Source of the DNA: Naegleria gruberi
Taxonomy: Eukaryota
Assembly: GCA_000004985.1 (NCBI GenBank)
Contig: GG738853.1
Reading direction: 5' to 3' (one strand)
DNA: 64,000 nt
The translations under genes and the position numbers were made by a program. A model generated the notes under the pieces. The model had not been told where the DNA came from, searched no databases, and worked only from the letters and a program-made list of their open reading frames with translations. The number at the start of each line of letters is the position of its first letter. Within the stretch, counting starts at the first letter, position 1. Below, piece by piece: positions 1 to 64,000 of the stretch.

Positions 1-812
1 GCAATGCCTTTACAATAGTTTCCTCAATAGCACCATCTTCTTGAATTGGCTCAAAGACAACTTGTGTACTCTTTTTTGTTAAATAATCCAAACGAGAGCC
101 AAGTTCCTTTTCCAAACTCTCCAATCGTTCCATAACAATCGATTCCTTCTCTGCTACAACTCTCAATCCACATGAATCATAGGAGAACTCCTCTTGTTCT
201 CTACACAAAGCTTTTGACATGACAATTTCCAATTTTTCCTTGACAGATAACACACCACAAGCAAGTGCATGGAAATATTTAACAATATTCTTTCTATCTT
301 CATAGCTACTTGCTTCCGAGACATGATCCATATGGTGAATATATTCACAAGTTAAAATTGATTGAATCAATGACCATCCTTCATACCAAGTAAACTATTT
401 TCCAAATATATTAACAAATTAATTTGAACATGATGATGATAATATTTAAATGTAAGCAATTAATCAACAATTAACATCAACAACTTACCACTCCACATAA
501 TAACTTATCCATCATGAATAAAATTTGTTTAATATTCAAGGTAGAAATAGGCTTGATAATTCCTTTTGAAAGTCTATCCTTTGGCCAATAAATATATTCC
601 TTGTTAGGTCCATTGAGAAAAGTATCCATCTTTTCATCTCCCATCTCTGTTGCACTCAAAATATCATATAAATTAAATCCTGGTCCGTGAACCATCTCTC
701 CCTCCTCGAATTCATCTTTTGTTGTATCACGGAGGAATTGTGTTACGTCCCTCCACTTACTACTTTCCAGAATTTCTTGTGAAGTTTTTGGTGGATTGTT
801 TGTTGTGCTCAT
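1..812 (-). CDS. N-alpha-acetyltransferase 35 (NatC auxiliary subunit, Mak10 family), 5' part of the gene. Exons complement(486..812) and complement(1..394); the gene continues past the window edge.
   Basis: The ORF 477..812 reads GEMVHGPGFNLYDILSATEMGDEKMD, the Mak10/NAA35 N-terminal signature. It runs into a GTAAGT donor at 485. A 91-nt intron ends at an AG at 395-396. The next exon continues in frame as FTWYEGWSLIQSILTCEYIHHMDH... to position 1. Confidence 0.6.
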
Positions 813-952
813 TTTTTTTAATTTTACTTTTAATTGTGTTGTGGAAATTGTTTAATTATTAAAAATTGATTGAGGTGAAGAAATGGTGATTTGTTGGGTG
901 GAAAGAATAAGTGCTCGAGAGGGAATGTTATTTTTTGGGAGAGTTTGAATCA

Positions 953-1809
953 TTAGTGGAGATGTGAAGAGTTCTTAATTAAATTCCAAACGTTGATAGA
1001 GTTTGAGAGCAATTTGTAATAAAACAGCAGTGGTCGAACAGCATATTGACCTAGCAGTGTACTCTTTGAGAGCTCTTCTATAACATTTCGAGGAAATGGA
1101 GCTATTGTCTTGAATATAATAGCCTCAACATCCTATAATTGGTAAATATATTAAGAGATTGAAACATTCAAACACTCACCTTCACATGTGTCAACTCCTT
1201 CTCCATTGAAATGGTCATGATAGAGTCCTGTCTTATTTTACTGGCATGCACCAATGTATGATCGAAAAACACATTTCCCGATGAAAGCATAACCAATCTA
1301 TAACTCAGGTTTTCATTTGAATATTCCATAAACTTTCCAATTGTTAATTCCGTTTCAATAATCCTAATCTTGACTTTTTCTTTGGACTGCAATAAACTTC
1401 TAATTGCGAGATTGTGTCGTTTATCCCTTTGAAGAAAATGATATTCACAAACAAAAGGATTCCATAAATTCATTTGAATGGTAGTTAATAAATCGTCAAG
1501 TTGATGTGCATCCTCCACATGTAATTGGCTCACCATGATGATACATGGATTGTAAGCATCTCCAGTCCTTATATCTTGCGAGATTTTCCTCACACTTTTT
1601 AGCATACTGTTATCTTCTTCACTTATTGGTATGTGCTTTGAATTTTCAATGGCATGTGGATTTATAATTGAGTTGTCTGTCACAGAAGTGATTGGATTTG
1701 TGTTCTGCTGATGTGAATAGATGACTTTCATAGAATAAATTACCAGCGAGACAGCTATCGTCGAAAGGATAATAAGGTTTAACAGTATAATTTTCTTTGC
1801 TGATTTCAT
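953..1809 (-). CDS. Hypothetical type II membrane protein (N-terminal signal anchor); exons complement(1180..1809) and complement(953..1132), with a 47-nt GTGAGT..TAG intron.
   Basis: The ORF 1168..1848 has a hydrophobic anchor ILLNLIILSTIAVSLVIY. It ends at a GTGAGT donor right after HVK. The downstream exon continues DVEAIIFKTIAPFPRN... to a TAA at 953. I recognise no homolog. Confidence 0.45.
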
Positions 1810-2319
1810 TGTTGTTGAATAAGTTACTATTGGTTTTATTATGAGCACAATTTTTTCAATATGTTAACATAGACTTTGAACAAAAGCACTCCAAGGTTAT
1901 CCGTTGTGGTAAATGATCTGGAAATGTCACCGACTCTCACACTATAATATATGTCAAAATAAATCTATTCGGAGTTTCAATAAGAAATAAGCAGTTGGAT
2001 GGACTGCAACTGTAACCGAGTTAGTATCGAGTAACTTGTGTATGGAACAAATAGGAAGCAGGTCTAAGTTTGTCTGGCCAATACCATGGAAATTCTTAGA
2101 TAACATGAGAAGGAGTAATAACCATGGCCATTTAAGGCAATCTATTTACTGAAGAATCAAACGAAACTGCTTCCTTTTTGCTGTTAGAAACAGTTCCATT
2201 TCATGTTTTGGCAATACCCTGATATTAGATGTTTGTTTAGTGGTCTCATTAGCATTTAATCCACTGTAAAATCTTTACCAAATCGATCTCAAGTTTATTG
2301 ATAAAACTTTATGAATAAT

Positions 2320-4047
2320 TTAATATGATCTACCGAACAAAGCCCACTTGTTTGGCTTTCTGTCAGATAATTCTGGACAGAAGACTTCACAATCACCCAA
2401 TGATGGATAAATAGATTGATCAAGAGGAACACACAATGACTTGGCAGCACCAGTCAATCCAGTGTTAGAATCAGAATCACTCAACATGGCGCTTTCCTTC
2501 TTGGATCTTTCCTTAATGTATTCTTCAGCCTTCTTTTCTTCTTCAATCTTGGCATCATATTCCTTACGTTCTTCTTCAGAGAGATCTTCCAAAACAACAT
2601 CATCTTTGTGAGTTTGACGCCATGGAATCAAAACTAAATTACCAGCATTGAGGGCAGTCATGAATTCTTCCCAAGTCCTAGCAACAGAAATTCTTTGATT
2701 TCTTACTTCTCTAGCCTTTTCCAACATGGAATTGTGAATCTTGTCCAAAATCTCATTGACGTATTGAGCAGTAAGTTGTTCAAGAGGAACTGACCATTTT
2801 TCACCATTATCTCTTCTACAAAGCATAGCTACACCATTTTCCAAATCCTTTGGACCAATTTCGATTCTCAAAGGAACACCACGAAGTTCCCAATAATTGT
2901 ACTTCCAACCTGGAGTCTTTTCCAAACGATCATCAAGCTTGATACGAACTCCATTTTCTTCAAGTTGAGCGAAAATTGTCTTTGACTTTGTTTCCAATTC
3001 ACTATTATCCTTATTCTTAAAGTAGAGAGGAATGAGAACAACTTGAGTGAAAGCAACTCTTGGTGGCAAGACCATACCCTTGTCATCACCGTGGACCATG
3101 ATCATAACACCCAATGAACGAGTTGACAAACCCCATGAATTTTGATAGACGAGCTTACTCTTCTTATCTTCAGCTTCGAATTCAATCTTGAACATTCTAG
3201 AGAAGTTTTGACCTAAGTGGTGACTTGTGGCAGCTTGAACAGCTCTACCATTTGTTGGAATGAAAGCTTCAATAGTTGTTGTAAAATCGGCTCCAGCAAA
3301 CTTTTCAGCTTCAGTCTTCTTACCCTTAATGACTGGAACAGCCAAAATTTCTTCATAAGTTCTCTTGTACAATTCCAAAATATCATAAACTTCAGTTTTA
3401 GCTTGTTCGAAATTCTTGAAAGCACTGTGACCTTCTTGCCAGTAGAATTCTCTTGATCTAATGAAAGGAACGGCATGTTTGAATTCCCATCTAACAACGT
3501 TGGTCCATTGGTTCAATTTTAATGGCAAATCTCTGTGAGACTTAATCCACTTGGCATATGATGGATACATAATAGTTTCGGAAGTTGGTCTCAAAGCGAT
3601 TGGTTCATCCAAATCAGAGTTACCAGACTTTGTAACCCAAGCAACTTCTGGGGAGAATCCTTCAACGTGATCCTTTTCAGTTTCGAGAGCTCTCTTGGTA
3701 ACAAACATTGGGAACATTACGTTTTGAACGCCCAACTTTTTAATGTGACCATCAAAGAAGTTTTGTACCTTTTCCCAGACATAGAAACAATTTGGTCTAA
3801 AGATATAACATCCACTGACTTCATAGTAATCAAGGAAATCACTCTTGGTGATAACTTGAGTATACCATTCAGAGAAGTTTTCAGCCTTCTTGACATCAAC
3901 ACCTTCGTTTTGTTTGTTTCCGGCAGCTGAAGATCCTTGTTGTTGTTTTGGAGCCTTTGGTTCTTTTGGTGGTTTGACCTTCTTTTCTCTTGGTTGCTTT
4001 TGAACAGTTTCAGCAACTGGAGTTTCTTGTTGTGGTGAATCAGACAT
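2320..4047 (-). CDS. Prolyl-tRNA synthetase, eukaryote/archaeal-type class II, with a Lys-rich N-terminal extension.
   Basis: A 575-aa protein with class II motifs (FRPNCFYVWE, RWEFKHAVPFIRSREFYWQEGH, GLSTRSLGVMIMVHGDDKGMVLPP). The C-terminal Zn-binding tail ...CVPLDQSIYPSLGDCEVFCPE is typical of cytosolic ProRS. Confidence 0.9.
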   Translation of the reverse strand: MSDSPQQETPVAETVQKQPREKKVKPPKEPKAPKQQQGSSAAGNKQNEGVDVKKAENFSEWYTQVITKSDFLDYYEVSGCYIFRPNCFYVWEKVQNFFDGHIKKLGVQNVMFPMFVTKRALETEKDHVEGFSPEVAWVTKSGNSDLDEPIALRPTSETIMYPSYAKWIKSHRDLPLKLNQWTNVVRWEFKHAVPFIRSREFYWQEGHSAFKNFEQAKTEVYDILELYKRTYEEILAVPVIKGKKTEAEKFAGADFTTTIEAFIPTNGRAVQAATSHHLGQNFSRMFKIEFEAEDKKSKLVYQNSWGLSTRSLGVMIMVHGDDKGMVLPPRVAFTQVVLIPLYFKNKDNSELETKSKTIFAQLEENGVRIKLDDRLEKTPGWKYNYWELRGVPLRIEIGPKDLENGVAMLCRRDNGEKWSVPLEQLTAQYVNEILDKIHNSMLEKAREVRNQRISVARTWEEFMTALNAGNLVLIPWRQTHKDDVVLEDLSEEERKEYDAKIEEEKKAEEYIKERSKKESAMLSDSDSNTGLTGAAKSLCVPLDQSIYPSLGDCEVFCPELSDRKPNKWALFGRSY

Positions 4048-4575
4048 CTGTGATGATGAAAAATATTTTTTTTTTAAAGATGATTTTAGTTTTTTGAAGA
4101 GGAAAATTTAAATAGTCACGATCAACTTTTATATTATTACACAATGAATTCAATATATTGGCAAAATAATATTATTAGTGGTTTGTGGTCTTTAGAAATA
4201 GCACATACTATGCAAATTAAAATCCCTATTTGAAGTCGGGTTTGGTGCAAATTTGAATTTCTTGTTGGAATTTGAAGCAAATTGAAGGCTTGTGACTCAG
4301 CTCATTTTTAAATTGCTTGGAACTAATAATAAGTAATACAACATTGTACGTTTGATGAGCTATCATGGATATCAAAGAACAATTATTGACTCTACATTGC
4401 TATCATTATTTCGAATCAAAGAAGCGTCGATGATCGTCAATACGAGCAATTATTGGTGTAATGAAAAGGTAATTTTTTCTCCAATCCAAAAACGACCATT
4501 TGTAAGAGTCAACCACTTGCGATCCCAATTTGTACATAAATCAGTACAAGAATTTATAAAAGTCAAACTTAAAAA

Positions 4576-4896
4576 ATGAGAGTACTTAGATCATTCAACA
4601 ACAACTTGAGAAAGCTCACCAGAGGACATGATGCCCACGCCCATCATCACGAGGTAAGTGAAAATAATATTTTGATCAAACCAACATTGGACTTGAACAA
4701 CAACAAAAAAACATTGTATTTAAATATTATTGATTAACAATAGCTCGTCTGCCTCAATAATGGACCACCATCAAAGGCTGCTGCCCTCACTTTCCTTGGA
4801 TCTTTGAGTGTTGTTCCAACTCTTTTGACTAGTTTGTGGTATGCCACTTATGTTGGTAATCCAATTACTAGAGCTTCCCAAAAGAAGGAAGAATAA
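4576..4896 (+). CDS. Small (~76 aa) protein with a presequence-like N-terminus and one TM helix; two exons, 4576..4653 and 4744..4896 (coordinates +/-2).
   Basis: The ATG sits in aaaaaATG context. Exon 1 reads MRVLRSFNNNLRKLTRGHDAHAHHHE, then a GTAAGT donor; the intron is 90 nt and ends AACAATAG. Exon 2 reads LVCLNNGPPSKAAALTFLGSLSVVPTLLTSLWYATYVGNPITRASQKKEE*. It resembles small mitochondrial inner-membrane subunits, but I cannot assign a family. Confidence 0.35.
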
Positions 4897-4976
4897 ATCC
4901 ATTCAGCTAGCATGCAAAATAACTAGTAAATATCGAGATGGGCCAAACAGAAAAAAGAAAATAAATTAGGTTGGTT

Positions 4977-6737
4977 TTATTCATTATCACTGTCGTTGTA
5001 TTCTCTTCTCTTTTTACTTTCAGGTTCTTCGAGTGTAGAATCGTGGTTTTGTTTCATCATTTCTTTCAAAGCCATTGTTGCAGCCATTTGTGCTATTCCA
5101 ACTGCCTTTTCTTGTTCTTGTTTAAAGTATTCGGTTGGTGTTTGTGGACCTAGTTGATTTTGAGGAGCTGTCTCTTTTCTTGGCTTTGAGAGAGCAGCAT
5201 TGGTTGTTCTCATAATTGATGAGGTGTAACCATCCCAGATTTGATCAGTACCAACAGATGAGCCTTCTTGTGTTTCACTATCTTCATTCCATGAGGCAAT
5301 AACTTTGGTCATTTCAATACCTGGAGCAATGTTAGTTTTTTCTCTCTTTGCCTTTTCTCTTTCTTTCTGTTCAAAGTATTGTGGATTAATTGTAGAAACT
5401 TTGAGATGTTTCTCTGCTCTATCAACTGGAATGAGTTCACCAGTTTTTTTATCCTTAAACATGAGAGGTGTGGATGATTTGACACCTTTTTGAGGTTGAT
5501 AAGTTCTGGCAAATCTACTCGGATCTAACTCTTCCTCATCCTCATCTTCATCATTCATACGGTTTTCTTCTTGTATATCTGTAAAGGTTGGTTCTGCAGG
5601 ATTAACATTTTCATCTTCGTTTGTTTCCATTTGATTCATATCTGAATCAGCAAATCCACTTGGATACATATTTTCATAAATATTTTCCTCTGGTTCTACA
5701 AATTCTTGTTCATTGATTTCCTCTTCCTCTTCCTCGTCGTCCATTTCAATTTCATTAATATCTTCATCAAAATCTATTGTCTGTACTACAATAAAGTCTT
5801 GCCAGTCAATCATGTCGAATACTGATTTGTCTTCATCTCTACCAAGTTGTTCCTTTCTTTGATTTTCTTCTTGTATCAATTCCCATTCAGCTTTCTGAAG
5901 GAGCATATCGAGTACTTGTAATTTCTTATCACTATCTGAGAACATGTTGAGATATTTAAAGATGTGATCTTCTGGCTTAACTGAAATTTGTTGAAGTTCA
6001 GAATTTGGATTATTTGGAATGTTATTTTCTTGATTGTACTTTTGAATTTGCATTGGTGTTAATCGGTCTGGGTGGATAATTCCAGTATAGATATCTACAA
6101 GCTTTGTGAAAAAGTGAAAGTGTCTGTGATTAGGCTTTAAAAAATCAAATTGAGGATTACTACTTTCCAAAGATGCAATTTCGAACATAAATTGCTTTCC
6201 ATTAGCAGCTGTATATTGAGCAGTCAATTTGATAATATCCAATTCTAAAGGTTTAATCGAGGAAGGAATTGTTGTATCATAGAAATATTCGAATGGGTCC
6301 CTAGTTGGTTTTTCTCGAGATCTGTTCATGTAAAATGCAACAGAGGCACTCTTAGATATGTTTCCAACAGTAATTTCCGACTTTTCTGATTTTAATGTTT
6401 CAAAATCGTCATCATCATCTTTAAATTCATCATTCTCAAATTCCTCTTCCAAGGTTTTAAATTTCTTTAATTTTTCCACAATATGTTTATAATACTTGTT
6501 GTATGGATTTTCTGGGAGGAGGAAATTAAATGTATTTTCATTACTTGACAAGAGTTGTTTCTCGGGAATTTTACTAGATACAATATGTTCTGCGGTAACT
6601 TCAATGGTCCTCTTCAATGCTGGAGGTGGAATAATAATTCCAATCTTTTTAGAATCGGTTGCTAATTCCGAAGATGATCCAAGACCACCGATCAGTGTAT
6701 TGTTATTAGTGTGGGATGAAGGGTGAGGATTTTGCAT
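4977..6737 (-). CDS. Splicing factor 3a subunit 1 (SF3A1/Prp21) homolog.
   Basis: A 586-aa protein with two SURP modules (IIPPPALKRTIEVTAEHIVSSKIPEKQ...; LELDIIKLTAQYTAANGKQFMFEIASLESSNPQFDFL) and acidic linker regions. Confidence 0.85.
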   Translation of the reverse strand: MQNPHPSSHTNNNTLIGGLGSSSELATDSKKIGIIIPPPALKRTIEVTAEHIVSSKIPEKQLLSSNENTFNFLLPENPYNKYYKHIVEKLKKFKTLEEEFENDEFKDDDDDFETLKSEKSEITVGNISKSASVAFYMNRSREKPTRDPFEYFYDTTIPSSIKPLELDIIKLTAQYTAANGKQFMFEIASLESSNPQFDFLKPNHRHFHFFTKLVDIYTGIIHPDRLTPMQIQKYNQENNIPNNPNSELQQISVKPEDHIFKYLNMFSDSDKKLQVLDMLLQKAEWELIQEENQRKEQLGRDEDKSVFDMIDWQDFIVVQTIDFDEDINEIEMDDEEEEEEINEQEFVEPEENIYENMYPSGFADSDMNQMETNEDENVNPAEPTFTDIQEENRMNDEDEDEEELDPSRFARTYQPQKGVKSSTPLMFKDKKTGELIPVDRAEKHLKVSTINPQYFEQKEREKAKREKTNIAPGIEMTKVIASWNEDSETQEGSSVGTDQIWDGYTSSIMRTTNAALSKPRKETAPQNQLGPQTPTEYFKQEQEKAVGIAQMAATMALKEMMKQNHDSTLEEPESKKRREYNDSDNE

Positions 6738-6885
6738 TTTTTTTGATTTTATTAAAAATAATTGAACAAGTTGTTTTATAGTGGATGCAAATATTATTGA
6801 CCTAATGAATAACTTTGATTACACAAATACTAATTAAATAAATAATTTTAAATAGTACCTAATGGTTGAAAATTTTGTTTTTTTA

Positions 6886-8133
6886 TTATATACTTTGCTC
6901 AGAAATGAGATCCTCTGGAGGAACATCCAATTGTTTGAAAAAGGACATGGAAAAGAATGGATTTTCACCTCCATCATCATAGGCAACCACATGGTTTGAA
7001 GAAACAGTTATAATCTTTCCATCTAATCTCTTAGCTCTAAAAACTATGAAACAATTATCATTGCTTGCAAGGGCAGATTGTAAAAATGTTGAAAATACTC
7101 GTTGGCGATCTTCCTGAACAACAACATCACTCCACTTGCTAACAATACTCCTAAATTGTTCCAAATCATCATAACCAAGTAGTTTCAAAACACAAGAGTT
7201 GGCACTTAAAATCCTTCCAGTGTCTCCACTCGTTATTATGACTCCCAAACCAGAGCTGGCTCTTCCCAGAAAGTTATTCTTGAATTCTACAAAGCTTGAA
7301 GCAAAATCTGTTAATTCTCCCTTTACACGAGCATTTTCTTGTTTGAGAGTTTGGATTTCACCCTCTAAGGATTGAATTTTAGCAATCAAGTTTTGAATTT
7401 GTTGGTTGTTTGAACCTGGCAAAGAGGCTATTTGTGATTGCTGTTGTTGTGGCTGTTGTTGTGGAACTGCAAAGTTCTGGTTGGCTAAAATAGAGGCCAA
7501 TAAGCTTACCGATGATTGATTACTGTTGTTATTATTATTAACTGGTCTTTGATTACCAGAGAGTGGAGTAAAATTAAAAGGAGGAGAAGATTGAGGGTAA
7601 GGTTGTTGAGTATTATTCATCATTGGATAGGGAGATGAGCTTGGAGAAGGTGTATTAAATTGTTGTTGTTGTTGTTGCTGATTATTCTGGTAGTTGTTTG
7701 GAGATCTTTGAAGAGATTGAAAAAGAGATGGAGGAATCTGACCACTATTATTGTTGCTCATATTGTTGATGGAAGGGAAATTATTGTTAGGTTGAAGGGG
7801 TGAAGCAATAGTATTAGTAGCTTGTTGTTGTTGTTTGGAAATGTTATTGAATTGGAGGAATTTAGAGATGGTATTATTGATGATATTTTGTCCAACAACA
7901 GGATCAATTAATAAATCGCCTCCCTCGTTGTTGTTATTATTATTATTGGTACTACTATTATTTAAAGTAGAACTTGTTGTACGGAAGGATGACTCTTGTG
8001 ATAGGAATGAATTGATATCCGAGAGTTGTTGTTGTTGTGGTTGAGCAGTAGTGGTATTGGAAGAAGACTTGTTGGCTCCTGGATTATTATTATTGTTATT
8101 ATTGGAAAAGAATGGATTGGATGGATCGTTCAT
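6886..8133 (-). CDS. Poly-N/poly-Q protein with a coiled-coil segment and a C-terminal PAS-like domain.
   Basis: Long N and Q homopolymers, a heptad-like region (IQNLIAKIQSLEGEIQTLKQENARVKGEL) and a C-terminal globular part (GVIITSGDTGRILSANSCVLKLLGYDDLEQFRS...). The first ATG is 15 nt inside the TTG-initiated track ORF. Confidence 0.5.
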   Translation of the reverse strand: MNDPSNPFFSNNNNNNNPGANKSSSNTTTAQPQQQQLSDINSFLSQESSFRTTSSTLNNSSTNNNNNNNEGGDLLIDPVVGQNIINNTISKFLQFNNISKQQQQATNTIASPLQPNNNFPSINNMSNNNSGQIPPSLFQSLQRSPNNYQNNQQQQQQQFNTPSPSSSPYPMMNNTQQPYPQSSPPFNFTPLSGNQRPVNNNNNSNQSSVSLLASILANQNFAVPQQQPQQQQSQIASLPGSNNQQIQNLIAKIQSLEGEIQTLKQENARVKGELTDFASSFVEFKNNFLGRASSGLGVIITSGDTGRILSANSCVLKLLGYDDLEQFRSIVSKWSDVVVQEDRQRVFSTFLQSALASNDNCFIVFRAKRLDGKIITVSSNHVVAYDDGGENPFFSMSFFKQLDVPPEDLISEQSI

Positions 8134-8872
8134 CGAGTGGTTCTTCAATTAATTGTTGCTATTTTAAATAGGATTAGATGACTGAAAAACAATGAGATAG
8201 TGGCTGAGTTTGTAAAAGAAATAATATCTCTAGACACAAAACTTGTGTGTTTCTGTTCTTGGAGTTGATGTTGTTGTGCAGTAGCAATAAAATCAAACCG
8301 CAACACATAGAAAAAAGTGCGGAATACCTTTTGCTAAATTTTTTAAATTGTTTCAGGTACGGTTTTGCGAGTTGCTGATAAAATTGCTAAATGCAAGTAC
8401 CAGATAAAAATCTCCCGTAAGCCAAGGTAGTCAAATAAGAGAATGAACGCTTTGGTTGAGGAGAAGTATCCCAAATTTATGAATCGCTTCTATGAAACCT
8501 TATTTGTTTTCTTATGAAAATGAAAATAATTAGAAAAATCAAACAACACAGGAAAAAGCAATAAGAATATTCTTCAAGATTCTTATCCTTGTACACTAAG
8601 GAAAGAATATTCTCTCAATGATTGTTTTATTAACTAACAACAATTGACTTGAGTGAATATTCGTTCATTCGTAGGAAATTCTGACTTCCAAAAATGTCGG
8701 GGAAAATCTTGATAAATATGATCACTAGTAAGAATCTTTGCAAAGATATCAATTATTTCCTGGAAAGGAATTTACAATAATAATTGAAAAATAATAAATA
8801 ATATATGAATTCAATATCAAAGCAAAAATCACCTTCATTCTTTTTGTTGATGAAAAAGTTAATAATAAAAAA

Positions 8873-9964
8873 ATGTCATCAAATCATCACAATTTTGATA
8901 CCAATTTTGATACTGTTCTTGCATTCAACATTTTGAAATTCACTCATCATGAAGAGTGGAGTGTTATCAAGCCATTTCTCATCTCATCTTCATTTAGGAA
9001 TGTATTTGAATCGGAGGAGTTTGCAAAGCAATACTTGTTGAATTGGTTTCAATTATCGGAAGAGGAGATTAATCAATTGGAAAGATTTGGTCTTGAATTT
9101 GGAAGGATTTGGAAAAACAATTCAGAAAATACAGATGAACAACCACAAAAGAAGAGAAAGATGGATCGTGAAATTGTAACAGAGACCTTTTCACCTCCAC
9201 AAACAATGAATGAAATTTTACAAATGTACACCAAACTATTCTATAAAGTAAATCTGGAAAAGACCAAGACACGTATCATTGAAACATTGAATAATTATAA
9301 TAGAGGTGATAGGAATAGTGCAGAAAAGATTTCAGAAATTAAAAAATTGGTTGCCTGTATGGAGTGTGATGAACTGATTGCTCAATCATTCAAACGATTT
9401 GGTAACAATAGTTTGGCAAGTGTTGAGACTAAGGAGAAGGACTTTACATTTAATAGATTAACAGTTCAACAATGTTTTGGAAGAGTGAAAGAAGTTTTTC
9501 TGTTGGATCATGTTGTGGAGGAAAGAGTTACTGATTTTGTTACCAAGAATGAGATTATTGTATTTACAAATATTGGATATCCTCTCTTACTGAAAACAAC
9601 ATTTATTAATGGATATAGTCTTGATCAATCTGAGAATTTATACATTTACTCTCACGAATTATTCAACAATCAGAGAAGAGAAAACATGAGAGTAAGTCAA
9701 TATTCTCAAACTCACAATCAAGAGCTTTTAGATTCACTGAAAACAATACTCCTTTCCAAAAGAGCGAATGAGTTTTTGATAAGAAATGGAGTCAAAGTTC
9801 ATCAAATTGATGATGTAAAACAAGCAATGATTTATGATTTTCTAGAATTGAGTTTTGGAAGTTTCAATTCATCCTTTAGATTGGACAGCTTGGGCTGGAT
9901 TCCTTTTGTAGGAAAGGTTAAGGGTGATGGAGATGATTACGAATCAGACGATTCTGACTATTAG
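8873..9964 (+). CDS. Hypothetical protein (363 aa).
   Basis: A long ORF with an ATG in A-rich context and protein-like composition. I recognise no domain. Confidence 0.45.
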   Translation: MSSNHHNFDTNFDTVLAFNILKFTHHEEWSVIKPFLISSSFRNVFESEEFAKQYLLNWFQLSEEEINQLERFGLEFGRIWKNNSENTDEQPQKKRKMDREIVTETFSPPQTMNEILQMYTKLFYKVNLEKTKTRIIETLNNYNRGDRNSAEKISEIKKLVACMECDELIAQSFKRFGNNSLASVETKEKDFTFNRLTVQQCFGRVKEVFLLDHVVEERVTDFVTKNEIIVFTNIGYPLLLKTTFINGYSLDQSENLYIYSHELFNNQRRENMRVSQYSQTHNQELLDSLKTILLSKRANEFLIRNGVKVHQIDDVKQAMIYDFLELSFGSFNSSFRLDSLGWIPFVGKVKGDGDDYESDDSDY

Positions 9965-10499
9965 AAATAATCAGATTATTCAATAACTCCAGTTTTTCTG
10001 GAGAATAATTGTTTCAAGGTAGAATCAAGTTTATTCAGCAGAAGGAGGGTAACATCTATTCCTTTGAACACTATCTTGTTTCAAATAACAGGATTTACCA
10101 GAATTATTTTCCCAGTAATTATTTAGATACTGATATATTTGTATCATTAGGAATGACTAGCTTTTGTGAAATGTATAGACTTTGGAAAGTGTCAGAATTT
10201 GGATTTGTGGGTATTGTGGTCGATTTGATTGTTTGTTGCTTATTGCCATAATTATTATAATTAAATATCAAATTAAAACTCAGTAAATATAACTCTTACT
10301 ACCTATACGGATATTTATACGTAAACTCATCAATGTTTGGAAAATATTCAATCACATTCATAATACTCCCACAGAGGGGCCATTAAATAAACGAATCTTT
10401 ACAATGTAAGGCAGCAAATCCCTACACGAATCTTAGATAGTCTAAAGATTTGGTCTCAGGTTGTTATTGATATAAGAGACATTAATAAAGTTTCACGTT

Positions 10500-10830
10500 T
10501 TATTGTTCTCTAATAGCACCAATAAAAAGTGATGTTAATTGTTTCATTTCACGTATGAATTTGGATCCTTCTACACCAATTTGATTGTGACTAATGTCAA
10601 GCGATGTTAATTGTTTCATTTCACTTATGAATTTGGATCCTTCTACACCAATTTGATTGTGACTAATATTAAGTGATGTTAATTGTTTCATATCACTTAT
10701 GAATTTGGATCCCTCTACACCAATTTCATTATAATATATATCAAGTGATGTTAATTGTTTCATTTCATGTATGAATTTGGATCCTTCTACACCAATTTGA
10801 TTGTTCCCAATATTAAGTAATGTTAATTGT
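10500..10830 (-). repeat. About 5 tandem 66-bp coding repeats (LRR units) inside the F-box/LRR gene.
   Basis: Near-identical 66-nt units ...ttggatccttctacaccaatttgattgtgactaat... recur in the DNA. Confidence 0.7.
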
Positions 10831-11210
10831 TTCATTCCACTTATGAATTTAACTTTATCTGGAGAGTTAAGCAACCTAAAGGAACACTTAACATTTACAA
10901 TACTATTCATGAATTGACTTTTCATTAACAATTCAATTCTATTTTCTGTAAATTGTTTTTTAAATTGAATAACAAGTTTTGAACGTTCCTTGATCACATT
11001 AAACCATTGTTTTGAAATTAAAGTACAATTATTTAAAATAAACCACGAATCAAGCATTGAAATTATTTCAAAACAAACATCATCTGAAAATATTTCTTTT
11101 TCGAGTTTTACAAGCTTTGCTTTCTCTTCCATATTAGTATTGTTAGTGAATATTTCCTCCAAATTAATGAATTGATGATTTTCAAAATCTTGTCTGTTTC
11201 GTTTGCTCAT
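10500..11210 (-). CDS. F-box-like / leucine-rich-repeat protein (22-aa LRR units).
   Basis: The N-terminus has an F-box-like stretch (ISMLDSWFILNNCTLISKQWFNVI). The C-terminus has about 5 tandem 22-aa repeats LTSLDISHNQIGVEGSKFIxEMKQ, visible as a 66-bp DNA periodicity. Confidence 0.6.
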   Translation of the reverse strand: MSKRNRQDFENHQFINLEEIFTNNTNMEEKAKLVKLEKEIFSDDVCFEIISMLDSWFILNNCTLISKQWFNVIKERSKLVIQFKKQFTENRIELLMKSQFMNSIVNVKCSFRLLNSPDKVKFISGMKQLTLLNIGNNQIGVEGSKFIHEMKQLTSLDIYYNEIGVEGSKFISDMKQLTSLNISHNQIGVEGSKFISEMKQLTSLDISHNQIGVEGSKFIREMKQLTSLFIGAIREQ

Positions 11211-11392
11211 TTTTTTAATTAAACCTTTGTGTCACTCCAATCCAAAATCAATAATCTTAATAATTCCTCTAATTTTTATGTTAATAATTCACATCGCCAA
11301 AATTTGAACCTGATAATTTTTAAAAGCAATTCATTAACCTTCGAGAAAATACTAATATATTCAATCATCTCGTAAGATGTATTAGCAAAAAA

Positions 11393-11510
11393 GACTACGG
11401 CACCACAGGTTCCCAAGTTGTCTCCAACCTCAGTACTGATGTGGCTCGACGATGCTTAACTTCTCAAATCGGACGGGATGAGGTGCATTCATCGTGATAT
11501 GGCCGTAGCC
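11393..11510 (-). rRNA. 5S ribosomal RNA gene, copy 1 (minus strand).
   Basis: A 118-nt sequence GGCTACGGCCATATCACGATGAATGCACCTCATCCCGTCCGATTTGAGAAGTTAAGCATCG... forms helix I with its 3' end. It is followed on its own strand by a T6 run (plus 11387..11392). It differs from the copy at 33851 by 1 nt. Confidence 0.9.
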
Positions 11511-11565
11511 ATTCTCTATACTAAATTAAGGTTTATCAAAAGAGTCAGCCTTAAAAGTTTATGCT
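11511..11565 (-). promoter_or_regulatory. Conserved ~55-bp upstream block of the 5S gene, including a CCTTAATTTA box at -21..-12.
   Basis: The -55..-1 region (aaacttttaaggctgactct tttgataaaccttaatttagtatagagaat) is about 85% identical to the upstream region of the second 5S copy. Similarity ends beyond -55. Confidence 0.55.
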
Positions 11566-11753
11566 AAGAAAATCAAATTGGAGATCTTTATGAAAATCCA
11601 AATAAAAGAAACATACCAATTCCTACATATATTCCAATGTTCAATTACTAAGACTTTAGCATTTGGAAATTAATAAACAATAATATTTTGTAATACTAAT
11701 TGTTTATCAAGATTAATAGGATACATTAATGCAAATGAAGTGGACTGAGAAAA

Positions 11754-12539
11754 TTACTTAAAAGGTGGAGGAGGTATCAGAGGAATATGAGGAGGAAGAG
11801 GTGGTGTGAAGAAATGAGGTGGAGGTGGACCACCCAATAACTCTAATGGATGTGGCTTTGGAATATTCAAATTGAAGAATACACATTGTTTCTGTTGTGC
11901 TCTGTAAGTCATTTCCTTGGCAGTGGTAATTTGATAGACCTTTGAATTACATCCAGAGCAGAACCTCACCTGACGATATACAGTGTTAGTATTTAAAGGA
12001 GGAGGTGGTGGAGGAACACCAAAAGAATTAATAGGAGGTGGAGGTGGTACACTCTCAATTGGTTGATCGAGCTCTGGATCCAATATTTTCTCCTCATCAA
12101 CTATTGGCATTGCAGAAAAATCCATTGGACACTTGTAAATAAATTCACACAACTCAACAAATGGTGTATCAGTCAATGGAAATCTAACAGTTCTTCCTAA
12201 AGGGAGCATCTGTGGAGACTTTTGGACAATATGTCTAATTCTCCTCTTGAGAATGTGCAACCAATTTTTCACATTCAAATCAGCATAGAATTTAGGGAAA
12301 TACATTAATACTAATGGTTTCCAAATGGATACCTGCACTGGTGTGAATTCTTGCTTTTCTTGTTCAATCGCTAAATCATTCATTTCATTTGATAGATTTT
12401 CGGATTTGATTGGAACATCACAAGTCATGTTGAAAAATAATTTCAAATAATATTTACTGCTCAACGCAAAGAAAGAAATGTCTTTTGCAACCAAAAAGGT
12501 TCCGATGTGAATTAGCAAATCATTAGGAATTTCGTTCAT
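11754..12539 (-). CDS. F-box-like protein with a proline-rich C-terminus.
   Basis: The N-terminus reads MNEIPNDLLIHIGTFLVAKDISFFALSSKYY (F-box-like). The C-terminus carries several PPPPP/PPPPPP tracts, which look like profilin/SH3/WW ligands. Confidence 0.5.
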   Translation of the reverse strand: MNEIPNDLLIHIGTFLVAKDISFFALSSKYYLKLFFNMTCDVPIKSENLSNEMNDLAIEQEKQEFTPVQVSIWKPLVLMYFPKFYADLNVKNWLHILKRRIRHIVQKSPQMLPLGRTVRFPLTDTPFVELCEFIYKCPMDFSAMPIVDEEKILDPELDQPIESVPPPPPINSFGVPPPPPPLNTNTVYRQVRFCSGCNSKVYQITTAKEMTYRAQQKQCVFFNLNIPKPHPLELLGGPPPPHFFTPPLPPHIPLIPPPPFK

Positions 12540-12810
12540 TGTTACAACTTTCGTCTCGTTCTTTTACTGGACTAGCATCATTTAATGATGGTGATGGTTT
12601 ATTTTCCACTATTACTTGATCAATATCATCAGCAGCTTGATTATGTGAATTGGATGCATTCGAAAAGAAAGATTTTAGTTTCTTCATTTTTTTTATCTTT
12701 GCAACTCTGAACTATTCAGATCTGCACTGACGATTGAAACTGTCAAACTTTACAAAATATCTTGAGAGATAGTTAATAGTTCATTTGTTATTCACAAATA
12801 TTGAAAAAAA

Positions 12811-15375
12811 ATGCATGAAAACAATGAAGGGAATCCTTTTCTCAATCTCTCATCCGATCTTCATTGTTATATTTGTTCATTTCTTCTCGGAGAGTTATTC
12901 AACAATTATCAAGAACGCAATGAACAAAAACTCAAGTTTTCCACCACTCGTAAATCACACCGATGGTTTCAAAATGGTAAATCATCAAATATTTCAACTA
13001 ATTCGAGTGTTGGACGTTTTTTGAATTTTCCATCATTGAATAATGATCATGATGGTCATCAGAGATTTTATTTAAATTCTCCATTGAAATTGAATGGAAT
13101 GATGATGTTATTTTCATTGAAGAATACATGTAGGAGAATGTTTGAATTTGTGAGTGAGAGTGAAGAGTTGTGGCATTCGATATTGATTTCCTTTCCGATT
13201 AGTTTGGGTTTTAAGAGTGGACATGAGAAATCTTGGATGATGAATATGAATTTGGAGGGATATTATTTGTTGGATGGAGATGGGATTGATGTGATTCAGA
13301 GAGAGAATATGGTTGCAGATGTGTTGAATATTTTGTTTTTATTGAACAAGTTGTGTCATGTAAAGAGGGTCATTAAGAGAATTTCAATTGATTTTACAAT
13401 GAAATCATTGTATTCTGATATGAATTCTAGATTGGAGCTATTGAATATATCACAGATTAATGGGGAGAGCCCTGCATTGTCTTTCATGTCCTACATCTTT
13501 AAGAGTTTGGAAGAGTTGATTTTATTACCAAACAATGAAGATAATCAATCGATGGCATTGGATTTGTCTCTGAAACATCCTTTCAAGAAATTGAAACATT
13601 TGGTTATTGATGCAGAACTTGCTTATTGCTTGGATTTTATCAAATATCACATTGCAACCCTAGAAAATATAACCTTTGTAAATAAGGGAAATAATTTCAG
13701 AATTATTAATAATATTATGGTAGGCTTGTTGAATAGAGGAATAATAGAATCAGAGATTTTGGAGAGTGTGGAATTTGTTGGCACAGTGGATTTAAGATAT
13801 ATAGCTACAGTTCAAATGGAATATGTGAAAAAGTATGGAGCCAATGCTACAAAATATTTATCAAAAATCAAGAATCTTTCAATATTCCAATTTACAAATG
13901 AGGCGGAATTGGGGCATGAATCTAATCAAATACTTCTATCCAACATGGTGGAATTGACATTAGTTCAATATCAGGGAGGAGATTTTCTAGATTTGAGTAA
14001 TATGGATTTTCCAAATTTAAAAATATTGAATATGAAAGGATGTATGCAAACACTCAATTTGAAAGGGATGGACGCTAGATCACTAGAATCCCTCCAATTG
14101 AGAATGTTTGATATGTCTGGAACTGTTCCATTGTTCCATACATTGAAATACCTGACTATTGATAATTGTAAAGGTATTGATGCCAACTCATGGTTCAATA
14201 ATCATGAAAATCTCAAAGAATTTAGAATTATTCCCAACAAACTGGATTCTTCTCTAGATAGCATGGAAATGGTTCTTTCTGGACACCCATCTATAACTTG
14301 CATCAGTGTTACTGCTTGCGATAATGTGACCATTTTCCAGTGTAAGAATTTAGAGGAGGTTCATCTCTTGGATTGTAAACTCTCTACCATTTCAACAAAC
14401 TTTGGAGAGTTCTGTAGAGGACTGAAAATTTTGGAAATTGAAAACACGCTTAATCCATCTTCAATAGCACATCTTGATATTTCCTATTGCTACTATGCGG
14501 AATTCAGAACTTTTAAGATAATATTTGATAGAATATTAAGAGTTAATCATTTAAATATTAATTCAAGTTATTTATTCAATTCTATTGCTGATAATTTGGA
14601 AATTTCCAATATCTATATAGAAAATCAATTAACAGAAGAAATTTGTTCAATAGTAAGAAAAGCCAAAGTCAGTAATAATTTTGGAATTACACATCTCTCA
14701 AAAGAATTCAGACCAAAACGACAATTTGAATGTCGTTCCAATAATGAAACGTTAAATATTGTTTCCAATACTCTGAAATCAGACACCGAAACTTTTGATC
14801 ACATAGAAAATTTTCTCTACTCTAAAACTTGTTCTCCTGCTGATTTTGGAAACATGTCCTTCCTTTGTTATGATGGGGATTATTCAGATAGATTGTTGAA
14901 ATCACAAACTAATAGTCTATTTAGAAACATTGTATATCTTTCCATCAGTTCATATGTTTCAGAGATAGAACTAGACCTCAATAGTATGGTTAACCTGAAA
15001 GAGTTGTATTCCTCAAGCCATAAAGTTTCCCTAGAAGCTAAAAATATTACTCACCAATCATTGAGATCGCTTGTTTTACTGAACCACTCCAAAATTTCAA
15101 TCACATTCAGTGAACTTAAAGCTCCAAAGCTAATGCATTTCTTTATTAGTAGCAATACAAGGAGTGGTTCTTTTAACCTAGACGAACGACAGGAAAATAC
15201 ACAAAAAGTGGAAATTGTGAATTGCGAATTTCCCTCATTGATATTCCATTCTCCAATTGTGAAGGATGAGTTTCTGAATGAGAAGGTTAAAAGCTTGAAT
15301 AATTTATTGAAAGGTTTTTCTAGAATTGAAAAATCAACAGCAAACTCTTCTAAAAATTTTTGTAAATTAATGTAA
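12811..15375 (+). CDS. Large F-box-like / LRR-like protein (854 aa).
   Basis: The N-terminus has an F-box-like segment (LSSDLHCYICSFLLGELF). The body is leucine-rich with irregular LRR-like units. It lies head-to-head with the previous F-box gene, 272 bp apart. Confidence 0.5.
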   Translation: MHENNEGNPFLNLSSDLHCYICSFLLGELFNNYQERNEQKLKFSTTRKSHRWFQNGKSSNISTNSSVGRFLNFPSLNNDHDGHQRFYLNSPLKLNGMMMLFSLKNTCRRMFEFVSESEELWHSILISFPISLGFKSGHEKSWMMNMNLEGYYLLDGDGIDVIQRENMVADVLNILFLLNKLCHVKRVIKRISIDFTMKSLYSDMNSRLELLNISQINGESPALSFMSYIFKSLEELILLPNNEDNQSMALDLSLKHPFKKLKHLVIDAELAYCLDFIKYHIATLENITFVNKGNNFRIINNIMVGLLNRGIIESEILESVEFVGTVDLRYIATVQMEYVKKYGANATKYLSKIKNLSIFQFTNEAELGHESNQILLSNMVELTLVQYQGGDFLDLSNMDFPNLKILNMKGCMQTLNLKGMDARSLESLQLRMFDMSGTVPLFHTLKYLTIDNCKGIDANSWFNNHENLKEFRIIPNKLDSSLDSMEMVLSGHPSITCISVTACDNVTIFQCKNLEEVHLLDCKLSTISTNFGEFCRGLKILEIENTLNPSSIAHLDISYCYYAEFRTFKIIFDRILRVNHLNINSSYLFNSIADNLEISNIYIENQLTEEICSIVRKAKVSNNFGITHLSKEFRPKRQFECRSNNETLNIVSNTLKSDTETFDHIENFLYSKTCSPADFGNMSFLCYDGDYSDRLLKSQTNSLFRNIVYLSISSYVSEIELDLNSMVNLKELYSSSHKVSLEAKNITHQSLRSLVLLNHSKISITFSELKAPKLMHFFISSNTRSGSFNLDERQENTQKVEIVNCEFPSLIFHSPIVKDEFLNEKVKSLNNLLKGFSRIEKSTANSSKNFCKLM

Positions 15376-15542
15376 AGTACAAGTTTGTAACATCTATTTC
15401 AATAAACATTCGCAGTTGAGTTCAACAACAAGAAATTTACATTATTTACGAGCCAAACAGCAATGGATGAACATTTATTTCATCTTTTTGTGAGATAATG
15501 TTTCCTATTCTTCCCAGCAAGATGGATGTATTATCTTGAAGT

Positions 15543-16160
15543 TTAGACATCAACTTGGACTGGAGCAGATTTGTTCCACAAGTCAAAAATACAAGTACTG
15601 TCAGATGATGAATCTGCGCACTTGTTAGAGTTAGCTTGGTTAGATTGCAAACGCAATAATTCTTGGAGTTTTTCAAATTCGACAGAAATAGTGAGAGAGT
15701 GGTTTTGGGAGATTTGGTGTTTAGAGGCCTTGGAGGCCCCTGAAGATGGTTTAAACATTGACTTTTTGTAAACAACTTTGACTCGTAAAGATTTTTGTTC
15801 TTTTGCCAACAAGAAGGCCTGTTGATACTCTTCTTGATTGTCAAAAGAAATCCAATCCTTTTCTCCATCTTGGTATTTGAAGGAGATTGTCTTCTTTTTC
15901 TTTTGGGTGTTAACAAGTGACATTGGAATATGGTCACTAAGATATTGTTTTCCATCCTCATTTCTTCCACTTGATAAACTGAGCATAATTGAATTATAAA
16001 ATTCTTGATAGGAATCACAAAGTGCAATCTTTCTGATTTCCTCATGTTTTTTCGGTTGAACATTGGAAGAAGCTTCCATTGAGGAAGCACTAGATTTTTT
16101 TTGCTTTGCATAGAAGTAAACTTTGGCAAAGATCTTTTCTGATGATTGATTTTTGTACAT
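15543..16160 (-). CDS. PB1 domain protein.
   Basis: ISFKYQDGEKDWISFDNQEEYQQAFLLAKEQKSLRVKVVY is a type-A PB1 (OPCA) signature. The first ATG (MYKNQSSEK...) lies inside a TTG-initiated track ORF. Confidence 0.6.
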   Translation of the reverse strand: MYKNQSSEKIFAKVYFYAKQKKSSASSMEASSNVQPKKHEEIRKIALCDSYQEFYNSIMLSLSSGRNEDGKQYLSDHIPMSLVNTQKKKKTISFKYQDGEKDWISFDNQEEYQQAFLLAKEQKSLRVKVVYKKSMFKPSSGASKASKHQISQNHSLTISVEFEKLQELLRLQSNQANSNKCADSSSDSTCIFDLWNKSAPVQVDV

Positions 16161-16629
16161 GTTAAAAGAGAGAGAGGGGTTTGGTGGATTGAGGGTGGTG
16201 GAGTTGTGTATTTGTAGAGAAGTTTCTTTTCGAAATTGCAAACTGAAAACTTTAAAAATGGAGTGATCAAAAAAAATTCAAAGTCAAAATAGGTGCTGCA
16301 GAAGAAATGCGCGCGAGTGAGACGAAGTGTTTTTTTTGTGGTTACTCTTTCCAGCAAACAACTTCAGCAGGTATTATAAATAACTACGATAACTTTATTT
16401 TTAGATTTTTATTTATAGTTTGAACATTGGCGGAAACAAGGTGCTGCAAACTACGGTTTTGCTGCGTGAGGAGATGACCTTCTAACATCTCCTACAAACG
16501 ACAATTTTAAATATCTATTGATAACAGTGTTTCTAAAGTGCATACACGAGAAAAAGTGTTTCATTGGTATGTTGATGGTTGAAATTTAACTTTGTGTGGA
16601 AGTGCAAACCAAGATTCACCTGTTTGAGG

Positions 16630-16810
16630 AGGTACCTATTGTAAATTGAACTTCAATCTCAGATGAAACAATAACAGTTGTGCATTAATTCATGATATTC
16701 ATTTTCAAAGATTTCATTCACCAACCAAATTGAAAGAAGAAAATCTATGATATTATACAAGTGATTTTTTAATATGCATTGTAATAGAGGAGATTAAACT
16801 TGGAGACAAT
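16630..16810. repeat. Distal copy of a ~180-bp direct repeat derived from the calcineurin B 3' flank.
   Basis: ttgtaaattgaacttcaatctcagatgaaacaata ... gaaagaagaaaatctatgatattatacaagtgattttttaatatgcattgtaatagaggagattaaacttggaga aligns at about 80% to the copy at 17085..17250. Confidence 0.6.
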
Positions 16811-17084
16811 ACCAAACAAAGCAATTTGGGAACCTACTCTATTATTTATACGATTAATACGATTTCAAATCGTAATTCTTTTCCATCTCTTGAGTTACAG
16901 GAGTCCTGATATCAAAAATGTTGAACAGATAACCATCATATTGTAATAAGTTTGGTGACTAGCTCACTAGTAGTGGTAGATGAAACGAATTGCCAAACAT
17001 ACAACCAAAGGTATCTATGAATTTCAGCAACAGGAAGGAATTTTCTCATTCAGTTTATTGCTACTTTGTGATTGAAACCCTAAT

Positions 17085-17250
17085 TCTACACAATTCTGTT
17101 GTAAATTGACTTCCAATCTAAAATGAAATATGAATGATTGTTGATTCACTTTCAATGAAAAGAAGAAAATCTTTGATATTATACAAGTATTTTTGAATAT
17201 GAAATTTTATAGGGATATTAAAACTTCTTGGAGAATGAAATTACAAACGA
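17085..17250. repeat. Proximal copy of the direct repeat; it is the 3' UTR directly downstream of the calcineurin B stop codon.
   Basis: ttgtaaattgacttccaatctaaaatgaaatatga ... gaaaagaagaaaatctttgatattatacaagtatttttgaatatgaaattttatagggatattaaaacttcttggaga ends about 5 nt from the cnbA stop. Confidence 0.6.
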
Positions 17251-18087
17251 ATGGTCATCTTATTTTCCAAATCTTGATGTGATAGTGTCTTGGCAAATTC
17301 TTCAAAGCTAATTTTACCATCACCATCTTCATCAGCTTCCAAAATTGTTTTATCGACAATTTGTTGCAATTGTACATCACTAAGGTTATTACCAACCATC
17401 ATTTTCAAAACTGTGAAAAGTTCTCCGTTACTTATGTAACCATCTCCATCAATATCGTATACTTTGAAAGCAACTATTAATAAGGTAAATATTTAGTAAC
17501 TAAGGAGAGAAATTGTCTAATTACTTACATTCAAGTTTCCTTTGCTTATCACCTTGAGCATTGAATACCGAGAGTGCAGCAATAAATTCTTTAAAGTTTA
17601 CGGATCCATCACCGTTTTCATCGAATATAGATATAACTCTTTTCACAAGGGGATTGACTGCAAGTTCAGGTATCATCAAAAATTCATCCTTTGATATAGT
17701 TCCGTTACCATCCTTATCAAGCTTCTTGAATCTCTTGTATAACTTTTTAATTTCCTTTTGGGTAACTATTTTAAGATGAAGTAGTTATCAATAAATTGTA
17801 TTATTTTAATTGTCATCGTCATATCGTAAATATTGATCAATCACATTTAAATCATTAAATCAATAATATCAATAATATCATCACCGTCATCATGATGCAA
17901 AGGTGTATTAAAAATATTATTGTTGTATCCGCAAAGATTTTGAAAATTTAATTAGTTTCATACAATAAATACAATAGCAATTAAATCTCTAAGAATGACT
18001 CTTCTACAACAACAATAACTTACAGTTAGTACCCTTTTGCATCTCTTCGACTTCTTCTGGTCTCAACGAGCTGGTATTAGTTCCCAT
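17241..18087 (-). CDS. cnbA: Calcineurin B (protein phosphatase 2B regulatory subunit). Three exons: complement(18024..18087), complement(17529..17765), complement(17241..17473).
   Basis: The protein starts [21 protein letters not shown], then a GTAAGT donor; intron 1 is 258 nt. Exon 2 reads [79 protein letters not shown]; intron 2 is 55 nt. Exon 3 reads [60 protein letters not shown].... It has four EF hands and an N-myristoylation MG start. Exon lengths sum to 534 nt. Confidence 0.85.
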
Positions 18088-18560
18088 ATTTACCGTTGTA
18101 TTTTTTTTGAGTAGTGTTGAGTGAGAGCAACACAGTTGTTAGCCATTTGATCAAAGAGGGAAAAGAAGACTCCAACAACAACCTTTACCTTTCAAAAGAG
18201 ATTTGGAATGGTGATGATTTGTTGTTAGCCAACTTTGCATTTGAAGAATAATTCGAATAAAAAGTTCAAATTGGTTGTTTGGCTCTAAATGCTGAACTCT
18301 ATTGAACACTAACAGCAAAGGTTGATTGTTCCCTCAATAGTTACTTTCTGCATTCTGAAATAACAACAATATAATTATTCTGAATTGAGGCCATAGTTGA
18401 AGCAAAGGTGAAACAATTCGAGTTATAAATCTCTTAAGGTGAAACTTGATGTTTGAGAGTTATTAGCGTATGGTTTCTTCATTGTTCTCTGCTAAAAATT
18501 TAAAGCTGGAATTAAAATCTATTTTTACTTCCATCAAGTAAAATACACAATCTAAAAAAT

Positions 18561-21519
18561 ATGGCAACAGCAACCCTTTCAAATCATTCAGCTTATTCAG
18601 CAGCTGGTATTTTATCTTTGTTGGATGAAAATGATTTCGACCTTCAGGAAATGGCTCTTAGGAAGTTGGATCAAGTTGTGGATCAATACTGGGCCGAAAT
18701 TTCTGAATCCGTTCGTAAATTGTAAGTTGTATTAATACAACAAAAAGAGGAGGCTTACATAGTATTTCAATCATTTAATATTTGACGTGATGATCAATAT
18801 TGTATTAAATAATTTACCATAATCTAGGGAATCGTTGTATGAAAATGAAAAATTCCCAAATCGTGAATTAGCTGCTTTACTTACCTCCAAAGTGTATTAT
18901 CATCTTAACGAGTTTGATGAATCTTTACAATTTGCTCTTGGTGCTGGAAATTTATTTGATGTTAGTAAACAAGACGATGATGAATATGTTAATAAGATCA
19001 TCAGCAAGTGTATTGATACTTACATACAAACAAGACAAAACAATGGAAAGGAGGATCCAAGATTGACAAATATTGTAGAAAGAATGTTTGATAGATGTCT
19101 GCAAGAAGGTGAATATAAACAAGCTTTAGGAATTGCTATTGAAGCTAGAAGATTGGATAAAATAACTCAAGCTATCAAAATTTCACCAAATATCAAGGAA
19201 ATGCTTAACTATACATTTGATGTTGCTATGAATCTTATTGAATTAAGAGATTTTAGACATAATGTTTTGAAGCAATTAGTTGATATTTATATGGAAGATA
19301 AGGAAAATACTGACTACTTTGCAGTGACACAATGTTTAACATTTTTGGATGATGCTAAATCTGTTGCTAATATTTTACATCAATTAATTACATCCAATGA
19401 AGTTAATGATCATGCTATTGCTTATCAAATTGGATTTGATTTACACGATCGTGCACCACAACACTTTTTGGTTTCTGCTCGTGATGTACTTTTACAAGAT
19501 CCTAAGGCTGAGGAACAAGAAACACCTCTTGCTAAACTTTTAACTGTCCTTTCAGGAGAAATTACTATTCAACATAATGTTGACTTTTTACTCAGACACA
19601 ACCATACAGATCTTCAAATTCTTAACAATATCAAATCATCATTTGAAAGAAATTCTGTTCTCCATTCTGGTACAATTACATCCAATGCTTTTATGCATGC
19701 TGGTACAACTGTAGATAAATTCCTTAGAGATAATCTTGAATGGTTGGGTAAGGCCAATAATTGGGCTAAATTCAGTGCTACTGCCAGTTTGGGTGTTATT
19801 CAAAAGGGTAGAATTAAGGACAGTCTCACTATTTTGAAGCCATATCTTCCATCATCAGGTACTGCTTCTACCGCTAGTTCAAGTGTTTATTCTGAAGGTG
19901 GTGCTCTCTTTGGTTTGGGTATTATTCACTCTAATCATTTAGCTAATGATATGACTCAATATTTACTCAATGTTGTTTCTAATCAATCAGCTGATCCAGT
20001 TGTCCAACATGGTGCTTGTTTTGGTTTGGGTTTATGTGGTATGGCTACTCAAGAAGCAGAACTTTATGAAAAGATGAAGGATGTCATGTTTTTGGATAAT
20101 GCTGTTTCAGGTGAAGCTGCTGCTATTGGTATGGGTCTCGTTATGTTGGGAAGTGGTGATGATAAGGCCATTGATGAAATGTTGAACTATGCTCATGAAA
20201 CTGCTCACGAAAAGATTATTAGAGGTCTTGCCATGGGTTTGGCTTTAACTGTTTATGGTAGAGAAGAAGAAGGTAACAAGTTAATTGATAGATTGACTAA
20301 TGATAAGGATCCAATTCTCAGATATGGTGGAATGTACGCTATTGGTTTGGCATTTGCTGGTACTGGTAATAATAATGCTATCAGAAAATTGTTGCAAGTT
20401 GCTGTTTCTGATGTATCTGATGATGTCAGAAGAGCTGCTGTTATTAACTTGGGTTTCCTCCTCTTCAAGTCACCAAAACAATGTCCAAGAATTGTTTCTC
20501 TCCTCGCCGAAAGTTATAATCCTCATGTAAGATATGGTGTTGCTCTTGCTGTTGGTATTTCATGTGCTGGTTCTGGTTTAAAGGAAGCTTTGGATCTTTT
20601 GGAACCATTAGCTTTGGATAGAGTTGACTTTGTTCGTCAAGGTGCTCTCATTGCTCAATCAATGGTTTTGATGCAATTGAATGAAGTTCAAGAACCAAAG
20701 GTTGCTGATTTCCGTAAACATTTGCAAAAGACTTGGTCAACCAGAGCTGAAGAAGTTATGTGTAAATTAGGTTCAATCCTTTCTGCAGGTATTTTAGATG
20801 CTGGTGGTAGAAATGCTACAATTTGTTTGCACAGACATGGTAATAACAAGATGAGAAATATTGTTGGTCTTGCTCTCTTTACTCAATATTGGTTCTGGTA
20901 TCCATATTTACATTTCTTATCACTTTCTCTTGAACCAACTTCAATTATTGGTTTGAATACTGATTTGAAGATGCCATCCCAATTCACTTTCAAGAGTAAT
21001 CAAAAACCATCCATGTTTGCCTATCCACCTCCACTCAAGACTGAAGAAGAAAAGAAGGAAGTTACTGTTGGTCCTGTTGCTGAATTGTCTCTCTCTGCTA
21101 AGGCCAGAGTTAGAGAAGAAAGAAAGAGAAGAAGACCAGAAGGTAGTGCTACTCCTCTCCTCACTCCTCTTACTTCAACTCCAACACCACAAGTTGATCC
21201 AAAGCAACTACCATCACAACCTTCACAAACAGATAAGGATACAAAGAAACAAAAGAAGAAGAAGGAACCAACTTCTGAATCTCTTACAAATCCTGCTCGT
21301 GTAACACCTTCACAACTTAACTTTATTTCATTCGATACAACCAGTAGATATGTTCCTATCAAATTATCTTCTTCATCTGGTATCAATTTGGGTATTAACG
21401 TGCTCAGTGATACAAAACCAGGTGAAGATGCTGATATTTTAACACCTCAAGCTGGTCAAAAATCAGAAGAAAAGGAAGAAAATGAACCACAACCACCAGC
21501 AAGCTTTGAATGGAATTAA
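18561..21519 (+). CDS. psmD1: 26S proteasome regulatory subunit RPN2/PSMD1; exons 18561..18721 and 18828..21519, with a 106-nt intron.
   Basis: Exon 1 reads [54 protein letters not shown], then GTAAGT...TCTAG, then [29 protein letters not shown].... This matches the PSMD1 N-terminus (human AEISESVDKIEVLYEDE) through the PC repeats and the KEKE tail. Confidence 0.9.
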
Positions 21520-21649
21520 ATCCAATTGTACAAAAATAAAGTCTTAAACTTGATTGTAACGTGTACTTATTATTGTTTTCTACCTACAATAAATTCGTGC
21601 TCCTCATGTTCTAGTAGTAATTGTTGCAAATCTGAAATCTAATGAATCC

Positions 21650-22504
21650 TTAGCGGTTATTTTGATATAAATCTTTATTGATTCTTCTTTTTTGGAAAAA
21701 AGAATTCAGTTTCTTTAGCTTGTTTTCTTTCAATTTCTCAGCTTTCTTGACCGCCTTTTCTTGTTGTTTGGATGTAATGTCATCAATAGTACTACCAGAT
21801 TTATATGTGTCACTGGTCCTGGTGGCTTTGATAGCAATACAGTTTAAATCAGCAATGTTGTGAATAAATTCAACACCTTGGAGCCATTCCACTAAATTGA
21901 AATTTGAAGCACTTCTCAATCTTTTACAGACCTGAACAATAATGTAAGATTGAGCCAAGAGTATAGGATAACAACTACTTCTGAAATCTTTGTAACAAAA
22001 TGCATCTGGAATAGGAGCATCTACTTCTTCTCTGAATACTCTTTGAAGAAATGCCATACGATGTTTGAATTCTTTGTCGCCTGAATATTGTTCATTAGAA
22101 ACTGATAACAACAATTCAAAGATTTCATCTGTAGATAACTCATCATTAACTGATTCCCCAGTGATTGATTGATAGCAATCACAAAGGTAATTCTTCAAAG
22201 AAATACCCTCAGAATCTCTTTCTCTTTTGCCAATGAGGTTATCAACTTCTTTGCCATCTGAATCAGCATGTCTTAAGTTAAGAGAGGTAGCGAGAGCAGA
22301 AGCACCAGAGGACATATTTCTATTAACCTGTTGAGTTTCTTGGTTATTCAGTTGTTGACTGCTTGAAATATTGGATGCAGAATCTGCTTTACCGTAAATC
22401 TGTGCAGTGGAGCTACCAGAAGAAGTTGTGTCGGATTGAAGTTGTTTGAGATGAGATGGAGATGATCTTTTGTGTTTCTTCTTTGGAGTTCTGTTCTTGT
22501 TCAT
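21650..22504 (-). CDS. Hypothetical protein (284 aa) with a basic N-terminus.
   Basis: A long ORF starting at an ATG. The K/R-rich N-terminus (MNKNRTPKKKHKRSSP) looks like a nuclear localisation signal. I recognise no domain. Confidence 0.45.
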   Translation of the reverse strand: MNKNRTPKKKHKRSSPSHLKQLQSDTTSSGSSTAQIYGKADSASNISSSQQLNNQETQQVNRNMSSGASALATSLNLRHADSDGKEVDNLIGKRERDSEGISLKNYLCDCYQSITGESVNDELSTDEIFELLLSVSNEQYSGDKEFKHRMAFLQRVFREEVDAPIPDAFCYKDFRSSCYPILLAQSYIIVQVCKRLRSASNFNLVEWLQGVEFIHNIADLNCIAIKATRTSDTYKSGSTIDDITSKQQEKAVKKAEKLKENKLKKLNSFFQKRRINKDLYQNNR

Positions 22505-22796
22505 TCAAAATGAGATTCGAATAATTTTTTGAGCATGGAAAAATAATTACTCTCGGAATTGAGGTTGCTTATTAAGCGTATCGGAATATTCATTTTATTT
22601 TGTAATTTACAATCGGAAACATTCTAAAGTAGTTGTCAAACTGTGAAAAAATGTTGATTAAATCCAAAAGAAAAAACTGTAAATGCTTGATCATATTAAT
22701 TATTCTGTTCCAAAATCCTAATCAACATCACATTTTGAAAATCCAAGGCACACAGAATGACAAAAAAGCAAAATCACGTTTCACATATTTAAAAAA

Positions 22797-23540
22797 ATGT
22801 CTTTACCATTCCATGACATTTCATTCTCCTTTGATTGTGAAAGTGTACACAATTCCGAGACTCATGGCCATATGAATCTGTACACTCACCTAAAAACAAG
22901 TAAATTCGATACAAATCAATCAAATTCTCTACAGGGATGGTGTTCTCCTATTCAACAACAAGAATTATTGCACCTCATCAGGAGTAAATTGGGAATTACT
23001 CGTAATTGTAACTTATCTTTGGTTTTTTCATGTGACGAGAATAGACCATTCGATTATTCACACTTCCACAATGTTCAAGCCAAATACAATCAACCAAATC
23101 TGATATTATTCGAAACAAATAGTGGATCAATATTTGGAGGATTTACCAGTAAAGCTTGGGTAAGACAACGATCAGACGTGGAGAATGTTAGAGATGAGCA
23201 TGCCTTTTTATTTTCCATCAACTTGAATCTTATCAGTGATTCTCCCTCATCATCAGTACAGAGCATCACCAATGAATCATGTGAACAATCCAACTTGCAC
23301 ATTTATGGATTGGCTCATTTCCAACAAAAAGTTGCCATTACAATTCTCGATGATGATAAGTATGGTGGAATAATGTTTGGCAGAGATACTCTCTTCATAT
23401 CGAATGATTGTACCAATCCTAACAAGGATTCATGCTCCCTCTATATTGATTCCAGAGAAGCTACCTACTGTAGAGGAGATGATGTTATTGAACTGGAGAA
23501 TTTCTACATTAAGAAACTTTCTTTCTATCACATTAAATAA
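22797..23540 (+). CDS. TLDc (TBC/LysM-associated) domain protein.
   Basis: It carries the TLDc core motifs: LILFETNSGSIFGGFTSKAW, DEHAFLFSINLN, GGIMFGRDTLFI, SLYIDSREATYCRGDD. Confidence 0.65.
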   Translation: MSLPFHDISFSFDCESVHNSETHGHMNLYTHLKTSKFDTNQSNSLQGWCSPIQQQELLHLIRSKLGITRNCNLSLVFSCDENRPFDYSHFHNVQAKYNQPNLILFETNSGSIFGGFTSKAWVRQRSDVENVRDEHAFLFSINLNLISDSPSSSVQSITNESCEQSNLHIYGLAHFQQKVAITILDDDKYGGIMFGRDTLFISNDCTNPNKDSCSLYIDSREATYCRGDDVIELENFYIKKLSFYHIK

Positions 23541-23785
23541 AATTAAGAACCTTAAAAAAGATAGGAAAAGTAGATGTGAAAAACTTTATAAAAATTCAAA
23601 CGTGATGATGAAATTTTTCATGCAATTATTACGAATGAACATGGAATTATTCTTCCTTTGCCCAATGGCACCAGAGAAATAATACACAAAAACCTTCCGA
23701 TAAAGAATTTCTCTTGGTCAATTACAAAAAAAAATACACATCACCCAAGTTTATTTTTTAAGCGGTTTTATACATCATCATCAAA

Positions 23786-26700
23786 ATGACATCCACTCTC
23801 TCTTATAACAAGGAACAATTGCTCAATTACTATAGAGCATCATGCCCTGAGATTCAAGAACCTCCAGAAAATTTAAAACAATTCCCACTTATTTTGTCTA
23901 CAAAATTACTTCAACCTGTAAATGAAACAAATCTTCACCTTTTCGATTCGGATTATGTAAGTTATAATTGTTGTTTGTTTATTAATTTAATATCATTTTG
24001 TTCAACATATTGTTATTTCAAAATAATACAACATTCGTCATGATGAATTTTTCTACAATAATTTCTTATTAATATCAACATATGATGATATGCTATAATG
24101 TATTACTAACAATAACACAAAAACACAAAACAACTTATCAATAATATAATAATACTAATTAACAATAATAGAATATTAATCCAGAATCCACTTTCCCTAC
24201 ACTTTCTACAAGAGGCAGAGGTCGTGGAGGAAGAGGAGGAAGTAGAAGAGGTGGTGGATTATCCTCAAGTGGCAGAGGTTCTTCAATTAGTCCCCTCGTA
24301 ACATCATCATTGGGCGGAAGTCCAAGTGGAACATCAAGCTTGTTTGGATCAAGTCCAACCTCTCTTGGAAGAGCTGGTACTCCAATAGGTTCAGGTCCAA
24401 GGGCTATTGCAAGATCACCACTTTCTCTTGGAGGTTCTAGACTTCCTGCTTGGGCCATGGATGAAGATCTGACACAAACAGACTCTTCACTCACTGGTTT
24501 AAACAATAATAGTAATTCACTTCTTTCAAACAATAGTTTCTTTGGAAATTCAACATCTAATTCATCTTTGGATGATGATACTTTTGGTCCTGGGGCTTTA
24601 CAACCACAATCATCTCATACATATCAACCAATGGTTTCACTTGAAAGTTTAGCTGCTGCTACAATGAAAATGAATGAACATTGGAAGACTCAAATGGGTA
24701 AGAAACCTCTTGATGACTTTGATGATTCTCTTGAGCCACAAGGATTAAATGATAATGACGGTGCTATTGAAGCTATTGATTGGGATTCTCAATGGTACTA
24801 TCTTTCCGAAGATAATGAGCCAAAAGGTCCTTATAATTTGCAAAAATTGAAGGAATGGATGGATTTATTCTATCTCCAATCTGAAACTAGAATCAAACAA
24901 GATATTGAATCTCATGCAACAACTACATTGGGAGAAGTTTTGAACAGTTTAACTCAACAAAACAATTCTCACATGAATCATGGAATGGGTAACAATATTT
25001 TGGCTTCTCAACATTTGCTATCCAACAATGGTATGAAGGGCAATATGCATTCCAATGACTTTTTCATGAATGATAAGCCAAGCATTCCAACTGGAAGTAT
25101 TTTGGGCTCTCCTTTCATGTCTCAATCTCTTGTAAAGTCTCCTATTCAAGGATCTTTGCTTTCCTCGTTGGATAAGCCACAACAACCAACACCAATTACT
25201 CCAACAAGTCAACAATTTTCTCATCCTTGGGGATTTGGACAACAACCAATGGAACAAATGGTTCATCCAGGATATCCATTTGTTAATCCAAACATGCCAA
25301 ATCATTTCATGCCACCATTCCATCAAGGACCAGGTCACTGGGGTAACATGCCAAACTTGGCTATGAATTTGGGTGCCTCCAATAATAGTAATAGCATTCC
25401 AAGCGTTACTGATATTGAAAATGAATTACTCTATGTTCAACCAAGTATTCCACAACATCCTACTCATCAAGAAGTTTTCCAACATTACACTCCTATTCAA
25501 CCTATTAGTAATGTTCAAGAACAAATGGTTGTTGAAGAGCAAGAACCTATTGATGAAGAAGAAGATATTGACACTGAACAAGTAGTCGAAACACCAGTTG
25601 AAGAAGAAACTCAAATTCCACAAAAGGAAGAAACTATTGCTCAAGAAACTCCAAAGGTTGATGACAAGACCTCAAAGAAGGAAAAGAACAAAAAGAAGGG
25701 AGCTGAAGCTAAACCAGCTAACACACCAAGCAAGAAGAAGCAAGAATTGCCACCTGTCAAGGAAGAACCAGTTTTCAAATCTGTTCCACCAACTGAAACT
25801 GTTAGTTTTGCTGATCCAAAGAAGGAAGAAGTTAAAGGATGGGGAGTCCAACCAGCTGTTACTACTGCTCCTGTTCAAACTTTGAAGCAAATTATGGAAC
25901 AACAAAAGAAGGAAGCCCTCAAGCAAAGTAAGGAAACTCAACAAAAGAAGAAGGAAGCTGCTGAACAAGTTATCAAAGTTAATACAGCCAATCCATGGGG
26001 AGTTGCCAATGCTAATGTTGTTGCTCCATCTCTTAAGGAAATTCAAGAAGAAGAAGCAAAGAAGAAGAAACAAAAGGCTCAAAAGCAACAACAATCTCAA
26101 AATCAAGCTTCTGTTGTTAAGAATGCTAGTTCAACTTGGGGAGGAAGTGCTCTTCAATTTAAGGCAATCCCTGAAAAGGACGTTCCATCTACCTCATCTT
26201 CATCTACCCATTTTGGAGCTGTTACTCCAACTAAGACTGTTGAAACCAAGTCATTCCAATTCCAAGCTATTAAGCCTCAAACTATTCCAGCTTCTACCTC
26301 TTCTACTTCTCCAAAGGAAGAAGAGGAAGACCAAGAAGAAGGTGTCTTCTGGGATTACAGCCCAACTCCAGCCAATGCTGCTACTAATCCAGTAATTACT
26401 ACTGCCTCTGAAAAGAAGAATAGCAAGAAGGATAAAAAGAAGAAGGCAACCAATGAAAAGCCAACTACAACCACTAGTCAAACAACCACCAGCGTCAATA
26501 CTCCAAGCAATACTGCTGTTGAAGAAGATTTCCCATCCATTTCTGCAAAGAATAATCCATTTGGCCAAGCAGATGTTTCTCAAGAATTCAAGGACTGGTT
26601 CAAGAAGGGTTTGAAGAAATTGAACAAGTCTGTTGATCCATCATTCATGTACTTCTTGTTGTCCCTCAACTCTGAAAAGGAAACTATTGACTACATGTCA

Positions 26701-26805
26701 GAATATATTGGTAATTCCTCAGCTGCTCAAAAGTTTGCTCAAGAATTCATTGCCAACAAGTCATTCGAAAATCCAAATCAAGGAGCTAATAAGAAGAAGA
26801 AATAA
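23786..26805 (+). CDS. GIGYF-type GYF-domain protein; exons 23786..23956 and 24172..26805, with a 215-nt intron.
   Basis: Exon 1 reads MTSTLSYNKEQLLNYY..., containing a YxxxxL-phi 4E/4EHP-binding motif (YNKEQLL), then a GTAAGT donor. Exon 2 starts with an RGG box (TRGRGRGGRGGSRRGGG). It contains a GYF domain (WYYLSEDNEPKGPYNLQKLKEWMDLFY). The C-terminal block FKDWFKKGLKKLNKSVDPSFMYFLLSLNSEKETIDYMSEYIGNSSAAQKFAQEFI matches the conserved GIGYF C-terminus. Confidence 0.7.
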
Positions 26806-26810
26806 ATTTA

Positions 26811-27680
26811 TTAATCACTGTCGTGCTCAACGATTTGCATTCTTGACATTCTGCTCTTGGCTCTTTTATCTGTGACTGCTTCTTGAGGTTCTTTGGATTT
26901 GGATTTTGGTTTAGAGTTCTTTTCGGAATTGGTTTTGTTTGATGAGATTTCAACTTTTTGTTCGAATTCAATTTCCTTAGTATCTAAATCATATTCCGAA
27001 AGTTTCTTGTACACATCAATTTCCATAACAGGGGCTGTTTTCTTTATAGTTGGTTGTGGACTTTTGACAAAGTCTCCAACCTTTGCCCATTCCTGTTCCA
27101 ATTCCTCAATATTCTTTGGTTTATCACTCCTAGCTTCATTGTTACTGCTATGAATGTTCCAAAAGTCCACATCTGTAGAAAAGAATTGTTTTTCAAATTC
27201 CGAAGGTGGTGGAAGTCCTGAAGAGAAGATATTTTCATCGTCACTATCCTGATCTTCTATTGAGGGAAGAATTCTATTAACTTCCTTATGCATTTGTTTG
27301 TATTTCGACCTGAGATTTTCAGCTTGTTTTCTCTTTGTTTCCTCATAATTATTTGGTGAGGTTGGTTTTGTTTTACCACCGATATAATTCCATTTCCCCC
27401 AGTCTAAGGCAGCGTACCTTGCCCTGCAAATATCGGGTGTAAAAATTTGAGGTTCTATATTCACTAACTCCTTTTCATAAACTGACTTGAGAAATACAAT
27501 AAATTTCTGAAAAGAGCCAGCAACTCTCACAAAATCAAAATCATGAACCTCGACCAATCGCATCAATTGCTCATTCATTTCTACAATACACTCTCTTGTT
27601 TGATTTACATAGGGTTTCTCCGAGTTACTTAGATGATTTGTTTCCTCTTGATGATGAAGACGTTCCTTAGCAAGTACCAT
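26811..27680 (-). CDS. Hypothetical conserved-looking protein (289 aa) with an acidic/basic C-terminal half.
   Basis: A long ORF starting at an ATG. The globular N-terminal ~120 aa includes ARYAALDWGKWNY. Its stop lies 5 bp from the stop of the convergent GIGYF gene. Confidence 0.45.
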   Translation of the reverse strand: MVLAKERLHHQEETNHLSNSEKPYVNQTRECIVEMNEQLMRLVEVHDFDFVRVAGSFQKFIVFLKSVYEKELVNIEPQIFTPDICRARYAALDWGKWNYIGGKTKPTSPNNYEETKRKQAENLRSKYKQMHKEVNRILPSIEDQDSDDENIFSSGLPPPSEFEKQFFSTDVDFWNIHSSNNEARSDKPKNIEELEQEWAKVGDFVKSPQPTIKKTAPVMEIDVYKKLSEYDLDTKEIEFEQKVEISSNKTNSEKNSKPKSKSKEPQEAVTDKRAKSRMSRMQIVEHDSD

Positions 27681-27917
27681 TTTTCTTGTTTTTTCTGATT
27701 TTTATTTCGTACTACAACAAGGGAGCGTGTTGTATGAAGCCTCATTGCAAGGAAAGTTGTAAAAAAAAATGGCGCGATCTTATTTAGTAGCCCACACAAA
27801 AACAATCAAAAGATAATCACGCAACAAGCTGGCTCTCTTAATTGATTAATAAGGAGAAGGTTTACAGTTGTTTTCTTTTTTGGTCAATGTCGTTACAAAC
27901 TGAGGAAAAGATTAATC

Positions 27918-30900
27918 TTACTTCATATCCTTCAGCTCGACATATTTAAATAATGCAGTATTGGGTAGAAGTGTATCTTTCTTCTCACTAATGTCTTGCA
28001 TTTGTCTCTTGATGAGTAGGAGGCAATTAAGAATGGTTTCAAAGGTTGGACGTACTCGATAATCATCTGCCCAACAAGATTTCATTAATTCCAAATATTC
28101 ACTCACCAACAGTCCAATGCTATCTTTCTGAGTGGGATAGGTTTTGAATTCTGGCATGAATTCTTCAAGCCATTCCATCTTTTCCTCCTCACTGAATGGA
28201 ATTAGCGGTCTTTCACCTTGCATGACACGAGCTAGGACTGTGAATGGAGTTTTTGGATCTGCATTCAAGGAATTTCTCTTTTGATTAGAGTGGAATTTGT
28301 GGAGCTTGTAGGACTTTCCGTTCATGTATGGGTTGTCCTCAAAGAACATTTCCCACATTATAATACTGAAACTGAAAACATCCTTTTGAGATTTGTAAAT
28401 ATTATAATTGAGTAATAATGTACTTACAACTGCCGTAGTGATCATATTGTTATCATTATTTCCGTCATCTGATTTCATAACTTCTGGAGCTATATAGAAT
28501 AATGTGCCTACGCATGTTGTGGTTGTGTGGCAAGTATTGGACATGATCTTACTCAATCCAAAATCACACACTTTACAAATTCCTTTAGAATCAATTAAAA
28601 TATTAGCAGGTTTCAAATCTCTGAGAATAGAAAGAGTGAATATCAAGTAATCTAAGCTCACTTACCTGTGAATAATTTTCAAACTATGCAGATATACCAT
28701 TCCACAAGTGATATCGATGAGAGTATTCAATTTTTGAATGAAGGAAATTTGAGTAGGATTTTCTGTTCTTCTCATTTCATTAATTAGCTTTTCTAAACTT
28801 CCCTTCTCCAAATATTCGACAACCAAATATTGTTTGTGGAGACTAATAGAAATACCATAGAATAGTACAATATTAGGATGTCTAAGTTTACATAATAGAG
28901 CCGCTTCCTTTTCAATCTCATCAGAATCCATACTTCCAGACGAAGTAGTGTCAATTCTCAAGCATTTAACTGCGACAGCATTATGGTGCCATTTACCTAA
29001 ATAGACAACTCCTGATCCTCCTTCTCCAATTTTTTTCTCCAAAAATATTTGATCTATACTAATGACAAAACTGTTCTTCTTATCATGGCTGTGCTGATGA
29101 CCTGGTTCATTGAGAGAAATATACTCATTCTCCAATAGTCTCTTCTCAATGTCCTTCTCAGCCTTATCTCGTTGCACCCAATACAGAACCTTCCTTCCTG
29201 CCTTTACACAGACACAAATGACTAGAGACAATATAAGGAGTGATAAAGCAAATACTACAATAGTCACGCACACAGCTACAATGATTATATAATCAGTAGG
29301 TGTATTCTCTTTACAAATGTAGGAAGATGAGTGTGACAGATAGTTAGCTTGGTTAATACTGAATCCATTTGGGCAGGGGATTACGTTGATGGTCAACTCG
29401 GTACTAGTTCTTAAAAAAGTGAGCTTGGCTCTAATTTTAGTCGGTACGAATGTGGAATTTGAAGCAGTAACAAACATGTTGTTGAAATCTGCGCTAGTTG
29501 AGAGTGAAAAGCTCTCAGGGTTAGTTGTAGTGACAAAACTTTCCTTGCATGTAAAAAACTGATTGCCTACAAAGTCGGTAAAGGTTGGAGTAAATGAAAA
29601 CGCTTGACCTGGATATAAAGTCATTTCAGTTTGCTTGGCATCTCTTGATATTGGTCCCCAGTCAACTGATTTAATTGGTGTGGAAATGTCATTACCATGA
29701 CTAGTAGCAGAGTTTCCTGTAATTGTATTGGTTTTAGTGTCGAGCTCCAAGTCATTTAGCGAGAAGAAAATTCCACCACCAGAATAGACAGCCTTATTGT
29801 TGATAACTGTGTTATTGACAAACTTGGCAGCTGGGTCTGGGGTGAAGATTCTCAGTGATATTGCCCCACCAGAAACAGCAGAATTCCTTTCAAATCTATT
29901 AGAAACCAATTCAATTTCAGATCCAGTATTGCTTGAATCAAAGTAAATAGCACCACCATATCCTTTGCATATTTCTCTATTGCAATTCACAATATCTTTT
30001 GATACCACTGAGTTCTCTATGAATGTTGTGGTGACAATTGACATGGTATCATGTGACAGAGCAGCTCCTCCAGAATACAGAGCCCTATTACCAATGAAAA
30101 GGCAATCTTCCAAATGAAGTCCATATCGAGAGTAGATAGCTCCCCCTATTGTTGCATAATTGTCTTTGAATTGACACATTGAAAACAATACTGGTGTGTA
30201 GCTGATATAAATGGCACCACCACCCACATTGCTTGCTCTATTTCTAATAAAGGAGCACCCAGTAAAATATGAAAGAGATCCATATGTATACTCCTCATTG
30301 GTAAATGAAATAGCTCCATATGAACCACTGTTATTGATAAAGGAAACATTGTTCATTAGGACAGAGGAAACTTGATTCAATCTGAGAGAGCTAAAGTCTG
30401 CTACATTATTCTCAAACACAGAGTCTACCACAGCGAGACTTCTAATATTTCTAAGTTGGACATTATTTCCAGCAATACCTGCAATCCCATTAGAAACAAT
30501 CATTTCATAAATTGCGGCCATGGCTGTCTGCTCAATTCTTAATGATGATTTTCCAATGTATCTATCAAAAGTCATTGCAAAAATGACAGCAACTTTACAA
30601 TATGAAACTCTCAGAATTGGAAGATTTTCGCGTGGGGATTCTACCAATTCAATGCTAGCTTTATATGCTGCAAATTCATCCACATCCTGAAATAATAAAT
30701 ATCCTCCAACTCTCAGTACTGACTCATAAAGCCATACTGACGTAATGGACGAGAATACATCATTCTTTTGAATTGGTAAACTCGAATTACTAATAATTAA
30801 GGTTTTAAAATTTTTAAATACCAAATGATTCAACACTTCCACTTGTACATTGTGAAAAAAGGCACTTGTGACAACACCTGTTGGATCCCCTAATATTAAT

Positions 30901-31778
30901 CCGAGATGACCTTTAGAATTTACATTAATCAACGCAACAGACTCATAAATACTATTCAGTGTAGTATTGTTCAATACAGCATCCCTGATCACAACACAAC
31001 CCAAAACAAATGTATTATAAAGAGATATGCCATTAAAAATCATGTAAACTTTCGGATTGGGAGTATAATGCAATAAATATGCATTATTACAATTAACAAT
31101 CTTATTTTCTCCATGAATTTGGTAAATGATCGTGTAATCTAATGAATACATTTTCATAAGAAAGTTCAATTCAACTATTCCAGTACAAGATGCACTCGGC
31201 ACATCAGTTGCCAACAAGATATCAATCACAACAAGTGCAATTGGAATTTTTGTGTTATTGGCCTCATTATAAATATCCAATAATTTTGTTGTTAAATCTG
31301 TAATTATTTGTTTTCCAATTTTTGTAAAAGTATTACATCCAATCACACAATCCATATATTCCGAATCTGGAGTATCGGCAACATAGACATAACTTAATTT
31401 CTGATAGGCACATCTACCCTTCTGTACAAAATAACAATCTGTAATCCTCCTCTCTGTAAAGGTATCCACCTCATATTTGACATAATTTATACCTGCTTTC
31501 ATGTATCGTGGAGTAAGATATAGAGTTTGATGATCTAGTTTTTCGGTGGGTGAAAAAACTGGATTATTATTGTTTGTAGAGGCTACATTAATTATAGTAT
31601 TAGTAGTGTTACTACTAATCGGAGTGATGAAATTATTTACAAATACTAGTATTACTAGAATGATGGTAAAAAGTTTCGAATAATAAATACATGGTTTCGA
31701 ATAATTTATAAAAGGAATGATGATGGTGTGAGGGAATTTATTCCATGCATCAATGTTAATGAGATTTAAATTTCGCAT
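27918..31778 (-). CDS. Receptor-like Ser/Thr (TKL-type) protein kinase with a Pmp-repeat / parallel beta-helix ectodomain. Exons complement(28666..31778) and complement(27918..28620), with a 45-nt intron.
   Basis: It has a signal/anchor (LFTIILVILVFVNNFITPISS). The ectodomain carries repeated GGAIY / FxxNxA...GGAI units (Pmp-type). The TM helix is IIIVAVCVTIVVFALSLLILSLVICVCV. The kinase has GEGGSGVVYLGKW, VAVK, HR|DLKPANILID (split by the GTAAGT...CAG intron 28621..28665), DFGLSK, APE and CWADDYRVRPTF. Confidence 0.8.
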
Positions 31779-32104
31779 TGTTGTGTGATCAATTGCTCTC
31801 CATTGGTCAGTTGATAGATGATTAGGAAGGTTGAGTGATTTTTTTAATAATTAAATTTTAATGGAAGTTCGTGGGATTACAATAATGATTTTCGAAATCC
31901 CGCTTTGGAAGATGACTGATTATTTTCTTGATTTAACAACTTGCTATTTCATCATTTATTTCATGAAATTTTTTCATTGTAACACTCACATTCATCAAGA
32001 AAAATAAACTTGAAACTATTTCGAATGTCTTAATGATGTAACCCCACTTGACCTAAATAGATAATTCAATACTGTGATTTTTCTTTTTACAACCAGAAAA
32101 AAAA

Positions 32105-33691
32105 ATGCTTAGCCAAGAAGACCTCAACTCTGTTAATACTTTGAATGACGACTATGAAAAGCGCAGACTCAGCAAGGATCGGATTAAAAAACAAGCTCGG
32201 AAGGCTCTAATTGATCATCAAAGATTGAAACATTTCAAAACAAAAAATTTCTTGCTGAGAAGAGTGGTTCTTCCTTTTTCTGAAATTGAAATTGAAAGAT
32301 TAGCAATATATATGAATATGGAATTTAATAATTATGAAACAATTTTTGAAAGTGTAAAAATGATTAGATTGTTTTCGGCTGGAACAGATTTGCACTTTTC
32401 ATGGATTGTTAAAGCTGGAATTACAAAGTATCTTGTTGATTTTCTTGATGTGAAATATGTCTCAAGGTATTTCAATATTCAAAGCGATGAGAATTTTCAT
32501 ATTGATGATTCCTCAATAACAAATAGAATAAGCACAGCACAGTTATTGGCACTTCAATATGAATCTGTGAGGTCTCTTACTAATATAGGCCGCAGAACAA
32601 TAGAGTATGTTCAACATATTGTAGACCTAGGATGTGTTCCAAAATTGATTATGCTCGTTAATGCTTGTAATGATTCTGAAATGCAATATCAGTCCATTTT
32701 GGCATTAGATAACATTAATCAAAATAGTCACGAAATAATAGAGTTCAGAGATACATTGCTAAGTCATGGCTATTTGGACATACTTATCAATTTTATTAAT
32801 TCAAACAATAATCAATTGGAGCGAATTCGAAATGGTATGTGTTTAAAATTTATTATATTCATTAATTTTTGCAGTAACATACTCAATTTCTATTTTATTA
32901 TCGAGAAATTACACCACAGCACCTGTACAATATTTTGAAAAGGCAATCCCAATACTTTCCAAAATGCTCCATCAATCTGAGATATCTGATGGTTTTCTTT
33001 GGGATTTTTCCTTACTAACAGATGTAGAACCTGCAATTAATCAATTGGTTATTACATCCGATACCATTTCAAAATTGGTGGCACTCCTCTCCGACAGCTC
33101 TATACATAACCAAATGTAAGTATCACATAGATTCTTTCTACTCATCAATAGTAATACAGACCTGCTTCTCGTACTATTTCAAATATTTGTACAGATAATA
33201 CTATTCAAACAGAAATTGCCTTAAATAGTGGATTATTGGAAAAGGTATCCATTTTCCTTACGAGTGAAAACAATTTACTCATAAGAGAAGCATTCTATAT
33301 ACTTTCAAGTATACCTGCAGAACAAATCGAGGGGGTGGTAGTGAATTCTAAAATAACGCCTCTTTTTTTGGAAACGTCAAAATTTAATGATAATCTCTTT
33401 GTCAAACCTGGGCTGTTTTCTTTCATAGAGACTCTGTGCTGCCGTGGCAACCATAAAATTATTAATCATCTAATCAATCTCAATGTAATTGAAATATTAC
33501 ACTCTGGATTGTGTGATGAATTTCTTAGAGTATGTTTAGAAACCCTTTCCAATATTTTACAAGTTGAAGAGTGCAAAGAAAGGGCCATTCAAGAGATGAA
33601 ACATTTGAACACTTTTGAAAAGATCAAATCAGAGATTCAAAATGCAGACCTTACAAAATCCATTGGTGCTACATTGGCTTCCTTACTTTAA
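32105..33691 (+). CDS. Divergent importin-alpha-like armadillo-repeat protein; exons 32105..32834, 32875..33115 and 33160..33691.
   Basis: ARM signatures line up with importin alpha: SVRSLTNIGRRTIEYVQHIVDLGCVPKLIML ~ ALTNIASGT...GAVP.FI.LL; IPILSKMLHQSEISDGFLWDFSLLTD ~ [54 protein letters not shown] ~ [55 protein letters not shown]. The introns are 40 nt (GTATGT..GCAG) and 44 nt (GTAAGT..TACAG). Exon lengths sum to 1503 nt. The basic N-terminus is IBB-like. Confidence 0.6.
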
Positions 33692-33795
33692 ACGTTGTTC
33701 ACTTTTATTAATAACTGGTTTTGTTTATTTACCAATATTCTTGGAATAAGGTAATGAATGGTTGAATGAATCTAACTGAAATAAACATTCTAATA

Positions 33796-33850
33796 ATCTG
33801 AAACTTTCAAGGTTGACTCTATTGGTAAGCCTTAATTTAAGAAAGTGAAT
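33796..33850 (+). promoter_or_regulatory. Conserved ~55-bp upstream block of 5S copy 2, with a CCTTAATTTA box at 33830..33839.
   Basis: aaactttcaaggttgactct attggtaagccttaatttaagaaagtgaat matches the upstream region of copy 1 closely. Similarity stops beyond -55. Confidence 0.55.
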
Positions 33851-33968
33851 GGCTACGGCCATATCACGATGAATGCACCTCATCCCGTCCGATTTGAGAA
33901 GTTAAGCATCGTCGAGCCACATCAGTACTGAGGTTGGAGACAACTTGGGAACCTGTGGTGCTGTAGTC
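33851..33968 (+). rRNA. 5S ribosomal RNA gene, copy 2 (plus strand).
   Basis: A 118-nt 5S sequence ending ...GGAACCTGTGGTGCTGTAGTC, followed by a T7 terminator at 33969..33975. It is the inverse complement of the 11393..11510 copy apart from one U/C difference in helix I. Confidence 0.9.
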
Positions 33969-34395
33969 TTTTTTTGGTGAAAAATATCAATTCCTTCTTG
34001 AAAATCTGACCTCTCTGAGGGGAACGGCACTTGTTCACACTAAATTTAAAATATTAAAATTTTTACAATTTTTTTTTGGTCAACCAAGATAATTTACTTC
34101 TTAACTCTAAATATTTTTTGTTACAAACTCCTTCTCCACTCAATACCCTTCCTTAAAATGTAAATAAAATATTTTCAAATTTTTTTTTTTTTTTTTAAAA
34201 TGAAATATTTTCTAGCTCTCTAATTTTAATCGTTGCCTTCCCTATCGATCACTACTTCACTATTTAATAAGGTTATAGCACCTACCTACCAAACAAACTA
34301 TGGAGATTCCGAAAATCAAGTCATTTTTGAAAAATTCATTGAATTTACAGATTTATTTTTACAGAGCTCGACAGTTGACTATACAAAGTGCCAAT

Positions 34396-35529
34396 TTAGA
34401 AACACTTTCTGTGAACGATACCTGGGCCGGCATCCTCATATTCTTCCTTCGTTATCCACATCTGTTGGAATGTTGAAAGTGAGGCTAAAATACTGCCTCC
34501 AATCCAGACTGAGTACTTTCTTTCTGGTGGAGCAACAACCTTAATCTTCATTGAGGCAGGAGCCATAGCAGTCAATTCCTTGGTCATTCTTTCAGCAATA
34601 CCTTCGAACATGGTAGTACCACCAGATAAGACAACGTTACCGTACAAGTCCTTTCTGATGTCAATGTCACATTTACCAATTGAGTTGAAAGTAGTTTCAT
34701 GAACACCAGCAGCTTCCATACCAATGAAATTAGGTTGGAACAAGACTTCTGGACATCTGAATCTTTCATTACCAACAGTGATAACATTACCGTCTGGCAA
34801 TTCATATGACTTTTCAACTGAGGATGATTCAGCAGCAACCTTCATTTCAGCTTCAAAGTCCAAAGCAATATAACAGAGCTTTTCCTTAATATCTCTGACA
34901 ATTTCTCTTTCAGCAGTAGTGTTGAATGAGTAACCTCTTTCCATCAAAATCTTCATCAAGTAATCAGTCAAGTCACGACCAGCCAAATCCAATCTCAAGA
35001 TGGCATGTGGCAAGGCATAACCTTCATAAATTGGAACAGTGTGAGAAACACCATCACCAGAGTCCAAAACAATACCAGTAGTTCTACCAGAAGCATACAA
35101 GGACAAGACAGCTTGAATAGCAACATACATTGCTGGAACTGAGAAGGTTTCAAACATGATTTGAGTCATCTTTTCTCTATTGGCCTTTGGATTCAAAGGA
35201 GCTTCAGTCAACAAGACTGGATGTTCTTCTGGAGCAACTCTCAATTCATTGTAGAAAGTGTGATGCCAGATCTTTTCCATATCATCCCAATTGGTAACAA
35301 TACCATGTTCAATTGGATACTTCAAAGTCAAGATACCTCTCTTTGATTGAGCTTCATCACCAACATAGGCATCCTTGTTACCCATACCAACCATGATGGA
35401 CTTTTGCTTTGGTCTACCAATAATTGAAGGGAAGACAGCTCTTGGAGCATCATCACCAGCAAAACCAGCTTTACACATACCAGAACCGTTGTCAACAACG
35501 AGGGCTTGAACGTCTTCACAGAAGGACAT
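34396..35529 (-). CDS. Actin (intronless, divergent isoform).
   Basis: A 377-aa protein about 88% identical to conventional actins throughout ([84 protein letters not shown]...). It has an unusual N-terminus MSFCEDVQ and scattered substitutions. Confidence 0.9.
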
Positions 35530-35922
35530 GTTTTCGAATAGATTGATTTTTTTTTATGAAGAATAGGATAGATGAGATCGGAAAGGTATTTATACAGTTT
35601 GAGTTTGATGGGTTAAAAATGATGATTTATGTCAAGTTGACAAGATTGATGTGTGAAGTTGATGGACTTATTACAGTTTACATGGCATCATACTGTGTCA
35701 TCAAGTGACTATGAAGAAAGAACATTTTAACACAACATCGCTCATTATTGTTAATCATTCTAATGGAATTAGATTACAATATAAATTATTAACTTGATCA
35801 AATTTTACTGGATTTTTCAATTCCTTCCCTTCAATAAAGAATGGCCATTCTCAGCTCGAAATAATTGTTGTAAAAGAACGTATTACCAGCAAAATGTGGA
35901 AATCAAAAAACTTAAAAAAAAA

Positions 35923-38900
35923 ATGACTGAAAATCTGCACAACACACCTAGCCTCGATCAAGAACAAGGTGATGGAGAAAATCAAATAAATCCTCTCAAG
36001 AGAAAGGCTATCTCGAGGGATGATGATGCTTCTGAGCATGAACAACAACAACAATTAGAAAGGATTCCGAAAAGGTTGAAAAATTATTTTCAAACACGGA
36101 AGGAAGAAATTGAGTACGATGATCGTATAGAGGAGGTTGATTTTTCTTCAAGCCTCTCTAAAGGAACTGAAATTATTAAAACTTGGCACGTGAGAAAGGC
36201 TAGAAATCTCTTGTTAGAACTTGTACAAATAGAGGTCGGAGGAGTTGTACCCAATAGTATTAAAGATGTCCTTGATGATGTATTGAAGAGAAGGGAAGAG
36301 ATTGAATCTCTTTCACTTTATCTTGCTGAGAGGATGGTGATTAAAATCCAGGTCCATTCGACAGATTTTATCAATGATTTGTTGGAGAGTAATAGAATCA
36401 TTTGTCCTGCCAATGAAATTTCACAGGCAAAAATAATGTTTGGAGATGAAAGTGAAGAGACTCTTAGAGAAAATCTTCACAACTGGAAAAAGTACACATT
36501 ACCAAACTTGGTTGAAATTCAAAAACAACTCAATTTAGCCGATGATAATGAACAAGAAGGATTACAAAACCTAGACGAAAATGAAAAGCAAGTAATGAAA
36601 AATTTAATGGAATACGAGGAAATTACCCACGACGACGATTTTGCCTATCATTTGGATAGAAATCACAATCCTTTAGGATATAATTACAATGAAGACGAAA
36701 GACTGGAGCGTTTAAACAGCCTTGACGAAACAGAAATCAAGGAGGTGCATGAAAAGTCTCAATGGAACAATGCCTCTAACACTGAACCAGTTTTCGTTCA
36801 TTTCGACAAGGAATCCAAAGAATATGTTTACACCACACAAGAACTTGAAGAATATGATGGCTTTGTGAATGATGAGGCCTTTTATTTCAAATATCTATTC
36901 GATGAAATGTTGCCCGATGAATCACAAACGAAATATACTGAAAGCCCTTTTGCCGATATGAAATTTTCCCTGGAGCCAAAATATCACAATCCATTCCTTT
37001 TTATTCTTGAAACAACAATGACCATGTTTGAAAAGAATCAGACACCACAAGAACATCACTCGCTTGAGGTTTCTTATTTGAGATTGGCTACTTCCTTATT
37101 TATTTTGAATTGTATTAATACCGAGCTTGTGTATCTTTTAAACCGAGTTTCCAAGAAATCTTATGAATTAATGGCCAGAGCGACAGTGAGAGGAGTAATA
37201 GACTCTTTTATTGATAATAGAAATTTCTCATGCTTTAGAATGGATCACGATATTTACACTTACAGTGTCGTTACTGCAAAAGAGAATGAAATGGTGAAGG
37301 AAATTGAGGAAGATTTAAATTATGTATTGAATGGAGACGATTCTACTCTGAGAGATGATGAAAGTGACAATGAAACCAATGAAACAATTGGTACAATCAT
37401 CAACTCTGAAGAGAAAGATAAGGAAAATGTGGAGCCAACCTTTAATGAAGGTGAAAATGATGCAAACGAAGAGCCAATGTTGAATGAAGACGATGACCAT
37501 GAAGATAATGAAGATGATGAAGATGATAATGAAGGAGACGAAGAAGAAAAAGAAGAAAAAGAGAATCAAGACGAAGAAGATGAAGGATATCTTTCCATGG
37601 ATACAGATACTGATACCGACAGTGATATTGAAAACGATAACTATATGGTTGGGCATCCCTTGTGGGATAACCCTATGGAAATATCCCAGTTCGATATTGA
37701 AGAAATGAACCATTACAAGAGAAAAATGATAGACCCAGTAGCAAAATCTCTTTCGAGCACTTTTGAGTTTCTTAAAAGTGATCACACAGAGACAGAAGAG
37801 GAACTAACCTTGAATGAAGACGGTGAAGAGGACCTCTATGAGGAGAGAAACGTTAGAGAACCTATTGTCAACCAAGAATTGGTGACACAATATTATTCTG
37901 ATGATGGACACTTTGTGAACGATGATAACGCAGAAAATGATGTTTGGGGATCAATGACAATTGCCATTCCATGCGCTGAACACATATTAGATTTTGAAAT
38001 TAGTATGGAATCACAACTTCCAACTAGCAATAGCATTTATCGTGATTTGACCAGATTGATGAGAAGAGGTTCAGTTATGCATGCAGATTCAGGTGCCTAC
38101 TTTGAATCGTTCTTACAACTCAAAGAATATATTCAAGGTGTGGTTGAATGGATTTCCTTGAAAAATACAGAAAAAACTGTCACTGAGGAGGACATGTTGA
38201 ATGCCTTAAAGTTTGTACATAGACCCCATTTCACAGGCGGTCATGGTTCATATGATTTTGAAACTCCTTGTGAGTATGTTAAATGTGAATTTAAATTTGA
38301 TACAAAACCGCAATTCCCTCCAGAAAGTCTAACTGATGTGCAAGTTGAAAGACAATTTTTCTATAATGCACAACCAATAGAGAAAAGGGAAATATTGGTA
38401 GATGAAAGATTTGAAAATAATGATCCTCTTACCGATAACAACCATCTAGCTGATTGTATTTGCCATTTTTTAGGAGACATGTCAGAAATTCCAGGATCTA
38501 ATATCGTTTGTGACACATTTATAGAATTTGAAGATGGAAGAAAATTGGGACTTTATTCACCTCTTATCAAAATAAGATGTCCTATTTTTTTTAATGATTT
38601 TATGAGTGATTCAAAGCAAGGTATTTCCGTACAAACTATTAAGGAGAAATTGCCTCGTGTTAATTTTGATAATCTTTATGAATTTTTTGAATATGTTTAT
38701 CGAGGGGTCACAGATTTAGAAGATCTTGAGGGATCACTACTTGACAGTTATGTTCATGCAATTGAAGCTATGTTTAGAATTGAAGATGGAGAAATGTCGA
38801 AAGATACCACTATTCTGTACAATGATTCGTTCAATTCCTGTTCTACTTTATACAAATTGTGGAAAGATGATAGTACAAAAGATTTTACACTCTTCTTCAG

Positions 38901-39903
38901 AAATGATGGAGATGAGAAGGTTGAAATCAAAGTTCACAAATTTATTCTAGCTTCAAGAATTGAGTTTTTCAGAAAGATTATTATTGAAAACCCTGATTTA
39001 ACATGCTATGATCTTTCAGAAGTGGTTAAGAAAGAGTTGGTATTGGAAAGATTTGGTTTTTATCTCTACTATAATGATCTAAAACTTCAAACAGATAGGT
39101 ATGTTGAAAGCAAAATGGAAGAAGATTTGGAAGGGGTTGAAGAAAATAGCGAAAATGAAGACAAAGAAATGAGTGAAAGTGAGAATTCATCCTCCTTACA
39201 GAGCAAACAAAATGAAGAAAAGGAACCAAGTGAAAATGACGAGAACAATGAAATGATAAAATCTCCAGAAAATTCTGAGAATACTGCCGAAGAGAATGAA
39301 GAGGTTGACGAAATTGAAGATGAGGAAGAACTTACTTTTGATGAGTTTGTAGAACTTTTCAAACTGGCTCACAAATTTAAGGAAAATAATTTATCAAAGA
39401 TTGCTTCTAGAAGTATTACTCATGAAATCAATTATACTAATATTGTAGATTTCCTTACTTTATCCATCGATTGTGAATCCTATGATTTATTCAAAGCATG
39501 TGAATTCATTTTACTTTCCTCTGATAAGGAGCTAGTTGAGCAAGTAACAGAGCTTGAAGATGAGAGAGAATATTTCAATACTTTGAGAGGACCTATTGAT
39601 GAATCGAATGTTATAGAAAAATTGTCCTATGTGATGAGAATTTTGAATGCCCCAAGTTGTGATTTGGACTTTTTATTCATTTATAGTCTTGATGAATTCC
39701 ACAAGAGAAACCTTATTTGGTACATTGTTAGAAATATTTCATATTTGAATACAAAGGTTATCCAATCTCTCCAATTCATTCGAGTAGATGATAAGACAAA
39801 TTGTGCTCAACTGGTTCAATCTTTAGCCAGAAGATACCACTCCTCTCTCGATTCTTTCACTAACATTCCAACAACAGGAGAATCTTTCCAACAAGACGAA
39901 TAA
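35923..39903 (+). CDS. Large acidic protein with a C-terminal BTB/POZ domain (~1326 aa from the first ATG; the track ORF extends to 35794 via a TTG).
   Basis: FTLFFRNDGDEKVEIKVHKFILASRIEFFRKII is a BTB signature. There are long D/E-rich low-complexity tracts (NEDDDHEDNEDDEDDNEGDEEEKEEKENQDEEDEG). The ATG is in aaaaaaaaaATG context. Confidence 0.55.
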   Translation: MTENLHNTPSLDQEQGDGENQINPLKRKAISRDDDASEHEQQQQLERIPKRLKNYFQTRKEEIEYDDRIEEVDFSSSLSKGTEIIKTWHVRKARNLLLELVQIEVGGVVPNSIKDVLDDVLKRREEIESLSLYLAERMVIKIQVHSTDFINDLLESNRIICPANEISQAKIMFGDESEETLRENLHNWKKYTLPNLVEIQKQLNLADDNEQEGLQNLDENEKQVMKNLMEYEEITHDDDFAYHLDRNHNPLGYNYNEDERLERLNSLDETEIKEVHEKSQWNNASNTEPVFVHFDKESKEYVYTTQELEEYDGFVNDEAFYFKYLFDEMLPDESQTKYTESPFADMKFSLEPKYHNPFLFILETTMTMFEKNQTPQEHHSLEVSYLRLATSLFILNCINTELVYLLNRVSKKSYELMARATVRGVIDSFIDNRNFSCFRMDHDIYTYSVVTAKENEMVKEIEEDLNYVLNGDDSTLRDDESDNETNETIGTIINSEEKDKENVEPTFNEGENDANEEPMLNEDDDHEDNEDDEDDNEGDEEEKEEKENQDEEDEGYLSMDTDTDTDSDIENDNYMVGHPLWDNPMEISQFDIEEMNHYKRKMIDPVAKSLSSTFEFLKSDHTETEEELTLNEDGEEDLYEERNVREPIVNQELVTQYYSDDGHFVNDDNAENDVWGSMTIAIPCAEHILDFEISMESQLPTSNSIYRDLTRLMRRGSVMHADSGAYFESFLQLKEYIQGVVEWISLKNTEKTVTEEDMLNALKFVHRPHFTGGHGSYDFETPCEYVKCEFKFDTKPQFPPESLTDVQVERQFFYNAQPIEKREILVDERFENNDPLTDNNHLADCICHFLGDMSEIPGSNIVCDTFIEFEDGRKLGLYSPLIKIRCPIFFNDFMSDSKQGISVQTIKEKLPRVNFDNLYEFFEYVYRGVTDLEDLEGSLLDSYVHAIEAMFRIEDGEMSKDTTILYNDSFNSCSTLYKLWKDDSTKDFTLFFRNDGDEKVEIKVHKFILASRIEFFRKIIIENPDLTCYDLSEVVKKELVLERFGFYLYYNDLKLQTDRYVESKMEEDLEGVEENSENEDKEMSESENSSSLQSKQNEEKEPSENDENNEMIKSPENSENTAEENEEVDEIEDEEELTFDEFVELFKLAHKFKENNLSKIASRSITHEINYTNIVDFLTLSIDCESYDLFKACEFILLSSDKELVEQVTELEDEREYFNTLRGPIDESNVIEKLSYVMRILNAPSCDLDFLFIYSLDEFHKRNLIWYIVRNISYLNTKVIQSLQFIRVDDKTNCAQLVQSLARRYHSSLDSFTNIPTTGESFQQDE

Positions 39904-39964
39904 TTTATTGTTAGTCAACCAATAAATAATCCAACAAGATCCTAGGAGTTCTCAACTTGAAAAA

Positions 39965-40438
39965 ATGCAACAACAACAAGGAAATAAACCTTCACCTAAT
40001 CGACATGTTGTGGAATCATCGTGTGATTTGGAGACGGGAGCTGATGAAACACTCTTTACCTTCAGGAGTGACAAGGCTGAGAAGAATAAACTCAGAGCCT
40101 TCATCAAGTCTTCCAACAATGATGAAGAGGAGAGAATGAAATATTTAGATGATGATCGGGTAGGATTTGATGATGAGAGTACGCTCACCGATGATTCATC
40201 AAGACTCATAACACCAATTACTATGGGTAATAAACAATCGTATGGAGGAATTGGAGATCAACAGCATCAACAACAACAACAACAGGATAATGTTACAGTG
40301 ATTTCCTATGTGGCAAAGCCTAATCTAGGAGGAAGGAGGAGATTTCTTCACAGGAGAACACTTAGTAATAATACAACATCGAGAAGTATCAAGAGCAATA
40401 ATAATATTGGTGCTGGCATAATAATAATAATACAGTGA
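39965..40438 (+). CDS. Small Q-rich ORF (157 aa). Uncertain: it may be a 5' part of the next gene joined by a frameshift.
   Basis: It has an ATG start and an internal MGNKQSYGG (myristoylation-like) segment. It ends in an odd IIIIIQ and overlaps the next ATG by 4 nt in another frame. Confidence 0.25.
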   Translation: MQQQQGNKPSPNRHVVESSCDLETGADETLFTFRSDKAEKNKLRAFIKSSNNDEEERMKYLDDDRVGFDDESTLTDDSSRLITPITMGNKQSYGGIGDQQHQQQQQQDNVTVISYVAKPNLGGRRRFLHRRTLSNNTTSRSIKSNNNIGAGIIIIIQ

Positions 40439-41112
40439 TGATGAAGGAACCACCAGTGTTGAATGTAAATAGTGGTGGTGCTGGTAATGGTACAAATATG
40501 CAATTAATGATTCACAAAAATCGAAAGAGGAGATGGCAGTACATGTGTATTGCAGCATCAATAATGGCATTCTTAATTTCCTTACTTATTTCTATTACAA
40601 TAGTTATATTTTATGTTTTTAGATCGCCATATGTATATATTGACCAATTGTCAATTACCAAATTACCGACCGCAAGTTTCAGAACAGACACTGATAGCCC
40701 ACATGCTATTTTAGGATTTAATTTGAATTTTATTATTTATAATATGAATATTCAAGATTCACTACTTACCGATATTTGCATTGAAAAGATTTCTATCAAG
40801 GATATTGTAGCTCAAACATCATATGATTTAATATCAACCCCATTTGATTGGAATTATGAAAATAATGGAACTAGTTTGAATTTGAGAGGTTGGAGAGAAA
40901 CATCATATACTTTACCAATTTCAATTGATTTCACACAACAGGCACTTTCACCAGCAGTCATCAAGACAATTTCTGATTTAATATTCAGTAGTCTTCAGTC
41001 AAATCACTCTGTCAAGTGGATTATCAAAGGAACTGCTAGAGTTAAGGTTGGAAATTTAATTTATAGAGTGATTGACTTGTCTAAAAATCAACAATACTTT
41101 TCATCAACTTAG
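40435..41112 (+). CDS. LEA_2 / NHL (NDR1/HIN1-like) fold type II membrane protein (tentative).
   Basis: A basic cytosolic N-terminus, one TM helix (MCIAASIMAFLISLLISITIVIFYVF), then a ~150-aa beta-rich domain beginning RSPYVYIDQLSITKLP. This is the architecture of LEA-2/NHL proteins. Confidence 0.45.
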   Translation: MMMKEPPVLNVNSGGAGNGTNMQLMIHKNRKRRWQYMCIAASIMAFLISLLISITIVIFYVFRSPYVYIDQLSITKLPTASFRTDTDSPHAILGFNLNFIIYNMNIQDSLLTDICIEKISIKDIVAQTSYDLISTPFDWNYENNGTSLNLRGWRETSYTLPISIDFTQQALSPAVIKTISDLIFSSLQSNHSVKWIIKGTARVKVGNLIYRVIDLSKNQQYFSST

Positions 41113-41127
41113 GAGTTTCAATACTGT

Positions 41128-41565
41128 TCAATCTTTATTTACTTTAACAATGAGATTGGCAGGTTTTTTAGCATATAATTGTTTCCATTTAGCCCAACCA
41201 CCTTCCAGATATTTCACTTTCAGAAGAGAAGATTCTGAATCAGTACTAGTACCAGCAGCATCATTGATAGTATCAGCAAATAGCTTGGCAGCAGCTGGTC
41301 CTCTAATCGTACAATAAAAACAATGGAAGATTACAGTATCAATCTTAACTTGTCTCGATTGATTGGCAAACACAATTTCCTTCAACAAATTACTAGCTTT
41401 ATCCTTGTTAAAATATGGAACATTCCTCGATCCGACAATTGATTCTCCCTTGTGATCCACATCTCGAACATCTATTATCATAAAACTCGATGATTTTCCA
41501 TCCAGAATATCTTTCGCCAATTCTTGTGCTTGAATAATTTCCACCGTCGTGTTATCTTGTGACAT
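41128..41565 (-). CDS. Rhodanese-domain protein of the Cdc25/Acr2/Ych1 type.
   Basis: A 145-aa protein with the active-site loop HCFYCTIRG (CX5R) and an upstream IIDVRD motif. It converges on the LEA_2-like gene with a 15-bp gap. Confidence 0.7.
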   Translation of the reverse strand: MSQDNTTVEIIQAQELAKDILDGKSSSFMIIDVRDVDHKGESIVGSRNVPYFNKDKASNLLKEIVFANQSRQVKIDTVIFHCFYCTIRGPAAAKLFADTINDAAGTSTDSESSLLKVKYLEGGWAKWKQLYAKKPANLIVKVNKD

Positions 41566-41780
41566 TTTTTCTATTTTTTTGAATTTGAACCTTTTTCAAA
41601 TGTATAATTAAAAATTATATCATATTGTTCAAATTCGAGTTAGATCCATAAATTGTAATTGAACTGTAAAATTTTTAACACAATTCATTGTTCCCATAAG
41701 AAGCAAAACCCGCAAAACGGAATGTCTGTTCCACTGTTGTAAACAAGAAAAAGCCACAACGTCCCCATAAAAAAAATAGA

Positions 41781-42929
41781 ATGTTGCCAACAACGAGCGA
41801 TTTAGATGACTTTTTCAACAGTTTCCCTACACCGGTTCAGCTTGTGGAGAAGGAACGAATTACCTTTTGCAATATTTTAGATGATATTCCTGCAGAGAAG
41901 AAACCAACAAGTCCTCCGAAGAGAGACAAGGACATGGCAACCTTTATTCAGGATATCTATGAAGACATCATCATGAAGACGAATTTGGTTGAGACTGAAG
42001 AATTTGAGAATGATCAAAATAGAGTGTCTTTGAGAAGAAGAAAACTTGCCTTGTCTAAAAAAAGTGGAATTTCACAATATGGAGACATTGATAATTTGGA
42101 AATATTCTTGTTTGGTGTTGATGAGAGTCAAAAAGACAAAGTTTGTAAGATTATTGGAGATACAGATATTAAGAAATCTTCTGGCTCCTTGGACATTAAG
42201 AGTTGCAAGACAATTCATAGTGTGATGAAGAAGTGTGAAAAATGTCGATTGATTTTATGGATTTGTACGAAAGATAACAAGGAAATATTGCAGTTATTGG
42301 TTTGTACAAAGGTTTATCCAGTTACCAATGAAAAGCTTGATCCCTCTGAATCCAGAAAGAAAGTAAAGCGCAATAGTCAACCAGGAGAAGCTTCATCTTC
42401 TGGAATAGACGCAGCCAGTACTGATTTGGTGTCTCAACTTGACCTTGCTTTTGCAAATAATTCAAACACTAATAGCTTGCAATCAGCAAGCACAACCATT
42501 CAAAATAATCCTATTCCACATGAAAATAGTCAACCTCTTTCTCAGCCAAAGGTAGTATATAAATCCCGCCCAGCTGAACTTGCCCAAATGTCTCAAGAAG
42601 ATCTCATAGCCAAAATTATTCGATTGGAAGGCATAATAGAAGACAGAGACAATACCGTTGCTTCTACCCATCAACATTACAATGTTAAAATTTCTGAAAT
42701 GGCTCTTGCTCACTTTAACAATATCCAAGAACTGTTCCAACAGATCAATCGTCTTAATAAGGAAAATTGCGATCTCAAATGTACTTTGAATCCACAAGAT
42801 ACAATTGCACACAAGCAACTTTACATTGAACAATTCGAAGATGCAAAAGAAGTGGTCAATCACCAAGAAAATTTAGATTTGTTTGATGGTGAAACTTCTG
42901 ATGACGTTTATAATAACCTTTTCAACTAG
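41781..42929 (+). CDS. Hypothetical protein (382 aa) with a C-terminal coiled coil.
   Basis: A long ORF with an ATG start. Heptad-like C-terminus (LIAKIIRLEGIIEDRDNTVAS..., INRLNKENCDLKCTL). Confidence 0.45.
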   Translation: MLPTTSDLDDFFNSFPTPVQLVEKERITFCNILDDIPAEKKPTSPPKRDKDMATFIQDIYEDIIMKTNLVETEEFENDQNRVSLRRRKLALSKKSGISQYGDIDNLEIFLFGVDESQKDKVCKIIGDTDIKKSSGSLDIKSCKTIHSVMKKCEKCRLILWICTKDNKEILQLLVCTKVYPVTNEKLDPSESRKKVKRNSQPGEASSSGIDAASTDLVSQLDLAFANNSNTNSLQSASTTIQNNPIPHENSQPLSQPKVVYKSRPAELAQMSQEDLIAKIIRLEGIIEDRDNTVASTHQHYNVKISEMALAHFNNIQELFQQINRLNKENCDLKCTLNPQDTIAHKQLYIEQFEDAKEVVNHQENLDLFDGETSDDVYNNLFN

Positions 42930-43083
42930 TAAAACTTACTTCAAAAATTGAGTTTAATGTGTTATAAATTTATTTCCCTTACCTACTTGTTTCTGGCCAC
43001 ACAGGTAGACATAATCGTTTCTGGTTTTAATGCTACAGAACCCAATCTTTGGCATAATAGAAAATCTCCTAAATAAATTAGAT

Positions 43084-44070
43084 CTATTTATTCTTGATAT
43101 TATTGTAAAAATCTTGTAGTGATTGCCAATACTCAAATGGTAATCCTGTATCGTGCCGTGAAGCATCTCTAACAAAAACACCAACCATATCTCCACGTTC
43201 AATAGTGGGACACATAGCTTCTCTTAAATTAAGTTCACCATTATGAAGTTTTCCACATTTCCAATTTTCTCTCAAATGGGTAAACACTTCATAGGTTAAA
43301 ATGTCAATGCCAAAATAGCAGACAACATCATTTTCATTCTTACATGTTCTCTCCACTTCAAGCATTTGTAACTCCTCCTCTGTTATATAGAGATTGTGAT
43401 TTTCACATTGAATCTTGTTCGGTTTCTCAATAGTAGTCAGAATGGACGTATAAACAACCTCACTCTCCTTCTCCAATACTTGTCCAATCTTTAGCACACC
43501 ATTTGCATACGTATGTTTTTCTGAAATGGTATCCAATGTGACAATAGCCTTATTGAACTTGTTAAAAGCTCTAACAGCATACTGCAAACAACTTTTTCCA
43601 CTTTGAGTCCTCGATGTATAGATATGATCTCCCAACAAGACAATAAATGCCTCATTCTCCTTAATGAATTTATCAGCACAACACAACAATGCATGTCCAA
43701 ATCCAAGTTGTTCCTCCTGTACAATAAAAGTCAGAGTTTTTGAAATTTTCTCAATCATTCTCATCGAATCTTGAATTTCCTTTGCTTTTCCTTCCATAGA
43801 AAAAGCACAAGGCGCATTGAAAAATTCCTCTATAATACTCCTCTGATTTTCCTGCATGACAATACAAACTTGAATATCATCCCATCCGATTTCTGGTTGT
43901 TCTGCAAGTAGCGCCTCCACTGCATGTTCAATAATTATTAATAAAATAGGCTTGCAAAGTTTATCTTTCGGATCAAGGATTGGAAAGAGAGCCTTTGGCA
44001 TGACTTTTGATGCAGGAAACATTCTCGTGCCGTGACCTGCAATAGGTATGATGACTTTGGTGATTGCCAT
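43084..44070 (-). CDS. UTP--glucose-1-phosphate uridylyltransferase of the bacterial GalU type.
   Basis: The N-terminus MAITKVIIPIAGHGTRMFPASKVMPKALFPI matches the GalU/GlmU nucleotidyltransferase signature ([25 protein letters not shown]). LGFGHALLCC also matches. Confidence 0.8.
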   Translation of the reverse strand: MAITKVIIPIAGHGTRMFPASKVMPKALFPILDPKDKLCKPILLIIIEHAVEALLAEQPEIGWDDIQVCIVMQENQRSIIEEFFNAPCAFSMEGKAKEIQDSMRMIEKISKTLTFIVQEEQLGFGHALLCCADKFIKENEAFIVLLGDHIYTSRTQSGKSCLQYAVRAFNKFNKAIVTLDTISEKHTYANGVLKIGQVLEKESEVVYTSILTTIEKPNKIQCENHNLYITEEELQMLEVERTCKNENDVVCYFGIDILTYEVFTHLRENWKCGKLHNGELNLREAMCPTIERGDMVGVFVRDASRHDTGLPFEYWQSLQDFYNNIKNK

Positions 44071-44224
44071 TTTTTTTAAATAATAATTAATTATTAAATT
44101 ATTAATAAATATTAAAGATTACAAATATTTAACAATATTTAAATACTAATTTGTAAACCACGTACTAATATTACACTGTAATATTATTACATTCAACCAT
44201 GTTCCGATTTCTTCTATCAAAAAA

Positions 44225-45157
44225 ATGTCTCTCGATCAAACTTCATCTCCACCACCTCCAGAATCCAACAATTTACTCTCCTGTTGTTCCTTCAATGTTC
44301 ATCACTTCTCCACTGCATACGGAAGGAGTAACCTCACCGAATTATACAAATATTTGCATAAAAACAATTTCGACATTGTCTGCCTGAATGAAGTTTATGA
44401 AGATAGCGAGTATTCTCATCCTCTGAGAGATTTGGTTTATGCATTGAATTCATCATTACCTGAGGAGGTGGAAGTGGCTCGGCCCTATCAATATCGATCT
44501 GGACCCACTAATTATGAATCGAATATTATTCTGAGTAAATATCCAATTCTATTTCAGGAAAAGAAGGATGTTGGAAGAGGTGAAAGATCAGTACTTGGTA
44601 TTAAAATTGATCATCCATTGGTGAGGAATGTATTTGTGACTCATTTGGATCATGTGAGTGAAAATAAGAGAGTGTTACAATTGAAGAGAGTCTTGTCTTT
44701 TATGAAACACTTTATTGATAGGAAATTGGTGGATTATCCAAATGATGAGAATAAGAATTTCATTCTTCTTGGAGATTTTAATTCAATGAGAATGGATGAT
44801 TATACGGATAAGTTTTGGGATTATCTCATTAAGCAGAGAATTCAATATGGTTGGGAAGCTCCAGATACCCAAGTTACCTCCCTATTATTTAATGAACCAA
44901 CAACACCAGAAAGTCACTCCACAGAAGAAGCTGACGAACCTAAACTAAAAATGCCACTCGTGGATTGTTGGAAAGTTTTAAATCCAGATATCATATTTGA
45001 GGGAGAGAAAGGAACTGGTTCTTCAAGACTCGACACTCGAATTGACTATGTCATTAGTAATACTGAATTGCAGCCATATCTCAAACAATCATGGATTGAT
45101 TCCGATGCTTCTGGTATTTCAGATCACCTTCCTGTCGTTGTATTATTTGAGTTTTAA
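44225..45157 (+). CDS. Endonuclease/exonuclease/phosphatase (EEP) family protein.
   Basis: EEP motifs are present: FDIVCLNEV, LLGDFNS, SRIDYVI, SDHLPVVVLF. Confidence 0.7.
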   Translation: MSLDQTSSPPPPESNNLLSCCSFNVHHFSTAYGRSNLTELYKYLHKNNFDIVCLNEVYEDSEYSHPLRDLVYALNSSLPEEVEVARPYQYRSGPTNYESNIILSKYPILFQEKKDVGRGERSVLGIKIDHPLVRNVFVTHLDHVSENKRVLQLKRVLSFMKHFIDRKLVDYPNDENKNFILLGDFNSMRMDDYTDKFWDYLIKQRIQYGWEAPDTQVTSLLFNEPTTPESHSTEEADEPKLKMPLVDCWKVLNPDIIFEGEKGTGSSRLDTRIDYVISNTELQPYLKQSWIDSDASGISDHLPVVVLFEF

Positions 45158-45213
45158 TATAAAATAATTTTGAATCAAAGTAAATTCGATATCAGATACT
45201 GTCAAAAAATTTT

Positions 45214-45294
45214 CGCGGTCTACAGGATTCGAACCTGTGCGGGTCGCCCCAATTGATTTCTAGTCAATCACCTTAACCACTCGGTCAAGACCGC
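45214..45294 (-). tRNA. tRNA-Ser (anticodon AGA), type II tRNA with a long variable arm.
   Basis: The sense strand is GCGGTCTTGACCGAGTGGTTAAGGTGATTGACTAGAAATCAATTGGGGCGACCCGCACAGGTTCGAATCCTGTAGACCGCG. The anticodon loop is CTAGAAA, the T-arm is GGTTCGAATCC, and the discriminator is G. It is nearly identical to metazoan tRNA-Ser(AGA). A T-run follows on its strand (plus 45205..45213). Confidence 0.85.
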
Positions 45295-45539
45295 TTCTCA
45301 TTGCAAGGTATGTATTAAGGGATTCGTTCCGGAATATTCCTGCAACACAAAAATTCAATCAATTTGCCAAATGTGAAAAAACATTTCTCAAAAATAATAC
45401 TCCTCAATCAACAGATTCAGACTGCGGATCGTGATATGAAGACCTGAAAATCATTTTGGATGGGAACAATTTTCCTCTCATTAGAAGTAAACAGTTCTTG
45501 CTTTTTACTGAAGGAATAGCATAAAATCAAAATTTCAGA

Positions 45540-45620
45540 CGCAGACTGCAGGATTCGAACCTACGAAGGTTTCCCCAACAGATTTCAAGTCTGTCGCCTT
45601 AACCACTCGGCCAAGTCTGC
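45540..45620 (-). tRNA. tRNA-Ser (anticodon TGA).
   Basis: The sense strand is GCAGACTTGGCCGAGTGGTTAAGGCGACAGACTTGAAATCTGTTGGGGAAACCTTCGTAGGTTCGAATCCTGCAGTCTGCG. The anticodon loop is CTTGAAA. A T4 run lies downstream on its strand. Confidence 0.85.
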
Positions 45621-45900
45621 TTCATTTCACAGTAATATTAAGGCATTTGTGGAAAAATGTCCTTTCAGCAATTCAAACTCTAACTTTTTTTTGATAGAGG
45701 TCATTTATTGGTCAATCTGAGAAGAGGAAATTAGAATAGCAGAAGAATTGAGAGGTTTTGATGAATATACCTCCATTTCAACCAACTCATTTCATAATTG
45801 TTACCTTTGTGAAGGAAACAAATAAATACCAAAGTGTGCTAAAATAATATGAAATAAAACAATTGTTTCAATCTCAATTTATCTTCAAAGTATTTTGAAA

Positions 45901-46791
45901 ATGCACCTTCCTTTACCATGTGGTTTAAAAATTACCCGAATAGGAAAAAAAATGGCAACAACCGAGAGTACTTTATCATCCACAGAAAAGTGTTGTTGTG
46001 GAGGTGATGATTCATCATCAATGAGCACTTCTTCAACTCCATCAAATAGTATTAGCACAATAGTTGAGCCACACATGGTTGAATACAACTCCCTAACAGG
46101 ATGTAAGGAATTATTTTCTACCAATCCAAAGGTTGTTGTTCCTGGAGCAATCTACATTAAAAACTACATTTCGGAAGAGGAAGAGGAGAGAATTATGAAA
46201 TTAATTGACTCTAAGGCATGGTGCCATGAAATTTGTAGAAGAACACAAATGTATGGCTATACCTATTATCATACAAGACATAATCTTCCAACAATGCAAC
46301 CAGTTAATGAGAGCTCTTCCAATTATCAACATTTGGATTTGAAGGAATTTGATTGGCTTATTGAAAGACTTGTGGAACGGGATGGACTGTACAAGACTGA
46401 TTATGGAAATCCAACACAATGTCTTGTGAATGAATATATTGGAACACAGGGAATTAGTAGTCATGTTGATAATCCTGGTCCGTTTGGAGATATCATCACA
46501 CTGGTTTCACTCAACAAACCAATTTACATGGTTCTGAAATTGGCATCCAATGAGAATATTCAAACTAAGATTCTACTCGAACCAAGAAGTTTATTTGTAA
46601 TGAAAGACGATTCCAGATTCAAATGGAAACATGGAATTACCCATATGAAACAAGTCTACGTCCCAAGCACTGGTGAAACATTAATAAGGGATGAAAATTA
46701 CAGAAGAGTGAGTCTCACCTTTAGATTTATCAAAACAGATGGAACGAAGAAAGTTACAAATGAAGATCCAAACGCTGATGCCTTGTGGTAA
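45901..46791 (+). CDS. AlkB-like Fe(II)/2-oxoglutarate-dependent dioxygenase. The start is ambiguous: ATG at 45901 or 45952.
   Basis: QCLVNEYIGTQGISSHVDNPGPFGDIITLVSLNKPIYM ... RVSLTFRF is the AlkB-homolog double-stranded beta-helix core, with HxD...H and RxS. Confidence 0.7.
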   Translation: MHLPLPCGLKITRIGKKMATTESTLSSTEKCCCGGDDSSSMSTSSTPSNSISTIVEPHMVEYNSLTGCKELFSTNPKVVVPGAIYIKNYISEEEEERIMKLIDSKAWCHEICRRTQMYGYTYYHTRHNLPTMQPVNESSSNYQHLDLKEFDWLIERLVERDGLYKTDYGNPTQCLVNEYIGTQGISSHVDNPGPFGDIITLVSLNKPIYMVLKLASNENIQTKILLEPRSLFVMKDDSRFKWKHGITHMKQVYVPSTGETLIRDENYRRVSLTFRFIKTDGTKKVTNEDPNADALW

Positions 46792-47114
46792 CAATCAATG
46801 ATGTTCGACAATAAACCAAGTTAGTTCATATCTCTGTGACTCTATTTCATTATCTAGGAAGTTGGGAACAATGGTATGATCTCAAATATCAAATGCAGGA
46901 CTTCCATTGAAGAGGATCTTCCTGACAAAAATAATAACTCAACTGTCACTAACAAAATCTTCTGCATTCTTCTTCATCTCAATATTTAACCTTCTTCTAT
47001 TAATTAATTTAATTACCTTTACTACAATTTATTATTACTGTAGTCTTGGACTAATTTGAAATAGCAAAACAACCCTTTCAGTAAAGAGTTAAATAATCCA
47101 GCGACACTTCTGAA

Positions 47115-48788
47115 ATGTCCATTCATGCCTTTATCACTCTCGGTGATTTTCAAATGCATAATTATCCAGAAATAACATCAGTGGATTCATCACCAGCCAA
47201 AAACTGGTCAAATATCGACCACTCTCATCAAGAGTACTACTCCCTTTCGAATATTATTAATTTTAATAGTAACACCTCGGAAACTTTTGCTGATGCTCAT
47301 CATCAAGAATTTAATTACCATTATCATCATCATCAGGAAGAGAATAATTATCAGTGTCGTACCACTCGTGCTATTAATAAGACCCGAATCATTCCCTTCA
47401 CTGATAAGGATGGAAGCATTAACAATAGAAGTAATATAGGTAGCATGGAAGAATTTCCATCATCACCATCATCATCAGCTCATCTACAACCAATCTCCTA
47501 TTTATCATCATCAGAGAGTTGGAATTATTCATCATCAACAATATCAACTGAAGAAAATTGCCTTGATGACTATAGAGTAGAATCACCAACAAGTTATTCT
47601 TACTCAACTAATACCGAAGAAGAAGAAGACTGCAACGATAGTTGTTTTGCATCATCATCAACATCATTCTATTATACTACCAGTAACGAGAGTTTATCTG
47701 CTGTTTCGTCAATAGTTTCTCTTGAAGAATTAAGTAATACAATGCCAATTCAAAAGAATAGTTCAAACTCCAACTTTGTACAAAGTGGTGACAGTTTTGA
47801 GGATTTGTCAATTCTCAACGATTCAGATATCATGGTTAGGGAAGAGGAAGATTGGATGTGTCTTCTTTTTCAAGATGGATTAAGAATGATTGATATTGAA
47901 TCGAGAGAATGGATTTTGGAACAAGTTGACTTTGATCAAGATTGGCAATATGTTGCTTGTTCGAATGTCTATTCAAAGAAAAAGTCAACCAACTCACAAC
48001 TTGAAAGAACTAATGTTTCAATGAATTTGAAGAATTTGAAGGATTATATTGATTGGAAGGAGTGTAAACAAGTCACTCATGTAAATAAGTATTCCAAGTT
48101 TGCCAAAACTGCTGGTAATATTCAATATTACAAACCAGCTCAACCAATTGTGAAAAAGAGCAAACTAAGCAAGGGTGTAATGGACTTTGTTTCGTCTGAG
48201 AATTTTGGAATGGCCACCATGTTGGTTTGTCCTCCTTTAATACTCGCTCATTGGTATGCTGTTTATCAAAAGGAAAGTATAGAATTGAATAGTGCCCAAT
48301 ATTTCGAATCTGAATGGGTATTCAATAATAGAGAACAATGCCTGGAATCAGTTGCCATTCTAAAGAGTTATCCTAAATACATTCAAAAACATATCAACCG
48401 ATACAGTCAAGAAGAATTAGACAAAGTCTTTCCAAAGAAAATTATTTCCAAGAGAATTGCCTACGACTATATTCGAAAGCACGGATTTAACATTGAAAAA
48501 GTTGAATCCAAAACTGGATCTACCACTCCTACTTTCTGTATCAAGTGTGGATCTGAAATTTTAATCGAGTTCATTTCCTCATTCCAATTTTGCCTTAACC
48601 TTATCAAGTTGTTTACTTTCATGTCAGTTTCATTCATTTCAAGAACTATGGCTCTTTCAGTCAATATTCTGTATGAACAATTGAGACGTGTCAATGAAGA
48701 AACTTCACACAATGAGGAACCTTTACAATCATCACCAGATGGAGAAGCCATTCTTTATCATACAAAGTTAATTTATTCATGTGAATAA
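47115..48788 (+). CDS. Hypothetical Ser-rich protein (557 aa).
   Basis: A long ORF with an ATG start. Low-complexity S/N/H-rich N-terminal half and a globular C-terminal half. I recognise no domain. Confidence 0.45.
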   Translation: MSIHAFITLGDFQMHNYPEITSVDSSPAKNWSNIDHSHQEYYSLSNIINFNSNTSETFADAHHQEFNYHYHHHQEENNYQCRTTRAINKTRIIPFTDKDGSINNRSNIGSMEEFPSSPSSSAHLQPISYLSSSESWNYSSSTISTEENCLDDYRVESPTSYSYSTNTEEEEDCNDSCFASSSTSFYYTTSNESLSAVSSIVSLEELSNTMPIQKNSSNSNFVQSGDSFEDLSILNDSDIMVREEEDWMCLLFQDGLRMIDIESREWILEQVDFDQDWQYVACSNVYSKKKSTNSQLERTNVSMNLKNLKDYIDWKECKQVTHVNKYSKFAKTAGNIQYYKPAQPIVKKSKLSKGVMDFVSSENFGMATMLVCPPLILAHWYAVYQKESIELNSAQYFESEWVFNNREQCLESVAILKSYPKYIQKHINRYSQEELDKVFPKKIISKRIAYDYIRKHGFNIEKVESKTGSTTPTFCIKCGSEILIEFISSFQFCLNLIKLFTFMSVSFISRTMALSVNILYEQLRRVNEETSHNEEPLQSSPDGEAILYHTKLIYSCE

Positions 48789-48794
48789 ACATTT

Positions 48795-49349
48795 TCAAAA
48801 TTCCATTCTCAAACTTCTATACTTTCTTACTATTTTTCCAAGTATATATCCAGAGCAAATTCCTAATAGCAAACTAGTCTTGTCTCCACTGATAAATTGT
48901 AATGCAAATGCTGCGAAACCAATTTCAATTTCTGATCTAGTTTTAAGATAGGAGAGATAGCCCAAAATGATATTACCAAAACCGAGCATGTGTCGATGTT
49001 GGAAGATCTTTCTCGATGGATCTGCAAACATCTTTTTGAAAATCAAATCAATGCAGACATTCACCATCAATAGACTGATCGTGATAGCAATCACTGTGAA
49101 AGATGAATATTCTCTTCTTTGGAAGAGCTTTCCTGATAACCAGAGACCATACAAGCAAATAAGAAGATGAACAACATTCCGATGAAACAAGACACTGCTC
49201 AACACCTTAAAATAATCTCCCTTTTCATAAATTTCAAAATAATTGTGTCCCACCTCATGTTCAATCGGTACAAAGGTGAATAGAATGATCAGTACGACGA
49301 TCATAAACCAAACAAAACTCAAATTTTTCATTTTTTGCCTTAATTTCAT
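48795..49349 (-). CDS. Rhomboid-like polytopic membrane protein, probably catalytically inactive (tentative).
   Basis: FHRNVVHLLICLYGLWLSGKLFQ matches the rhomboid TM2 HxxxN...HLxxN...G motif. The GxSG position reads GFGN and the TM6 His is absent. Confidence 0.4.
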   Translation of the reverse strand: MKLRQKMKNLSFVWFMIVVLIILFTFVPIEHEVGHNYFEIYEKGDYFKVLSSVLFHRNVVHLLICLYGLWLSGKLFQRREYSSFTVIAITISLLMVNVCIDLIFKKMFADPSRKIFQHRHMLGFGNIILGYLSYLKTRSEIEIGFAAFALQFISGDKTSLLLGICSGYILGKIVRKYRSLRMEF

Positions 49350-49386
49350 GTACTGGTAAGATGATACAATGATCCTCCAAATATTA

Positions 49387-50196
49387 GAAAAAATATTACC
49401 TCATATTATGATGATCGTTTGTCTGGATTAATTGATGATTGCGAGTATTTAGGGTGGTGGTTTAAAAAACATCTTGATTGTGAGCATACCATCATTGTAG
49501 AAGTATCGGTTCTTGATTTGTTTACTTATATGGAAATCGAATTCGATAAACCATACAATACTCATGAAGAACGTGAGAAGAATGAAACCTCACAAGATTG
49601 TAACGTGTCCATCCACGAATTTAGTGCAGAGGAAATCCAAGAAACGAAAGAATCAAAGATATTTGTGTTACTAGCTCTAAGTGGAGCTGGTTAGAGCCAT
49701 TCTCTATTCTATTTGAATACTAGCAACACAGCATTCACCCGTCCAATTGATTTCGGGTCTATTGAGGACAAACCCGTTCTACTGTCGAATCTTTAGAATA
49801 TATAGTCAACCAAGTTAAAAAGTTAAAACCAAACATAGATACGGATGAAGAAATCCAAAATGAAAACCAGATATTTGTTAATAATATTCAAGCAGTGCTG
49901 CAAGCTCTAAATACAAAAGTCTGTACTCCCAATGGAAAGAACGATTACGTTTTCTAGTGAAAATAAGAGATCAAAATATTTATTCTGGTGAGGAAGGTAA
50001 GGAATTTGAAGATCCCAGCCTGAGAATAGTATTTGACTATACTTTTGAGAATATTCAATTATTTAATCAATATAAGGAAAAAGTCACAACTAGTGATGTT
50101 GTAATTCTATTCAGTAAGGCTAATAATGTTGTTATTAATTACTTCAAAACAACATTTCCATTAATTTATGCAGCACTTAACGAATTCAACCATTAA
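49387..50196 (+). CDS. Hypothetical multi-exon gene; structure unresolved. Coding-like segments: 49387..49690, ~49840..49950 and 49957..50193.
   Basis: Three consecutive plus-strand coding-like segments that lack an ATG or are separated by in-frame stops: ...YYDDRLSGLIDDCEYLGWWFKKHL...SGAG; IDTDEEIQNENQIFVNNIQAVLQALNTKVCTPNGKNDYVF; YSGEEGKEFEDPSLRIVFDYTFENIQLFNQYKE.... I could not resolve the splice sites. Confidence 0.25.
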
Positions 50197-50371
50197 ATAT
50201 ACTACTACTAATTACAAGTGAGAAACTTCATTGCAAAAATAATAAGATTTCCCGCCAAAATTATTATTCCTGTTAAAGAGAATCACGTTTTGCAATTTTG
50301 GGTAATCAAGGCAAGGTTTTTTGTGACGTGTAAATTTCTCACACTTGACATTTGTAGCTTTTCAAAAAACA

Positions 50372-53300
50372 ATGACCCAACAACACTTCAGCAGTATTCA
50401 TCATTTCTTCACTTTGTTTCTTCTGCTCGTGATTATTCTTTCCACTACTACTAATATTACTTTCGTTTCCGGTCAAGCTGTTTACACTAGTTCTGTTATC
50501 GGTGGAACATTGAACGAAACAAGAGCCATCCATGCCAAAATTATTATCTTTGACAATTATGTTGGTCGTCAATTGGCTATCTCTGCCAATGGTGATATGT
50601 ATACAACTTTGGGTAGAGGAACTGTTCGTAAAATTACTTCTGATGGATTATTTGTTCCATCGGTTGCTGGAATTGAGACCAGTTATGGATTTAGTGGTGA
50701 TGGTGGGTTGGCAATTCATGCACAACTGTCATATTCGCTGGGTATATCTGTTAATCCAATGAATGGAGATGTGTACATATGTGACATAAACAATCATAGA
50801 ATTAGAAAGGTGTCGTCTGATGGTGTTATTTCTACCATCGCTGGAACTGGTAGAACAACTTTAAATCCCATCTCTCCAAATACGTACCGTCAAGAAGGAG
50901 GTTACAATGGTGATGGATTGGCAACCGCAACAGATCTTAATTATCCGAAATATGCTCAAGTTGACTCAAAGGGAGATGTCTATTTTGCTGATACATATAA
51001 TGGACTAATTAGAAAGGTTTCCAATGGATATATTACAACAATTGCAGGTTCAAAGCAAAATAGTACAGTTAATACATTTGGTATGGCCCTTAATACTACA
51101 TTTGGAGATTTGAAATCTTTTTCAATGAATTTGAATACTGGAGATTTGATGATTTATTCAAATAAGGGAATATTTAGAGTATTTTCAAACGGTACTGTTG
51201 TAGTAATACGAAACAGTTTGCTTATTTCCAATAATTATTTTGTTGACATTACATTCAAATCTGATACAGAAGTTCTTTTTGGATTGACCAATTCTATTAT
51301 TTCTTACAATTTAGTTACCAACACTTCCACTGTATTGGTAACAGTTATTTATTTATCAGGATTTACAATTTATAGAGATGAGATTTACATTACTCAATCT
51401 TCAAGAAATCTTGGACAAATCAAAAAGTTATCAATTATTGAAGGAAAAGTTAAAATTATACCAATTGCAGGAATTGAAGATGAAATGTTAGATCCATCCT
51501 ATTCCGGTCCTGTTCAAAATGTTTCTCTTCTCAATGCTAATAGAATTACAGTTAGTTCCTCAAATGAAGATGTGTATTTTAGTGAAACATATTTTAACAT
51601 TGTAAGAAGGATATCATTAAGAACAGGAATTATCTCAACAATGACTGGAACTGGTGTCTGTGGTTACATGTCAGATGAAGATGTTGCAACACAAGCTAAA
51701 TTGTGCAATCCAGTTGGATTAGCAATCAATGATTTGAATGAATTATTCATTGCAAATTCTAATTATCCTGCAATTGTCATGGTAAACAACAGTAGAATTG
51801 TTCCAATTTGTGGAAATGGAGAGTATGGTAGGTCTGTAGATGGTATTTTAGCAGTAGATTCCAAGCTGGTCAATCCTACTGAAATTTCCTTAAATCCCTT
51901 AACAGGTGAACTTTATATTTTGGATGATTACAAGGGAGCTGTAAGGAAAATATTCAAAAATGGAACAATTACTAGCGTAATTACAAAAAATTCAGGTTCT
52001 AGTGAATCTATTGACTATATTGCAGTCAACCCAAAGAGTGGTGAATTTTATTTTCTTTCCAATTCAATACTTTACAAAATGACAACCAAAGGAAGAATAG
52101 CTGTTGCAGGATCAGGTACATCATATGAAGATGGTGTTTTGGCAAAGAATTCTAAATTCAATTCTCCAAAATCAATCGCTTTCAATCCAGTAACGAATGA
52201 CATTCTAGTTACAAGTGACAATTCTATTCGAATCATATTAAGCAATGGAACAATTACAACTTTGAAATATACCAATACTGATCCATTTCCACTTTCTTCT
52301 TTAGAAGGTATTGCTGTTAGCTCAAGTGGTGATATCTATATAGTAGATGCAGGGAATTATGCTATTAGAAAGTTGACACAATGTCCAAATGGATGTTTTT
52401 ATGGACAGTGCAAAACTCCAAATATTTGCACTTGTGATAATGATCATTATGGAATTGATTGTTCGAATAGAATTGATTGGGAATCAAGAACTGCTGTCAT
52501 TATTGCACCAATTCTAGTTATATTACTTATGGGTATTATGATTATTGTAATTGTATTAATTATTTTGATTTATTATTTTAGAAAATCTATTTCAGTTAAA
52601 ATCCAACAAGTTTATGATAATTTAAAACCAAAACAAACAAATATTGAATTGAATCAATCATTGTTGGATTATCAACAACCACAATTGTTTAAAACTAATA
52701 ACATTTCAATAGAGGAAGGATTAATGAATGAAAATGATGATAGTGACGATCCTGTTAATAGATATGAGATTTTGGAAAGAATAGGAAGAGGAGGATTTGG
52801 TTCTGGTAAGTTTATTGGAAATATTTTTATTCGAATCTTTTCCTTATTAGTTTATAAAGTTAAATATATTCAAGATGGTTCGATTAGAGCCCTTAAAACA
52901 CTCAAATATGCTAACATTGAAGAGTTGAATTTAGCAATGAAAGAAGGAACCCAACTAATGAATTTATCACATCCAACCATTTTACATGTGAATGACATTT
53001 TTGTGGGTAAAAATAATTTGATATACATTGATATGGAGTATTATGAACAGGGAGATTTATGTTCTTTAATTTCAAAATCAAATGAACCTTGTAAGGAAGC
53101 AATCATTCTTCAAATTATGAATCAAATTTGTTCAGCTCTTCATTATGTTCACACTCAATTGAAATCCATTCACAGAGATGTTAAACCAAATAATATATTT
53201 ATCAAATCAGTCCATGATAATTCAATTCAGGTTATTTTAGCTGATTTTGGAATGGCTAAACAAAATCAAGGATCTTCAAATAACTCATATGCAGGCACTC

Positions 53301-53608
53301 CATTATTTATGAGTCCTGAACTTGCAATGGGATCTAAATATTCATTTAATACTGATATATTTTCATTAGGAGTAACTATTTATCAAATAATGACCAAGGA
53401 TAGTTCTATTTCTGTTGGTCAATTGCACCTTTGTAAAGATTCTACAAGTGTTAAGGAGATTCTAAGAAATAATATGAGTCAAAGTGGAATGTATTCGGAT
53501 AATTTGATTGAAATTGTAATTATGACTTTAGAGAAAGATCCTCAAAATAGAATTGACTCTTCTCAATTATTGGAAAAGATAAAGATGATGGAATCAAGTC
53601 ACCAATAA
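50372..53608 (+). CDS. Receptor-like Ser/Thr kinase with an NHL-repeat beta-propeller plus EGF ectodomain; exons 50372..52805 and 52851..53608, with a 45-nt intron.
   Basis: It has a signal peptide (LFLLLVIILSTTTNITFVSG). NHL-type repeats recur (YICDINNHRIRKVSSDGVISTIAGTG, YFADTYNGLIRKV, YIVDAGNYAIRKL). An EGF-like module follows (CPNGCFYGQCKTPNICTCDNDHYGIDC), then a TM helix (VIIAPILVILLMGIMIIVIVLIILIYYF). The kinase reads GRGGFGS|VYKVKY, with the GTAAGT...TTAG intron inside the G-loop. It carries HRDVKPNNIF, DFGMAK, GTPLFMSPE and NTDIFSLGVTIYQIM, which are NEK-like motifs. Confidence 0.8.
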   Translation: MTQQHFSSIHHFFTLFLLLVIILSTTTNITFVSGQAVYTSSVIGGTLNETRAIHAKIIIFDNYVGRQLAISANGDMYTTLGRGTVRKITSDGLFVPSVAGIETSYGFSGDGGLAIHAQLSYSLGISVNPMNGDVYICDINNHRIRKVSSDGVISTIAGTGRTTLNPISPNTYRQEGGYNGDGLATATDLNYPKYAQVDSKGDVYFADTYNGLIRKVSNGYITTIAGSKQNSTVNTFGMALNTTFGDLKSFSMNLNTGDLMIYSNKGIFRVFSNGTVVVIRNSLLISNNYFVDITFKSDTEVLFGLTNSIISYNLVTNTSTVLVTVIYLSGFTIYRDEIYITQSSRNLGQIKKLSIIEGKVKIIPIAGIEDEMLDPSYSGPVQNVSLLNANRITVSSSNEDVYFSETYFNIVRRISLRTGIISTMTGTGVCGYMSDEDVATQAKLCNPVGLAINDLNELFIANSNYPAIVMVNNSRIVPICGNGEYGRSVDGILAVDSKLVNPTEISLNPLTGELYILDDYKGAVRKIFKNGTITSVITKNSGSSESIDYIAVNPKSGEFYFLSNSILYKMTTKGRIAVAGSGTSYEDGVLAKNSKFNSPKSIAFNPVTNDILVTSDNSIRIILSNGTITTLKYTNTDPFPLSSLEGIAVSSSGDIYIVDAGNYAIRKLTQCPNGCFYGQCKTPNICTCDNDHYGIDCSNRIDWESRTAVIIAPILVILLMGIMIIVIVLIILIYYFRKSISVKIQQVYDNLKPKQTNIELNQSLLDYQQPQLFKTNNISIEEGLMNENDDSDDPVNRYEILERIGRGGFGSGKFIGNIFIRIFSLLVYKVKYIQDGSIRALKTLKYANIEELNLAMKEGTQLMNLSHPTILHVNDIFVGKNNLIYIDMEYYEQGDLCSLISKSNEPCKEAIILQIMNQICSALHYVHTQLKSIHRDVKPNNIFIKSVHDNSIQVILADFGMAKQNQGSSNNSYAGTPLFMSPELAMGSKYSFNTDIFSLGVTIYQIMTKDSSISVGQLHLCKDSTSVKEILRNNMSQSGMYSDNLIEIVIMTLEKDPQNRIDSSQLLEKIKMMESSHQ

Positions 53609-53959
53609 ATGAGCTATTTCACCATTTTTTTAATCTTTATCTTCAAGATTTTATTCAATTAGTAGAATGTAGAGAGTAATGGAATATGTAGAAGCAAATT
53701 GTAAACATCAAATAATATCCATTCTCACAAAAATCTCATAACTAAAATCCATACAAATCCATTTCTACATATTAGGAAAAGTAATCGTCAGCATTATCTT
53801 GATGGTCACATGGTCACTGTCATCTGGAATTTCCAGCACATACTGCGTGAGCACTTTCCTTTCAACATCTAACATCTCTGATTATTATCATCATTGAGGC
53901 TATTTAAACTTTCCATATCGAATACATGCACAAACAACATTCAAAAAAAACAAACAAAA

Positions 53960-54851
53960 ATGGTGCGACATGCAGTTGGTGTTGGAATGAGTGTCATGAT
54001 AGTTCTCTTGTTGGTTATTGTTGTGATGATCAATGTGATGGTCGAGGCTCAGAATATTGATCACTTGTTTCCGTTGATTGAATCATTGAAGGAAGAAGAT
54101 GAATTAGACTTGAGAGGAATGAAATACAACGAAACACAAGTAAGTATAGAGTTGATTGTGTTGGATAATTGAACTCGCTCCAATAATAATGATTACTATT
54201 GAACGATATTGATGATAATAGCCTATTGTTAAAAATCCAAGTGAATTTACTGGATATCGTGTTGGTTTGATTGCTTCTCATTGTTTTGAAGAATGCGAAT
54301 TGACCTTCCCTTATCTCTATTTTGCTGCTCGTAATGCCACATTGGATGTTATTGGACCATGGTGGGTAAAGGATGGAAAAATTGCTAGTTGTGAATTTGT
54401 TAGAGTAACCAGATATGCCAAGAGGAGCTTTGATTTCAAACAAGCTCTCTCTCAAAAGTATGACGCCTTGATTGTGGTGGGTGGAATATGGTCTTCAACT
54501 GTTGTCAGAAATGATGGAGATGCTATGGAATTGATTAGACAACAAGCTGCTAGTGGAAGATTATTGGCTACTGTTTGTTCTGGATCTACAGTTTTGATTA
54601 ATGCAAAATTGATTAAACCTGGAATGCAATTGACTGGTAGTCCTTCCATTGCTATTGATTTGGAAAATGCAGGTGCCAAGTATTTGGATGTTCCAGTGGT
54701 GAAAAGTACTACCAATTTAATTACTGGTCGTTCTCCAGGTGGTTTGGATAATTTACTTTTCACTGAGGAAATTGCCAAGCATTTGAAAGCTCAAAAGAAA
54801 TTGAACAAATTGCTCAAACAATTTAACAAGCTCTTGAATAAGCAAAATTAA
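53960..54851 (+). CDS. DJ-1/PfpI (ThiJ) family protein with an N-terminal signal anchor; exons 53960..54139 and 54222..54851.
   Basis: Exon 1 reads MVRHAVGVGMSVMIVLLLVIVVMINVMVEAQN...KYNETQ, then GTAAGT; the intron is 82 nt and ends ...AATAG. Exon 2 reads PIVKNPSEFTGYRVGLIASHCFEE...YDALIVVGG...LLATVCSGSTVL, with the nucleophile Cys in the CSGS elbow. Confidence 0.7.
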
Positions 54852-54971
54852 ATTCTCGAAAGTCTGACATCTCACGTTCCTCTTTTATATTTGAAATGAT
54901 GTTTTGAATTTGTGTGAAAGTCAAAGAGAGTATTTAATTTAAATAATTGTTGAGATTAAAAAATAAACTAA

Positions 54972-55784
54972 ATGCTAATAAGCCAAAGGTATCGGAAAAT
55001 ATTCCATCACACAAACAAATTGATTGCCCAATCAAACAACATTCAATTTGACAATAAGAATCAATCATTTCAAGTTCACCACACAAATATTCATAATTTA
55101 AATAATTTAAATAAAAAAATGTCTCAAGATCATCAAGAAAAGACTACTAATTCTCATAATGAATTAATTGAAGTCTTTACAAGTGCTGGAGAACCAACAG
55201 GAAGAGGGGAACCAAGATCTAAAATTCATTCCGAAGGTATTTGGCATAATACTGTTCATACATGGGTGTTGGAAACAAGCACTGGCAAATTGTTGGTTCA
55301 GAGAAGATCACCAAACAAGTTAAATCATCCAAATCAATGGGATACTTCATCTGCTGGTCATATTTCTTTTGGACAATCTAGTGATGAAGCAAGTGTTAGA
55401 GAAATTGAAGAAGAATTGGGTATTTCTGATGTCACTATAGAAGAATTGGACAAGTTTGGTACCATTAGAGTACAATTGGTTTTGAATAATGGAACTTATT
55501 TGGATAATGAATTTATTGATGTTTATATTGTAAAGAGAGATCACATTGATTTAAACAAGTTGACTTTGCAAGTTGAAGAAGTTTGTGGAGCTGACCTAAT
55601 TCATTATCGTGTATTGGAAAGATGTTACGAATTGAAACATCCAGATTTTGTAAATTTACCAGATAGTGAGGAAACAAGAAGAAGATTTTTCACTTACATT
55701 GCTAAAGAGCTAGGAGAAGAAAATAGAGTTTATAGTGAAGAAGAAATTCAAGCACTATGGCCTGCATTTGTACCAAAATTGTAA
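54972..55784 (+). CDS. Nudix-fold protein related to type 1 isopentenyl-diphosphate isomerase (IDI-like). Alternative start at 55120.
   Basis: GKLLVQRRSPNKLNHPNQWDTSSAGHISFGQSSDEASVREIEEELGI aligns with E. coli IDI [26 protein letters not shown]...RRCRYELGV. The IDI catalytic Cys position is Ala here (SSAGH). The first 49 aa are basic and hydroxylated, like a presequence. Confidence 0.65.
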   Translation: MLISQRYRKIFHHTNKLIAQSNNIQFDNKNQSFQVHHTNIHNLNNLNKKMSQDHQEKTTNSHNELIEVFTSAGEPTGRGEPRSKIHSEGIWHNTVHTWVLETSTGKLLVQRRSPNKLNHPNQWDTSSAGHISFGQSSDEASVREIEEELGISDVTIEELDKFGTIRVQLVLNNGTYLDNEFIDVYIVKRDHIDLNKLTLQVEEVCGADLIHYRVLERCYELKHPDFVNLPDSEETRRRFFTYIAKELGEENRVYSEEEIQALWPAFVPKL

Positions 55785-56331
55785 ATGAAGATGTAACTCT
55801 GATAAAGAGATAATCAATTAATTTATTATAATTTTCTACTCGTTATGATTATATATCATTATTATTTGTGAACTAGTTGAATTATTATTCTATTTGATAA
55901 TTATTACAATAATAATGACAACCGATCAGTTTACCCATTAGACCTCTTAGAAACGATTCTTACCAATCGCCTGGAATTAGATATTTTCTAATTCATTTTC
56001 AATTTATTGAGAAACAGGATCGGTTATTGTTAGCAGAAAACTTTGAAATGCTCATCTCCTCTCTCTTGCAAAATTTCTTCTAAAAAAAATCATTTTAAAA
56101 CATTTAAAACACAATCTTCAACGCATTGGTGATATTATTATCCACTAAATATTTCAAAGAAAGGAGGATAAACGATATCCAATACAGAGGTTGTTCTGGT
56201 GATTGGGATTGCTTTGGGGTATATTTTCGCAAGAAGTTGGTTGCTAGGAGGATTTTAGAAGAAATTTTGCTTTCAATAGTAGGAATAATTTAATTATTTT
56301 GTCACCACAAGTACATTATTGAATAATTGTG

Positions 56332-57999
56332 ATGATGTTGGCGAATATGGAGGATTTTACTAACCATAATATTGTGGAAGAGGAAAATAGCCAATCTACA
56401 TTTAAACAACCTAGGTTACAATCCATCAGTGATCTCAAGTCGGAACCAAATTACTTGAATCATAAAGCAAATTCATTGTCCTGTATGGACCATACACCAA
56501 GTAGGAAAATATCTAGAAAATCGAGTATTGGAAGTCAGAGAACAAGTCAAGATAAAACTCCCATAAAACCTTCACCATCATCAAATCATAGAAGGTCTCA
56601 AAGTTTGGTCGTTGAGGAAAAGGATGATTTTATTGAGGAAATGAGAAGAAATTCAGAGGAATTCGACAAGATTTTCAATGAAATATTTACTTTGGATTTG
56701 GAAGATGAATTACATGGCAATTTTGATGATCATTTCCCAGCTGTTTACGTTCATAAGCCAATTAACAAAAAGAGAAAATGGTTAAAAAAATTATTAAGTT
56801 TTAAAACTAAACCAGTAATAGATGATAAATACCATTTACAGAAATCTTCATCTATGGAGGCTTTCCACAACCACATTAATGTAAATAATAGTACAATACG
56901 TAGAGAATCATTTGATGTATTGCCACAGGTTGGCAATGAAAAGAATATTTTCATTATGCGTAACCCTAATAAGGAAAAGGCTTTAATAGTCGATCCAGTT
57001 GCTAATTATTTTGAACAAGATTTTACAACACATAGTAATGAAATTTCTCAAGATGAAGAATCAATCATTGAGTTGGGAGAAAAACCATTCTACCACCCAG
57101 TAACACCAACCAAAGAGGATCAAGACACAATCAAATCACACAGTATGAAAATGGAATTGGAACATTTTTATGATAGAAAGAATGGCCAAATTTTAGGAAT
57201 AGGAATGCCTTTTGTTATTGTTAAAGAGATGGGAACCAACAATATTTGTCTAGGATTGCAAGGCCCAAAGAGAATGGACTCATCAGTTATTATTGATTCA
57301 TTACTCTTTGTACTTGGATCATTCATCTTTCCACCACTCTTATTAATTGCCATTCCATTTGCTCTCTACAGGATTTATGCATACTACAAGAAGAAGCGAA
57401 GAGAGCAAAGTCTGACCAGATATCTGGTATTTGATCATCATACATGTAAAATTGAGAAACGTCTCTACACTAGTGGTAATAGAACGATCTGTTACAAGGG
57501 TATTATTCCAAAAGAGGCTGATATTTCTAGCCCAGTACCAAATCAAGTAACCTACTATCATGAATCATCACCAGATAATACCCTAGTGTACAGAAATATT
57601 CACATTGGCAAATTGCCTCACACTGATGAAAAGATTGATTTTATTGACTTTAATGACATTAGCAGCTTTGACATTGAAAAGGAAGGAAGTGGAAATGAAT
57701 TCGATGAATTATATTTTGTTTGTTGTGTCTTACAGAATGGAAAGAGAATCAGATTGAATAATGAAGAAACCAATTCCATAGATATTAGTTTCAGAAAAGT
57801 CAGACAACTCAAAGCAGCACTCGAGAAGAGTAAAGTAGCTGCCAAGACGAATTTGCTTTCTCGAGGAAAACAAAGTAGCAAGAGAAAGACTACCAACAGC
57901 ATGTCCATGAGAAATTTAGATAAATTATTAGATGAGGAACCAATTGAGGATGCATACCCAACACTAAGAAGATCCATTAGTTGGACCGCTGCCAACTAA
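56332..57999 (+). CDS. Hypothetical protein with one internal TM segment (555 aa).
   Basis: A long ORF whose first ATG is 3 nt inside the GTG-initiated track ORF. TM helix: SLLFVLGSFIFPPLLLIAIPFALYRIY. I recognise no domain. Confidence 0.45.
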   Translation: MMLANMEDFTNHNIVEEENSQSTFKQPRLQSISDLKSEPNYLNHKANSLSCMDHTPSRKISRKSSIGSQRTSQDKTPIKPSPSSNHRRSQSLVVEEKDDFIEEMRRNSEEFDKIFNEIFTLDLEDELHGNFDDHFPAVYVHKPINKKRKWLKKLLSFKTKPVIDDKYHLQKSSSMEAFHNHINVNNSTIRRESFDVLPQVGNEKNIFIMRNPNKEKALIVDPVANYFEQDFTTHSNEISQDEESIIELGEKPFYHPVTPTKEDQDTIKSHSMKMELEHFYDRKNGQILGIGMPFVIVKEMGTNNICLGLQGPKRMDSSVIIDSLLFVLGSFIFPPLLLIAIPFALYRIYAYYKKKRREQSLTRYLVFDHHTCKIEKRLYTSGNRTICYKGIIPKEADISSPVPNQVTYYHESSPDNTLVYRNIHIGKLPHTDEKIDFIDFNDISSFDIEKEGSGNEFDELYFVCCVLQNGKRIRLNNEETNSIDISFRKVRQLKAALEKSKVAAKTNLLSRGKQSSKRKTTNSMSMRNLDKLLDEEPIEDAYPTLRRSISWTAAN

Positions 58000-58015
58000 A
58001 TTAGTAACTTAAAAA

Positions 58016-58666
58016 ATGTCTGAAAAGGAGTACATTTTCATCACGATAGATATTGTCAGAGATTTTGTTTGTGAGGAGGGAATCTTCTGCAAAGCTTTTG
58101 GATATGATGATGTGAGTAATATCATCAATGTAAAGGAAAAGGTGTTGGAGTGCTTGAATTATGTCAAGGATCAAGCTTCCGAAAACATTACAGTTCATCA
58201 CTCTATCTGTTGCCAATCTGTGTATAAACACAAACAATTCAAATCAGCTGGATTGGAAGATTTGTGTGTAACAGAGCAAGGACAAGAATGCATCATTCCC
58301 GATGATTGTTTTGATTATAGAGTAGTCAAGACAACTAATTCTATATTGGATTTGATCAAATGTGAGACAATTGTCAGCACTACTGATGATGATTCAAAGC
58401 AAATTCTAACTCCAAAGGATGCATTCATCAAACTCCTTTCTCAATATAAGCATAGAAAGAACTTGTTCATTATTCTGTTGGGCGTCACAACGAATTCATG
58501 TGTAAAGACCTCTGCTCTCAATATGACCGAAATGGGATTCAATGTTATCATTCCATTGGATTGTGTTGCCTGTAGAAAATCAACAGAACCATCAGCAACT
58601 AGTTTTCTGAAGAAAACACCATCTGTTGCTACTGTTTCATCATGGACCGATTTATTTTCTAATTAG
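58016..58666 (+). CDS. Isochorismatase-like (cysteine hydrolase / nicotinamidase family) protein.
   Basis: ITIDIVRDF (Asp motif) and FIILLGVTTNSCVKTSALNMTEMGFNVIIPLDCVA match the isochorismatase-family core G.ATN.CV...G..V.VV.DA. Confidence 0.65.
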   Translation: MSEKEYIFITIDIVRDFVCEEGIFCKAFGYDDVSNIINVKEKVLECLNYVKDQASENITVHHSICCQSVYKHKQFKSAGLEDLCVTEQGQECIIPDDCFDYRVVKTTNSILDLIKCETIVSTTDDDSKQILTPKDAFIKLLSQYKHRKNLFIILLGVTTNSCVKTSALNMTEMGFNVIIPLDCVACRKSTEPSATSFLKKTPSVATVSSWTDLFSN

Positions 58667-58814
58667 AAAAATTGAATGCAATTCCTAGGTTGACCTTGTG
58701 CATTTGTGAATGTGAATAAATCGATTTTGCATGCAAATAATAATTAAATTGATATTTAAATAAAAACAATAGAGTAATGATTAAATAAATTTAAAGATTT
58801 TGAAATTCAAAAAA

Positions 58815-59936
58815 ATGTCTGAAAGCAACAACCATAGTGAACCTTCATCATCATCATCATCTGATAATTCCAATGCAAACAATAACAACCAAAAACAACA
58901 AACTTCGGATCAAGATTGGGACACTATTCGTTCCATGACCATTGAAATGAAACCAATAGGTATCTTTCACTCTTGTTATAAATTCAAGAATGCCACACCA
59001 AGACAAGGAGCCTTGGCACCAATCGGAAGAGGACGTCTCAAGATTCAATCACCTCTATTTGCCATGAACAATCAACATCACTCTCTGATGGGAATTGAAC
59101 AATTTTCTCATGTTTGGCTTGTTTATTATTTCCATGATAATAATAATATGGAGAAATTAAATACAATTCATCAGAACAATACTACTAACAATACTACAAA
59201 CGATAGTAATAGTGATAATAATAATAATAATAGTCAGAACAATAATAATAACAGTGAAGAAGAACAAGGCTTGATTCGTCCACAAGTTAAACCACCCCGA
59301 TTGAATGGAAAGAAGGTTGGATTGTTTTCTGTTCGTTCTCCTCATCGTCCTAATCCAATTGGCCTAACATTGGCCACTATTGAACAAGTTGATTTGAAAA
59401 AGGGTGAATTATTATTGAGTGGAGTGGATTTAATTGATGGAACACCAGTTCTAGATATTAAACCATATATTTCAAGATATGATTCAGTATTTGGTGGTGT
59501 TGATATTTATGGAAGAAAGGCAACTGGATATGAAAACAATGATGAGAAGAAGGTTGAATATAAAGAACCTGAATGGATTGATTTGGATCCAGTTGTGGGA
59601 CATATTAATAGTGTAGAATTTACTGAGGAAGCAATTACTCAAATTAAAGAATGTTCAATCGAATTGGATATTGAAAAACAATTTGGATATAAGAATTGGA
59701 TAGATGTTAGAGAGGCCATTGAACAAATGCTCATTCTTGACCCAAGAAGTATCTATAGAAGAAAGAAGTGTGAAGATAAGGTCTATTGGTTCCACTTTGA
59801 TGATTTGAATCTGAGTACAACAATTAAAACAGAGGGTGATAAGACTGTTGCTACAGTTTTCAAATGCGAGATTTGGAGTAAGATTGTAGCATCACTGACA
59901 GAGGAAGAAAAGAGGATTCACCACATCACCAAATAG
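58815..59936 (+). CDS. tRNA (adenine37-N6)-methyltransferase TrmO/TsaA (YaeB family) with an N/S-rich insertion and a C-terminal extension.
   Basis: IGIFHSCYKFKNATPRQ ... SHVWLVYYFH ... PPRLNGKKVGLFSVRSPHRPNPIGLTLATIEQVDLKKGELLLSGVDLIDGTPVLDIKPY is the TsaA-like core. A ~50-aa N-rich low-complexity insert lies between the two halves. Confidence 0.7.
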   Translation: MSESNNHSEPSSSSSSDNSNANNNNQKQQTSDQDWDTIRSMTIEMKPIGIFHSCYKFKNATPRQGALAPIGRGRLKIQSPLFAMNNQHHSLMGIEQFSHVWLVYYFHDNNNMEKLNTIHQNNTTNNTTNDSNSDNNNNNSQNNNNNSEEEQGLIRPQVKPPRLNGKKVGLFSVRSPHRPNPIGLTLATIEQVDLKKGELLLSGVDLIDGTPVLDIKPYISRYDSVFGGVDIYGRKATGYENNDEKKVEYKEPEWIDLDPVVGHINSVEFTEEAITQIKECSIELDIEKQFGYKNWIDVREAIEQMLILDPRSIYRRKKCEDKVYWFHFDDLNLSTTIKTEGDKTVATVFKCEIWSKIVASLTEEEKRIHHITK

Positions 59937-60121
59937 TTATTCGATACTCCTCGTTGTAATCAAAGATCGTGCATTCCTGATTTACATTCTCTAGTACTAT
60001 TTAAATTGAAAGCTTCAGTATTAGTACATCATAACACCTCAATGCATCTCATCTCCCAAATCTTTCGTTTAAGTTATTGCTTTCACTCTTCCATCTCTGC
60101 TTATTAGCAAATTACAAAAAA

Positions 60122-61470
60122 ATGGTTGGTTTCCTACATAGCTCTGGAAATAATGGAGATGATCTTCAGGAACCTAAATCACCAACCCGAACCAATTCAA
60201 ATGCCAGCAACAATGCTCAAACACAGAGGAAGAAGTCGACTTTTCTTTCTCCTACTCAAGTAGCAACCAGTTTGGCAGATATGAGCGAAGGAAAGAGAAG
60301 AAGTAGTCTTGTTCCAGAAACTCCAGAAAGTAATAAATTGAGAATTGTATTGATAGGAGGTGGTGGTAAGTTATGCATTAGAATTATCGAATAACACATT
60401 GTATTTCTTCAAGGTTCCGGAAAGACAACCCTCTTTAAACAGAGAAAACTTGTGTTAGGGGGCGGTTTTAGTGGTAAGTTTTAATGAGAGATGAGAACCA
60501 TCTAAATTGCATTTCATCACTACACTTCAGAGAGAGAATATGAACAAGCAAGACTCATTGTTCATACAGAGCTTCTTCATGTCATGTACAGTTTGGCATA
60601 TGAATTGTATAATGGCGATTTTGTGTCAAATGAAAATGTAAAACAAATAGCTCACGATTTCTTGAAGATAGTATCGGAGAAGTGTAATCATAACGAACAT
60701 GCTCTCATCAATTGTATTGAGCATATTATTGAAAAATCTCAACTTTGGAAAACATTCTTTACGAAGGAAATATTCAAGCAAGTTATGGAATTTAATCCGA
60801 AATTTTCATCACTTTTTAATTTTTCTGTGGATCCTTACTTTTCAGAATATGATAGAGTAATGCATATGGATTTCAAACCTCTCGAAAAAGATCATATAGT
60901 ATTTCAGAAAAAGACAACAGGTATTGTCGAGTCAAGTTTCGAATATATGAATTCTTTCATTGTTCATCTGTAAGTAACTCATTCTATTAGAATTCAACTA
61001 GATCTATTACCTTTAGATTCGACTCTGGAGGACAAAGAAATGAACGTAAAAAGTGGCCAAACATGTTCTCTCAACCAGTTGATAGCGTTTGGTTTGTTGG
61101 TTCTCTATCCGATTTCACCAAGATGTGTTACGAAAACAATACTCTTAATCGTTTCGAGGACTCCCTGGCAGTATTCAGTGATTGGATTGATTCTAATACT
61201 ACAAAGAATATTAGAGATTTTAGACTTATTCTAACTCATGCTGATGAGCTTGAAGAAATGCATATTAGCCCAGAAACTATCTCATTCCTCAAGTCAAATC
61301 TTATTCCACACGGAAATGCCAAGGAGATTATCGATGGCATCACTGCCAAGTATCAACTCTTAGATAAGAATAACAGGTTGACCCAAGTTTCTGTGATTAA
61401 TTGTACTGATACAGAACAAATTAGAGACTATTTAACCACAACTCTAAATAGTATTATTGATGGCAGATAA
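60122..61470 (+). CDS. Divergent heterotrimeric G-protein alpha-subunit-like GTPase; four exons 60122..60365, 60414..60473, 60531..60969 and 61017..61470.
   Basis: The splice junctions were verified against ORF anchors (introns 48, 57 and 47 nt, all GTAAGT..AG). Exon lengths sum to 1197 nt (398 aa). It has the P-loop IGGGGSGKTTLFKQ, switch I FQKKTTGIVES, switch II FDSGGQRNERKKW, and INCTDTE in place of TCATDT. It aligns to G-alpha across the helical and Ras-like domains. Confidence 0.75.
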
Positions 61471-61553
61471 ACCATCAATCTATATTGTCCAAATTTGTGT
61501 GAAGATTAGTTCACATTTTATCTGTATTATAATTTTGTGAGAGTAATTTACAA

Positions 61554-63005
61554 TTATTTCTTATCCATTTCCTTCTTGAGGATTGGACAACATTTCTCAA
61601 TAAAGAATTTTGTGTTAAATGTTGTAGATTCGTATAATTCAAACCGAGAAAGTCCATCATCAGATTGAATTAAATGTTTGGAACAAAATTCCATAATCTT
61701 TTTCTGTATCTTCTTACTTGTTGATGGTTGATCCTCGTTAATCTTATCATAAATTGATACAAGCAATAAGAATGCCTTCTTTTCTTCATGATTCCTTATT
61801 GGTTTATCCCCTTCAATCATTTGCAAAACAAGAAATTCCCTAATTAGTTAAAATTTAAGAATAAAAATTTCTCTGTAGTGATATTTGTTTGCTACTTACA
61901 GTGTCTTCTTATAGATTGTAAGGGATTTAATCTTCTTAATCTCTCTTGTATTGAAGAATAATTCTCTATAAAATAAGAATGCTTCTTCTTCCTTTCTTTT
62001 AACACTTTTTGGAATTTTGGCAAGTTTTTCACCATTCTTTGATGATATTCTTCTAAACATTGACATGTCGTTCATGATACACCATTGCCAAGTTTTCAAA
62101 TAATCAACGCTCAGTATCAGGTTGAGTAAACTGACAAGTTGATAATATCTCTTATGAAGGAGTGCTTGTTTCTTTTCCAGAGATTCGTCCTGAAGTACTG
62201 GAAGCGCTGATCGTGGGCTCAGTACCCCTTGTTTCAATCTCTTAAAATTGAAATGTTGTTCACCTAGAAGAAACACATCAGGATTCTCCACAACAGGTGA
62301 AGTTGGAAATACAGTTCCTTCCACCAGTGACGTTGGTGAAACAATCTTCTTCTTTGCCTTCTTACACACTTTTATAAACTCTTCACACTGCCTAGAGTAT
62401 TGCAACATTAATGGAACAGCAATCTGAGTACTATGTTTACAAAAATCATGTAAATCAATCACTTTTAAAACATTATTTTGAAACAGCTTGTCAAACATTT
62501 CACTTGAAAACAACAAGGATTCCTCCTCTGATGTCTCTGCACTCTGTGTAATCTGTGCAATGGTTTTATAATTAAATATAAACGATAGCATGGCATCTCC
62601 TCGTCCAATATTCCTCCTATAAATTAAATCCAATGAATAGTCTTCATATTCCCTCGAGAGTGGTAAAATACATTTCAATAGAGTTTCATCATCAATAAAA
62701 TTCTCCATCATGTAATGAACAACCTCTCTCGGAATCAATCGAAATTGTCTATAATTATTCTTGATAATAATTAAATCAATTGAATCAAAATTAGGATTCT
62801 GATGACATTCTGTATCCATCGATCCAGCATCTGAATACGCTGACTGATCAACAATTCCTCCTCCTCCCAATAACAACGCACCACCACCATTATTACTATT
62901 ATTATTAGTACCACCAACAATATCCGAGGATGAATCAAAGACTTTGGCAAATGAAACATCATTCTCCTTGTTGTTGCCTGGCGAAAAGATCATTTTTTTT
63001 TTCAA
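61554..63005 (-). CDS. Hypothetical protein (~463 aa); exons complement(61900..63005) and complement(61554..61839), with a 60-nt intron.
   Basis: The ORF 61896..63005 ends ...IYKKT at a GTAAGT donor. After the 60-nt intron (...AACTAATTAG) the frame continues LEFLVLQMIEGDKPIRNHEEKKAFLLL... into ORF 61554..61826. It has a Gly/Asn-rich N-terminus. I recognise no domain. Confidence 0.5.
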
Positions 63006-63201
63006 AGTACCAAGTTCATAATTTTTGCGTGATGATTTTTGATGATTTTTCTGTTTTTATGAAAAAATTTGTAACAATGGATGAAAATTGTAAACATTTA
63101 AGAAGTTGTTGTAAAGTGGAAAGTTAAACGTTGGTTCATTAGAATGCATTCGTGTTGAGTGGTTGTTTATTATTAGTTCAACAAACTTTACAAAAAAAAA
63201 A

Positions 63202-63692
63202 ATGGGTAATTTATTTAGTGTTAATCCACCTGCTACTGAGGCACCATCTATACAGCAGGGAAATAGTTCTCATTCAAATTGTATCAATGAACGCATCATC
63301 AACATTCCAGAACATGCAATTACAGTTTCTAGATCTATTTCATTAATTAACTCAATTGGTAGTAAGAATGCATTCCATAGAGAAACACTTCCTGATCTTC
63401 GAGAATTATTCACGAATTGCCTGAAGAAGTTTTAATGATTGAAATCTTTTCCTTTTTACCACTTTCAGAGTTACCTAAATTATTGGTTCTTTCCAAAGAT
63501 TTCGAAAAGAAATTGAAACAACAGGATGAATTATTCTCTCGTTACTTTTTGCAAGCAAGAATTATCAATGAAAGAACATCAAAAAGAATGACCACTTACA
63601 ATGAATTGAAATTGGTAATTGAACAAGAACTCACATTGAAACAAATGACAGAACGTATATCAAGAATGAAAGAATGTAATAAGGTGTTTTAG
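63202..63692 (+). CDS. F-box-like protein; 5' structure unresolved. An N-terminal ORF MGNLFSVN... (63202..63435) and an F-box ORF (63417..63692) sit in different frames.
   Basis: The second ORF carries an F-box (LPEEVLMIEIFSFLPLSELPKLLVLSKDF). The first starts MGNLFS (myristoylation-type) in aaaaaaaaaaATG context. The two frames are offset by +2, and I found no canonical intron to join them. Confidence 0.3.
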
Positions 63693-64000
63693 TTAAAATT
63701 GAATCATAGAAAAGAACATTGTAGATCTTATCTATTGAAAATTAAGTGCACACCATAAATGGTCAGTCATACTTTCGAATTGCTTTTAGTCAAAAGTTTC
63801 TAAAAAAGAATAAATTGTCAGCATACTCGCTTTATGGAAGGACCTTGTTATTCTTTCAACAAGAAAAACCAAACAACAACTTCTCTCATAATCTTCCTCT
63901 CTGGTTGCCTGCCTCTACACTTTCGAATAGTTTCCTCCACAATTTTCAAACATAAAGAAAGTTCTCTAACACACAACTTTCATCACACTAAAAGAATAAT

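What the first reader, a model, noticed from the sequence alone, without database searches (positions are those of the whole stretch)
27918..31778. Single-pass receptor kinase whose ectodomain is a bacterial-adhesin-like Pmp/parallel beta-helix
The ~800-aa extracellular region repeatedly carries GGAIY / GGAIS / GGGIFF units preceded by FxxNxA. These are the Pmp (polymorphic membrane protein) repeat pattern of a right-handed beta-helix. A TM helix and a complete TKL-like Ser/Thr kinase follow (HRDLKPAN, DFGLSK, CWADDYRVRP). Pairing an adhesin-type beta-helix ectodomain with a cytoplasmic kinase is an unusual receptor design. It would let a carbohydrate- or surface-binding module signal directly. 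The kinase domain is split by a 45-nt intron exactly at HR|D.
Basis: partly seen in the sequence, partly recalled or inferred. Interest (0 to 1): 0.55.

Follow-up and report, generated by a model that had tools for sequence, protein, structure and literature searches.

The report
Naegleria receptor kinase with beta-helix ectodomain
A gene of the free-living amoeba Naegleria gruberi encodes a membrane-spanning protein kinase whose outer part is a beta-helix built from the repeats known from Chlamydia surface adhesins. The gene is real, belongs to a small uncharacterised Naegleria family, and appears to be missing from public protein sets.

Summary
On the minus strand, 31778 to 27918 encodes one protein: an N-terminal hydrophobic signal or anchor, a 773-aa ectodomain, one TM helix, a conserved juxtamembrane helix and a complete kinase. 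The kinase is an RD-type Ser/Thr kinase whose nearest solved relatives are Raf- and MLK-type (TKL) kinases.

Pfam Chlam_PMP and TIGR01376 both pass their curated cut-offs. The FxxN/GGAI units are far above chance, but they sit only at residues 455-700, not along the whole ectodomain.

The window is N. gruberi NEG-M. At least three N. gruberi paralogues, one N. fowleri protein and one metagenome contig share the architecture and the HR|D intron.

Two corrections. A second in-frame, stop-free 45-nt intron (28427-28383) was missed, so the protein is 1256 aa. The gene's ectodomain is in no public protein set I could search.

Function is inferred: a surface or glycan sensor that signals by kinase activation. 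It is a new ectodomain variant of the known protist receptor-kinase design, of moderate interest.

The parts
28666..31778 (-). Exon 1. Encodes residues 1-1037 plus two bases of the Arg1038 codon: N-terminus, ectodomain, TM helix, juxtamembrane segment and the kinase N-lobe up to H-R.
   Evidence: The ORF begins at the first ATG after a stop codon. The sequence at the splice site is ...ATT CAC AG|GTAAGT.
28621..28665 (-). Intron 1. 45 nt, GTAAGT...CTCAG, phase 2 within the Arg codon of HRD; contains an in-frame TAA.
   Evidence: An intron sits at the identical site in N. fowleri (76 nt) and in metagenome contig L001. The N. gruberi models P0015 and P0038 break off exactly there.
28428..28620 (-). 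Exon 2. Kinase catalytic loop, DFG, activation loop and APE, up to ...MITTAV.
28383..28427 (-). Probable intron 2. If retained it would insert VSTLLLNYNIYKSQK between APE and DVFSF.
   Evidence: It begins at one of only two GTAAGT sites in the gene and has the same length as intron 1. All three homologues that cover this region, and CTR1, lack exactly these 15 residues. AAAG-type acceptors are used in annotated N. fowleri introns. A third in-frame 45-nt GTAAGT intron is evident in the neighbouring NHL kinase. No transcript data support it.
27918..28382 (-). Exon 3. Kinase C-lobe (DVFSF ... CWADDYRVRP), the C-terminal tail and the TAA stop (27920-27918).
31614..31682 (-). N-terminal hydrophobic segment (residues about 33-55, KLFTIILVILVFVNNFITPIS): a signal peptide or a signal anchor.
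   Evidence: Kyte-Doolittle scan. Paralogue P0017 has a canonical N-terminal signal-like segment at residues 12-33. No dedicated signal-peptide predictor was available.
29709..31136 (-). Right-handed parallel beta-helix, residues about 215-690, roughly 17-18 coils. The N-terminal coils are degenerate and modelled with lower confidence.
29679..30416 (-). Pmp-type repeat zone, residues 455-700. Nine FxxN-type anchors and seven GGA(I/A)-type motifs, spaced 24-43 residues apart.
   Evidence: Pfam PF02415 and TIGR01376 both score above their cut-offs. It is the most conserved part of the ectodomain across the family.
29307..29675 (-). Membrane-proximal beta-sandwich (Ig-like) domain with a Cys-containing stalk, residues about 702-824. 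Conserved W707, YPGQxF, D735, C802-P803 and C822.
   Evidence: The model has ten beta-strands here, pLDDT 71-88. Foldseek matches Ig-like domains (SbsC, LigA Big) at probability 1.0 but with weak E-values of 6e-3 to 4e-2. Assigning those Foldseek hits to this segment is an inference.
29205..29291 (-). Single transmembrane helix, residues 830-858 (YIIIVAVCVTIVVFALSLLILSLVICVCV), followed by KAGRK (positive-inside).
   Evidence: Hydropathy peak of 3.28. Flanking sequence. A TM helix sits at the equivalent place in all homologues.
29127..29183 (-). Family-specific juxtamembrane motif YWxxRDKAEKDIEKRLLEN, residues 866-884.
   Evidence: Y866, W867, R870, E874, K875, E878, K879, R880, L881 and E883 are invariant in the 6-sequence alignment.
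28026..29039 (-). Protein kinase domain, interrupted by both introns. Motifs: GEGGSG, VAVK, HRDLKPAN, DFG, APE, DVFSF, CWADDYRVRP.
   Evidence: Pkinase 168 bits and PK_Tyr_Ser-Thr 165 bits. Motif check. Best solved relatives are CTR1 at 8e-38, then ZAK/MLT, MLK4, TNNI3K and Raf.

Best explanation
This is a three-exon Naegleria gruberi gene for a 1256-aa single-pass receptor Ser/Thr kinase.

Shown:
- The domain order is an N-terminal signal or anchor, a poorly modelled cap, a right-handed beta-helix of about 475 residues, an Ig-like domain, one TM helix, a family-specific juxtamembrane helix, and a kinase.
- The C-terminal coils of the beta-helix are canonical Pmp-type FxxN/GGAI repeats.
- The kinase is catalytically complete, of RD type, and lies in the TKL neighbourhood.
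- The protein belongs to a small Naegleria family. In that family the cytoplasmic part is conserved (48-66% identity) and the ectodomain diverges fast (28-30%).

Inferred:
- The beta-helix faces outward and binds an extended ligand. The most likely ligand is a polysaccharide or another cell's surface, for example bacterial prey or substrate. This is what the fold does in adhesins, tailspikes and polysaccharide-active enzymes.
- Ligand-driven clustering or dimerisation brings the kinase domains together.
- The domains then phosphorylate each other's Thr/Ser-rich activation loop (DFGLSKIMSNTCHTTTTCVGTLFYIAPE) and start a cytoplasmic phosphorylation signal. That signal plausibly feeds into adhesion, motility or phagocytosis.
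For: - Gene structure and continuity of ectodomain, TM helix and kinase.
- Pfam and NCBIfam hits above cut-off.
- Repeat statistics.
- TM helix and positive-inside residues; 9 N-x-S/T sequons in the ectodomain against 0 in the cytoplasmic part.
- 3D periodicity: nine of nine FxxN anchors have their F/V/I at the centre of a 3-residue strand, and seven of seven GGA(I/A) motifs end on the first residue of the next strand.
- Same architecture in N. gruberi XP_002673827 and XP_002674570, the truncated XP_002668634, N. fowleri XP_044567378 and metagenome contig L001.
- Conserved HR|D intron.
- Kinase motifs and TKL-type nearest solved relatives.
- Organism identity.
- Precedent that amoebal transmembrane kinases act in particle recognition and phagocytosis: Entamoeba PATMK (PMC2211552).
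- Precedent that protist TMKs arise by joining lineage-specific ectodomains to conserved kinases: PMC10463195.
- Pmp FxxN/GGA motifs mediate adhesion in Chlamydia: PMC2997323.
Against: - There is no expression, localisation, ligand or activity data.
- The gene, or at least its ectodomain, is absent from public protein sets, so there is not even a prediction-level record.
- The AF2 alignment had only 7 sequences, all from the family. The first ~160 ectodomain residues are low confidence.
- Topology rests on hydropathy and the positive-inside rule only.
- Intron 2 rests on comparative evidence, not on transcripts, and no homologue has an intron at that position.
- Nothing identifies the ligand. 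Beta-helix proteins include enzymes as well as binders.
Confidence: 0.6

Rival explanations
1. It is a cell-cell or self/non-self recognition receptor (mating, kin or cyst-related) rather than a prey or substrate sensor. The fast-diverging beta-helix would bind a Naegleria-encoded partner.
For: The ectodomain is only 28-30% identical between paralogues and between species, while the kinase is 48-66% identical. That pattern is typical of recognition molecules under diversifying selection. The family is small and found in more than one Naegleria species.
Against: No partner is known and no polymorphism data are available. The same divergence pattern fits prey or environmental ligand diversity equally well.
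Confidence: 0.15
2. The beta-helix is mainly an enzyme (a polysaccharide lyase, hydrolase or epimerase tethered at the surface) or a passive adhesin. The kinase would regulate it from inside, or signal only secondarily.
Against: Sequence identity to every enzyme hit is 6-14%. No enzyme family is detected by Pfam. The residues conserved across the family are repeat-scaffold Gly, Asn, Phe and Cys, not an obvious catalytic constellation. Pmp-repeat proteins are not known as enzymes.
Confidence: 0.15
3. It is a decaying or unexpressed paralogue (a pseudogene in the making), which would explain why no public protein model exists.
For: The exact and near-exact protein is absent from libraries that hold 11 other proteins of this window.
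Against: The reading frame is intact over 3.8 kb apart from two clean 45-nt GT-AG introns. All kinase catalytic residues and all family-invariant ectodomain residues are kept. The neighbouring ORFs at 26811-27680 and 32105-32938 are also absent from the libraries as simple ORFs, and the public model of the neighbouring NHL kinase retains an intron. This points to gaps and errors in the annotation rather than gene decay.
Confidence: 0.05
4. The ectodomain and the kinase are two adjacent genes that were read as one.
For: None beyond the general risk of reading raw ORFs.
Against: A single 1038-codon ORF runs from the ectodomain through the TM helix into the kinase N-lobe with no stop. The same continuity is seen in complete annotated homologues.
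Confidence: 0.02

Closest known systems
Uncharacterised Naegleria paralogues and orthologues: N. gruberi XP_002673827 (NAEGRDRAFT_80827), XP_002674570 (NAEGRDRAFT_70310), XP_002668634 (NAEGRDRAFT_76450, truncated); N. fowleri XP_044567378 (FDP41_011595)
   Same: They share the architecture: Pmp-type beta-helix, YPGQxF Ig-like domain, Cys stalk, TM helix, YWxxRDKAEKDIEKRLLE motif and kinase. They also share the HR|D intron site.
   Different: Ectodomain identity is only 28-30% and cytoplasmic identity 48-66%. None is a close copy of the window gene. All are named only 'predicted protein' or 'protein kinase domain-containing protein'. I found no paper describing them.
Chlamydial polymorphic membrane proteins (Pmp; PF02415/TIGR01376), type V autotransporter adhesins
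   Same: Both have repeated FxxN and GGA(I/L/V) motifs that form the coils of a right-handed beta-helix exposed on the cell surface (PMC11166332, PMC10715098, PMC2997323).
   Different: The Naegleria protein has no autotransporter beta-barrel and no Pmp middle domain by Pfam. It is eukaryotic, anchored by an alpha-helical TM segment, and fused to a cytoplasmic kinase.
Entamoeba histolytica transmembrane kinases (EhTMKs, e.g. PATMK, TMKB1-9)
   Same: These are amoebal single-pass receptors with a TKL-like cytoplasmic kinase. They form multigene families, and some members take part in phagocytosis (PMC2211552, PMC2880585).
   Different: As I recall, EhTMK ectodomains are Cys-rich CXXC-type repeats related to the Gal/GalNAc lectin, not beta-helices. 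Amoebozoa and Heterolobosea are unrelated lineages, so the fusions are independent.
Plant RLK/Pelle receptor kinases, animal receptor Ser/Thr kinases, and protist TMKs in general
   Same: The design principle is the same: a lineage-specific ectodomain, one TM helix and a TKL-group kinase (PMC10463195).
   Different: No beta-helix or Pmp ectodomain class is reported in that survey. The nearest solved kinase here is Raf-like CTR1, not Pelle/IRAK or STKR.
Bacterial Hanks-type Ser/Thr kinases with sensor domains, including P0140 (N-terminal Pkinase plus C-terminal Chlam_PMP repeats)
   Same: A kinase domain and Pmp repeats occur in one polypeptide.
   Different: The domain order is reversed. No strong TM segment is detected in P0140. 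It is an independent fusion, and the kinase is only distantly related.
Eukaryotic membrane proteins with beta-helix ectodomains (TMEM2/CEMIP2; fibrocystin/PKHD1, the latter from memory)
   Different: They have no kinase and no Pmp-type repeats. TMEM2 is an enzyme.

Membership tests
Pmp-repeat beta-helix proteins (Pfam PF02415 Chlam_PMP / TIGR01376 POMP_repeat) | Score above the curated cut-off of the repeat models | tested here: met
   PF02415 scores 32.1 bits against a cut-off of 20.6. TIGR01376 scores 22.8 against 15.
Pmp-repeat beta-helix proteins (Pfam PF02415 Chlam_PMP / TIGR01376 POMP_repeat) | Multiple paired FxxN and GGA(I/L/V) tetrapeptides at a regular spacing | tested here: met
   Seven paired units lie at residues 480-672, spaced 24-43 residues apart. 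The shuffle mean is 0.03 and the maximum is 2.
Pmp-repeat beta-helix proteins (Pfam PF02415 Chlam_PMP / TIGR01376 POMP_repeat) | Repeats form the coils of a right-handed parallel beta-helix | tested here: met
Chlamydial Pmp autotransporters (type Va secretion) | C-terminal autotransporter beta-barrel and Pmp middle domain | tested here: not met
   Pfam finds neither. The C-terminal part is a TM helix plus a kinase. The protein is therefore not a Pmp autotransporter and shares only the passenger-type repeat.
Eukaryotic protein kinase superfamily, active RD Ser/Thr kinase | Gly-rich loop, VAIK Lys, alphaC Glu, HRDLKxxN, DFG, APE, subdomain IX Asp and subdomain XI Arg | tested here: met
   GEGGSG, VAVK, EIEKEA, HRDLKPAN, DFG, APE, DVFSF and CWADDYRVRP are all present. 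Pkinase scores 168 bits. Catalytic activity itself was not tested.
TKL (tyrosine-kinase-like) group | Groups with Raf/MLK/IRAK-type kinases in a kinome phylogeny | tested here: inconclusive
   The best solved relatives are CTR1 (8e-38), ZAK/MLT, MLK4, TNNI3K, B-Raf, Raf1 and DLK, interleaved with tyrosine kinases. PK_Tyr_Ser-Thr scores almost as high as Pkinase. No phylogeny was made.
Single-pass (type I) receptor kinase | One reading frame joining ectodomain, one TM helix and a cytoplasmic kinase | tested here: met
   The architecture is conserved in homologues.
Single-pass (type I) receptor kinase | Cleavable signal peptide and extracellular orientation of the N-terminal domain | tested here: inconclusive
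   A hydrophobic segment at residues 33-55 follows a long 32-residue N-terminal region. KAGRK follows the TM helix. There are 9 sequons outside and 0 inside. No SignalP- or DeepTMHMM-type tool was available. A two-TM topology with an uncleaved anchor would still put the beta-helix outside.
Single-pass (type I) receptor kinase | Ligand-dependent activation at the plasma membrane | not testable with these tools
   This needs localisation, ligand binding and phosphorylation experiments.
Naegleria Pmp-ectodomain kinase family (defined here) | Pmp repeats, W/YPGQxF Ig-like domain, CP...C stalk, TM helix, YWxxRDKAEKDIEKRLLE motif and kinase with a phase-2 intron in the HRD Arg codon | tested here: met
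   Invariant columns in alignments A1 and A2. The intron site is shared with N. fowleri and L001.

The most novel reading that the evidence does not exclude
The family is a prey- or microbe-pattern receptor system of a deep-branching free-living eukaryote. The adhesin-type beta-helix ectodomains would recognise bacterial surface polysaccharides and directly switch on a TKL kinase that drives adhesion or phagocytosis. That would be an independent invention of receptor-kinase 'innate recognition', using a fold otherwise known from bacterial adhesins and phage tailspikes. The N. fowleri member would then be a candidate host-contact sensor.
Probability: 0.2. Interest if true: 0.65.

Novelty: new variant of a known kind. 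Interest (0 to 1): 0.4.

Why it matters
Receptor kinases outside animals and plants are poorly understood, and what their ectodomains sense is almost unknown.

This case joins a fold specialised for long, repetitive ligands (glycans and surfaces) to an intact TKL-type kinase. The host is Naegleria, a genus that contains both a laboratory model and the brain-eating N. fowleri, which has its own family member.

It gives a concrete, testable candidate for how an amoeba couples surface contact to intracellular signalling.

It also exposes annotation problems in the reference N. gruberi genome. This gene appears to be missing from the public protein sets I could search. In-frame, stop-free 45-nt introns are retained or overlooked, including in a published neighbouring kinase model.

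Tried and rejected
- Word-index homologue searches. I ran three: the ectodomain, the full-length protein and the family alignment. They returned nothing or only generic plant kinases, and did not even recover the alignment's own members. Only the exhaustive HMMER search worked.
- Single-sequence AlphaFold. The model had pLDDT 31 and was unusable.
- AFDB Foldseek. The library was not available.
- Metagenome scan with family patterns. It found only four generic kinases.
- Exact-gene look-ups for N. gruberi loci. The neighbour ORF, P0017 and EFC47889 were not on record, so I could not read the public annotation of this scaffold directly.
- Alternative intron candidates. GTAAGT...TTTCAG of 56 or 62 nt was rejected because it shifts the frame and would delete the invariant DVFSF.
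- Organism. I first guessed Naegleria from the window's prolyl-tRNA synthetase, whose best solved-structure match is PDB 6nab. I recall 6nab as N. fowleri. Exact matches later fixed the organism as N. gruberi NEG-M.
- Literature. Searches for Pmp plus kinase, Naegleria plus Pmp, and Naegleria receptor kinases found no description of this architecture.
Full report
**1. What is in the sequence**

The minus strand carries an ORF of 1038 codons from the ATG at 31778. It ends in ...LKIIHR followed by a stop. The DNA there reads ATT CAC AG|GTAAGT...CTCAG|A GAT TTG AAA CCT. This is a 45-nt GT-AG intron (28665-28621) that contains an in-frame TAA and splits the Arg codon of HRD in phase 2. Splicing continues the frame to the TAA at 27920-27918.

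No competing gene lies on the plus strand; only a 60-codon ORF is found there. The neighbouring genes are close, with 237 bp downstream and 326 bp upstream.

**2. A second intron**

I aligned the protein with its homologues. It carries 15 extra residues, VSTLLLNYNIYKSQK, between APE and the invariant DVFSF of kinase subdomain IX.

The corresponding DNA (28427-28383) starts with GTAAGT. This is one of only two GTAAGT sites in the whole gene; the other is the start of intron 1. The stretch ends in AG, is again exactly 45 nt, is in frame and has no stop.

All three homologues that cover this region lack exactly this stretch, and so does CTR1, the best solved relative. Acceptor sites of the AAAG type are used in annotated N. 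fowleri introns.

A third stretch of the same kind sits in the neighbouring NHL kinase at 52806-52850. Removing it restores the canonical GRGGFGSVYKVKY glycine loop.

I therefore model three exons and a 1256-aa protein. I put the confidence in intron 2 at about 0.85. There is no transcript evidence, and no homologue has an intron at this particular site.

**3. Organism and annotation status**

Ten of ten simple ORFs from the window are exact matches to Naegleria gruberi NEG-M proteins on one 695,587-bp scaffold. The NHL kinase also matches exactly.

The target gene does not. Neither candidate spliced product nor the exon-1 ORF is in the 15-billion-sequence collection. An exhaustive HMMER scan of 1.84 billion 50%-identity representatives also found nothing above 30% identity along the length of the ectodomain. 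The ectodomain is thus absent from the public protein sets I could search.

I could not read the scaffold's annotation table directly.

**4. Ectodomain**

Pfam Chlam_PMP scores 32.1 bits against a cut-off of 20.6, and TIGR01376 scores 22.8 against 15.

The FxxN-(3-9 residues)-GGAI pattern occurs 7 times, against a shuffle mean of 0.03. The units lie at residues 455-700 with a spacing of 24-43 residues. This covers roughly the last third of the ectodomain, not all of it.

- A single-sequence AlphaFold run failed, with pLDDT 31.
- With the 7-sequence family alignment A2, the model reached pLDDT 74 and pTM 0.70, with block means of 83-98 for protein residues about 356-706.
- Foldseek listed the same fold class, but with weak E-values.

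Mapping the motifs onto the DSSP string (model residue = protein residue minus 56) gives a strict register:

- The first residue (F, V or I) of each of the nine FxxN-type anchors (residues 455, 480, 510, 537, 561, 586, 629, 658, 686) is the middle residue of a three-residue strand.
- The last residue of each of the seven GGA(I/A)-type motifs (residues 490, 523, 548, 573, 611, 640, 670) is the first residue of the following strand.

The motifs are therefore periodic in 3D.

The rest of the ectodomain is as follows:

- The helix appears to extend N-terminally to about residue 215 through degenerate coils.
- Residues 57 to about 215 are low confidence.
- Residues about 702-824 form a beta-sandwich. 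Foldseek pairs it with Ig-like domains (SbsC, LigA) at probability 1.0 but weak E-values.
- This segment carries family-invariant W707, PGQ-F, D735, C802-P803 and C822.

**5. Membrane and cytoplasmic parts**

Hydropathy gives one strong TM helix (830-858, peak 3.28) followed by KAGRK. An N-terminal hydrophobic segment lies at about 33-55. There are nine N-x-S/T sequons in the ectodomain and none in the cytoplasmic part.

The juxtamembrane motif YWxxRDKAEKDIEKRLLE is nearly invariant in the family.

The kinase has every catalytic signature: GEGGSG, VAVK, HRDLKPAN, DFG, APE, DVFSF and CW...RP. Its nearest solved relatives are CTR1, ZAK/MLT, MLK4, TNNI3K, Raf and DLK, interleaved with tyrosine kinases.

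**6. Relatives**

Five library proteins align along most of the ectodomain in a single stretch:

| Protein | Source | Length | Note |
|---|---|---|---|
| XP_002673827 | N. gruberi | 1213 aa | complete |
| XP_002674570 | N. gruberi | 1103 aa | |
| XP_002668634 | N. gruberi | 754 aa | model ends at ...IIHR, the intron site |
| XP_044567378 | N. fowleri | 1272 aa | |
| P0038, on contig L001 | ENA metagenome | 514 aa | model reads into the same intron |

(Sources.)

- All those with a kinase region show the same order of parts.
- The N. fowleri gene has four introns in the kinase region. One is at the identical phase-2 HR|D site.
- Cytoplasmic identity to the window protein is 48-66%. Ectodomain identity is only 28-30%.
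- The remaining hits are generic Pmp-repeat proteins that match many times over the repeat zone.
- One of them, P0140, is a bacterial-type protein with an N-terminal kinase and C-terminal Pmp repeats. It is an independent fusion in the reverse order.

**7. Context**

The same window holds a second receptor kinase at 50372-53605. It has an NHL beta-propeller ectodomain, an EGF-like motif and a TM helix, and its kinase is only 32% identical to the target's.

Naegleria therefore uses the 'lineage-specific ectodomain + TM + kinase' design repeatedly. A cross-kingdom survey describes the same for protists generally (PMC10463195). That survey mentions neither Naegleria nor beta-helix or Pmp ectodomains.

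Entamoeba TMKs are the best-studied amoebal analogues, and some act in phagocytosis (PMC2211552, PMC2880585).

**8. Mechanism (inferred)**

I propose the following, by analogy with single-pass receptor kinases and with what beta-helix surfaces do in adhesins, tailspikes and glycan-active enzymes:

1. The helix binds an extended ligand on prey, substrate or other cells.
2. Binding clusters the receptors.
3. The RD kinase domains trans-phosphorylate their Thr-rich activation loops.

What is shown is the architecture, the fold prediction, the catalytic completeness and the conservation of the family. What is not shown is expression, topology, ligand and activity.

The rivals are a self-recognition receptor, a tethered enzyme or adhesin, a silent paralogue, and two separate genes. 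They are listed with their tests in the rival-explanations section.

**9. Verdict**

It is a new ectodomain variant of a known receptor design. It is undescribed in the literature I could search, but it is present as unnamed database entries in two Naegleria species. Interest is moderate.

Noticed in passing
window 50372-53605 (+), especially 52806-52850: A second single-pass receptor kinase sits here. It has a signal peptide, a ~700-aa NHL-repeat ectodomain, an EGF-like Cys motif, a TM helix and a kinase, and it matches annotated XP_002680487.1 exactly. The public model appears to retain an in-frame 45-nt GTAAGT...TTATTAG intron inside the glycine loop. Removing it changes GRGGFGSGKFIGNIFIRIFSLLVYKVKY to the canonical GRGGFGSVYKVKY.
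   Followed up: partly
window 28665-28621, 28427-28383, 52806-52850: Three introns of exactly 45 nt begin with GTAAGT. Two of them are in frame and stop-free, so ORF reading does not reveal them. Such introns may be systematically missed in N. gruberi gene models.
   Followed up: partly
window about 41781-53605: Several proteins here (EFC47739, EFC47892, EFC47742, EFC47743) have copies at 90% identity or more on a separate 9,198-bp N. gruberi scaffold (EFC35740-35745). This is probably an allelic or duplicated contig in the assembly.
   Followed up: no
window 34399-35529 (-): The product of this actin gene is identical to at least four other N. gruberi actin entries on six contigs.
   Followed up: no
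window 26811-27680 (-) and 32105-32938 (+): The two ORFs flanking the target are a 289-aa protein and an Armadillo-repeat protein. Neither is in the protein collection as a simple ORF product. They are either spliced differently in the public models or unannotated.
   Followed up: no
L001 (ENA ERZ929261, 6,078-bp metagenome contig), 1325-5025: This contig carries a family member. A prokaryotic gene caller split it into three 'genes' at its introns. It has 33% GC and an intron at the same HR|D site. It is about 33-44% identical to the window protein, so it comes from an unsequenced Naegleria-like amoeba in that sample.
   Followed up: partly
protein P0140 (library hit, 1630 aa): This bacterial-type protein has an N-terminal Pkinase domain (174 bits) and C-terminal Chlam_PMP repeats (151 bits), with no strong TM segment. 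It is an independent kinase-Pmp fusion in the reverse order.
   Followed up: partly
L002 (N. fowleri VFQX01000009.1), 1501-5723: The N. fowleri family member has four introns (90, 76, 71 and 167 nt), all in the kinase region and none in the 2.6-kb ectodomain exon. The NCBI model lacks an N-terminal signal segment, whereas an ENA-derived model of the same locus (P0012) starts further upstream and has one.
   Followed up: partly

What the first reader, a model, noticed from the sequence alone, without database searches (positions are those of the whole stretch)
45214..45643. Shared CCTTAAT(A/T) box ~20 nt upstream of all four RNA polymerase III genes in the window
Both tRNA-Ser genes have CCTTAATA at -26..-19 and -23..-16. 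Both 5S genes have CCTTAATTTA at -21..-12. The four genes are otherwise unrelated in flank. This looks like a TATA-like upstream Pol III promoter element used by both type 1 (5S) and type 2 (tRNA) genes. It is comparable to the obligatory upstream TATA of fission yeast or plant Pol III genes. All four genes also end in T-runs.
Basis: seen in the sequence. Interest (0 to 1): 0.5.

Follow-up and report, generated by a model that had tools for sequence, protein, structure and literature searches.

The report
Shared upstream box on Naegleria Pol III genes
Two serine tRNA genes and two 5S rRNA genes of the amoeba Naegleria gruberi all carry CCTTAAT(A/T) about 20 bases before the gene, which looks like a real promoter-proximal signal for RNA polymerase III, but it sits too close to the gene to be an ordinary TATA box and rests on only two or three independent cases.

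Summary
The window is Naegleria gruberi nuclear DNA. CCTTAATA lies at -26..-19 and -23..-16 of the two tRNA-Ser genes, CCTTAATTTA lies at -21..-12 of both 5S genes, and all four genes end in T-runs. The heptamer occurs only four times in about 18.6 kb of non-coding DNA, each time at one of these sites. None of 33 protein-gene upstream regions has it. Aligned on the box, all four also carry AATG 18-22 nt downstream, which suggests a start site about 20 nt after the box.

The claim that the flanks are otherwise unrelated is wrong. The two 5S flanks are about 85% identical from -51 to -12, and the tRNA flanks align better than chance. There are therefore two or three independent cases, with p between about 2e-4 and 0.04.

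Three other Naegleria-type 5S genes lack CCTT. Two of them keep an AAWTT core at -17..-13.

For 5S the A/T part lies at -19..-12, roughly 10 bp nearer the gene than the -30/-24 TATA of fission yeast and plants. My best reading is a species-specific element that positions TFIIIB and Pol III, not a canonical TATA box. A genome-wide survey could not be run.

The parts
45214..45294 (-). tRNA-Ser(AGA) gene. The B box GGTTCGAATCC is exact and the A box TGACCGAGTGG matches 10/11.
45540..45620 (-). tRNA-Ser(UGA) gene. The A box TGGCCGAGTGG and B box GGTTCGAATCC are canonical. It is 63/81 identical to the AGA gene.
11392..11510 (-). 5S rRNA gene, copy 1
   Evidence: 106 bits, model positions 1-120
33851..33969 (+). 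5S rRNA gene, copy 2 (118/119 identical to copy 1)
45313..45320 (-). CCTTAATA box, -26..-19 of tRNA-Ser(AGA)
45636..45643 (-). CCTTAATA box, -23..-16 of tRNA-Ser(UGA)
11522..11531 (-). CCTTAATTTA box, -21..-12 of 5S copy 1
33830..33839 (+). CCTTAATTTA box, -21..-12 of 5S copy 2
45299..45302 (-). AATG at box positions 19-22, with G at -5 of the tRNA. This is the inferred start-site region.
   Evidence: sequence
45623..45626 (-). AATG at box positions 18-21, with G at -3 of the tRNA. This is the inferred start-site region.
11510..11513 (-). AAT followed by G(+1) of 5S copy 1, at box positions 19-22
33848..33851 (+). AAT followed by G(+1) of 5S copy 2, at box positions 19-22
11522..11561 (-). 5S-specific conserved upstream block, -51..-12, which includes the box
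   Evidence: 34/40 identical to copy 2; sequence beyond -56 is at random identity
33800..33839 (+). 5S-specific conserved upstream block, -51..-12, which includes the box
11387..11392 (-). T-run terminator of 5S copy 1
33969..33975 (+). T-run terminator of 5S copy 2
45204..45209 (-). T6 run, 5 nt after tRNA-Ser(AGA)
45529..45532 (-). T4 run, 8 nt after tRNA-Ser(UGA). A second T4 run lies at 45523-45526.

Best explanation
CCTTAAT(A/T) is a gene-external, promoter-proximal element of Naegleria gruberi RNA polymerase III genes. It acts together with the normal internal promoters (A and B boxes in the tRNAs, the internal control region in 5S) and the T-run terminators. It lies on the sense strand with its first C about 21 nt upstream of a conserved AAT|G, which is the inferred start site: G(+1) of 5S, and 3-5 nt before the mature tRNA 5' end. 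I infer that it helps seat the TFIIIB-Pol III complex and fixes the start site.

Because it occupies about -21..-14 rather than -30/-24, it is probably contacted by the promoter-proximal part of the initiation complex (Brf1, Bdp1 or a Pol III subunit) or by a lineage-specific factor, not by TBP in the canonical register.

Shown here: the sequence, its position, its restriction to Pol III genes in this window, and the constant spacing to AATG. Inferred: the start site, the binding factor and the function.
For: - The four boxes are at the stated coordinates.
- They are the only CCTTAAT copies in about 18.6 kb of non-ORF DNA.
- Zero of 33 ORF upstream regions have the box on either strand within 150 nt.
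- The composite pattern CCTTAATW-N9-13-AATG occurs four times against 0.2 expected, and all four are at the Pol III genes.
- Three random intergenic flanks share a positioned 7-mer in only 2.2e-4 of trials.
- The two tRNA genes are old paralogues (63/81 identical, with different stems), so a perfectly kept 8-mer in otherwise poorly alignable flanks points to constraint.
- In the 5S pair, -51..-12 is 85% identical while -11..-4 is 50% and everything beyond is random.
- Across Naegleria lineages the 5S proximal flank is weakly conserved. N. gruberi against N. lovaniensis is 13/20 (p = 7e-4). AA at -17/-16, T at -14 and AT at -2/-1 are invariant in four flanks.
- PMC3369914 reports about 279 dispersed 5S genes in N. 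gruberi, with both an internal control region and an upstream TATA-type box.
Against: - There are only four genes from one window. The 5S pair counts as one case, and the tRNA flanks may share descent. With two independent lineages, a positioned shared 7-mer has p of about 0.03-0.045.
- Three other Naegleria-type 5S genes (L005, L020 from N. lovaniensis, L022) lack CCTTAAT, and L022 has no similarity at all in the flank.
- No tRNA gene from another Naegleria or Willaertia locus could be obtained: about 90 kb of related loci were scanned and none was found.
- No transcription start data and no binding data are available.
Confidence: 0.55

Rival explanations
1. This is a canonical TBP-bound TATA box, as in fission yeast and plant Pol III genes. 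TBP within TFIIIB would bind TTAAT(A/T), and the preceding CC would act like a BRE-type contact for Brf1.
For: - The 3' part is A/T-rich (TTAATA, TTAATTTA).
- It is shared by type 1 and type 2 genes.
- The A/T core is the part conserved in other Naegleria 5S flanks.
- PMC3369914 lists a TATA box for N. gruberi 5S.
- S. pombe and plant tRNA genes use upstream TATA boxes (PMC7279448, PMC2040200).
Against: - Position. The A/T part lies at -19..-12 of 5S and at -24..-16 of the mature tRNA ends, whereas known Pol III TATA boxes lie at -30/-24.
- Moving a TATA box moves the start site with it (Joazeiro et al. 1996, as summarised in PMC7279448). A start about 30 nt after this box would therefore fall inside the genes.
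- The sequence is not TATAAA-like, and it carries an invariant CC.
Confidence: 0.17
2. This is coincidence combined with shared descent, with no function. The two 5S copies inherited one flank, the two neighbouring tRNA-Ser genes inherited another, and the two lineages happen to share a 7-mer in AT-rich DNA.
For: - The 5S flanks are clearly homologous.
- The tRNA flanks align above chance.
- Two random intergenic flanks share a positioned 7-mer in 3-4.5% of trials.
- CCTT is not conserved in other Naegleria 5S flanks.
- The octamer is not over-represented in the window as a whole.
Against: - The tRNA genes differ at 18 of 81 positions, so neutral flanks should be randomised, yet the box is 8/8 identical.
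- The extra AATG lies at the same offset in all four genes.
- No copy lies elsewhere in non-coding DNA or upstream of any of 33 ORFs.
- The box is on the sense strand in all four cases.
Confidence: 0.22
3. The box lies inside a transcribed 5' leader and acts at the RNA level as a processing or protein-binding signal. Transcription would then start further upstream.
For: The box has a fixed distance to the mature 5' ends and is specific to the sense strand. For 5S, the conserved sequence extends to -51.
Against: From general knowledge, eukaryotic 5S rRNA is not known to be made with a long 5' leader, tRNA leaders are usually under 15 nt, and RNase P needs no leader motif. No A/T box is shared by all four genes a further 30 nt upstream.
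Confidence: 0.06

Closest known systems
Upstream TATA element of Schizosaccharomyces pombe Pol III genes (Hamada et al. 2001, cited in PMC2040200; the paper itself is not held)
   Same: It is a gene-external element on genes that also have internal promoters. From memory of Hamada 2001, it is shared by tRNA and 5S genes. It is A/T-rich and lies on the sense strand just upstream of the gene.
   Different: It is centred on -30 and is a true TATA bound by TBP. The Naegleria box spans about -21..-14 from the inferred start site, begins with an invariant CC, and has not been tested for function.
Plant tRNA and 5S upstream elements: TATA-like box at -30/-24 (PMC7279448). From memory, also CAA motifs at the tRNA start site and a -28 TATA-like box, a -12 GC and a -1 C in Arabidopsis 5S genes.
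   Same: The flank has two parts: an upstream box plus a short conserved motif at the start site (here AAT|G).
   Different: The position and sequence of the box differ. The plant elements were shown to matter by in vitro transcription, and nothing has been tested here.
Composite upstream motif of budding-yeast tRNA genes and the start-site element of yeast 5S (from memory: Giuliodori et al. 2003; 5S start-site element at -14..+8)
   Same: These are conserved promoter-proximal sequences between the TFIIIB/TBP site and the start site that modulate initiation.
   Different: The yeast blocks are degenerate statistical preferences, not a sharp 7-8-mer.
TATA box reported for N. gruberi 5S genes in PMC3369914
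   Same: It concerns the same gene family in the same organism, and the paper states that 5S genes have both an internal control region and an upstream TATA box.
   Different: That paper searched for TATAAA-like sequence within 60 bp, gives no sequence or position in its text, and does not mention tRNA genes or a shared CCTTAAT motif.

Membership tests
S. pombe / plant-type upstream TATA box of Pol III genes | A/T-rich TATA-like sequence able to bind TBP | tested here: inconclusive
   TTAATA and TTAATTTA are A/T-rich, but they are not TATAAA-like and follow an invariant CC. Binding cannot be tested with these tools.
S. pombe / plant-type upstream TATA box of Pol III genes | Located at about -30/-24 from the transcription start (PMC7279448, PMC2040200) | tested here: not met
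   The A/T part lies at -19..-12 of 5S position +1 and at -24..-19 and -21..-16 of the mature tRNA ends. A 30-nt spacing would put the start inside the genes.
S. pombe / plant-type upstream TATA box of Pol III genes | Present on both tRNA and 5S genes across the genome | tested here: inconclusive
   The box is on four of four genes in this window. Three other Naegleria-type 5S genes lack the full box.
S. pombe / plant-type upstream TATA box of Pol III genes | Required for transcription and for TFIIIB recruitment | not testable with these tools
   This needs in vitro transcription, reporter assays or ChIP.
Type 2 Pol III genes (tRNA) | Internal A and B boxes and an oligo-T terminator | tested here: met
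   The B box GGTTCGAATCC is exact in both genes. The A box matches 11/11 (UGA) and 10/11 (AGA) against TRGYnnARBGG. T4-T6 runs lie within 12 nt downstream.
Type 1 Pol III genes (5S rRNA) | Full-length 5S with an oligo-T terminator, located outside the rDNA unit | tested here: met
   Rfam scores are 106 and 105 bits over model positions 1-120. T6 and T7 runs lie at the 3' ends. The genes are dispersed among protein genes (PMC3369914 Table S1).
Type 3 (SNAPc-dependent, PSE plus TATA) external promoters | PSE near -55, TATA at -30, and no internal promoter | tested here: not met
   The genes have internal promoters. No element is shared by all four near -55. The box is at the wrong distance.

The most novel reading that the evidence does not exclude
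Naegleria gruberi, and perhaps other Heterolobosea in diverged form, uses a sequence-specific Pol III core promoter element at about -21..-14. That is one helical turn closer to the start site than any known TATA box. The element would be common to 5S and tRNA genes and read by something other than TBP in its usual register. It may work as one half of a bipartite AAGG-N17-CCTT arrangement that brackets the -30 TFIIIB site. It could also help explain how 5S genes are transcribed in an organism where no TFIIIA was found (PMC3369914).
Probability: 0.25. Interest if true: 0.6.

Novelty: new variant of a known kind. Interest (0 to 1): 0.4.

Why it matters
Upstream promoter elements on tRNA and 5S genes with a recognisable consensus are known only from fission yeast and some plants (PMC11547032 abstract, PMC7279448). 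Almost nothing is known about Pol III promoters in Discoba. A sharp motif shared by type 1 and type 2 genes in Naegleria would add a third, very distant lineage. Its unusual distance from the gene would raise the question of which part of the initiation complex reads it. In practical terms it would define a minimal Pol III promoter for guide-RNA or small-RNA expression in Naegleria, including work aimed at the pathogen N. fowleri. If the genome-wide survey fails, the finding reduces to a coincidence between two small gene families.

Tried and rejected
- Exact look-ups of N. gruberi proteins to fetch more of the genome failed, because the assembly is not indexed. The actin look-up gave only a 1.2 kb transcript-like contig.
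- Orthologous and paralogous AlkB loci were fetched from N. lovaniensis, Willaertia magna and metagenomes (L015-L018, L023-L025). They hold no tRNA or 5S gene, and the tRNA-Ser pair is not syntenic.
- A metagenome scan with the 5S loop motif gave 14 loci, of which only one is Naegleria-type (L005). The rest belong to another protist.
- The same pattern found nothing in the GTDB genomes or in IMG/VR.
- Querying the protein database with six-frame translations of the 5S gene, to find spurious ORFs laid over 5S genes, gave three loci. L020 has an assembly gap at -30..-21, and L021 is cut at the 5' end.
- I rejected a shared mobile-element terminus of the Ty3/sigma type, because nothing beyond the 8-mer and short (A)AGG and AATG motifs is shared between the tRNA and 5S flanks.
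- I rejected a general promoter motif, because 0 of 33 ORF upstream regions carry it.
- The extra copy at 49338 is the antisense of a start codon region and is coding.
- No other Pol III-type RNA was found in the window, even at E <= 1.
- Literature searches found no description of CCTTAAT as a Pol III motif and nothing on Naegleria tRNA or snRNA promoters.

Full report
**Identity of the window.** The ORF at 44225-45157 is 100% identical to an NCBI Naegleria gruberi protein on a 695,587-bp scaffold. The neighbouring AlkB-like ORF is also 100% identical to an N. gruberi protein. The window is about 34% G+C and densely packed with long intron-poor ORFs. It is therefore nuclear DNA of the heterolobosean amoeboflagellate N. 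gruberi.

**The genes.** ARAGORN and Rfam agree on four RNA genes:
- tRNA-Ser(AGA), 45214-45294 (-)
- tRNA-Ser(UGA), 45540-45620 (-)
- 5S rRNA, 11392-11510 (-)
- 5S rRNA, 33851-33969 (+)

A permissive Rfam scan at E <= 1 adds no other credible RNA gene. The tRNAs have canonical A and B boxes, and all four genes are followed by T-runs.

| Box | Coordinates | Position relative to gene |
|---|---|---|
| CCTTAATA | 45313-45320 (-) | -26..-19 of tRNA-Ser(AGA) |
| CCTTAATA | 45636-45643 (-) | -23..-16 of tRNA-Ser(UGA) |
| CCTTAATTTA | 11522-11531 (-) | -21..-12 of 5S copy 1 |
| CCTTAATTTA | 33830-33839 (+) | -21..-12 of 5S copy 2 |

The claim that the flanks are otherwise unrelated is wrong. The two 5S flanks are 34/40 identical from -51 to -12. 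They drop to 4/8 at -11..-4 and share AAT at -3..-1. Beyond -56, and downstream of the T-run, identity is at random level. The two tRNA-Ser flanks, when gaps are allowed, align better than random intergenic pairs: a score of 15 against -3.5 +/- 4.9 (p = 0.0016), and p = 0.019 for the part 5' of the box alone. The four genes therefore amount to two or three independent cases, not four.

**Is it more than chance?** Over the whole window the octamer is not enriched, with 10 found against 6.7 expected. Its placement is not random.
- After masking ORFs of 120 codons or more, about 18.6 kb remain. The heptamer occurs there four times, always at these sites.
- The other ten copies lie inside ORFs. 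The copy at 49338 is the antisense of the first codons of ORF 48795-49349.
- None of 33 long-ORF upstream regions (150 nt, either strand) has the heptamer. Fisher p is 1.5e-5 for four cases, 1.4e-4 for three and 1.7e-3 for two.
- Sampling real intergenic 40-mers from the window, three share any 7-mer within 5 nt of the same position in 2.2e-4 of trials. Two do so in 4.5% of trials, or 2.9% if low-complexity words are excluded.

The finding is therefore strong if the tRNA flanks are independent and only suggestive if they are not. Independence, or equivalently constraint, is favoured by one fact. The two tRNA genes differ at 18 of 81 positions, mostly in stems, so they are old paralogues whose neutral flanks should be randomised.

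**Further anatomy.** When the four flanks are aligned on the box, all carry AATG at box positions 19-22, or 18-21 in tRNA-Ser(UGA). In 5S the G of that motif is position +1. In the tRNAs it lies 5 and 3 nt before the mature end. The composite pattern CCTTAATW-N9-13-AATG has four matches in the window against 0.2 expected, and they are these four sites. This points to a start site about 20 nt after the first C of the box, at a pyrimidine/purine step, which would give 3-5 nt tRNA leaders. That start site is an inference, not an observation. All four flanks also have (A)AGG 20-21 nt upstream of the box. AAGG and CCTT are inverted relative to each other, and the midpoint between them falls near -30. 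Statistically this feature is weak.

**Related sequences.**
- The N. gruberi assembly could not be reached.
- The partly syntenic N. lovaniensis locus lacks the tRNA pair.
- About 90 kb of loci from N. lovaniensis, Willaertia magna and environmental samples held no tRNA gene.
- Three further Naegleria-type 5S genes with flanks were recovered: L005 (a metagenome contig, one mismatch from the window 5S), L020 (N. lovaniensis, with a 10-N gap at -30..-21) and L022 (a Logan contig).
- None of the three has CCTTAAT.
- L005 and N. lovaniensis do resemble the N. gruberi proximal flank, at 11/21 and 13/20 identical to copy 2 (p = 0.018 and 7e-4). AA at -17/-16, T at -14, A at -7 and AT at -2/-1 are invariant across these four flanks. 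L022 is unrelated.
- So an A/T core (AAWTT at -17..-13) and the start-site AT|G are conserved in part of the genus, while the CCTT half appears specific to N. gruberi.

**Mechanism.** In S. pombe and plants, the upstream TATA of tRNA genes lies at -30/-24 and recruits TFIIIB through TBP (PMC7279448, PMC2040200). Moving a TATA box moves the start site with it (Joazeiro et al. 1996, as summarised in PMC7279448). Here the A/T part lies at -19..-12 of 5S, whose first base is fixed by helix I pairing and by the Rfam alignment. In the tRNAs it lies at -24..-16 of the mature ends. A canonical spacing would place the start inside the genes. No A/T box is shared by all four genes at -30. The 5S genes have TTTTGATAAA or TATTGGTAAG at -31..-22, but the tRNAs do not.

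I therefore favour a promoter-proximal element that lies within the downstream half of the expected TFIIIB-Pol III footprint and sets the start site. It would be read by a TFIIIB or Pol III subunit, or by a lineage-specific factor (confidence 0.55). The rivals are a canonical TATA box (0.17), chance plus shared descent (0.22) and an RNA-level leader signal (0.06).

**Comparison with what is known.** PMC3369914 reports about 279 dispersed 5S genes in N. gruberi, an internal control region, an upstream TATA box (without giving its sequence in the text) and no detectable TFIIIA. It says nothing about tRNA genes or a shared motif. Text searches found no description of CCTTAAT as a Pol III element and nothing on Naegleria tRNA or snRNA promoters. 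A recent paper states that upstream consensus sequences of tRNA genes are known only from some plants and S. pombe (PMC11547032 abstract). If the box holds up, it is a new variant of a known kind, an upstream Pol III core element, with an unusual sequence and register.

**Verdict.** The reading as a Pol III upstream element is reasonable. The reading as a fission-yeast or plant-type TATA box fails the position test. The sample is tiny and partly non-independent, cross-species support covers only the A/T core, and the decisive genome-wide survey and start-site mapping remain to be done. Interest is 0.4.

Noticed in passing
window 11522-11561 (-) and 33800-33839 (+): There is a 5S-specific conserved upstream block, AAACTTTyAAGGyTGACTCTwTTGrTAArCCTTAATTTA, at -51..-12. 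It is 34/40 identical between the two copies, while sequence beyond it is unrelated. It contains GG(C/T)TGACTC, which loosely resembles a B box. This may matter because no TFIIIA was found in N. gruberi (PMC3369914).
   Followed up: partly
window 11549-11552 (-), 33809-33812 (+), 45661-45664 (-), 45339-45341 (-): (A)AGG lies 20-21 nt upstream of the box in all four genes. AAGG and CCTT are inverted relative to each other, and their midpoint lies near -30 from the inferred start site. The feature is statistically weak for two or three independent flanks.
   Followed up: partly
L001-L004 and L006-L013 (metagenome contigs VFQM/VFQO): These loci carry dispersed 5S genes of another, unidentified protist that shares the CCCGTCCGATTTGAGAAGTTAAGC segment. 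Six of nine flanks have an A/T hexamer starting at -30..-21, the canonical TATA position, and the -10..-1 region is T/C-rich. None has the CCTTAAT box.
   Followed up: partly
L020 10001-10933 (N. lovaniensis PYSW02000026.1): The annotated Kelch-type gene model C9374_006095 (P0062) runs antisense across a 5S gene (10102-10220) and a 10-N assembly gap. The locus sequence does not translate to the recorded protein. This is probably an annotation artefact.
   Followed up: no
window 43084-46791 compared with L015: The NTP-transferase and AlkB-like neighbours are conserved in N. lovaniensis. The EEP phosphatase gene and the two tRNA-Ser genes between them are absent there, so Pol III genes move independently of local synteny.
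   Followed up: partly
L023 and L024 (ENA ERZ929261, run ERR1078381): A protein identical to an N. gruberi paralogue (P0021) is encoded on contigs of this metagenome. N. gruberi or a very close strain is therefore present in that sample, which could be a source of more flanks.
   Followed up: no
window, upstream of most long ORFs (for example 4977-6737, 8873-9964, 43084-44070): Start codons of protein genes are usually preceded by a run of five to ten A residues. A few genes, such as actin at 34396-35529, have a TATAAA-type box about 60-70 nt upstream of the ATG.
   Followed up: no
window 49338-49347 (+): CCTTAATTTC here is the antisense of the first codons (MKLRQ) of ORF 48795-49349. It is a coding coincidence, not a fifth promoter box.
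   Followed up: yes

Follow-up and report, generated by a model that had tools for sequence, protein, structure and literature searches.

Locus and Deduced Protein

The window analysed here is a 64,000-nt stretch of DNA from Naegleria gruberi strain NEG-M, in which positions 50372-53608 of the plus strand form a single gene. The reading frame starts with the ATG at 50372, ends with the TAA at 53606-53608 and is open throughout, the intron proposed below included. The unspliced product is exactly EFC47743.1/XP_002680487.1 (UniProt D2V611), deposited under the name "serine/threonine kinase". A neighbouring UGPase is 100% identical to an N. gruberi protein. The protein begins with a predicted signal peptide, followed by 12 NHL blades, an EGF-like module with six Cys, a single transmembrane (TM) helix and, last, a complete Ser/Thr kinase of the RD type; the parts are located as follows.

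50372..52805, plus strand: exon 1 (aa 1-811 and the first base of codon 812; ATG, continuous ORF)
50372..50473, plus strand: predicted signal peptide, aa 1-34 (hydropathy; h-region FFTLFLLLVIIL; cleavage at about VSG/QA)
50573..51469, plus strand: modelled NHL beta-propeller 1, aa about 68-366, blades 1-6 (2-3 canonical, 4-6 degenerate)
51503..52375, plus strand: modelled NHL beta-propeller 2, aa about 378-668, blades 7-12 (Pfam, AF2 model, internal similarity)
52379..52465, plus strand: EGF-like six-Cys module, aa 670-698 (C-x3-C-x4-C-x5-C-x-C-x8-C)
52493..52579, plus strand: single TM helix, aa 708-736 (Kyte-Doolittle), with the basic YYFRKSISVK next to it
52580..52762, plus strand: juxtamembrane linker, aa 737-797, rich in Asn, Gln and acidic residues (sequence)
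52763..53575, plus strand: protein kinase domain, aa 798-1053 of the spliced product, intron included in the coordinates (Pfam Pkinase 1.1e-48)
52806..52850, plus strand: candidate intron, 45 nt, phase 1, GTAAGT...TTAG, in frame and stop-free, within the G-loop codons
52851..53608, plus strand: exon 2, including the TAA stop at 53606-53608
53171..53194, plus strand: catalytic loop HRDVKPNN, aa 919-926 (Ser/Thr type, RD kinase)
53243..53320, plus strand: activation segment from DFG to SPE, aa 943-968, bearing Ser957, which aligns with NEK2 Thr175

In an earlier reading of the sequence only, a signal peptide, NHL repeats, an EGF-like module, a TM helix, a kinase and a G-loop intron had been proposed for this gene, and all of these elements were recovered in place. 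The N-terminal leader is probably a signal peptide, as its hydropathy (a hydrophobic stretch at aa 12-33, followed by VSG/QA) fits one, and equivalent hydrophobic N-termini are found in paralogues P0056, P0251, P0391, and P0249. The NHL repeats are significant in Pfam (TEN_NHL 1.3e-21, NHL 1.5e-16), and instead of "at least six" there are 12 blades, with the motif YxxDxxNxxIRK canonical in six and degenerate in the other six. Internally, aa 42-276 resemble aa 429-628 with 27% identity. The AF2 model, which was built from a shallow alignment (pLDDT 79, pTM 0.58), contains 12 four-stranded blades, and its Foldseek matches include the tandem-propeller protein LRP6 and the NHL domain of SOQ1 (TM score 0.71). 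In this model the blades, the NHL motif and the structural matches are those of the six-bladed NHL beta-propeller fold, and the ectodomain would consist of two such propellers in tandem.

The EGF-like module has its six Cys at positions 671, 675, 680, 686, 688, and 697. It is sub-threshold in Pfam here (EGF_PEAR1L, E=0.05) and of low pLDDT in the AF2 model, whereas paralogues have significant EGF_2 or EGF_Teneurin (teneurin-type) matches at the equivalent place. The TM helix is strong (Kyte-Doolittle 19-mer mean up to 3.74) and the only one. Nine N-x-S/T sequons and the six-Cys module lie on its N-terminal side, and this distribution, together with hydropathy and analogy, suggests a type I topology with an N-terminal part of about 640 aa outside the cell. 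No domain match was obtained in a Pfam search with the juxtamembrane linker (aa 737-797). In the kinase domain the catalytic residues are all present (G-loop 805-812, K827, E843, HRD 919-921, N926, DFG 943-945, SPE 966-968), as are the motifs quoted in the earlier reading, i.e., HRDVKPNN, GTPLFMSPE (aa 960-968), and NTDIFSLGVTIYQIM. Pfam Pkinase (1.1e-48) matches better than PK_Tyr_Ser-Thr (3.6e-33), and the activation-loop Ser957 is invariant in the family (S163 of alignment A1); together with the intact motifs this predicts an active-type Ser/Thr kinase.

Hydropathy, Pfam and motifs thus find a leader, an ectodomain, one TM helix and an intact kinase, as in type I receptor-like Ser/Thr kinases. 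The best explanation of the locus as a whole, the kinase family and the intron described below included, is that it is one N. gruberi gene for a type I single-pass receptor-like Ser/Thr kinase, and we consider this explanation probable.

Candidate Intron in the G-Loop

Excision of 52806-52850 would join GRGGFGS to VYKV and give the canonical G-loop GRGGFGSVYKV. The G-loop is contiguous, in the form IGxGxFG(S/A)V[YF][KR], in all of the 24 homologues in which it is recognisable. With the spliced product the Pfam Pkinase match starts at profile position 1 and scores 166.3 bits; with the deposited product, in which the 45 nt are kept, it starts only at position 15 and scores 143.4. On these sequence grounds the 45-nt intron that had been proposed between GFGS and VYK is very likely real, and the mature mRNA most likely lacks the 45 nt that the deposited model reads through. 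The length is short for an intron. At least two N. fowleri paralogues (P0390 and P0243) do not have it, their genomic ORFs running through uninterrupted.

It is improbable that the deposited single-exon model is right, in which case 15 hydrophobic residues would be inserted into the G-loop and the protein would be an impaired pseudokinase or an adhesion receptor, or, as a variant, regulated retention would produce a kinase-dead isoform. That model is the version in both GenBank and UniProt, the proposed intron is in frame and without a stop codon, and at least one paralogue, P0429, is pseudokinase-like, having neither a G-loop nor an HRD motif. GTAAGT, moreover, is not statistically enriched as such in the window (27 observed vs. 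23 expected). However, the edges of the insertion are exactly GT and AG, its removal restores GxGxFGSVYK as in the homologues, and 23 bits and 14 N-terminal profile positions are gained in the Pfam match on splicing. All other catalytic residues are conserved, which would be unexpected for a dead kinase, and a stop-free stretch of 15 codons has, by a rough estimate, a chance of about 0.3 at this base composition. With the intron accepted, the gene model of XP_002680487.1 would be corrected by taking out 45 nt of overlooked intron, which break up the ATP-binding loop in the deposited protein; as this intron is stop-free and in frame, its retention could additionally yield a kinase-dead isoform.

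A Receptor Kinase Family in Naegleria and Willaertia

The gene has no paralogue that was found within the 64,000-nt window; in the public protein sets, however, the search for further NHL-kinase genes that the sequence-only reading had suggested gave many in Naegleria and Willaertia. Membership of the family was defined by a kinase with a family-profile score of at least 355 bits, a TM helix located 70-100 aa ahead of it and NHL/EGF ectodomains, and all three are found here. Profile A1, whose members include the kinase of this gene, gives it 438 bits (core members 355-460). Its identity to the kinases of core members is 47-54%, and nearly all core members, when full-length, have the TM helix at that distance. 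Among the best 150 HMMER matches by summed score, in which single-domain proteins are visible only from about 200 bits, none listed scored between about 130 and 170 bits, and all 20 of the matches whose source was looked up (single-domain scores of at least 177 bits) came from Naegleria or Willaertia. Among the matches listed, the kinase family thus appears to be restricted to these two genera (Vahlkampfiidae).

The same architecture is found in the N. gruberi paralogues D2VUG2 (XP_002672252), D2VNU7 (XP_002674300), P0005, and P0056, in FDP41_002843 and FDP41_013523 of N. fowleri, and in C9374_012036 and C9374_002334 of N. lovaniensis. A hydrophobic leader, NHL blades, a teneurin-type EGF module, one TM helix and a C-terminal kinase are what the Naegleria/Willaertia paralogues have in common with this gene; their ectodomains are only about 30% identical to its own, and their lengths vary from 650 to 2270 aa. 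Other ectodomains in the family contain GPS or other modules in place of NHL/EGF, and the outer branches comprise multi-kinase proteins and cytosolic kinases that carry TPR or ankyrin repeats. Since the ORF is continuous and the order NHL, EGF, TM helix, C-terminal kinase recurs in paralogues of N. gruberi, N. fowleri, and N. lovaniensis, the fusion of receptor and kinase in a single gene is genuine. The view that a NEK-like kinase on such a receptor is unexpected is weakened, because the gene is not a one-off fusion but one member of a vahlkampfiid-wide expansion. The family is a large and undescribed one of lineage-specific vahlkampfiid receptor kinases whose members are already in public protein sets.

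Relationships of the Kinase and Their Meaning

Which kinases this family is closest to is less clear-cut. All measures used place NEK nearest among the named families, though by small margins. When the single kinase sequence was searched against the PDB, the NEKs came on top (NEK2 106, NEK1 102, and NEK7 99 bits vs. 93 for STE20), and the ranking with the family profile was nearly flat (NEK2 135.5, MST3 131.3, SLK 129.7, NEK1 128.9, ULK3 126.2, CDPK 125.7). With NEK2 as the query, NEK1 and NEK7 scored 204 and 167 bits, and MARK2, PLK2, ULK3, and Aurora A 129, 127, 121, and 117. The 106 bits between this kinase and NEK2 are therefore fewer than those between NEK2 and non-NEK kinases, and the resemblance is at the between-family level. 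Identity to NEK2 and NEK7 is 30-32%. The NEK group HMM gives 186 bits (152 for the next group) and is the best group for 21 of the 26 clade members; non-NEK controls, however, reach 168-180, and true NEKs 208-261 in leave-one-out tests, with margins of at least 43 bits. The NEK-type motifs HRD(I/L)KxxN(I/V)F(L/I) and GTPxY(L/M)SPE, which NEK2 has, are matched by HRDVKPNNIFI and GTPLFMSPE. PKR, which this kinase likewise matched in the PDB, has HRDxKxxNIF-type and SPE motifs as well, so the motifs are not diagnostic.

A bootstrapped NJ tree of 247 columns and 45 sequences, 19 of them references, was built with the N. gruberi NEKs left out. The kinase falls into a clade of Naegleria and Willaertia sequences only (85%), outside the NEK clade (72%) and never nested in it. 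Over 300 bootstraps the sister of this clade was NEK alone in 81 (27%, a plurality), PKR in 43, NEK+PKR in 25, and bacteria in 15. The phylogeny proposed with the earlier reading bears out no TKL placement. Of that reading's "NEK-like" label, the nearest-family part stands (PDB search, group HMM, NJ sister), whereas scores at the between-family level, the residue discussed below and the position outside NEK speak against more. Overall, the domain resembles NEK only weakly and is not demonstrably a NEK.

It is nevertheless possible, if rather unlikely, that the domain is a true, fast-evolving NEK recruited as the output module of TM receptors, i.e., a membrane-anchored NEK. The top PDB ranks, the group HMM, the bootstrap sister (35% when NEK+PKR is counted), the shared HRDxKxxNIF and GTPxxMSPE motifs and the alignment of Ser957 with NEK2 Thr175 would agree with this. 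Excavates, moreover, have expanded Nek families that are "remarkably divergent", and ankyrin repeats are abundant in the Neks of Giardia (PMC3218828); the outer clade member P0275 also has such repeats. On the other hand, the between-family scores, the nearly flat profile ranking over NEK, STE20, ULK, and CDPK, the HMM values of non-NEK controls and the absence of nesting argue against it, as does the more basal cytosolic clade member P0382, which shows no NEK preference in the PDB. At the position of the autoinhibitory "Tyr-down" residue typical of many NEKs (NEK2 Tyr70, NEK7 Tyr97), this kinase has Val (HPTILHVND), which is invariant in the family alignment. The layout differs as well: NEKs are soluble mitotic or ciliary proteins in which an N-terminal kinase precedes coiled-coil or other regulatory regions (PMC3218828), whereas here signal peptide, ectodomain and TM helix come first and the membrane-tethered kinase lies at the very C-terminal end.

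Two further readings are less likely still. Horizontal transfer of a bacterial PknD-like kinase with an NHL sensor is very doubtful. Bacterial or metagenomic NHL proteins are the top-scoring ectodomain matches, kinase and NHL occur together in several bacterial proteins (P0062, P0068, P0072, P0076, P0099, P0101), and for the kinase domain the bacterial PASTA kinases reach about 105 bits, on a par with NEK2. However, the huge E-values arise because many repeat matches are summed, 8-25 partial ones per protein and most of about two blades. The bacterial kinases form their own clade (93%), from which this kinase is excluded and which no more than 5% of bootstraps make the sister of the Naegleria clade, and the gene has a candidate intron of spliceosomal type and a eukaryote-type EGF module. 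The PknD kinase is N-terminal, the reverse of the order here, with propellers N-terminal and kinase C-terminal. Mycobacterium tuberculosis PknD, an intracellular Ser/Thr kinase with an extracellular NHL beta-propeller sensor (PMC3322341), matches in sensor fold, but it has one propeller and no EGF instead of two propellers and EGF. Least likely of all, and extremely so, is that NHL region and kinase are distinct, the former a secreted protein and the latter a gene of its own, or that the kinase is of TKL or RLK/Pelle type, the only argument being that TKL receptor kinases are generally frequent in plants and in some protists (PMC10463195). No stop codon or second start lies between the modules, and three Naegleria species have between them at least 10 paralogues with the NHL-TM-kinase fusion. 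Pkinase (PF00069, 166 bits) exceeds PK_Tyr_Ser-Thr (PF07714, 115), no TKL kinase is among the best 60 PDB matches, IRAK4 identity (20.5%) is the joint lowest of all references, and the TKL HMM gives 39 bits; the kinase is not of TKL type, in agreement with the earlier reading.

For the receptor kinase that we prefer, the following mode of action may be suggested, by analogy with other receptor kinases. The signal peptide would direct the N-terminal part of about 640 aa, with its nine N-glycosylation sequons, outside the cell; the EGF-like module would be disulphide-bonded, and the TM helix and the 60-aa linker would join the ectodomain to a cytosolic kinase. Ligand or surface binding by the propeller faces could cause receptors to cluster or dimerise, whereupon the RD kinase might trans-autophosphorylate on Ser957 and signal to cytosolic substrates. 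The amoeba could use such a receptor to sense its environment, its prey or contact with cells.

In kind the system is not new, as domain-shuffled lineage-specific receptor kinases are a known theme (PMC10463195). In TMKs and RLKs a conserved kinase was recombined with lineage-specific ectodomains and then expanded within one lineage, and the TMKs of Entamoeba and oomycetes and the plant RLK/Pelle kinases are likewise single-pass and lineage-specific, in a survey that did not include Naegleria (PMC10463195). The kinase here differs in not being TKL/Pelle, and its ectodomain is NHL + EGF. The ectodomains recall teneurins and LRPs (propeller + EGF) as well as the PknD sensor. Teneurins and the LDL-receptor family combine a six-bladed propeller with EGF modules, a likeness at the domain level only: teneurins, which lack a kinase, are type II proteins containing a YD shell, and LRPs have YWTD blades and no kinase, in contrast to the NHL blades and kinase here.

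Based on these results, heterolobosean amoebae appear to have built a large receptor family of their own, single-pass Ser/Thr kinases independent of those of animals (RTK/STKR), plants (RLK/Pelle), Entamoeba, and oomycetes. With the profile and the member list the family is now defined and can be classified in a Naegleria kinome, and it also has members in N. fowleri, a pathogen whose surface sensors and adhesins are of practical interest. We regard it as a tentative possibility, well short of an even chance, that the whole Naegleria/Willaertia clade, with its dozens of receptor kinases and its TPR, ankyrin and multi-kinase cytosolic forms, is a divergent NEK offshoot. To our knowledge, NEK is a family not otherwise known as membrane-tethered. 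If the offshoot were true, amoeboflagellates would have turned an ancestral mitotic or ciliary NIMA-type domain into the output of cell-surface receptors and thereby invented receptor kinase signalling independently.

Gene model and the probable intron in the glycine-rich loop

An ORF scan of the window, which is from Naegleria gruberi NEG-M, found a reading frame open from end to end at 50372-53608 (+), and its unspliced translation of 1078 aa was an exact match to EFC47743.1 / XP_002680487.1 / UniProt D2V611, a protein named "serine/threonine kinase" whose neighbours in the deposited set are EFC47739-47742. The deposited model is unspliced and therefore carries 15 extra residues (GKFIGNIFIRIFSLL) within the ATP-binding loop; the spliced 1063-aa form was absent from the protein collection searched. 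The features concerned here are as follows.

52806-52850, plus strand: candidate intron of the receptor kinase gene, GT...AG, 45 nt, between the codons for GRGGFGS and (V)YKV
54140-54221, plus strand: apparent intron of the DJ-1/PfpI gene, GTAAGT...AG, 82 nt, identified by eye
41781-42929, 43084-44070, 47115-48788 and the start of 50372-53608: genes in the stretch duplicated on a 9,198-bp scaffold, from scaffold comparison

The 45-nt element is not detectable as an ORF break because it is in frame and stop-free. Without 52806-52850 the protein would have 1063 aa and its glycine-rich loop would read GRGGFGSVYKV, the canonical form; in 24 of the 24 homologues where this loop could be located it was contiguous (IGxGxFG(S/A)V[YF][KR]). 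The Pfam kinase match rose from 143.4 bits, beginning at profile position 15, in the unspliced deposited protein to 166.3 bits, beginning at position 1, in the spliced form. The edges of the element are exactly GT and AG, with a pyrimidine-rich stretch ahead of the AG. On the same side, the adjoining DJ-1/PfpI gene has an apparent intron of 82 nt that runs GTAAGT...AG. Points against an intron are its length, 45 nt being short, and the counts of GTAAGT in the window, which showed no enrichment (27 observed vs 23 expected) and were for this reason left out as evidence. The interruption of the loop proposed in the sequence-only reading is thus supported by homologues, profile and splice-site edges alike, and we consider the intron very probably real. 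At least two N. fowleri paralogues (P0390 and P0243) lack it, their genomic ORF calls reading through an intact loop.

No tandem paralogues of the receptor kinase were found within the window. About 41781-51200 of the window occurs a second time on another N. gruberi scaffold, 9,198 bp long (proteins EFC35740-EFC35745). The UGPase of that scaffold and its 277-aa partial 'predicted protein' agree with the window's genes at 100% identity; the scaffold appears to be redundant assembly or an allelic copy of identical sequence. The 90% cluster holding XP_002680487.1 is represented by this 277-aa partial protein from the redundant 9.2-kb scaffold, and XP_002680487.1 is hidden in homology searches because of it. 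The UTP-glucose-1-phosphate uridylyltransferase (UGPase) gene next to the receptor kinase gene, 43084-44070 (-), matches an N. gruberi protein at 100% identity; its NTP_transferase (PF00483) type is the one labelled GtaB in the sources. Relatives came from Naegleria at 67%, Willaertia at 56% and Acrasis at 45%, with environmental metagenome sequences next (44-45%), and Heterolobosea may have acquired the gene from bacteria long ago. The 1.6 kb between the deposited models EFC47742 and EFC47743, 48789-50371 (+), holds only short ORFs (e.g., 49419-49694 and 49957-50196) that gave no Pfam match. A multi-exon gene missed by the annotation may lie there, or the locus, compact elsewhere, may have a long intergenic stretch at this point. 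Downstream of the receptor kinase, the gene at 53961-54851 (+) opens with a hydrophobic leader (MVRHAVGVGMSVMIVLLLVIVVMINVMVEA), and a DJ-1/PfpI domain follows (Pfam 2.3e-24). Secretion or membrane anchoring would be somewhat out of the ordinary for a protein with this domain.

Ectodomain, predicted topology and catalytic elements

In the hydropathy profile an N-terminal leader spans aa 12-33, with VSG|QA after it. A single TM segment, very strong, covers aa 708-736, and basic residues (YYFRKSISVK) come next. The ectodomain contains nine N-x-S/T sequons and gave Pfam matches to TEN_NHL (1.3e-21) and NHL (1.5e-16). An EGF match at aa 671-699 was sub-threshold (EGF_PEAR1L, 0.05); the module has six Cys with EGF spacing, and the equivalent place in the paralogues gave significant EGF_2 or teneurin-EGF matches.

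An AlphaFold2 model of aa 35-705, built on a 30-sequence alignment (mean pLDDT 79, pTM 0.58), comprised 12 successive four-stranded blades according to DSSP. Foldseek matched the model over its full length to ectodomains of LRP6, a tandem-propeller protein, and over half of it to the SOQ1 NHL domain (TM 0.71). The two halves of the ectodomain are mutually alike (aa 42-276 vs 429-628, 27% identity). Because of the 12-blade model, the Foldseek matches and this internal similarity, two six-bladed NHL propellers are the most likely predicted fold. The "at least six" repeats originally counted correspond to the six blades with the canonical motif; a further six blades are degenerate.

The kinase domain (Pfam Pkinase, 1.1e-48, aa 798-1053; PK_Tyr_Ser-Thr, 3.6e-33) has a complete set of catalytic elements: K827, E843, HRD 919-921, N926, DFG 943-945 and SPE 966-968. 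It is an RD kinase, and the activation-loop residue S957, aligned to NEK2 Thr175, is invariant in the family alignment. Judged from its leader, TM helix, sequons, basic flank and kinase motifs, the predicted gene product fits a type I receptor-like Ser/Thr kinase.

A Naegleria/Willaertia kinase family and its relation to NEK

In full-length searches, bacterial multi-NHL proteins came out on top with E-values near 1e-168; these were rejected as orthologues of the ectodomain, their scores being the sum of 8-25 partial repeat matches per protein, most of about two blades. P0005, a Naegleria protein of the same architecture, showed 33% identity over 93% of the length, and P0056 is a further Naegleria protein of this NHL-receptor-kinase type. 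The kinase-domain search returned a tight group from N. gruberi and N. fowleri at 50-57% identity. Scores then dropped abruptly, to about 105 bits, and the matches at that level included bacterial PASTA kinases, a NEK and PKR.

A seven-sequence family profile, which included the window kinase, was searched exhaustively with HMMER against 1.84 billion representatives and the matches were tiered by single-domain score. The tiers cover the best 150 matches by summed score, so that single-domain proteins below about 200 bits lie outside this view. Among the matches listed, thirteen proteins (clusters or sampled members) scored at least 355 bits, with lower tiers at 237-275, 200-212 and 170-185 bits; no match fell between about 130 and 170 bits among these 150. 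All 20 proteins at 177 bits or above whose source was looked up came from N. gruberi, N. fowleri, N. lovaniensis or Willaertia magna. Core members of the clade combine NHL repeats, teneurin-type EGF modules, a TM helix and a C-terminal kinase, GPS-domain receptors occur among second-tier members, and further out the clade consists of multi-kinase proteins and of cytosolic kinases with TPR or ankyrin repeats. Given the shared architectures and the restriction of the sources looked up to Naegleria and Willaertia, the gene is thus, as judged from sequence comparison, one member of a vahlkampfiid-specific kinase expansion that is mostly receptor-like.

Some relatives depart from the common pattern. 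D2VGC0 (P0429, XP_002676784, N. gruberi, 2167 aa) has a kinase-like domain without the G-loop motif and without HRD, otherwise carries NHL repeats, many teneurin-type EGF modules and a TM helix, and is probably a pseudokinase receptor of the same family. The closest kinase-domain relatives, P0121, P0122 and P0123 (N. gruberi, 281-290 aa), are kinase-only models starting about 20 residues before the G-loop; each may belong to an additional receptor kinase gene whose model is cut short. P0064, an NHL-repeat protein of N. gruberi (819 aa), has a precomputed Pfam list with PF00538 (linker histone H1/H5), an odd combination.

The sequence-only reading had described the kinase as NEK-like. Its single-domain best PDB matches were indeed NEK2 (106 bits), NEK1 (102) and NEK7 (99), followed by MST/STE20 (93), and NEK2 ranked first with the family profile too. 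Group assignment was made by NJ analyses with bootstraps and by ad hoc group HMMs; of the reference kinases, NEK7 and STK4 were checked residue by residue against PDB chains (100% identity), and IRAK4, PknB, MARK2, ULK1, PLK1 and PAK1 gave full-length ungapped PDB matches at about 2.2 bits per residue. The window kinase scored 186 on the NEK group HMM, 152 on bacterial, 147 on CAMK/ULK/PLK, 139 on STE20, 88 on PKR and 39 on TKL, and NEK was the best group for 21 of the 26 clade members. NEK was also the commonest sister in 300 NJ bootstraps (27%; PKR 14%, NEK+PKR 8%), and a bacterial origin of the kinase was not supported by the tree, bacterial sequences being sister in 5%. It was reported that excavate Nek families are expanded and highly divergent (PMC3218828).

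Several results, however, speak against membership in NEK. The family-profile PDB ranking is almost flat (NEK2 135.5, MST3 131.3, SLK 129.7, NEK1 128.9, NEK7 126.4, ULK3 126.2, CDPK 125.7), and human NEK2 as query gave 204 bits with NEK1, 167 with NEK7 and 117-129 with non-NEK kinases, all above the 106 of the window kinase. In controls of the NEK group HMM, non-NEK kinases scored 168-180 and left-out true NEKs 208-261, with margins of at least 43 bits. The Naegleria/Willaertia clade (85% bootstrap) fell outside the NEK clade (72%) in the NJ tree, and the NEK autoinhibitory Tyr position is an invariant Val in the family. The motifs originally quoted for a NEK affinity are present in NEK2 and occur in PKR too, and are not diagnostic because they are common to both. 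P0382, a basal cytosolic member expected to be more NEK-like if the clade were NEK-derived, showed no NEK preference; its best PDB matches, at 77-96 bits, were an EGFR entry (a two-stretch match), bacterial Stk, MEKK2, CDPK and NEK1. A TKL placement, the alternative named in the sequence-only reading, is excluded, with Pkinase exceeding PK_Tyr_Ser-Thr by 51 bits and an IRAK4 identity of 20.5%; no TKL kinase was among the top 60 PDB matches. In our reading the clade is probably a lineage-specific family with NEK as its nearest named relative; its derivation from NEK is possible but less likely than not.

Known systems and proposed mode of action

Lineage-expanded single-pass receptor Ser/Thr kinases that join the kinase to lineage-specific ectodomains have been documented in other protists, in a survey without Naegleria (PMC10463195), and the class to which the gene belongs is already well known. 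The propeller and EGF ectodomain recalls those of teneurins and LRPs, and the pairing of NHL sensor and kinase is known from bacterial PknD, although the domain order there is the reverse. The family proteins are already public in databases with Pfam annotations. In the literature searched, however, neither NHL kinases of Naegleria nor a classification of its kinome came up, and the vahlkampfiid family, the orphan kinase clade that leans towards NEK and the mis-modelled intron are all undescribed there.

Sequence and model show a secretory leader, a double propeller with an EGF module on the predicted outer side, one TM helix and an intact RD Ser/Thr kinase on the predicted cytosolic side. From these a mode of action may be proposed by analogy with further receptor kinases of the single-pass type and with PknD, whose sensor is an NHL domain (PMC3322341). 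A ligand or surface might be bound by the propeller faces, whereupon the receptors would cluster, the kinase would trans-autophosphorylate on Ser957, and the activated kinase could phosphorylate cytosolic targets. In a bacterivorous amoeba the ligand might plausibly be a prey, matrix or cell-cell cue.

Follow-up and report, generated by a model that had tools for sequence, protein, structure and literature searches.

A four-exon gene of Naegleria gruberi NEG-M, at positions 60122-61470 on the forward strand of the 64,000-nucleotide stretch of contig GG738853.1 analysed here (the window), is a real gene whose product is best explained as a lineage-specific, diverged Gα-subunit paralog under purifying selection. 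We infer that this product is a soluble GTP-binding switch that works independently of receptors, holds nucleotide weakly and hydrolyses it slowly, and we put the probability of this whole explanation, mechanism included, at roughly 0.55. The residues of the phosphate/Mg2+ machinery are kept (P-loop Lys85/Thr86, Thr230, Asp250 and Gln254); the membrane anchor of its Gα relatives is missing, and so, apparently, is their receptor-coupling tail.

Gene structure and family assignment

The gene has an existing record, NAEGRDRAFT_64277 (EFC47748.1), which is annotated only as a "predicted protein" and falls within the 90% cluster of the protein studied here; neighbouring open reading frames in the window are exact matches to N. 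gruberi NEG-M proteins. The representative of the 90% cluster that contains the N. gruberi model is P0077, a 129-aa ORF fragment. The four exons, as the sequence-only reading had proposed them, join in frame to give 398 aa, the introns (48, 57 and 47 nt) are all bounded by GT..AG, and stop codons are met when the reading frame is left unspliced. The parts of the gene are as follows:

60122-60365, + strand: exon 1, with the ATG, a Ser/Thr/Asn-rich disordered N-terminus (residues 1-70), β1 and the opening half of the P-loop (…IGGGG), from the translation and pLDDT
60366-60413, + strand: intron 1, 48 nt, GTAAGT…AG, within the P-loop codons; read-through leads to a stop codon
60414-60473, + strand: exon 2, SGKTTLFKQRKLVLGGGFS, from the translation
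60474-60530, + strand: intron 2, 57 nt, at a position common to N. lovaniensis (GGFS|E)
60531-60969, + strand: exon 3, with the all-helical domain and switch I (helices 102-211 of high pLDDT; Pfam)
60970-61016, + strand: intron 3, 47 nt, phase 2, with codon and phase common to N. lovaniensis
61017-61470, + strand: exon 4, with G3/switch II, G4, G5 and a short α5 helix; stop codon at 61468-61470

Introns 2 and 3 keep their codon position in the N. lovaniensis ortholog (the phase match is stated for intron 3); intron 1 is missing there, and 7 of its 48 positions are substituted in a second N. gruberi strain. The reference annotation places the intron 3 acceptor at 61001 rather than 61016, which leaves a 32-nt intron and adds the residues SITFR, an insertion for which the N. 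lovaniensis ortholog offers no support; the N. gruberi reference gene model thus seems to carry a spurious 5-residue insertion adjoining the DxxGQ motif. An upstream exon that would supply an MG start was considered and rejected: the ATG lies only 186 nt from the stop of the previous gene, and the second strain has 12-nt and 2-nt indels in that interval. Non-triplet indels of this strain upstream of the ATG mark the 5' flank of the gene as non-coding.

Membership in the Gα family is well founded. Pfam G-alpha (PF00503) matches with E=1.6e-60 and 205.5 bits (cutoff 48.8) over profile positions 17-331 of 333, and no other Pfam domain is significant in the N-terminal region. The AlphaFold2 (AF2) model of the protein (pLDDT 83.8, pTM 0.80) superposes on Gαq/t/i; its helices 102-211 sit between β1/α1 and β2, as the all-helical domain inserted into the Ras-like domain. 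When this model was used as a Foldseek query, the top 50 matches were all Gα, with target-normalised TM-scores of 0.75-0.88 for the top matches. Identity to solved Gα structures is 23-26%, the best PDB sequence match being N. fowleri Gα7 (PDB 6ne6).

The nucleotide-binding motifs and the two ends of the protein

The motifs named in the sequence-only reading (GGGGSGKTT, KKTTGIVE, DSGGQRNERKKW, LILTHADELEE and INCTDTE) are each found in the translated protein. Their registration was established by two independent sequence alignments (pairwise with Gαi1, and 138 sequences) together with flanking invariant residues, and places them as follows:

60356-60430, + strand: G1 box/P-loop, G79-GGGSGKT-T87, interrupted by intron 1; GxxxxGK[ST] intact
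60905-60931, + strand: switch I, Q227-KKTTGIV-E235; Gln227 at the Arg-finger position, Thr230 equivalent to the Mg2+ ligand
61021-61056, + strand: G3 box/switch II, D250-SGGQRNERKK-W261; catalytic Gln254 and Trp261 kept, Ser251 for Val
61234-61245, + strand: G4 box, T321-H322-A323-D324; THAD replaces NKxD
61396-61410, + strand: G5 box, I375-N376-C377-T378-D379, replacing TCATD

In the P-loop the structural positions are those of the family (G79 in 136/138, G84 in 137/138 and K85 in 137/138 of the aligned sequences). The stricter Gα form of this motif, G-x-G-[ED]-SGK, is broken by Gly at position 82, where the 138 sequences have Glu in 95, Asp in 18 and Gly in 20; Gly82 corresponds to Glu43 of Gαi1, and a Glu or Asp at this place is the partner of the Arg finger. 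The finger itself is also gone, though not in the manner first described. The sequence-only reading had a Lys at the Arg-finger position, and this proved to be off by one residue: the column with Arg in 126/138 sequences holds Gln227, and Lys228 follows at the position of Gαi1 Val179. There is no indel in switch I that could shift the register, since the spacing of Asp222, Gln227 and Thr230 equals that of Gαi1 D173, R178 and T181. A "Lys finger" was therefore rejected; the column of Lys228 has Lys in 9/138 sequences, most of which keep the Arg. Thr231 and Gly232, just beyond, are equivalents of RGS-contact residues. The G3 box retains the DxxGQ pattern with its catalytic Gln (D250-S-G-G-Q254), and the reported change from DVGGQ to DSGGQ is borne out, Ser251 standing in a column with Val in 126/138 sequences.

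The degenerate G4 box reported earlier is likewise in register: THAD aligns with the NKKD of Gαi1, in columns with N in 129/138, K in 131/138 and D in 138/138 sequences. THAD thus departs from the [NT]KxD form of canonical Gα and keeps Asp324, and a His in the second position is restricted, among the 138 sequences, to this protein and its N. lovaniensis ortholog. The G5 box reads I-N-C-T in place of the T-C-A-T of canonical Gα. Its Cys377 occupies the position of Gαi1 Ala326, where Ala is found in 126/138 sequences and Ser in the N. lovaniensis ortholog.

Both ends of the protein are also altered. As had been claimed, there is no lipidation signal; the start is MVGF, without Gly2, and the first Cys does not occur before residue 153. 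An MG start is present in 97/138 relatives and in none of the protein's own clade. Residues 1-62 of the AF2 model have pLDDT <50 and are predicted to be disordered, and no long N-terminal helix is seen, so that the αN helix is, as modelled, absent. The tail that follows the Asp of the TCAT-Asp motif has 20 aa, compared with a mode of 27 aa (26-28 aa in 93/138 relatives), and by this alignment the α5 C-terminal tail is apparently about 7 residues short. The losses of αN and of the α5 tail had gone unnoticed in the sequence-only reading, as had the changes of Ala326 to Cys and Glu43 to Gly, the conservation in the ortholog and the partial sharing by the relatives described below.

Conservation in Naegleria and the clade B relatives

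Overall identity to the syntenic N. lovaniensis ortholog is 43-44%. The ortholog keeps FQKKTTGIVESSF, THLD and NSTDT, the first of these, the switch I stretch, being identical, and identity within the G-box/switch windows is 55/75 (73%) versus 86/252 (34%) elsewhere. Between N. gruberi strains, substitutions reach 7.9% in the introns versus 0.9% in the exons (a nine-fold difference; Fisher p=1.2e-6), and pN/pS is about 0.15. Because the ortholog retains the motif changes, the motif windows are the most conserved part of the protein and pN/pS is low, these changes are conserved features and not signs of decay. The homology search listed no N. fowleri ortholog of this exact gene, which is no sign of a loss there, since the search likewise missed the N. 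gruberi model itself; the conservation described here rests on two species plus one strain. The N. lovaniensis locus also has an LRR-IQ-RGS-RhoGEF gene, some 5.5 kb downstream of the ortholog.

A second group of sequences, clade B, shares part of this pattern. Its members are N. lovaniensis C9374_005365 (P0082), N. fowleri FDP41_012998 (P0227) and the metagenomic P0079 and P0080, and the protein groups with them in 198/200 NJ bootstraps, a figure that may be inflated by long-branch attraction, since other divergent sequences join next. The protein and all of clade B lack an Arg finger and begin the G4 box with Thr, followed by a residue other than Lys; in both, long low-complexity N-termini lack an MG start, Phe precedes the finger position with Gln or Val replacing Arg, and the α5 tails are short (19-21 aa). 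Clade B differs in having TN[VT]D rather than THxD as its G4 box, in the additional loss of the catalytic Gln in several members (DVGGN, DLAGV), in its helical-domain sequence and in its identity of only 25-30% to the protein. We consider it possible, though rather unlikely, that the TNxD clade B, together with this gene and the N. lovaniensis ortholog, forms a small conserved Naegleria subfamily of the Gα fold that would stand outside the heterotrimeric cycle, without lipid anchor, αN/Gβγ platform, receptor tail or cis arginine, its members being soluble, self-loading, low-affinity GTP switches inactivated by a catalytic residue supplied in trans. If true, this would be a Gα turned back into a small-GTPase-style or LRRK2-Roc-like switch. 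The clade B gene FDP41_012998 of the pathogen N. fowleri belongs to the same uncharacterised group.

Proposed function and comparison with known systems

Gαi1 and Gαs lose much of their GTPase activity when the switch I Arg (R178 and R201, respectively) is mutated, and impaired intrinsic hydrolysis is a reasonable inference from the loss of this catalytic arginine; on this point the sequence-only reading stands, and its case is strengthened, since the residue is Gln and not the chemically closer Lys. Its other suggestion, relaxed nucleotide specificity, is the weaker option, because Asp324 is kept and a THLD G4 box is also reported for human LRRK2 Roc, which binds guanine nucleotides (bioRxiv 10.1101/2019.12.24.888222). 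Lower affinity and faster exchange would fit the observed changes better. The Foldseek matches of the AF2 model include PDB entry 1bh2, A326S Gαi1; A326S Gαi1 is a fast-exchange mutant, and the protein is altered at this same G5 position. The Arg-Glu43 pair, both members of which are replaced, has been implicated in control of exchange, and self-activation is already a property of Gα5 and Gα7 of N. fowleri (PMC9283941). We thus predict that guanine nucleotide with Mg2+ is still bound, more weakly, that exchange would be spontaneous and GTP hydrolysis slow (an extrapolation from mammalian Gα point mutants and the unrelated LRRK2), and that the protein would, as a consequence of these two properties, be mostly GTP-loaded in the cell unless a partner supplies catalysis. 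It would then be a soluble switch or adaptor uncoupled from 7TM receptors and probably also from Gβγ.

Several simultaneous pocket changes could instead do away with nucleotide binding altogether, as has been proposed for XLG2 of plants, and an alternative that we regard as unlikely is a nucleotide-independent pseudo-GTPase or scaffold, similar to the XLGs, with an affinity so low that no nucleotide would be bound in vivo and protein-protein contacts would be the sole means of action. Five pocket departures from residues that are 69-99% conserved (Gly for the Glu43 equivalent, Gln for Arg, Thr for Asn, His for Lys and Cys for Ala) point in this direction, GTPγS binding by XLGs is very low and they still function when GTP binding is mutated (PMC8584482), and the loss of the catalytic Gln in clade B (DLAGV, DVGGN) would be expected if catalysis were dispensable in the group. 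However, none of GxxxxGK[ST], the Mg-Thr, DxxGQ or the guanine-specific Asp is altered, the superior conservation of the switch and G-box windows between species (73% vs 34%) is hard to explain without bound nucleotide, and the THLD box of LRRK2 Roc belongs to a bona fide guanine-nucleotide binder. It is less probable again that the protein cycles normally in the manner of a small GTPase, but solely when a dedicated GAP places an Arg or other catalytic residue at the Gln227 site, perhaps on RGS-stabilised switches. Gln254 and the RGS-contact equivalents Thr231, Gly232, Glu257 and Lys260 would suit such a scheme, Naegleria encodes >100 RGS-domain proteins (PMC9283941), and the gene downstream of the N. 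lovaniensis ortholog encodes an RGS domain, but gene proximity in eukaryotes is weak evidence and the helical domain covers the nucleotide site in the AF2 model, leaving little room for a trans finger. RGS domains donate no arginine, moreover, and we know of no arginine-inserting GAP for any Gα.

Altered base specificity (ATP, XTP or promiscuous) through the degenerate NKxD, the alternative put forward in the sequence-only reading, is very improbable. The G4 box has indeed exchanged two of its three specific residues, and altered boxes have been reported for Obg-family YchF/OLA1 proteins, whose G4 is of the NxxE type; but the known specificity switches alter the G4 Asp (to XTP when D becomes N, to ATP with NxxE), and Asp324, which reads guanine N1/N2, is kept here as it is in all aligned sequences. 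We give still less credence to a decaying pseudogene or a gene-model artefact, the true transcript of which would encode NKxD and the Arg finger after all. The gene models are not unanimous, in that the reference annotation differs at one acceptor, but both altered motifs lie within the long uninterrupted exons 3 and 4, the N. lovaniensis ortholog shares these changes, both strains and both species have an intact ORF, and the pN/pS ratio and the faster divergence of the introns given above speak for constraint. Pseudogene and mis-splicing readings were accordingly rejected on conservation in the ortholog and the second strain.

The description of this gene as an unlipidated Gα paralog is upheld, and its description as unusual needs tempering. 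PMC8584482 reports 44 Gα genes for N. gruberi, some with deviant catalytic motifs and without N-terminal anchor; the gene is one diverged member of a very large family whose deviant copies had been noted in general terms, and its significance is limited to that extent. If our inference holds, the gene would be a natural experiment on how little a Gα switch requires (Gα fold, intact phosphate/Mg site, no cis Arg finger), its base-binding pocket would resemble LRRK2 Roc more than Gα, it would be a heterolobosean counterpart to the plant XLGs, and, alongside the cases in plants, Trichomonas and N. fowleri, it would be a further sign that receptor-independent, self-activating G-proteins are widespread outside animals.

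Compared with canonical Gα (PF00503; human Gαi1, N. fowleri Gα7 6ne6), the protein has the same Ras-like domain with inserted helical domain in the same order, the P-loop, the Mg-Thr, the DxxGQ-R-x-ERKKW switch II and the TxD of G5. It differs in having Gln for the Arg finger, THAD for NKxD, Cys for the G5 Ala and Gly for the P-loop Glu, and in lacking a Gly2/Cys lipidation site and, as far as the model and alignment indicate, the αN helix and about 7 residues of the α5 tail. The G4 box of LRRK2 Roc, THLD, is that of the N. lovaniensis ortholog and one residue from THAD; LRRK2 Roc belongs to another GTPase family, however, lacks a helical domain and is paired with a COR domain. ROCO membership of our protein was not supported in Pfam, where the Roc match (E=0.06, 18 P-loop residues only) was below cutoff and no COR domain was found, and the resemblance, a convergent one, does not go beyond a single motif.

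The plant XLG1-3 are, like this protein, Gα-derived with deviant G-box residues, and they bind nucleotide weakly and function outside the classical receptor-driven cycle (PMC8584482). Unlike it, they retain Gβγ binding and are extended at the N-terminus by a large Cys-rich/NLS region, whereas the N. gruberi protein has a short disordered Ser/Thr/Asn-rich N-terminus without Cys and intact phosphate/Mg residues; the two are of independent origin (Heterolobosea and plants). The self-activating Gα proteins (Arabidopsis GPA1, N. fowleri Gα5 and Gα7) exchange faster than they hydrolyse and need no receptor GEF (PMC9283941), as we would predict for the protein described here, but they keep the Arg finger and NKxD, and 7TM-RGS proteins speed their hydrolysis.

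Gene model and locus

The window has a G+C content of 30–38%, and its introns are short and bounded by GT..AG. The four exons that the sequence-only reading proposed for the Gα-like gene join in frame to encode a 398-aa protein, and without splicing the frame meets stop codons:

Exon 1, 60122-60365 (+), in-frame splicing
Exon 2, 60414-60473 (+), in-frame splicing
Exon 3, 60531-60969 (+), in-frame splicing
Exon 4, 61017-61470 (+), in-frame splicing

The three introns (48, 57 and 47 nt) all start with GTAAGT and end with AG. The existing annotation is a 403-aa "predicted protein" (NAEGRDRAFT_64277 / EFC47748.1) that differs from this model at intron 3 (60970-61016) alone, where it uses an acceptor 15 nt upstream, at 61001, giving a 32-nt intron and adding SITFR immediately before DSGGQ. 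The N. lovaniensis ortholog, C9374_004820, has two introns, whose codon positions match those of introns 2 and 3 in N. gruberi; its counterpart of intron 3 has the identical phase, precedes the Asp of DxxGQ by two residues and is accompanied by no five-residue insertion, which favors the proposed 60969/61017 junction over the annotated acceptor. Intron 3 of EFC47748.1 is probably wrong, or the SITFR form is an alternative isoform.

Gene order is common to the two species: an unnamed upstream gene, an isochorismatase-like gene (58016-58666, +, in N. gruberi), the Gα-like gene and a convergent downstream gene (61554-63056, −). The product of the last is 43–49% identical to its N. lovaniensis counterpart and has a borderline match to the Pfam CYRIA/CYRIB Rac1-binding domain (E = 5.5e-5; 23.0 bits, cutoff 23.1). 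Also upstream of the Gα-like gene is a TrmO-type tRNA methyltransferase homolog with a long Asn/Ser-rich low-complexity insert (58815-59936, +), of which no counterpart was detected in the N. lovaniensis locus examined (E ≤ 1e-5). Elsewhere in the window, 41781-42926 and 47115-48785 (EFC47739 and EFC47742) have near-identical shorter copies, EFC35745 and EFC35742, on another N. gruberi scaffold of 9,198 bp; these are probably an unmerged haplotype or assembly duplicate. An intron-less actin gene (34399-35529, −; 377 aa) has a product identical to those of several further N. gruberi actin loci (EFC36529, EFC37355, EFC38601 and EFC45736), and the single-exon ORFs include prolyl-tRNA synthetase EFC47882.

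Registration of the altered motifs

By sequence and predicted fold the protein is a Gα. It matches almost the whole Pfam G-alpha profile (205 bits, E = 1.6e-60), bearing out the proposed collinearity; among solved structures N. fowleri Gα7 (6ne6) matches best, at 5e-32, with mammalian Gαi/o next. An AlphaFold2 model built from the 138-sequence alignment described below has a mean pLDDT of 83.8 and a pTM of 0.80, and all of its Foldseek matches in the PDB are Gα subunits, with target-normalised TM-scores of 0.75–0.88.

Motifs were registered by two independent kinds of alignment: pairwise with HMMER, to Gαi1 and to Nf Gα7, and with MAFFT, joining the protein to 137 relatives, nearly all of them recovered when 1.84 billion representatives were searched exhaustively with HMMER.

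Motifs of the Gα-like protein and residue counts in the 138-sequence alignment
G1: GGGGSGKTT, GxxxxGK[ST] intact, Gly82; position 82 is E in 95/138, D in 18/138
Switch I finger: Gln227; R in 126/138
Switch I Mg-Thr: Thr230 retained; T in 129/138
G3: D-S-G-G-Q, Gln254 retained, Ser251; Q in 135/138, V in 126/138 at the Ser position
G4: T-H-A-D; N in 129/138, K in 131/138, D in 138/138
G5: I-N-C-T-D with Cys377; consensus T-C-A-T-D, A in 126/138

The altered feature is real, and the original observation is mostly correct: THAD is in register with NKxD, and the Ser of DSGGQ falls in the Val column of G3. The lysine assigned to the Arg-finger position is one residue off, since that column holds Gln227 and Lys228 occupies the position of Val179; Asp222 and Thr230 are spaced around the site as are D173, R178 and T181 of Gαi1, so there is no indel here. 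Among the 138 sequences His at the second G4 position is confined to this protein and its ortholog, and Cys377 corresponds to Gαi1 Ala326. Of 71 positions with 75% or higher conservation among relatives, 45 are retained.

The termini also depart from the family. As had been noted, the protein has no N-terminal lipidation signal (no Gly2, and no Cys before residue 153), and it has no CAAX box. Residues 1–62 are predicted to be disordered (pLDDT <50) and two prolines lie within the ten residues preceding β1, so the model has no αN helix. From the G5 Asp to the C-terminus there are 20 residues, compared with 26–28 in 93/138 relatives; those missing are the extreme α5 tail, which inserts into activated receptors.

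Constraint, relatives and rival explanations

The ortholog is 43–44% identical over its full length. Its FQKKTTGIVESSF is identical, and it retains GGQRNERKKW, TH-L-D at G4 and N-S-T-D-T at G5, where the Ser is the exact counterpart of the Gαi1 A326S change. A metagenomic contig (run ERR1078381) covers the whole gene in a very close N. gruberi-like strain; it differs from NEG-M by substitution at 11 of 1197 exon positions and at 12 of 152 intron positions (Fisher p = 1.2e-6), and four of the 11 exon changes are non-synonymous (pN/pS about 0.15). The stretch 5′ of the ATG is non-coding, since 12-nt and 2-nt indels separate the strains there. This environmental metagenome (PRJEB11402) contains a Naegleria strain ~99% identical to NEG-M in these exons; prokaryote-style gene callers broke its gene into ORF fragments (P0077 and P0078), one of which came to represent its cluster, so that clustered databases mask the real N. 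gruberi protein.

The next-best matches in the exhaustive search (E between 1e-39 and 1e-45) belong to a second group, clade B: P0080, P0082 (N. lovaniensis C9374_005365, whose N. fowleri ortholog is FDP41_012998) and P0079 (L004:652-2298, found in the metagenome that yielded the N. gruberi-like strain). Long, low-complexity N-termini that do not begin with MG characterise these proteins, along with F-Q/V at the finger, TN[VT]D as the G4 box and short α5 tails; the catalytic Gln is missing from several (DVGGN, DLAGV), and the clade looks more degenerate than the protein studied here. In neighbor-joining trees (136 sequences, 312 columns) the two clades are sisters in 198/200 bootstraps. Long-branch attraction is possible, since other divergent sequences attach next; common ancestry is supported by independent characters, namely the shared Thr at G4 position 1 and the losses of the G4 Lys and the Arg. 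Word-based searches, which also missed the N. gruberi model, found no N. fowleri ortholog of the query clade.

Four other explanations were weighed. The foremost is a nucleotide-free scaffold in the style of plant XLGs; however, the ortholog pair is identical at 55/75 positions (73%) across the G1, switch I, G3/switch II, G4 and G5 windows, compared with 86/252 (34%) over the remaining core, so that constraint is strongest in the nucleotide pocket and switches, which argues against lost nucleotide binding. The same figures argue against a pseudogene; pseudogene or artefact is the least weighty of the four, and purifying selection is concentrated on the pocket. Second in weight is a switch to which a catalytic residue is contributed in trans. 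Altered base specificity, part of the original interpretation, ranks third: guanine nucleotide would remain the ligand, because the Asp is retained and THLD is the G4 box reported for the guanine-nucleotide-binding Roc domain of LRRK2 (bioRxiv 10.1101/2019.12.24.888222). The original interpretation is thus supported in part: a Gα paralog with no lipid anchor signal is borne out, and slow hydrolysis is a plausible prediction.

Predicted behavior and known systems

The protein retains the Gα fold, the phosphate and Mg2+ ligands, the catalytic Gln and the guanine-specific Asp, and lacks the Arg finger, the NK of NKxD, the G5 Ala, the P-loop Glu, the lipidation site, the αN helix and the α5 tail. 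Intrinsic hydrolysis would be slow, because mutation of the switch I Arg strongly lowers kcat in Gαi1 and Gαs. In Gαi1 a larger residue at the Ala326 position speeds GDP release; the corresponding PDB entry, 1bh2, is among the Foldseek matches. Nucleotide affinity would be lowered and exchange spontaneous, because the Asn and Lys contacts are lost, the Arg and Glu partners are both gone and the Ala326 position is enlarged; the Arg-Glu pair has been implicated in exchange control (PMC9283941). With anchor, αN and α5 tail absent, the protein would be soluble and uncoupled from receptors, and probably forms no classical heterotrimer. Taken together, these features predict a cytosolic switch, mostly GTP-loaded unless a partner promotes hydrolysis.

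Such behavior would extend a trend for which Naegleria measurements exist: Nf Gα5 and Gα7 are self-activating, and 7TM-RGS proteins control both (PMC9283941). In N. lovaniensis a large LRR + IQ + RGS + RhoGEF gene is situated ~5.5 kb downstream of the ortholog (PYSW02000022.1 locus, L001:17072-21510) and is similar to the single RGS-RhoGEF Gα effector of N. fowleri (PMC9283941); this linkage was seen in N. lovaniensis alone, the N. gruberi window stopping at 64000, before the corresponding position.

Neither this gene, nor the THxD/Gln combination, nor the two-clade subfamily was found described in the literature searched, which covered a 2011 comparative study through its citation elsewhere. 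N. gruberi has been credited with 44 Gα genes, some of which show deviant catalytic motifs and lack an N-terminal anchor (PMC8584482), and lineage-specific Gα diversification in this species has also been noted (PMC3971589). The gene encodes a Gα paralog that has diverged and carries altered motifs, its genome is known for such copies, and the general phenomenon is already published; its significance would be greater if biochemistry bore out a trans-completed or LRRK2-like low-affinity switch. Identity as an XLG was rejected (no Cys-rich extension, different lineage), as was identity as a ROCO protein (no COR domain, Roc match not significant). By descent the protein is a member of the Gα family, but it departs from canonical receptor-coupled Gα in five defining features: the Arg finger, NKxD, TCAT, the lipidated αN and the α5 tail.
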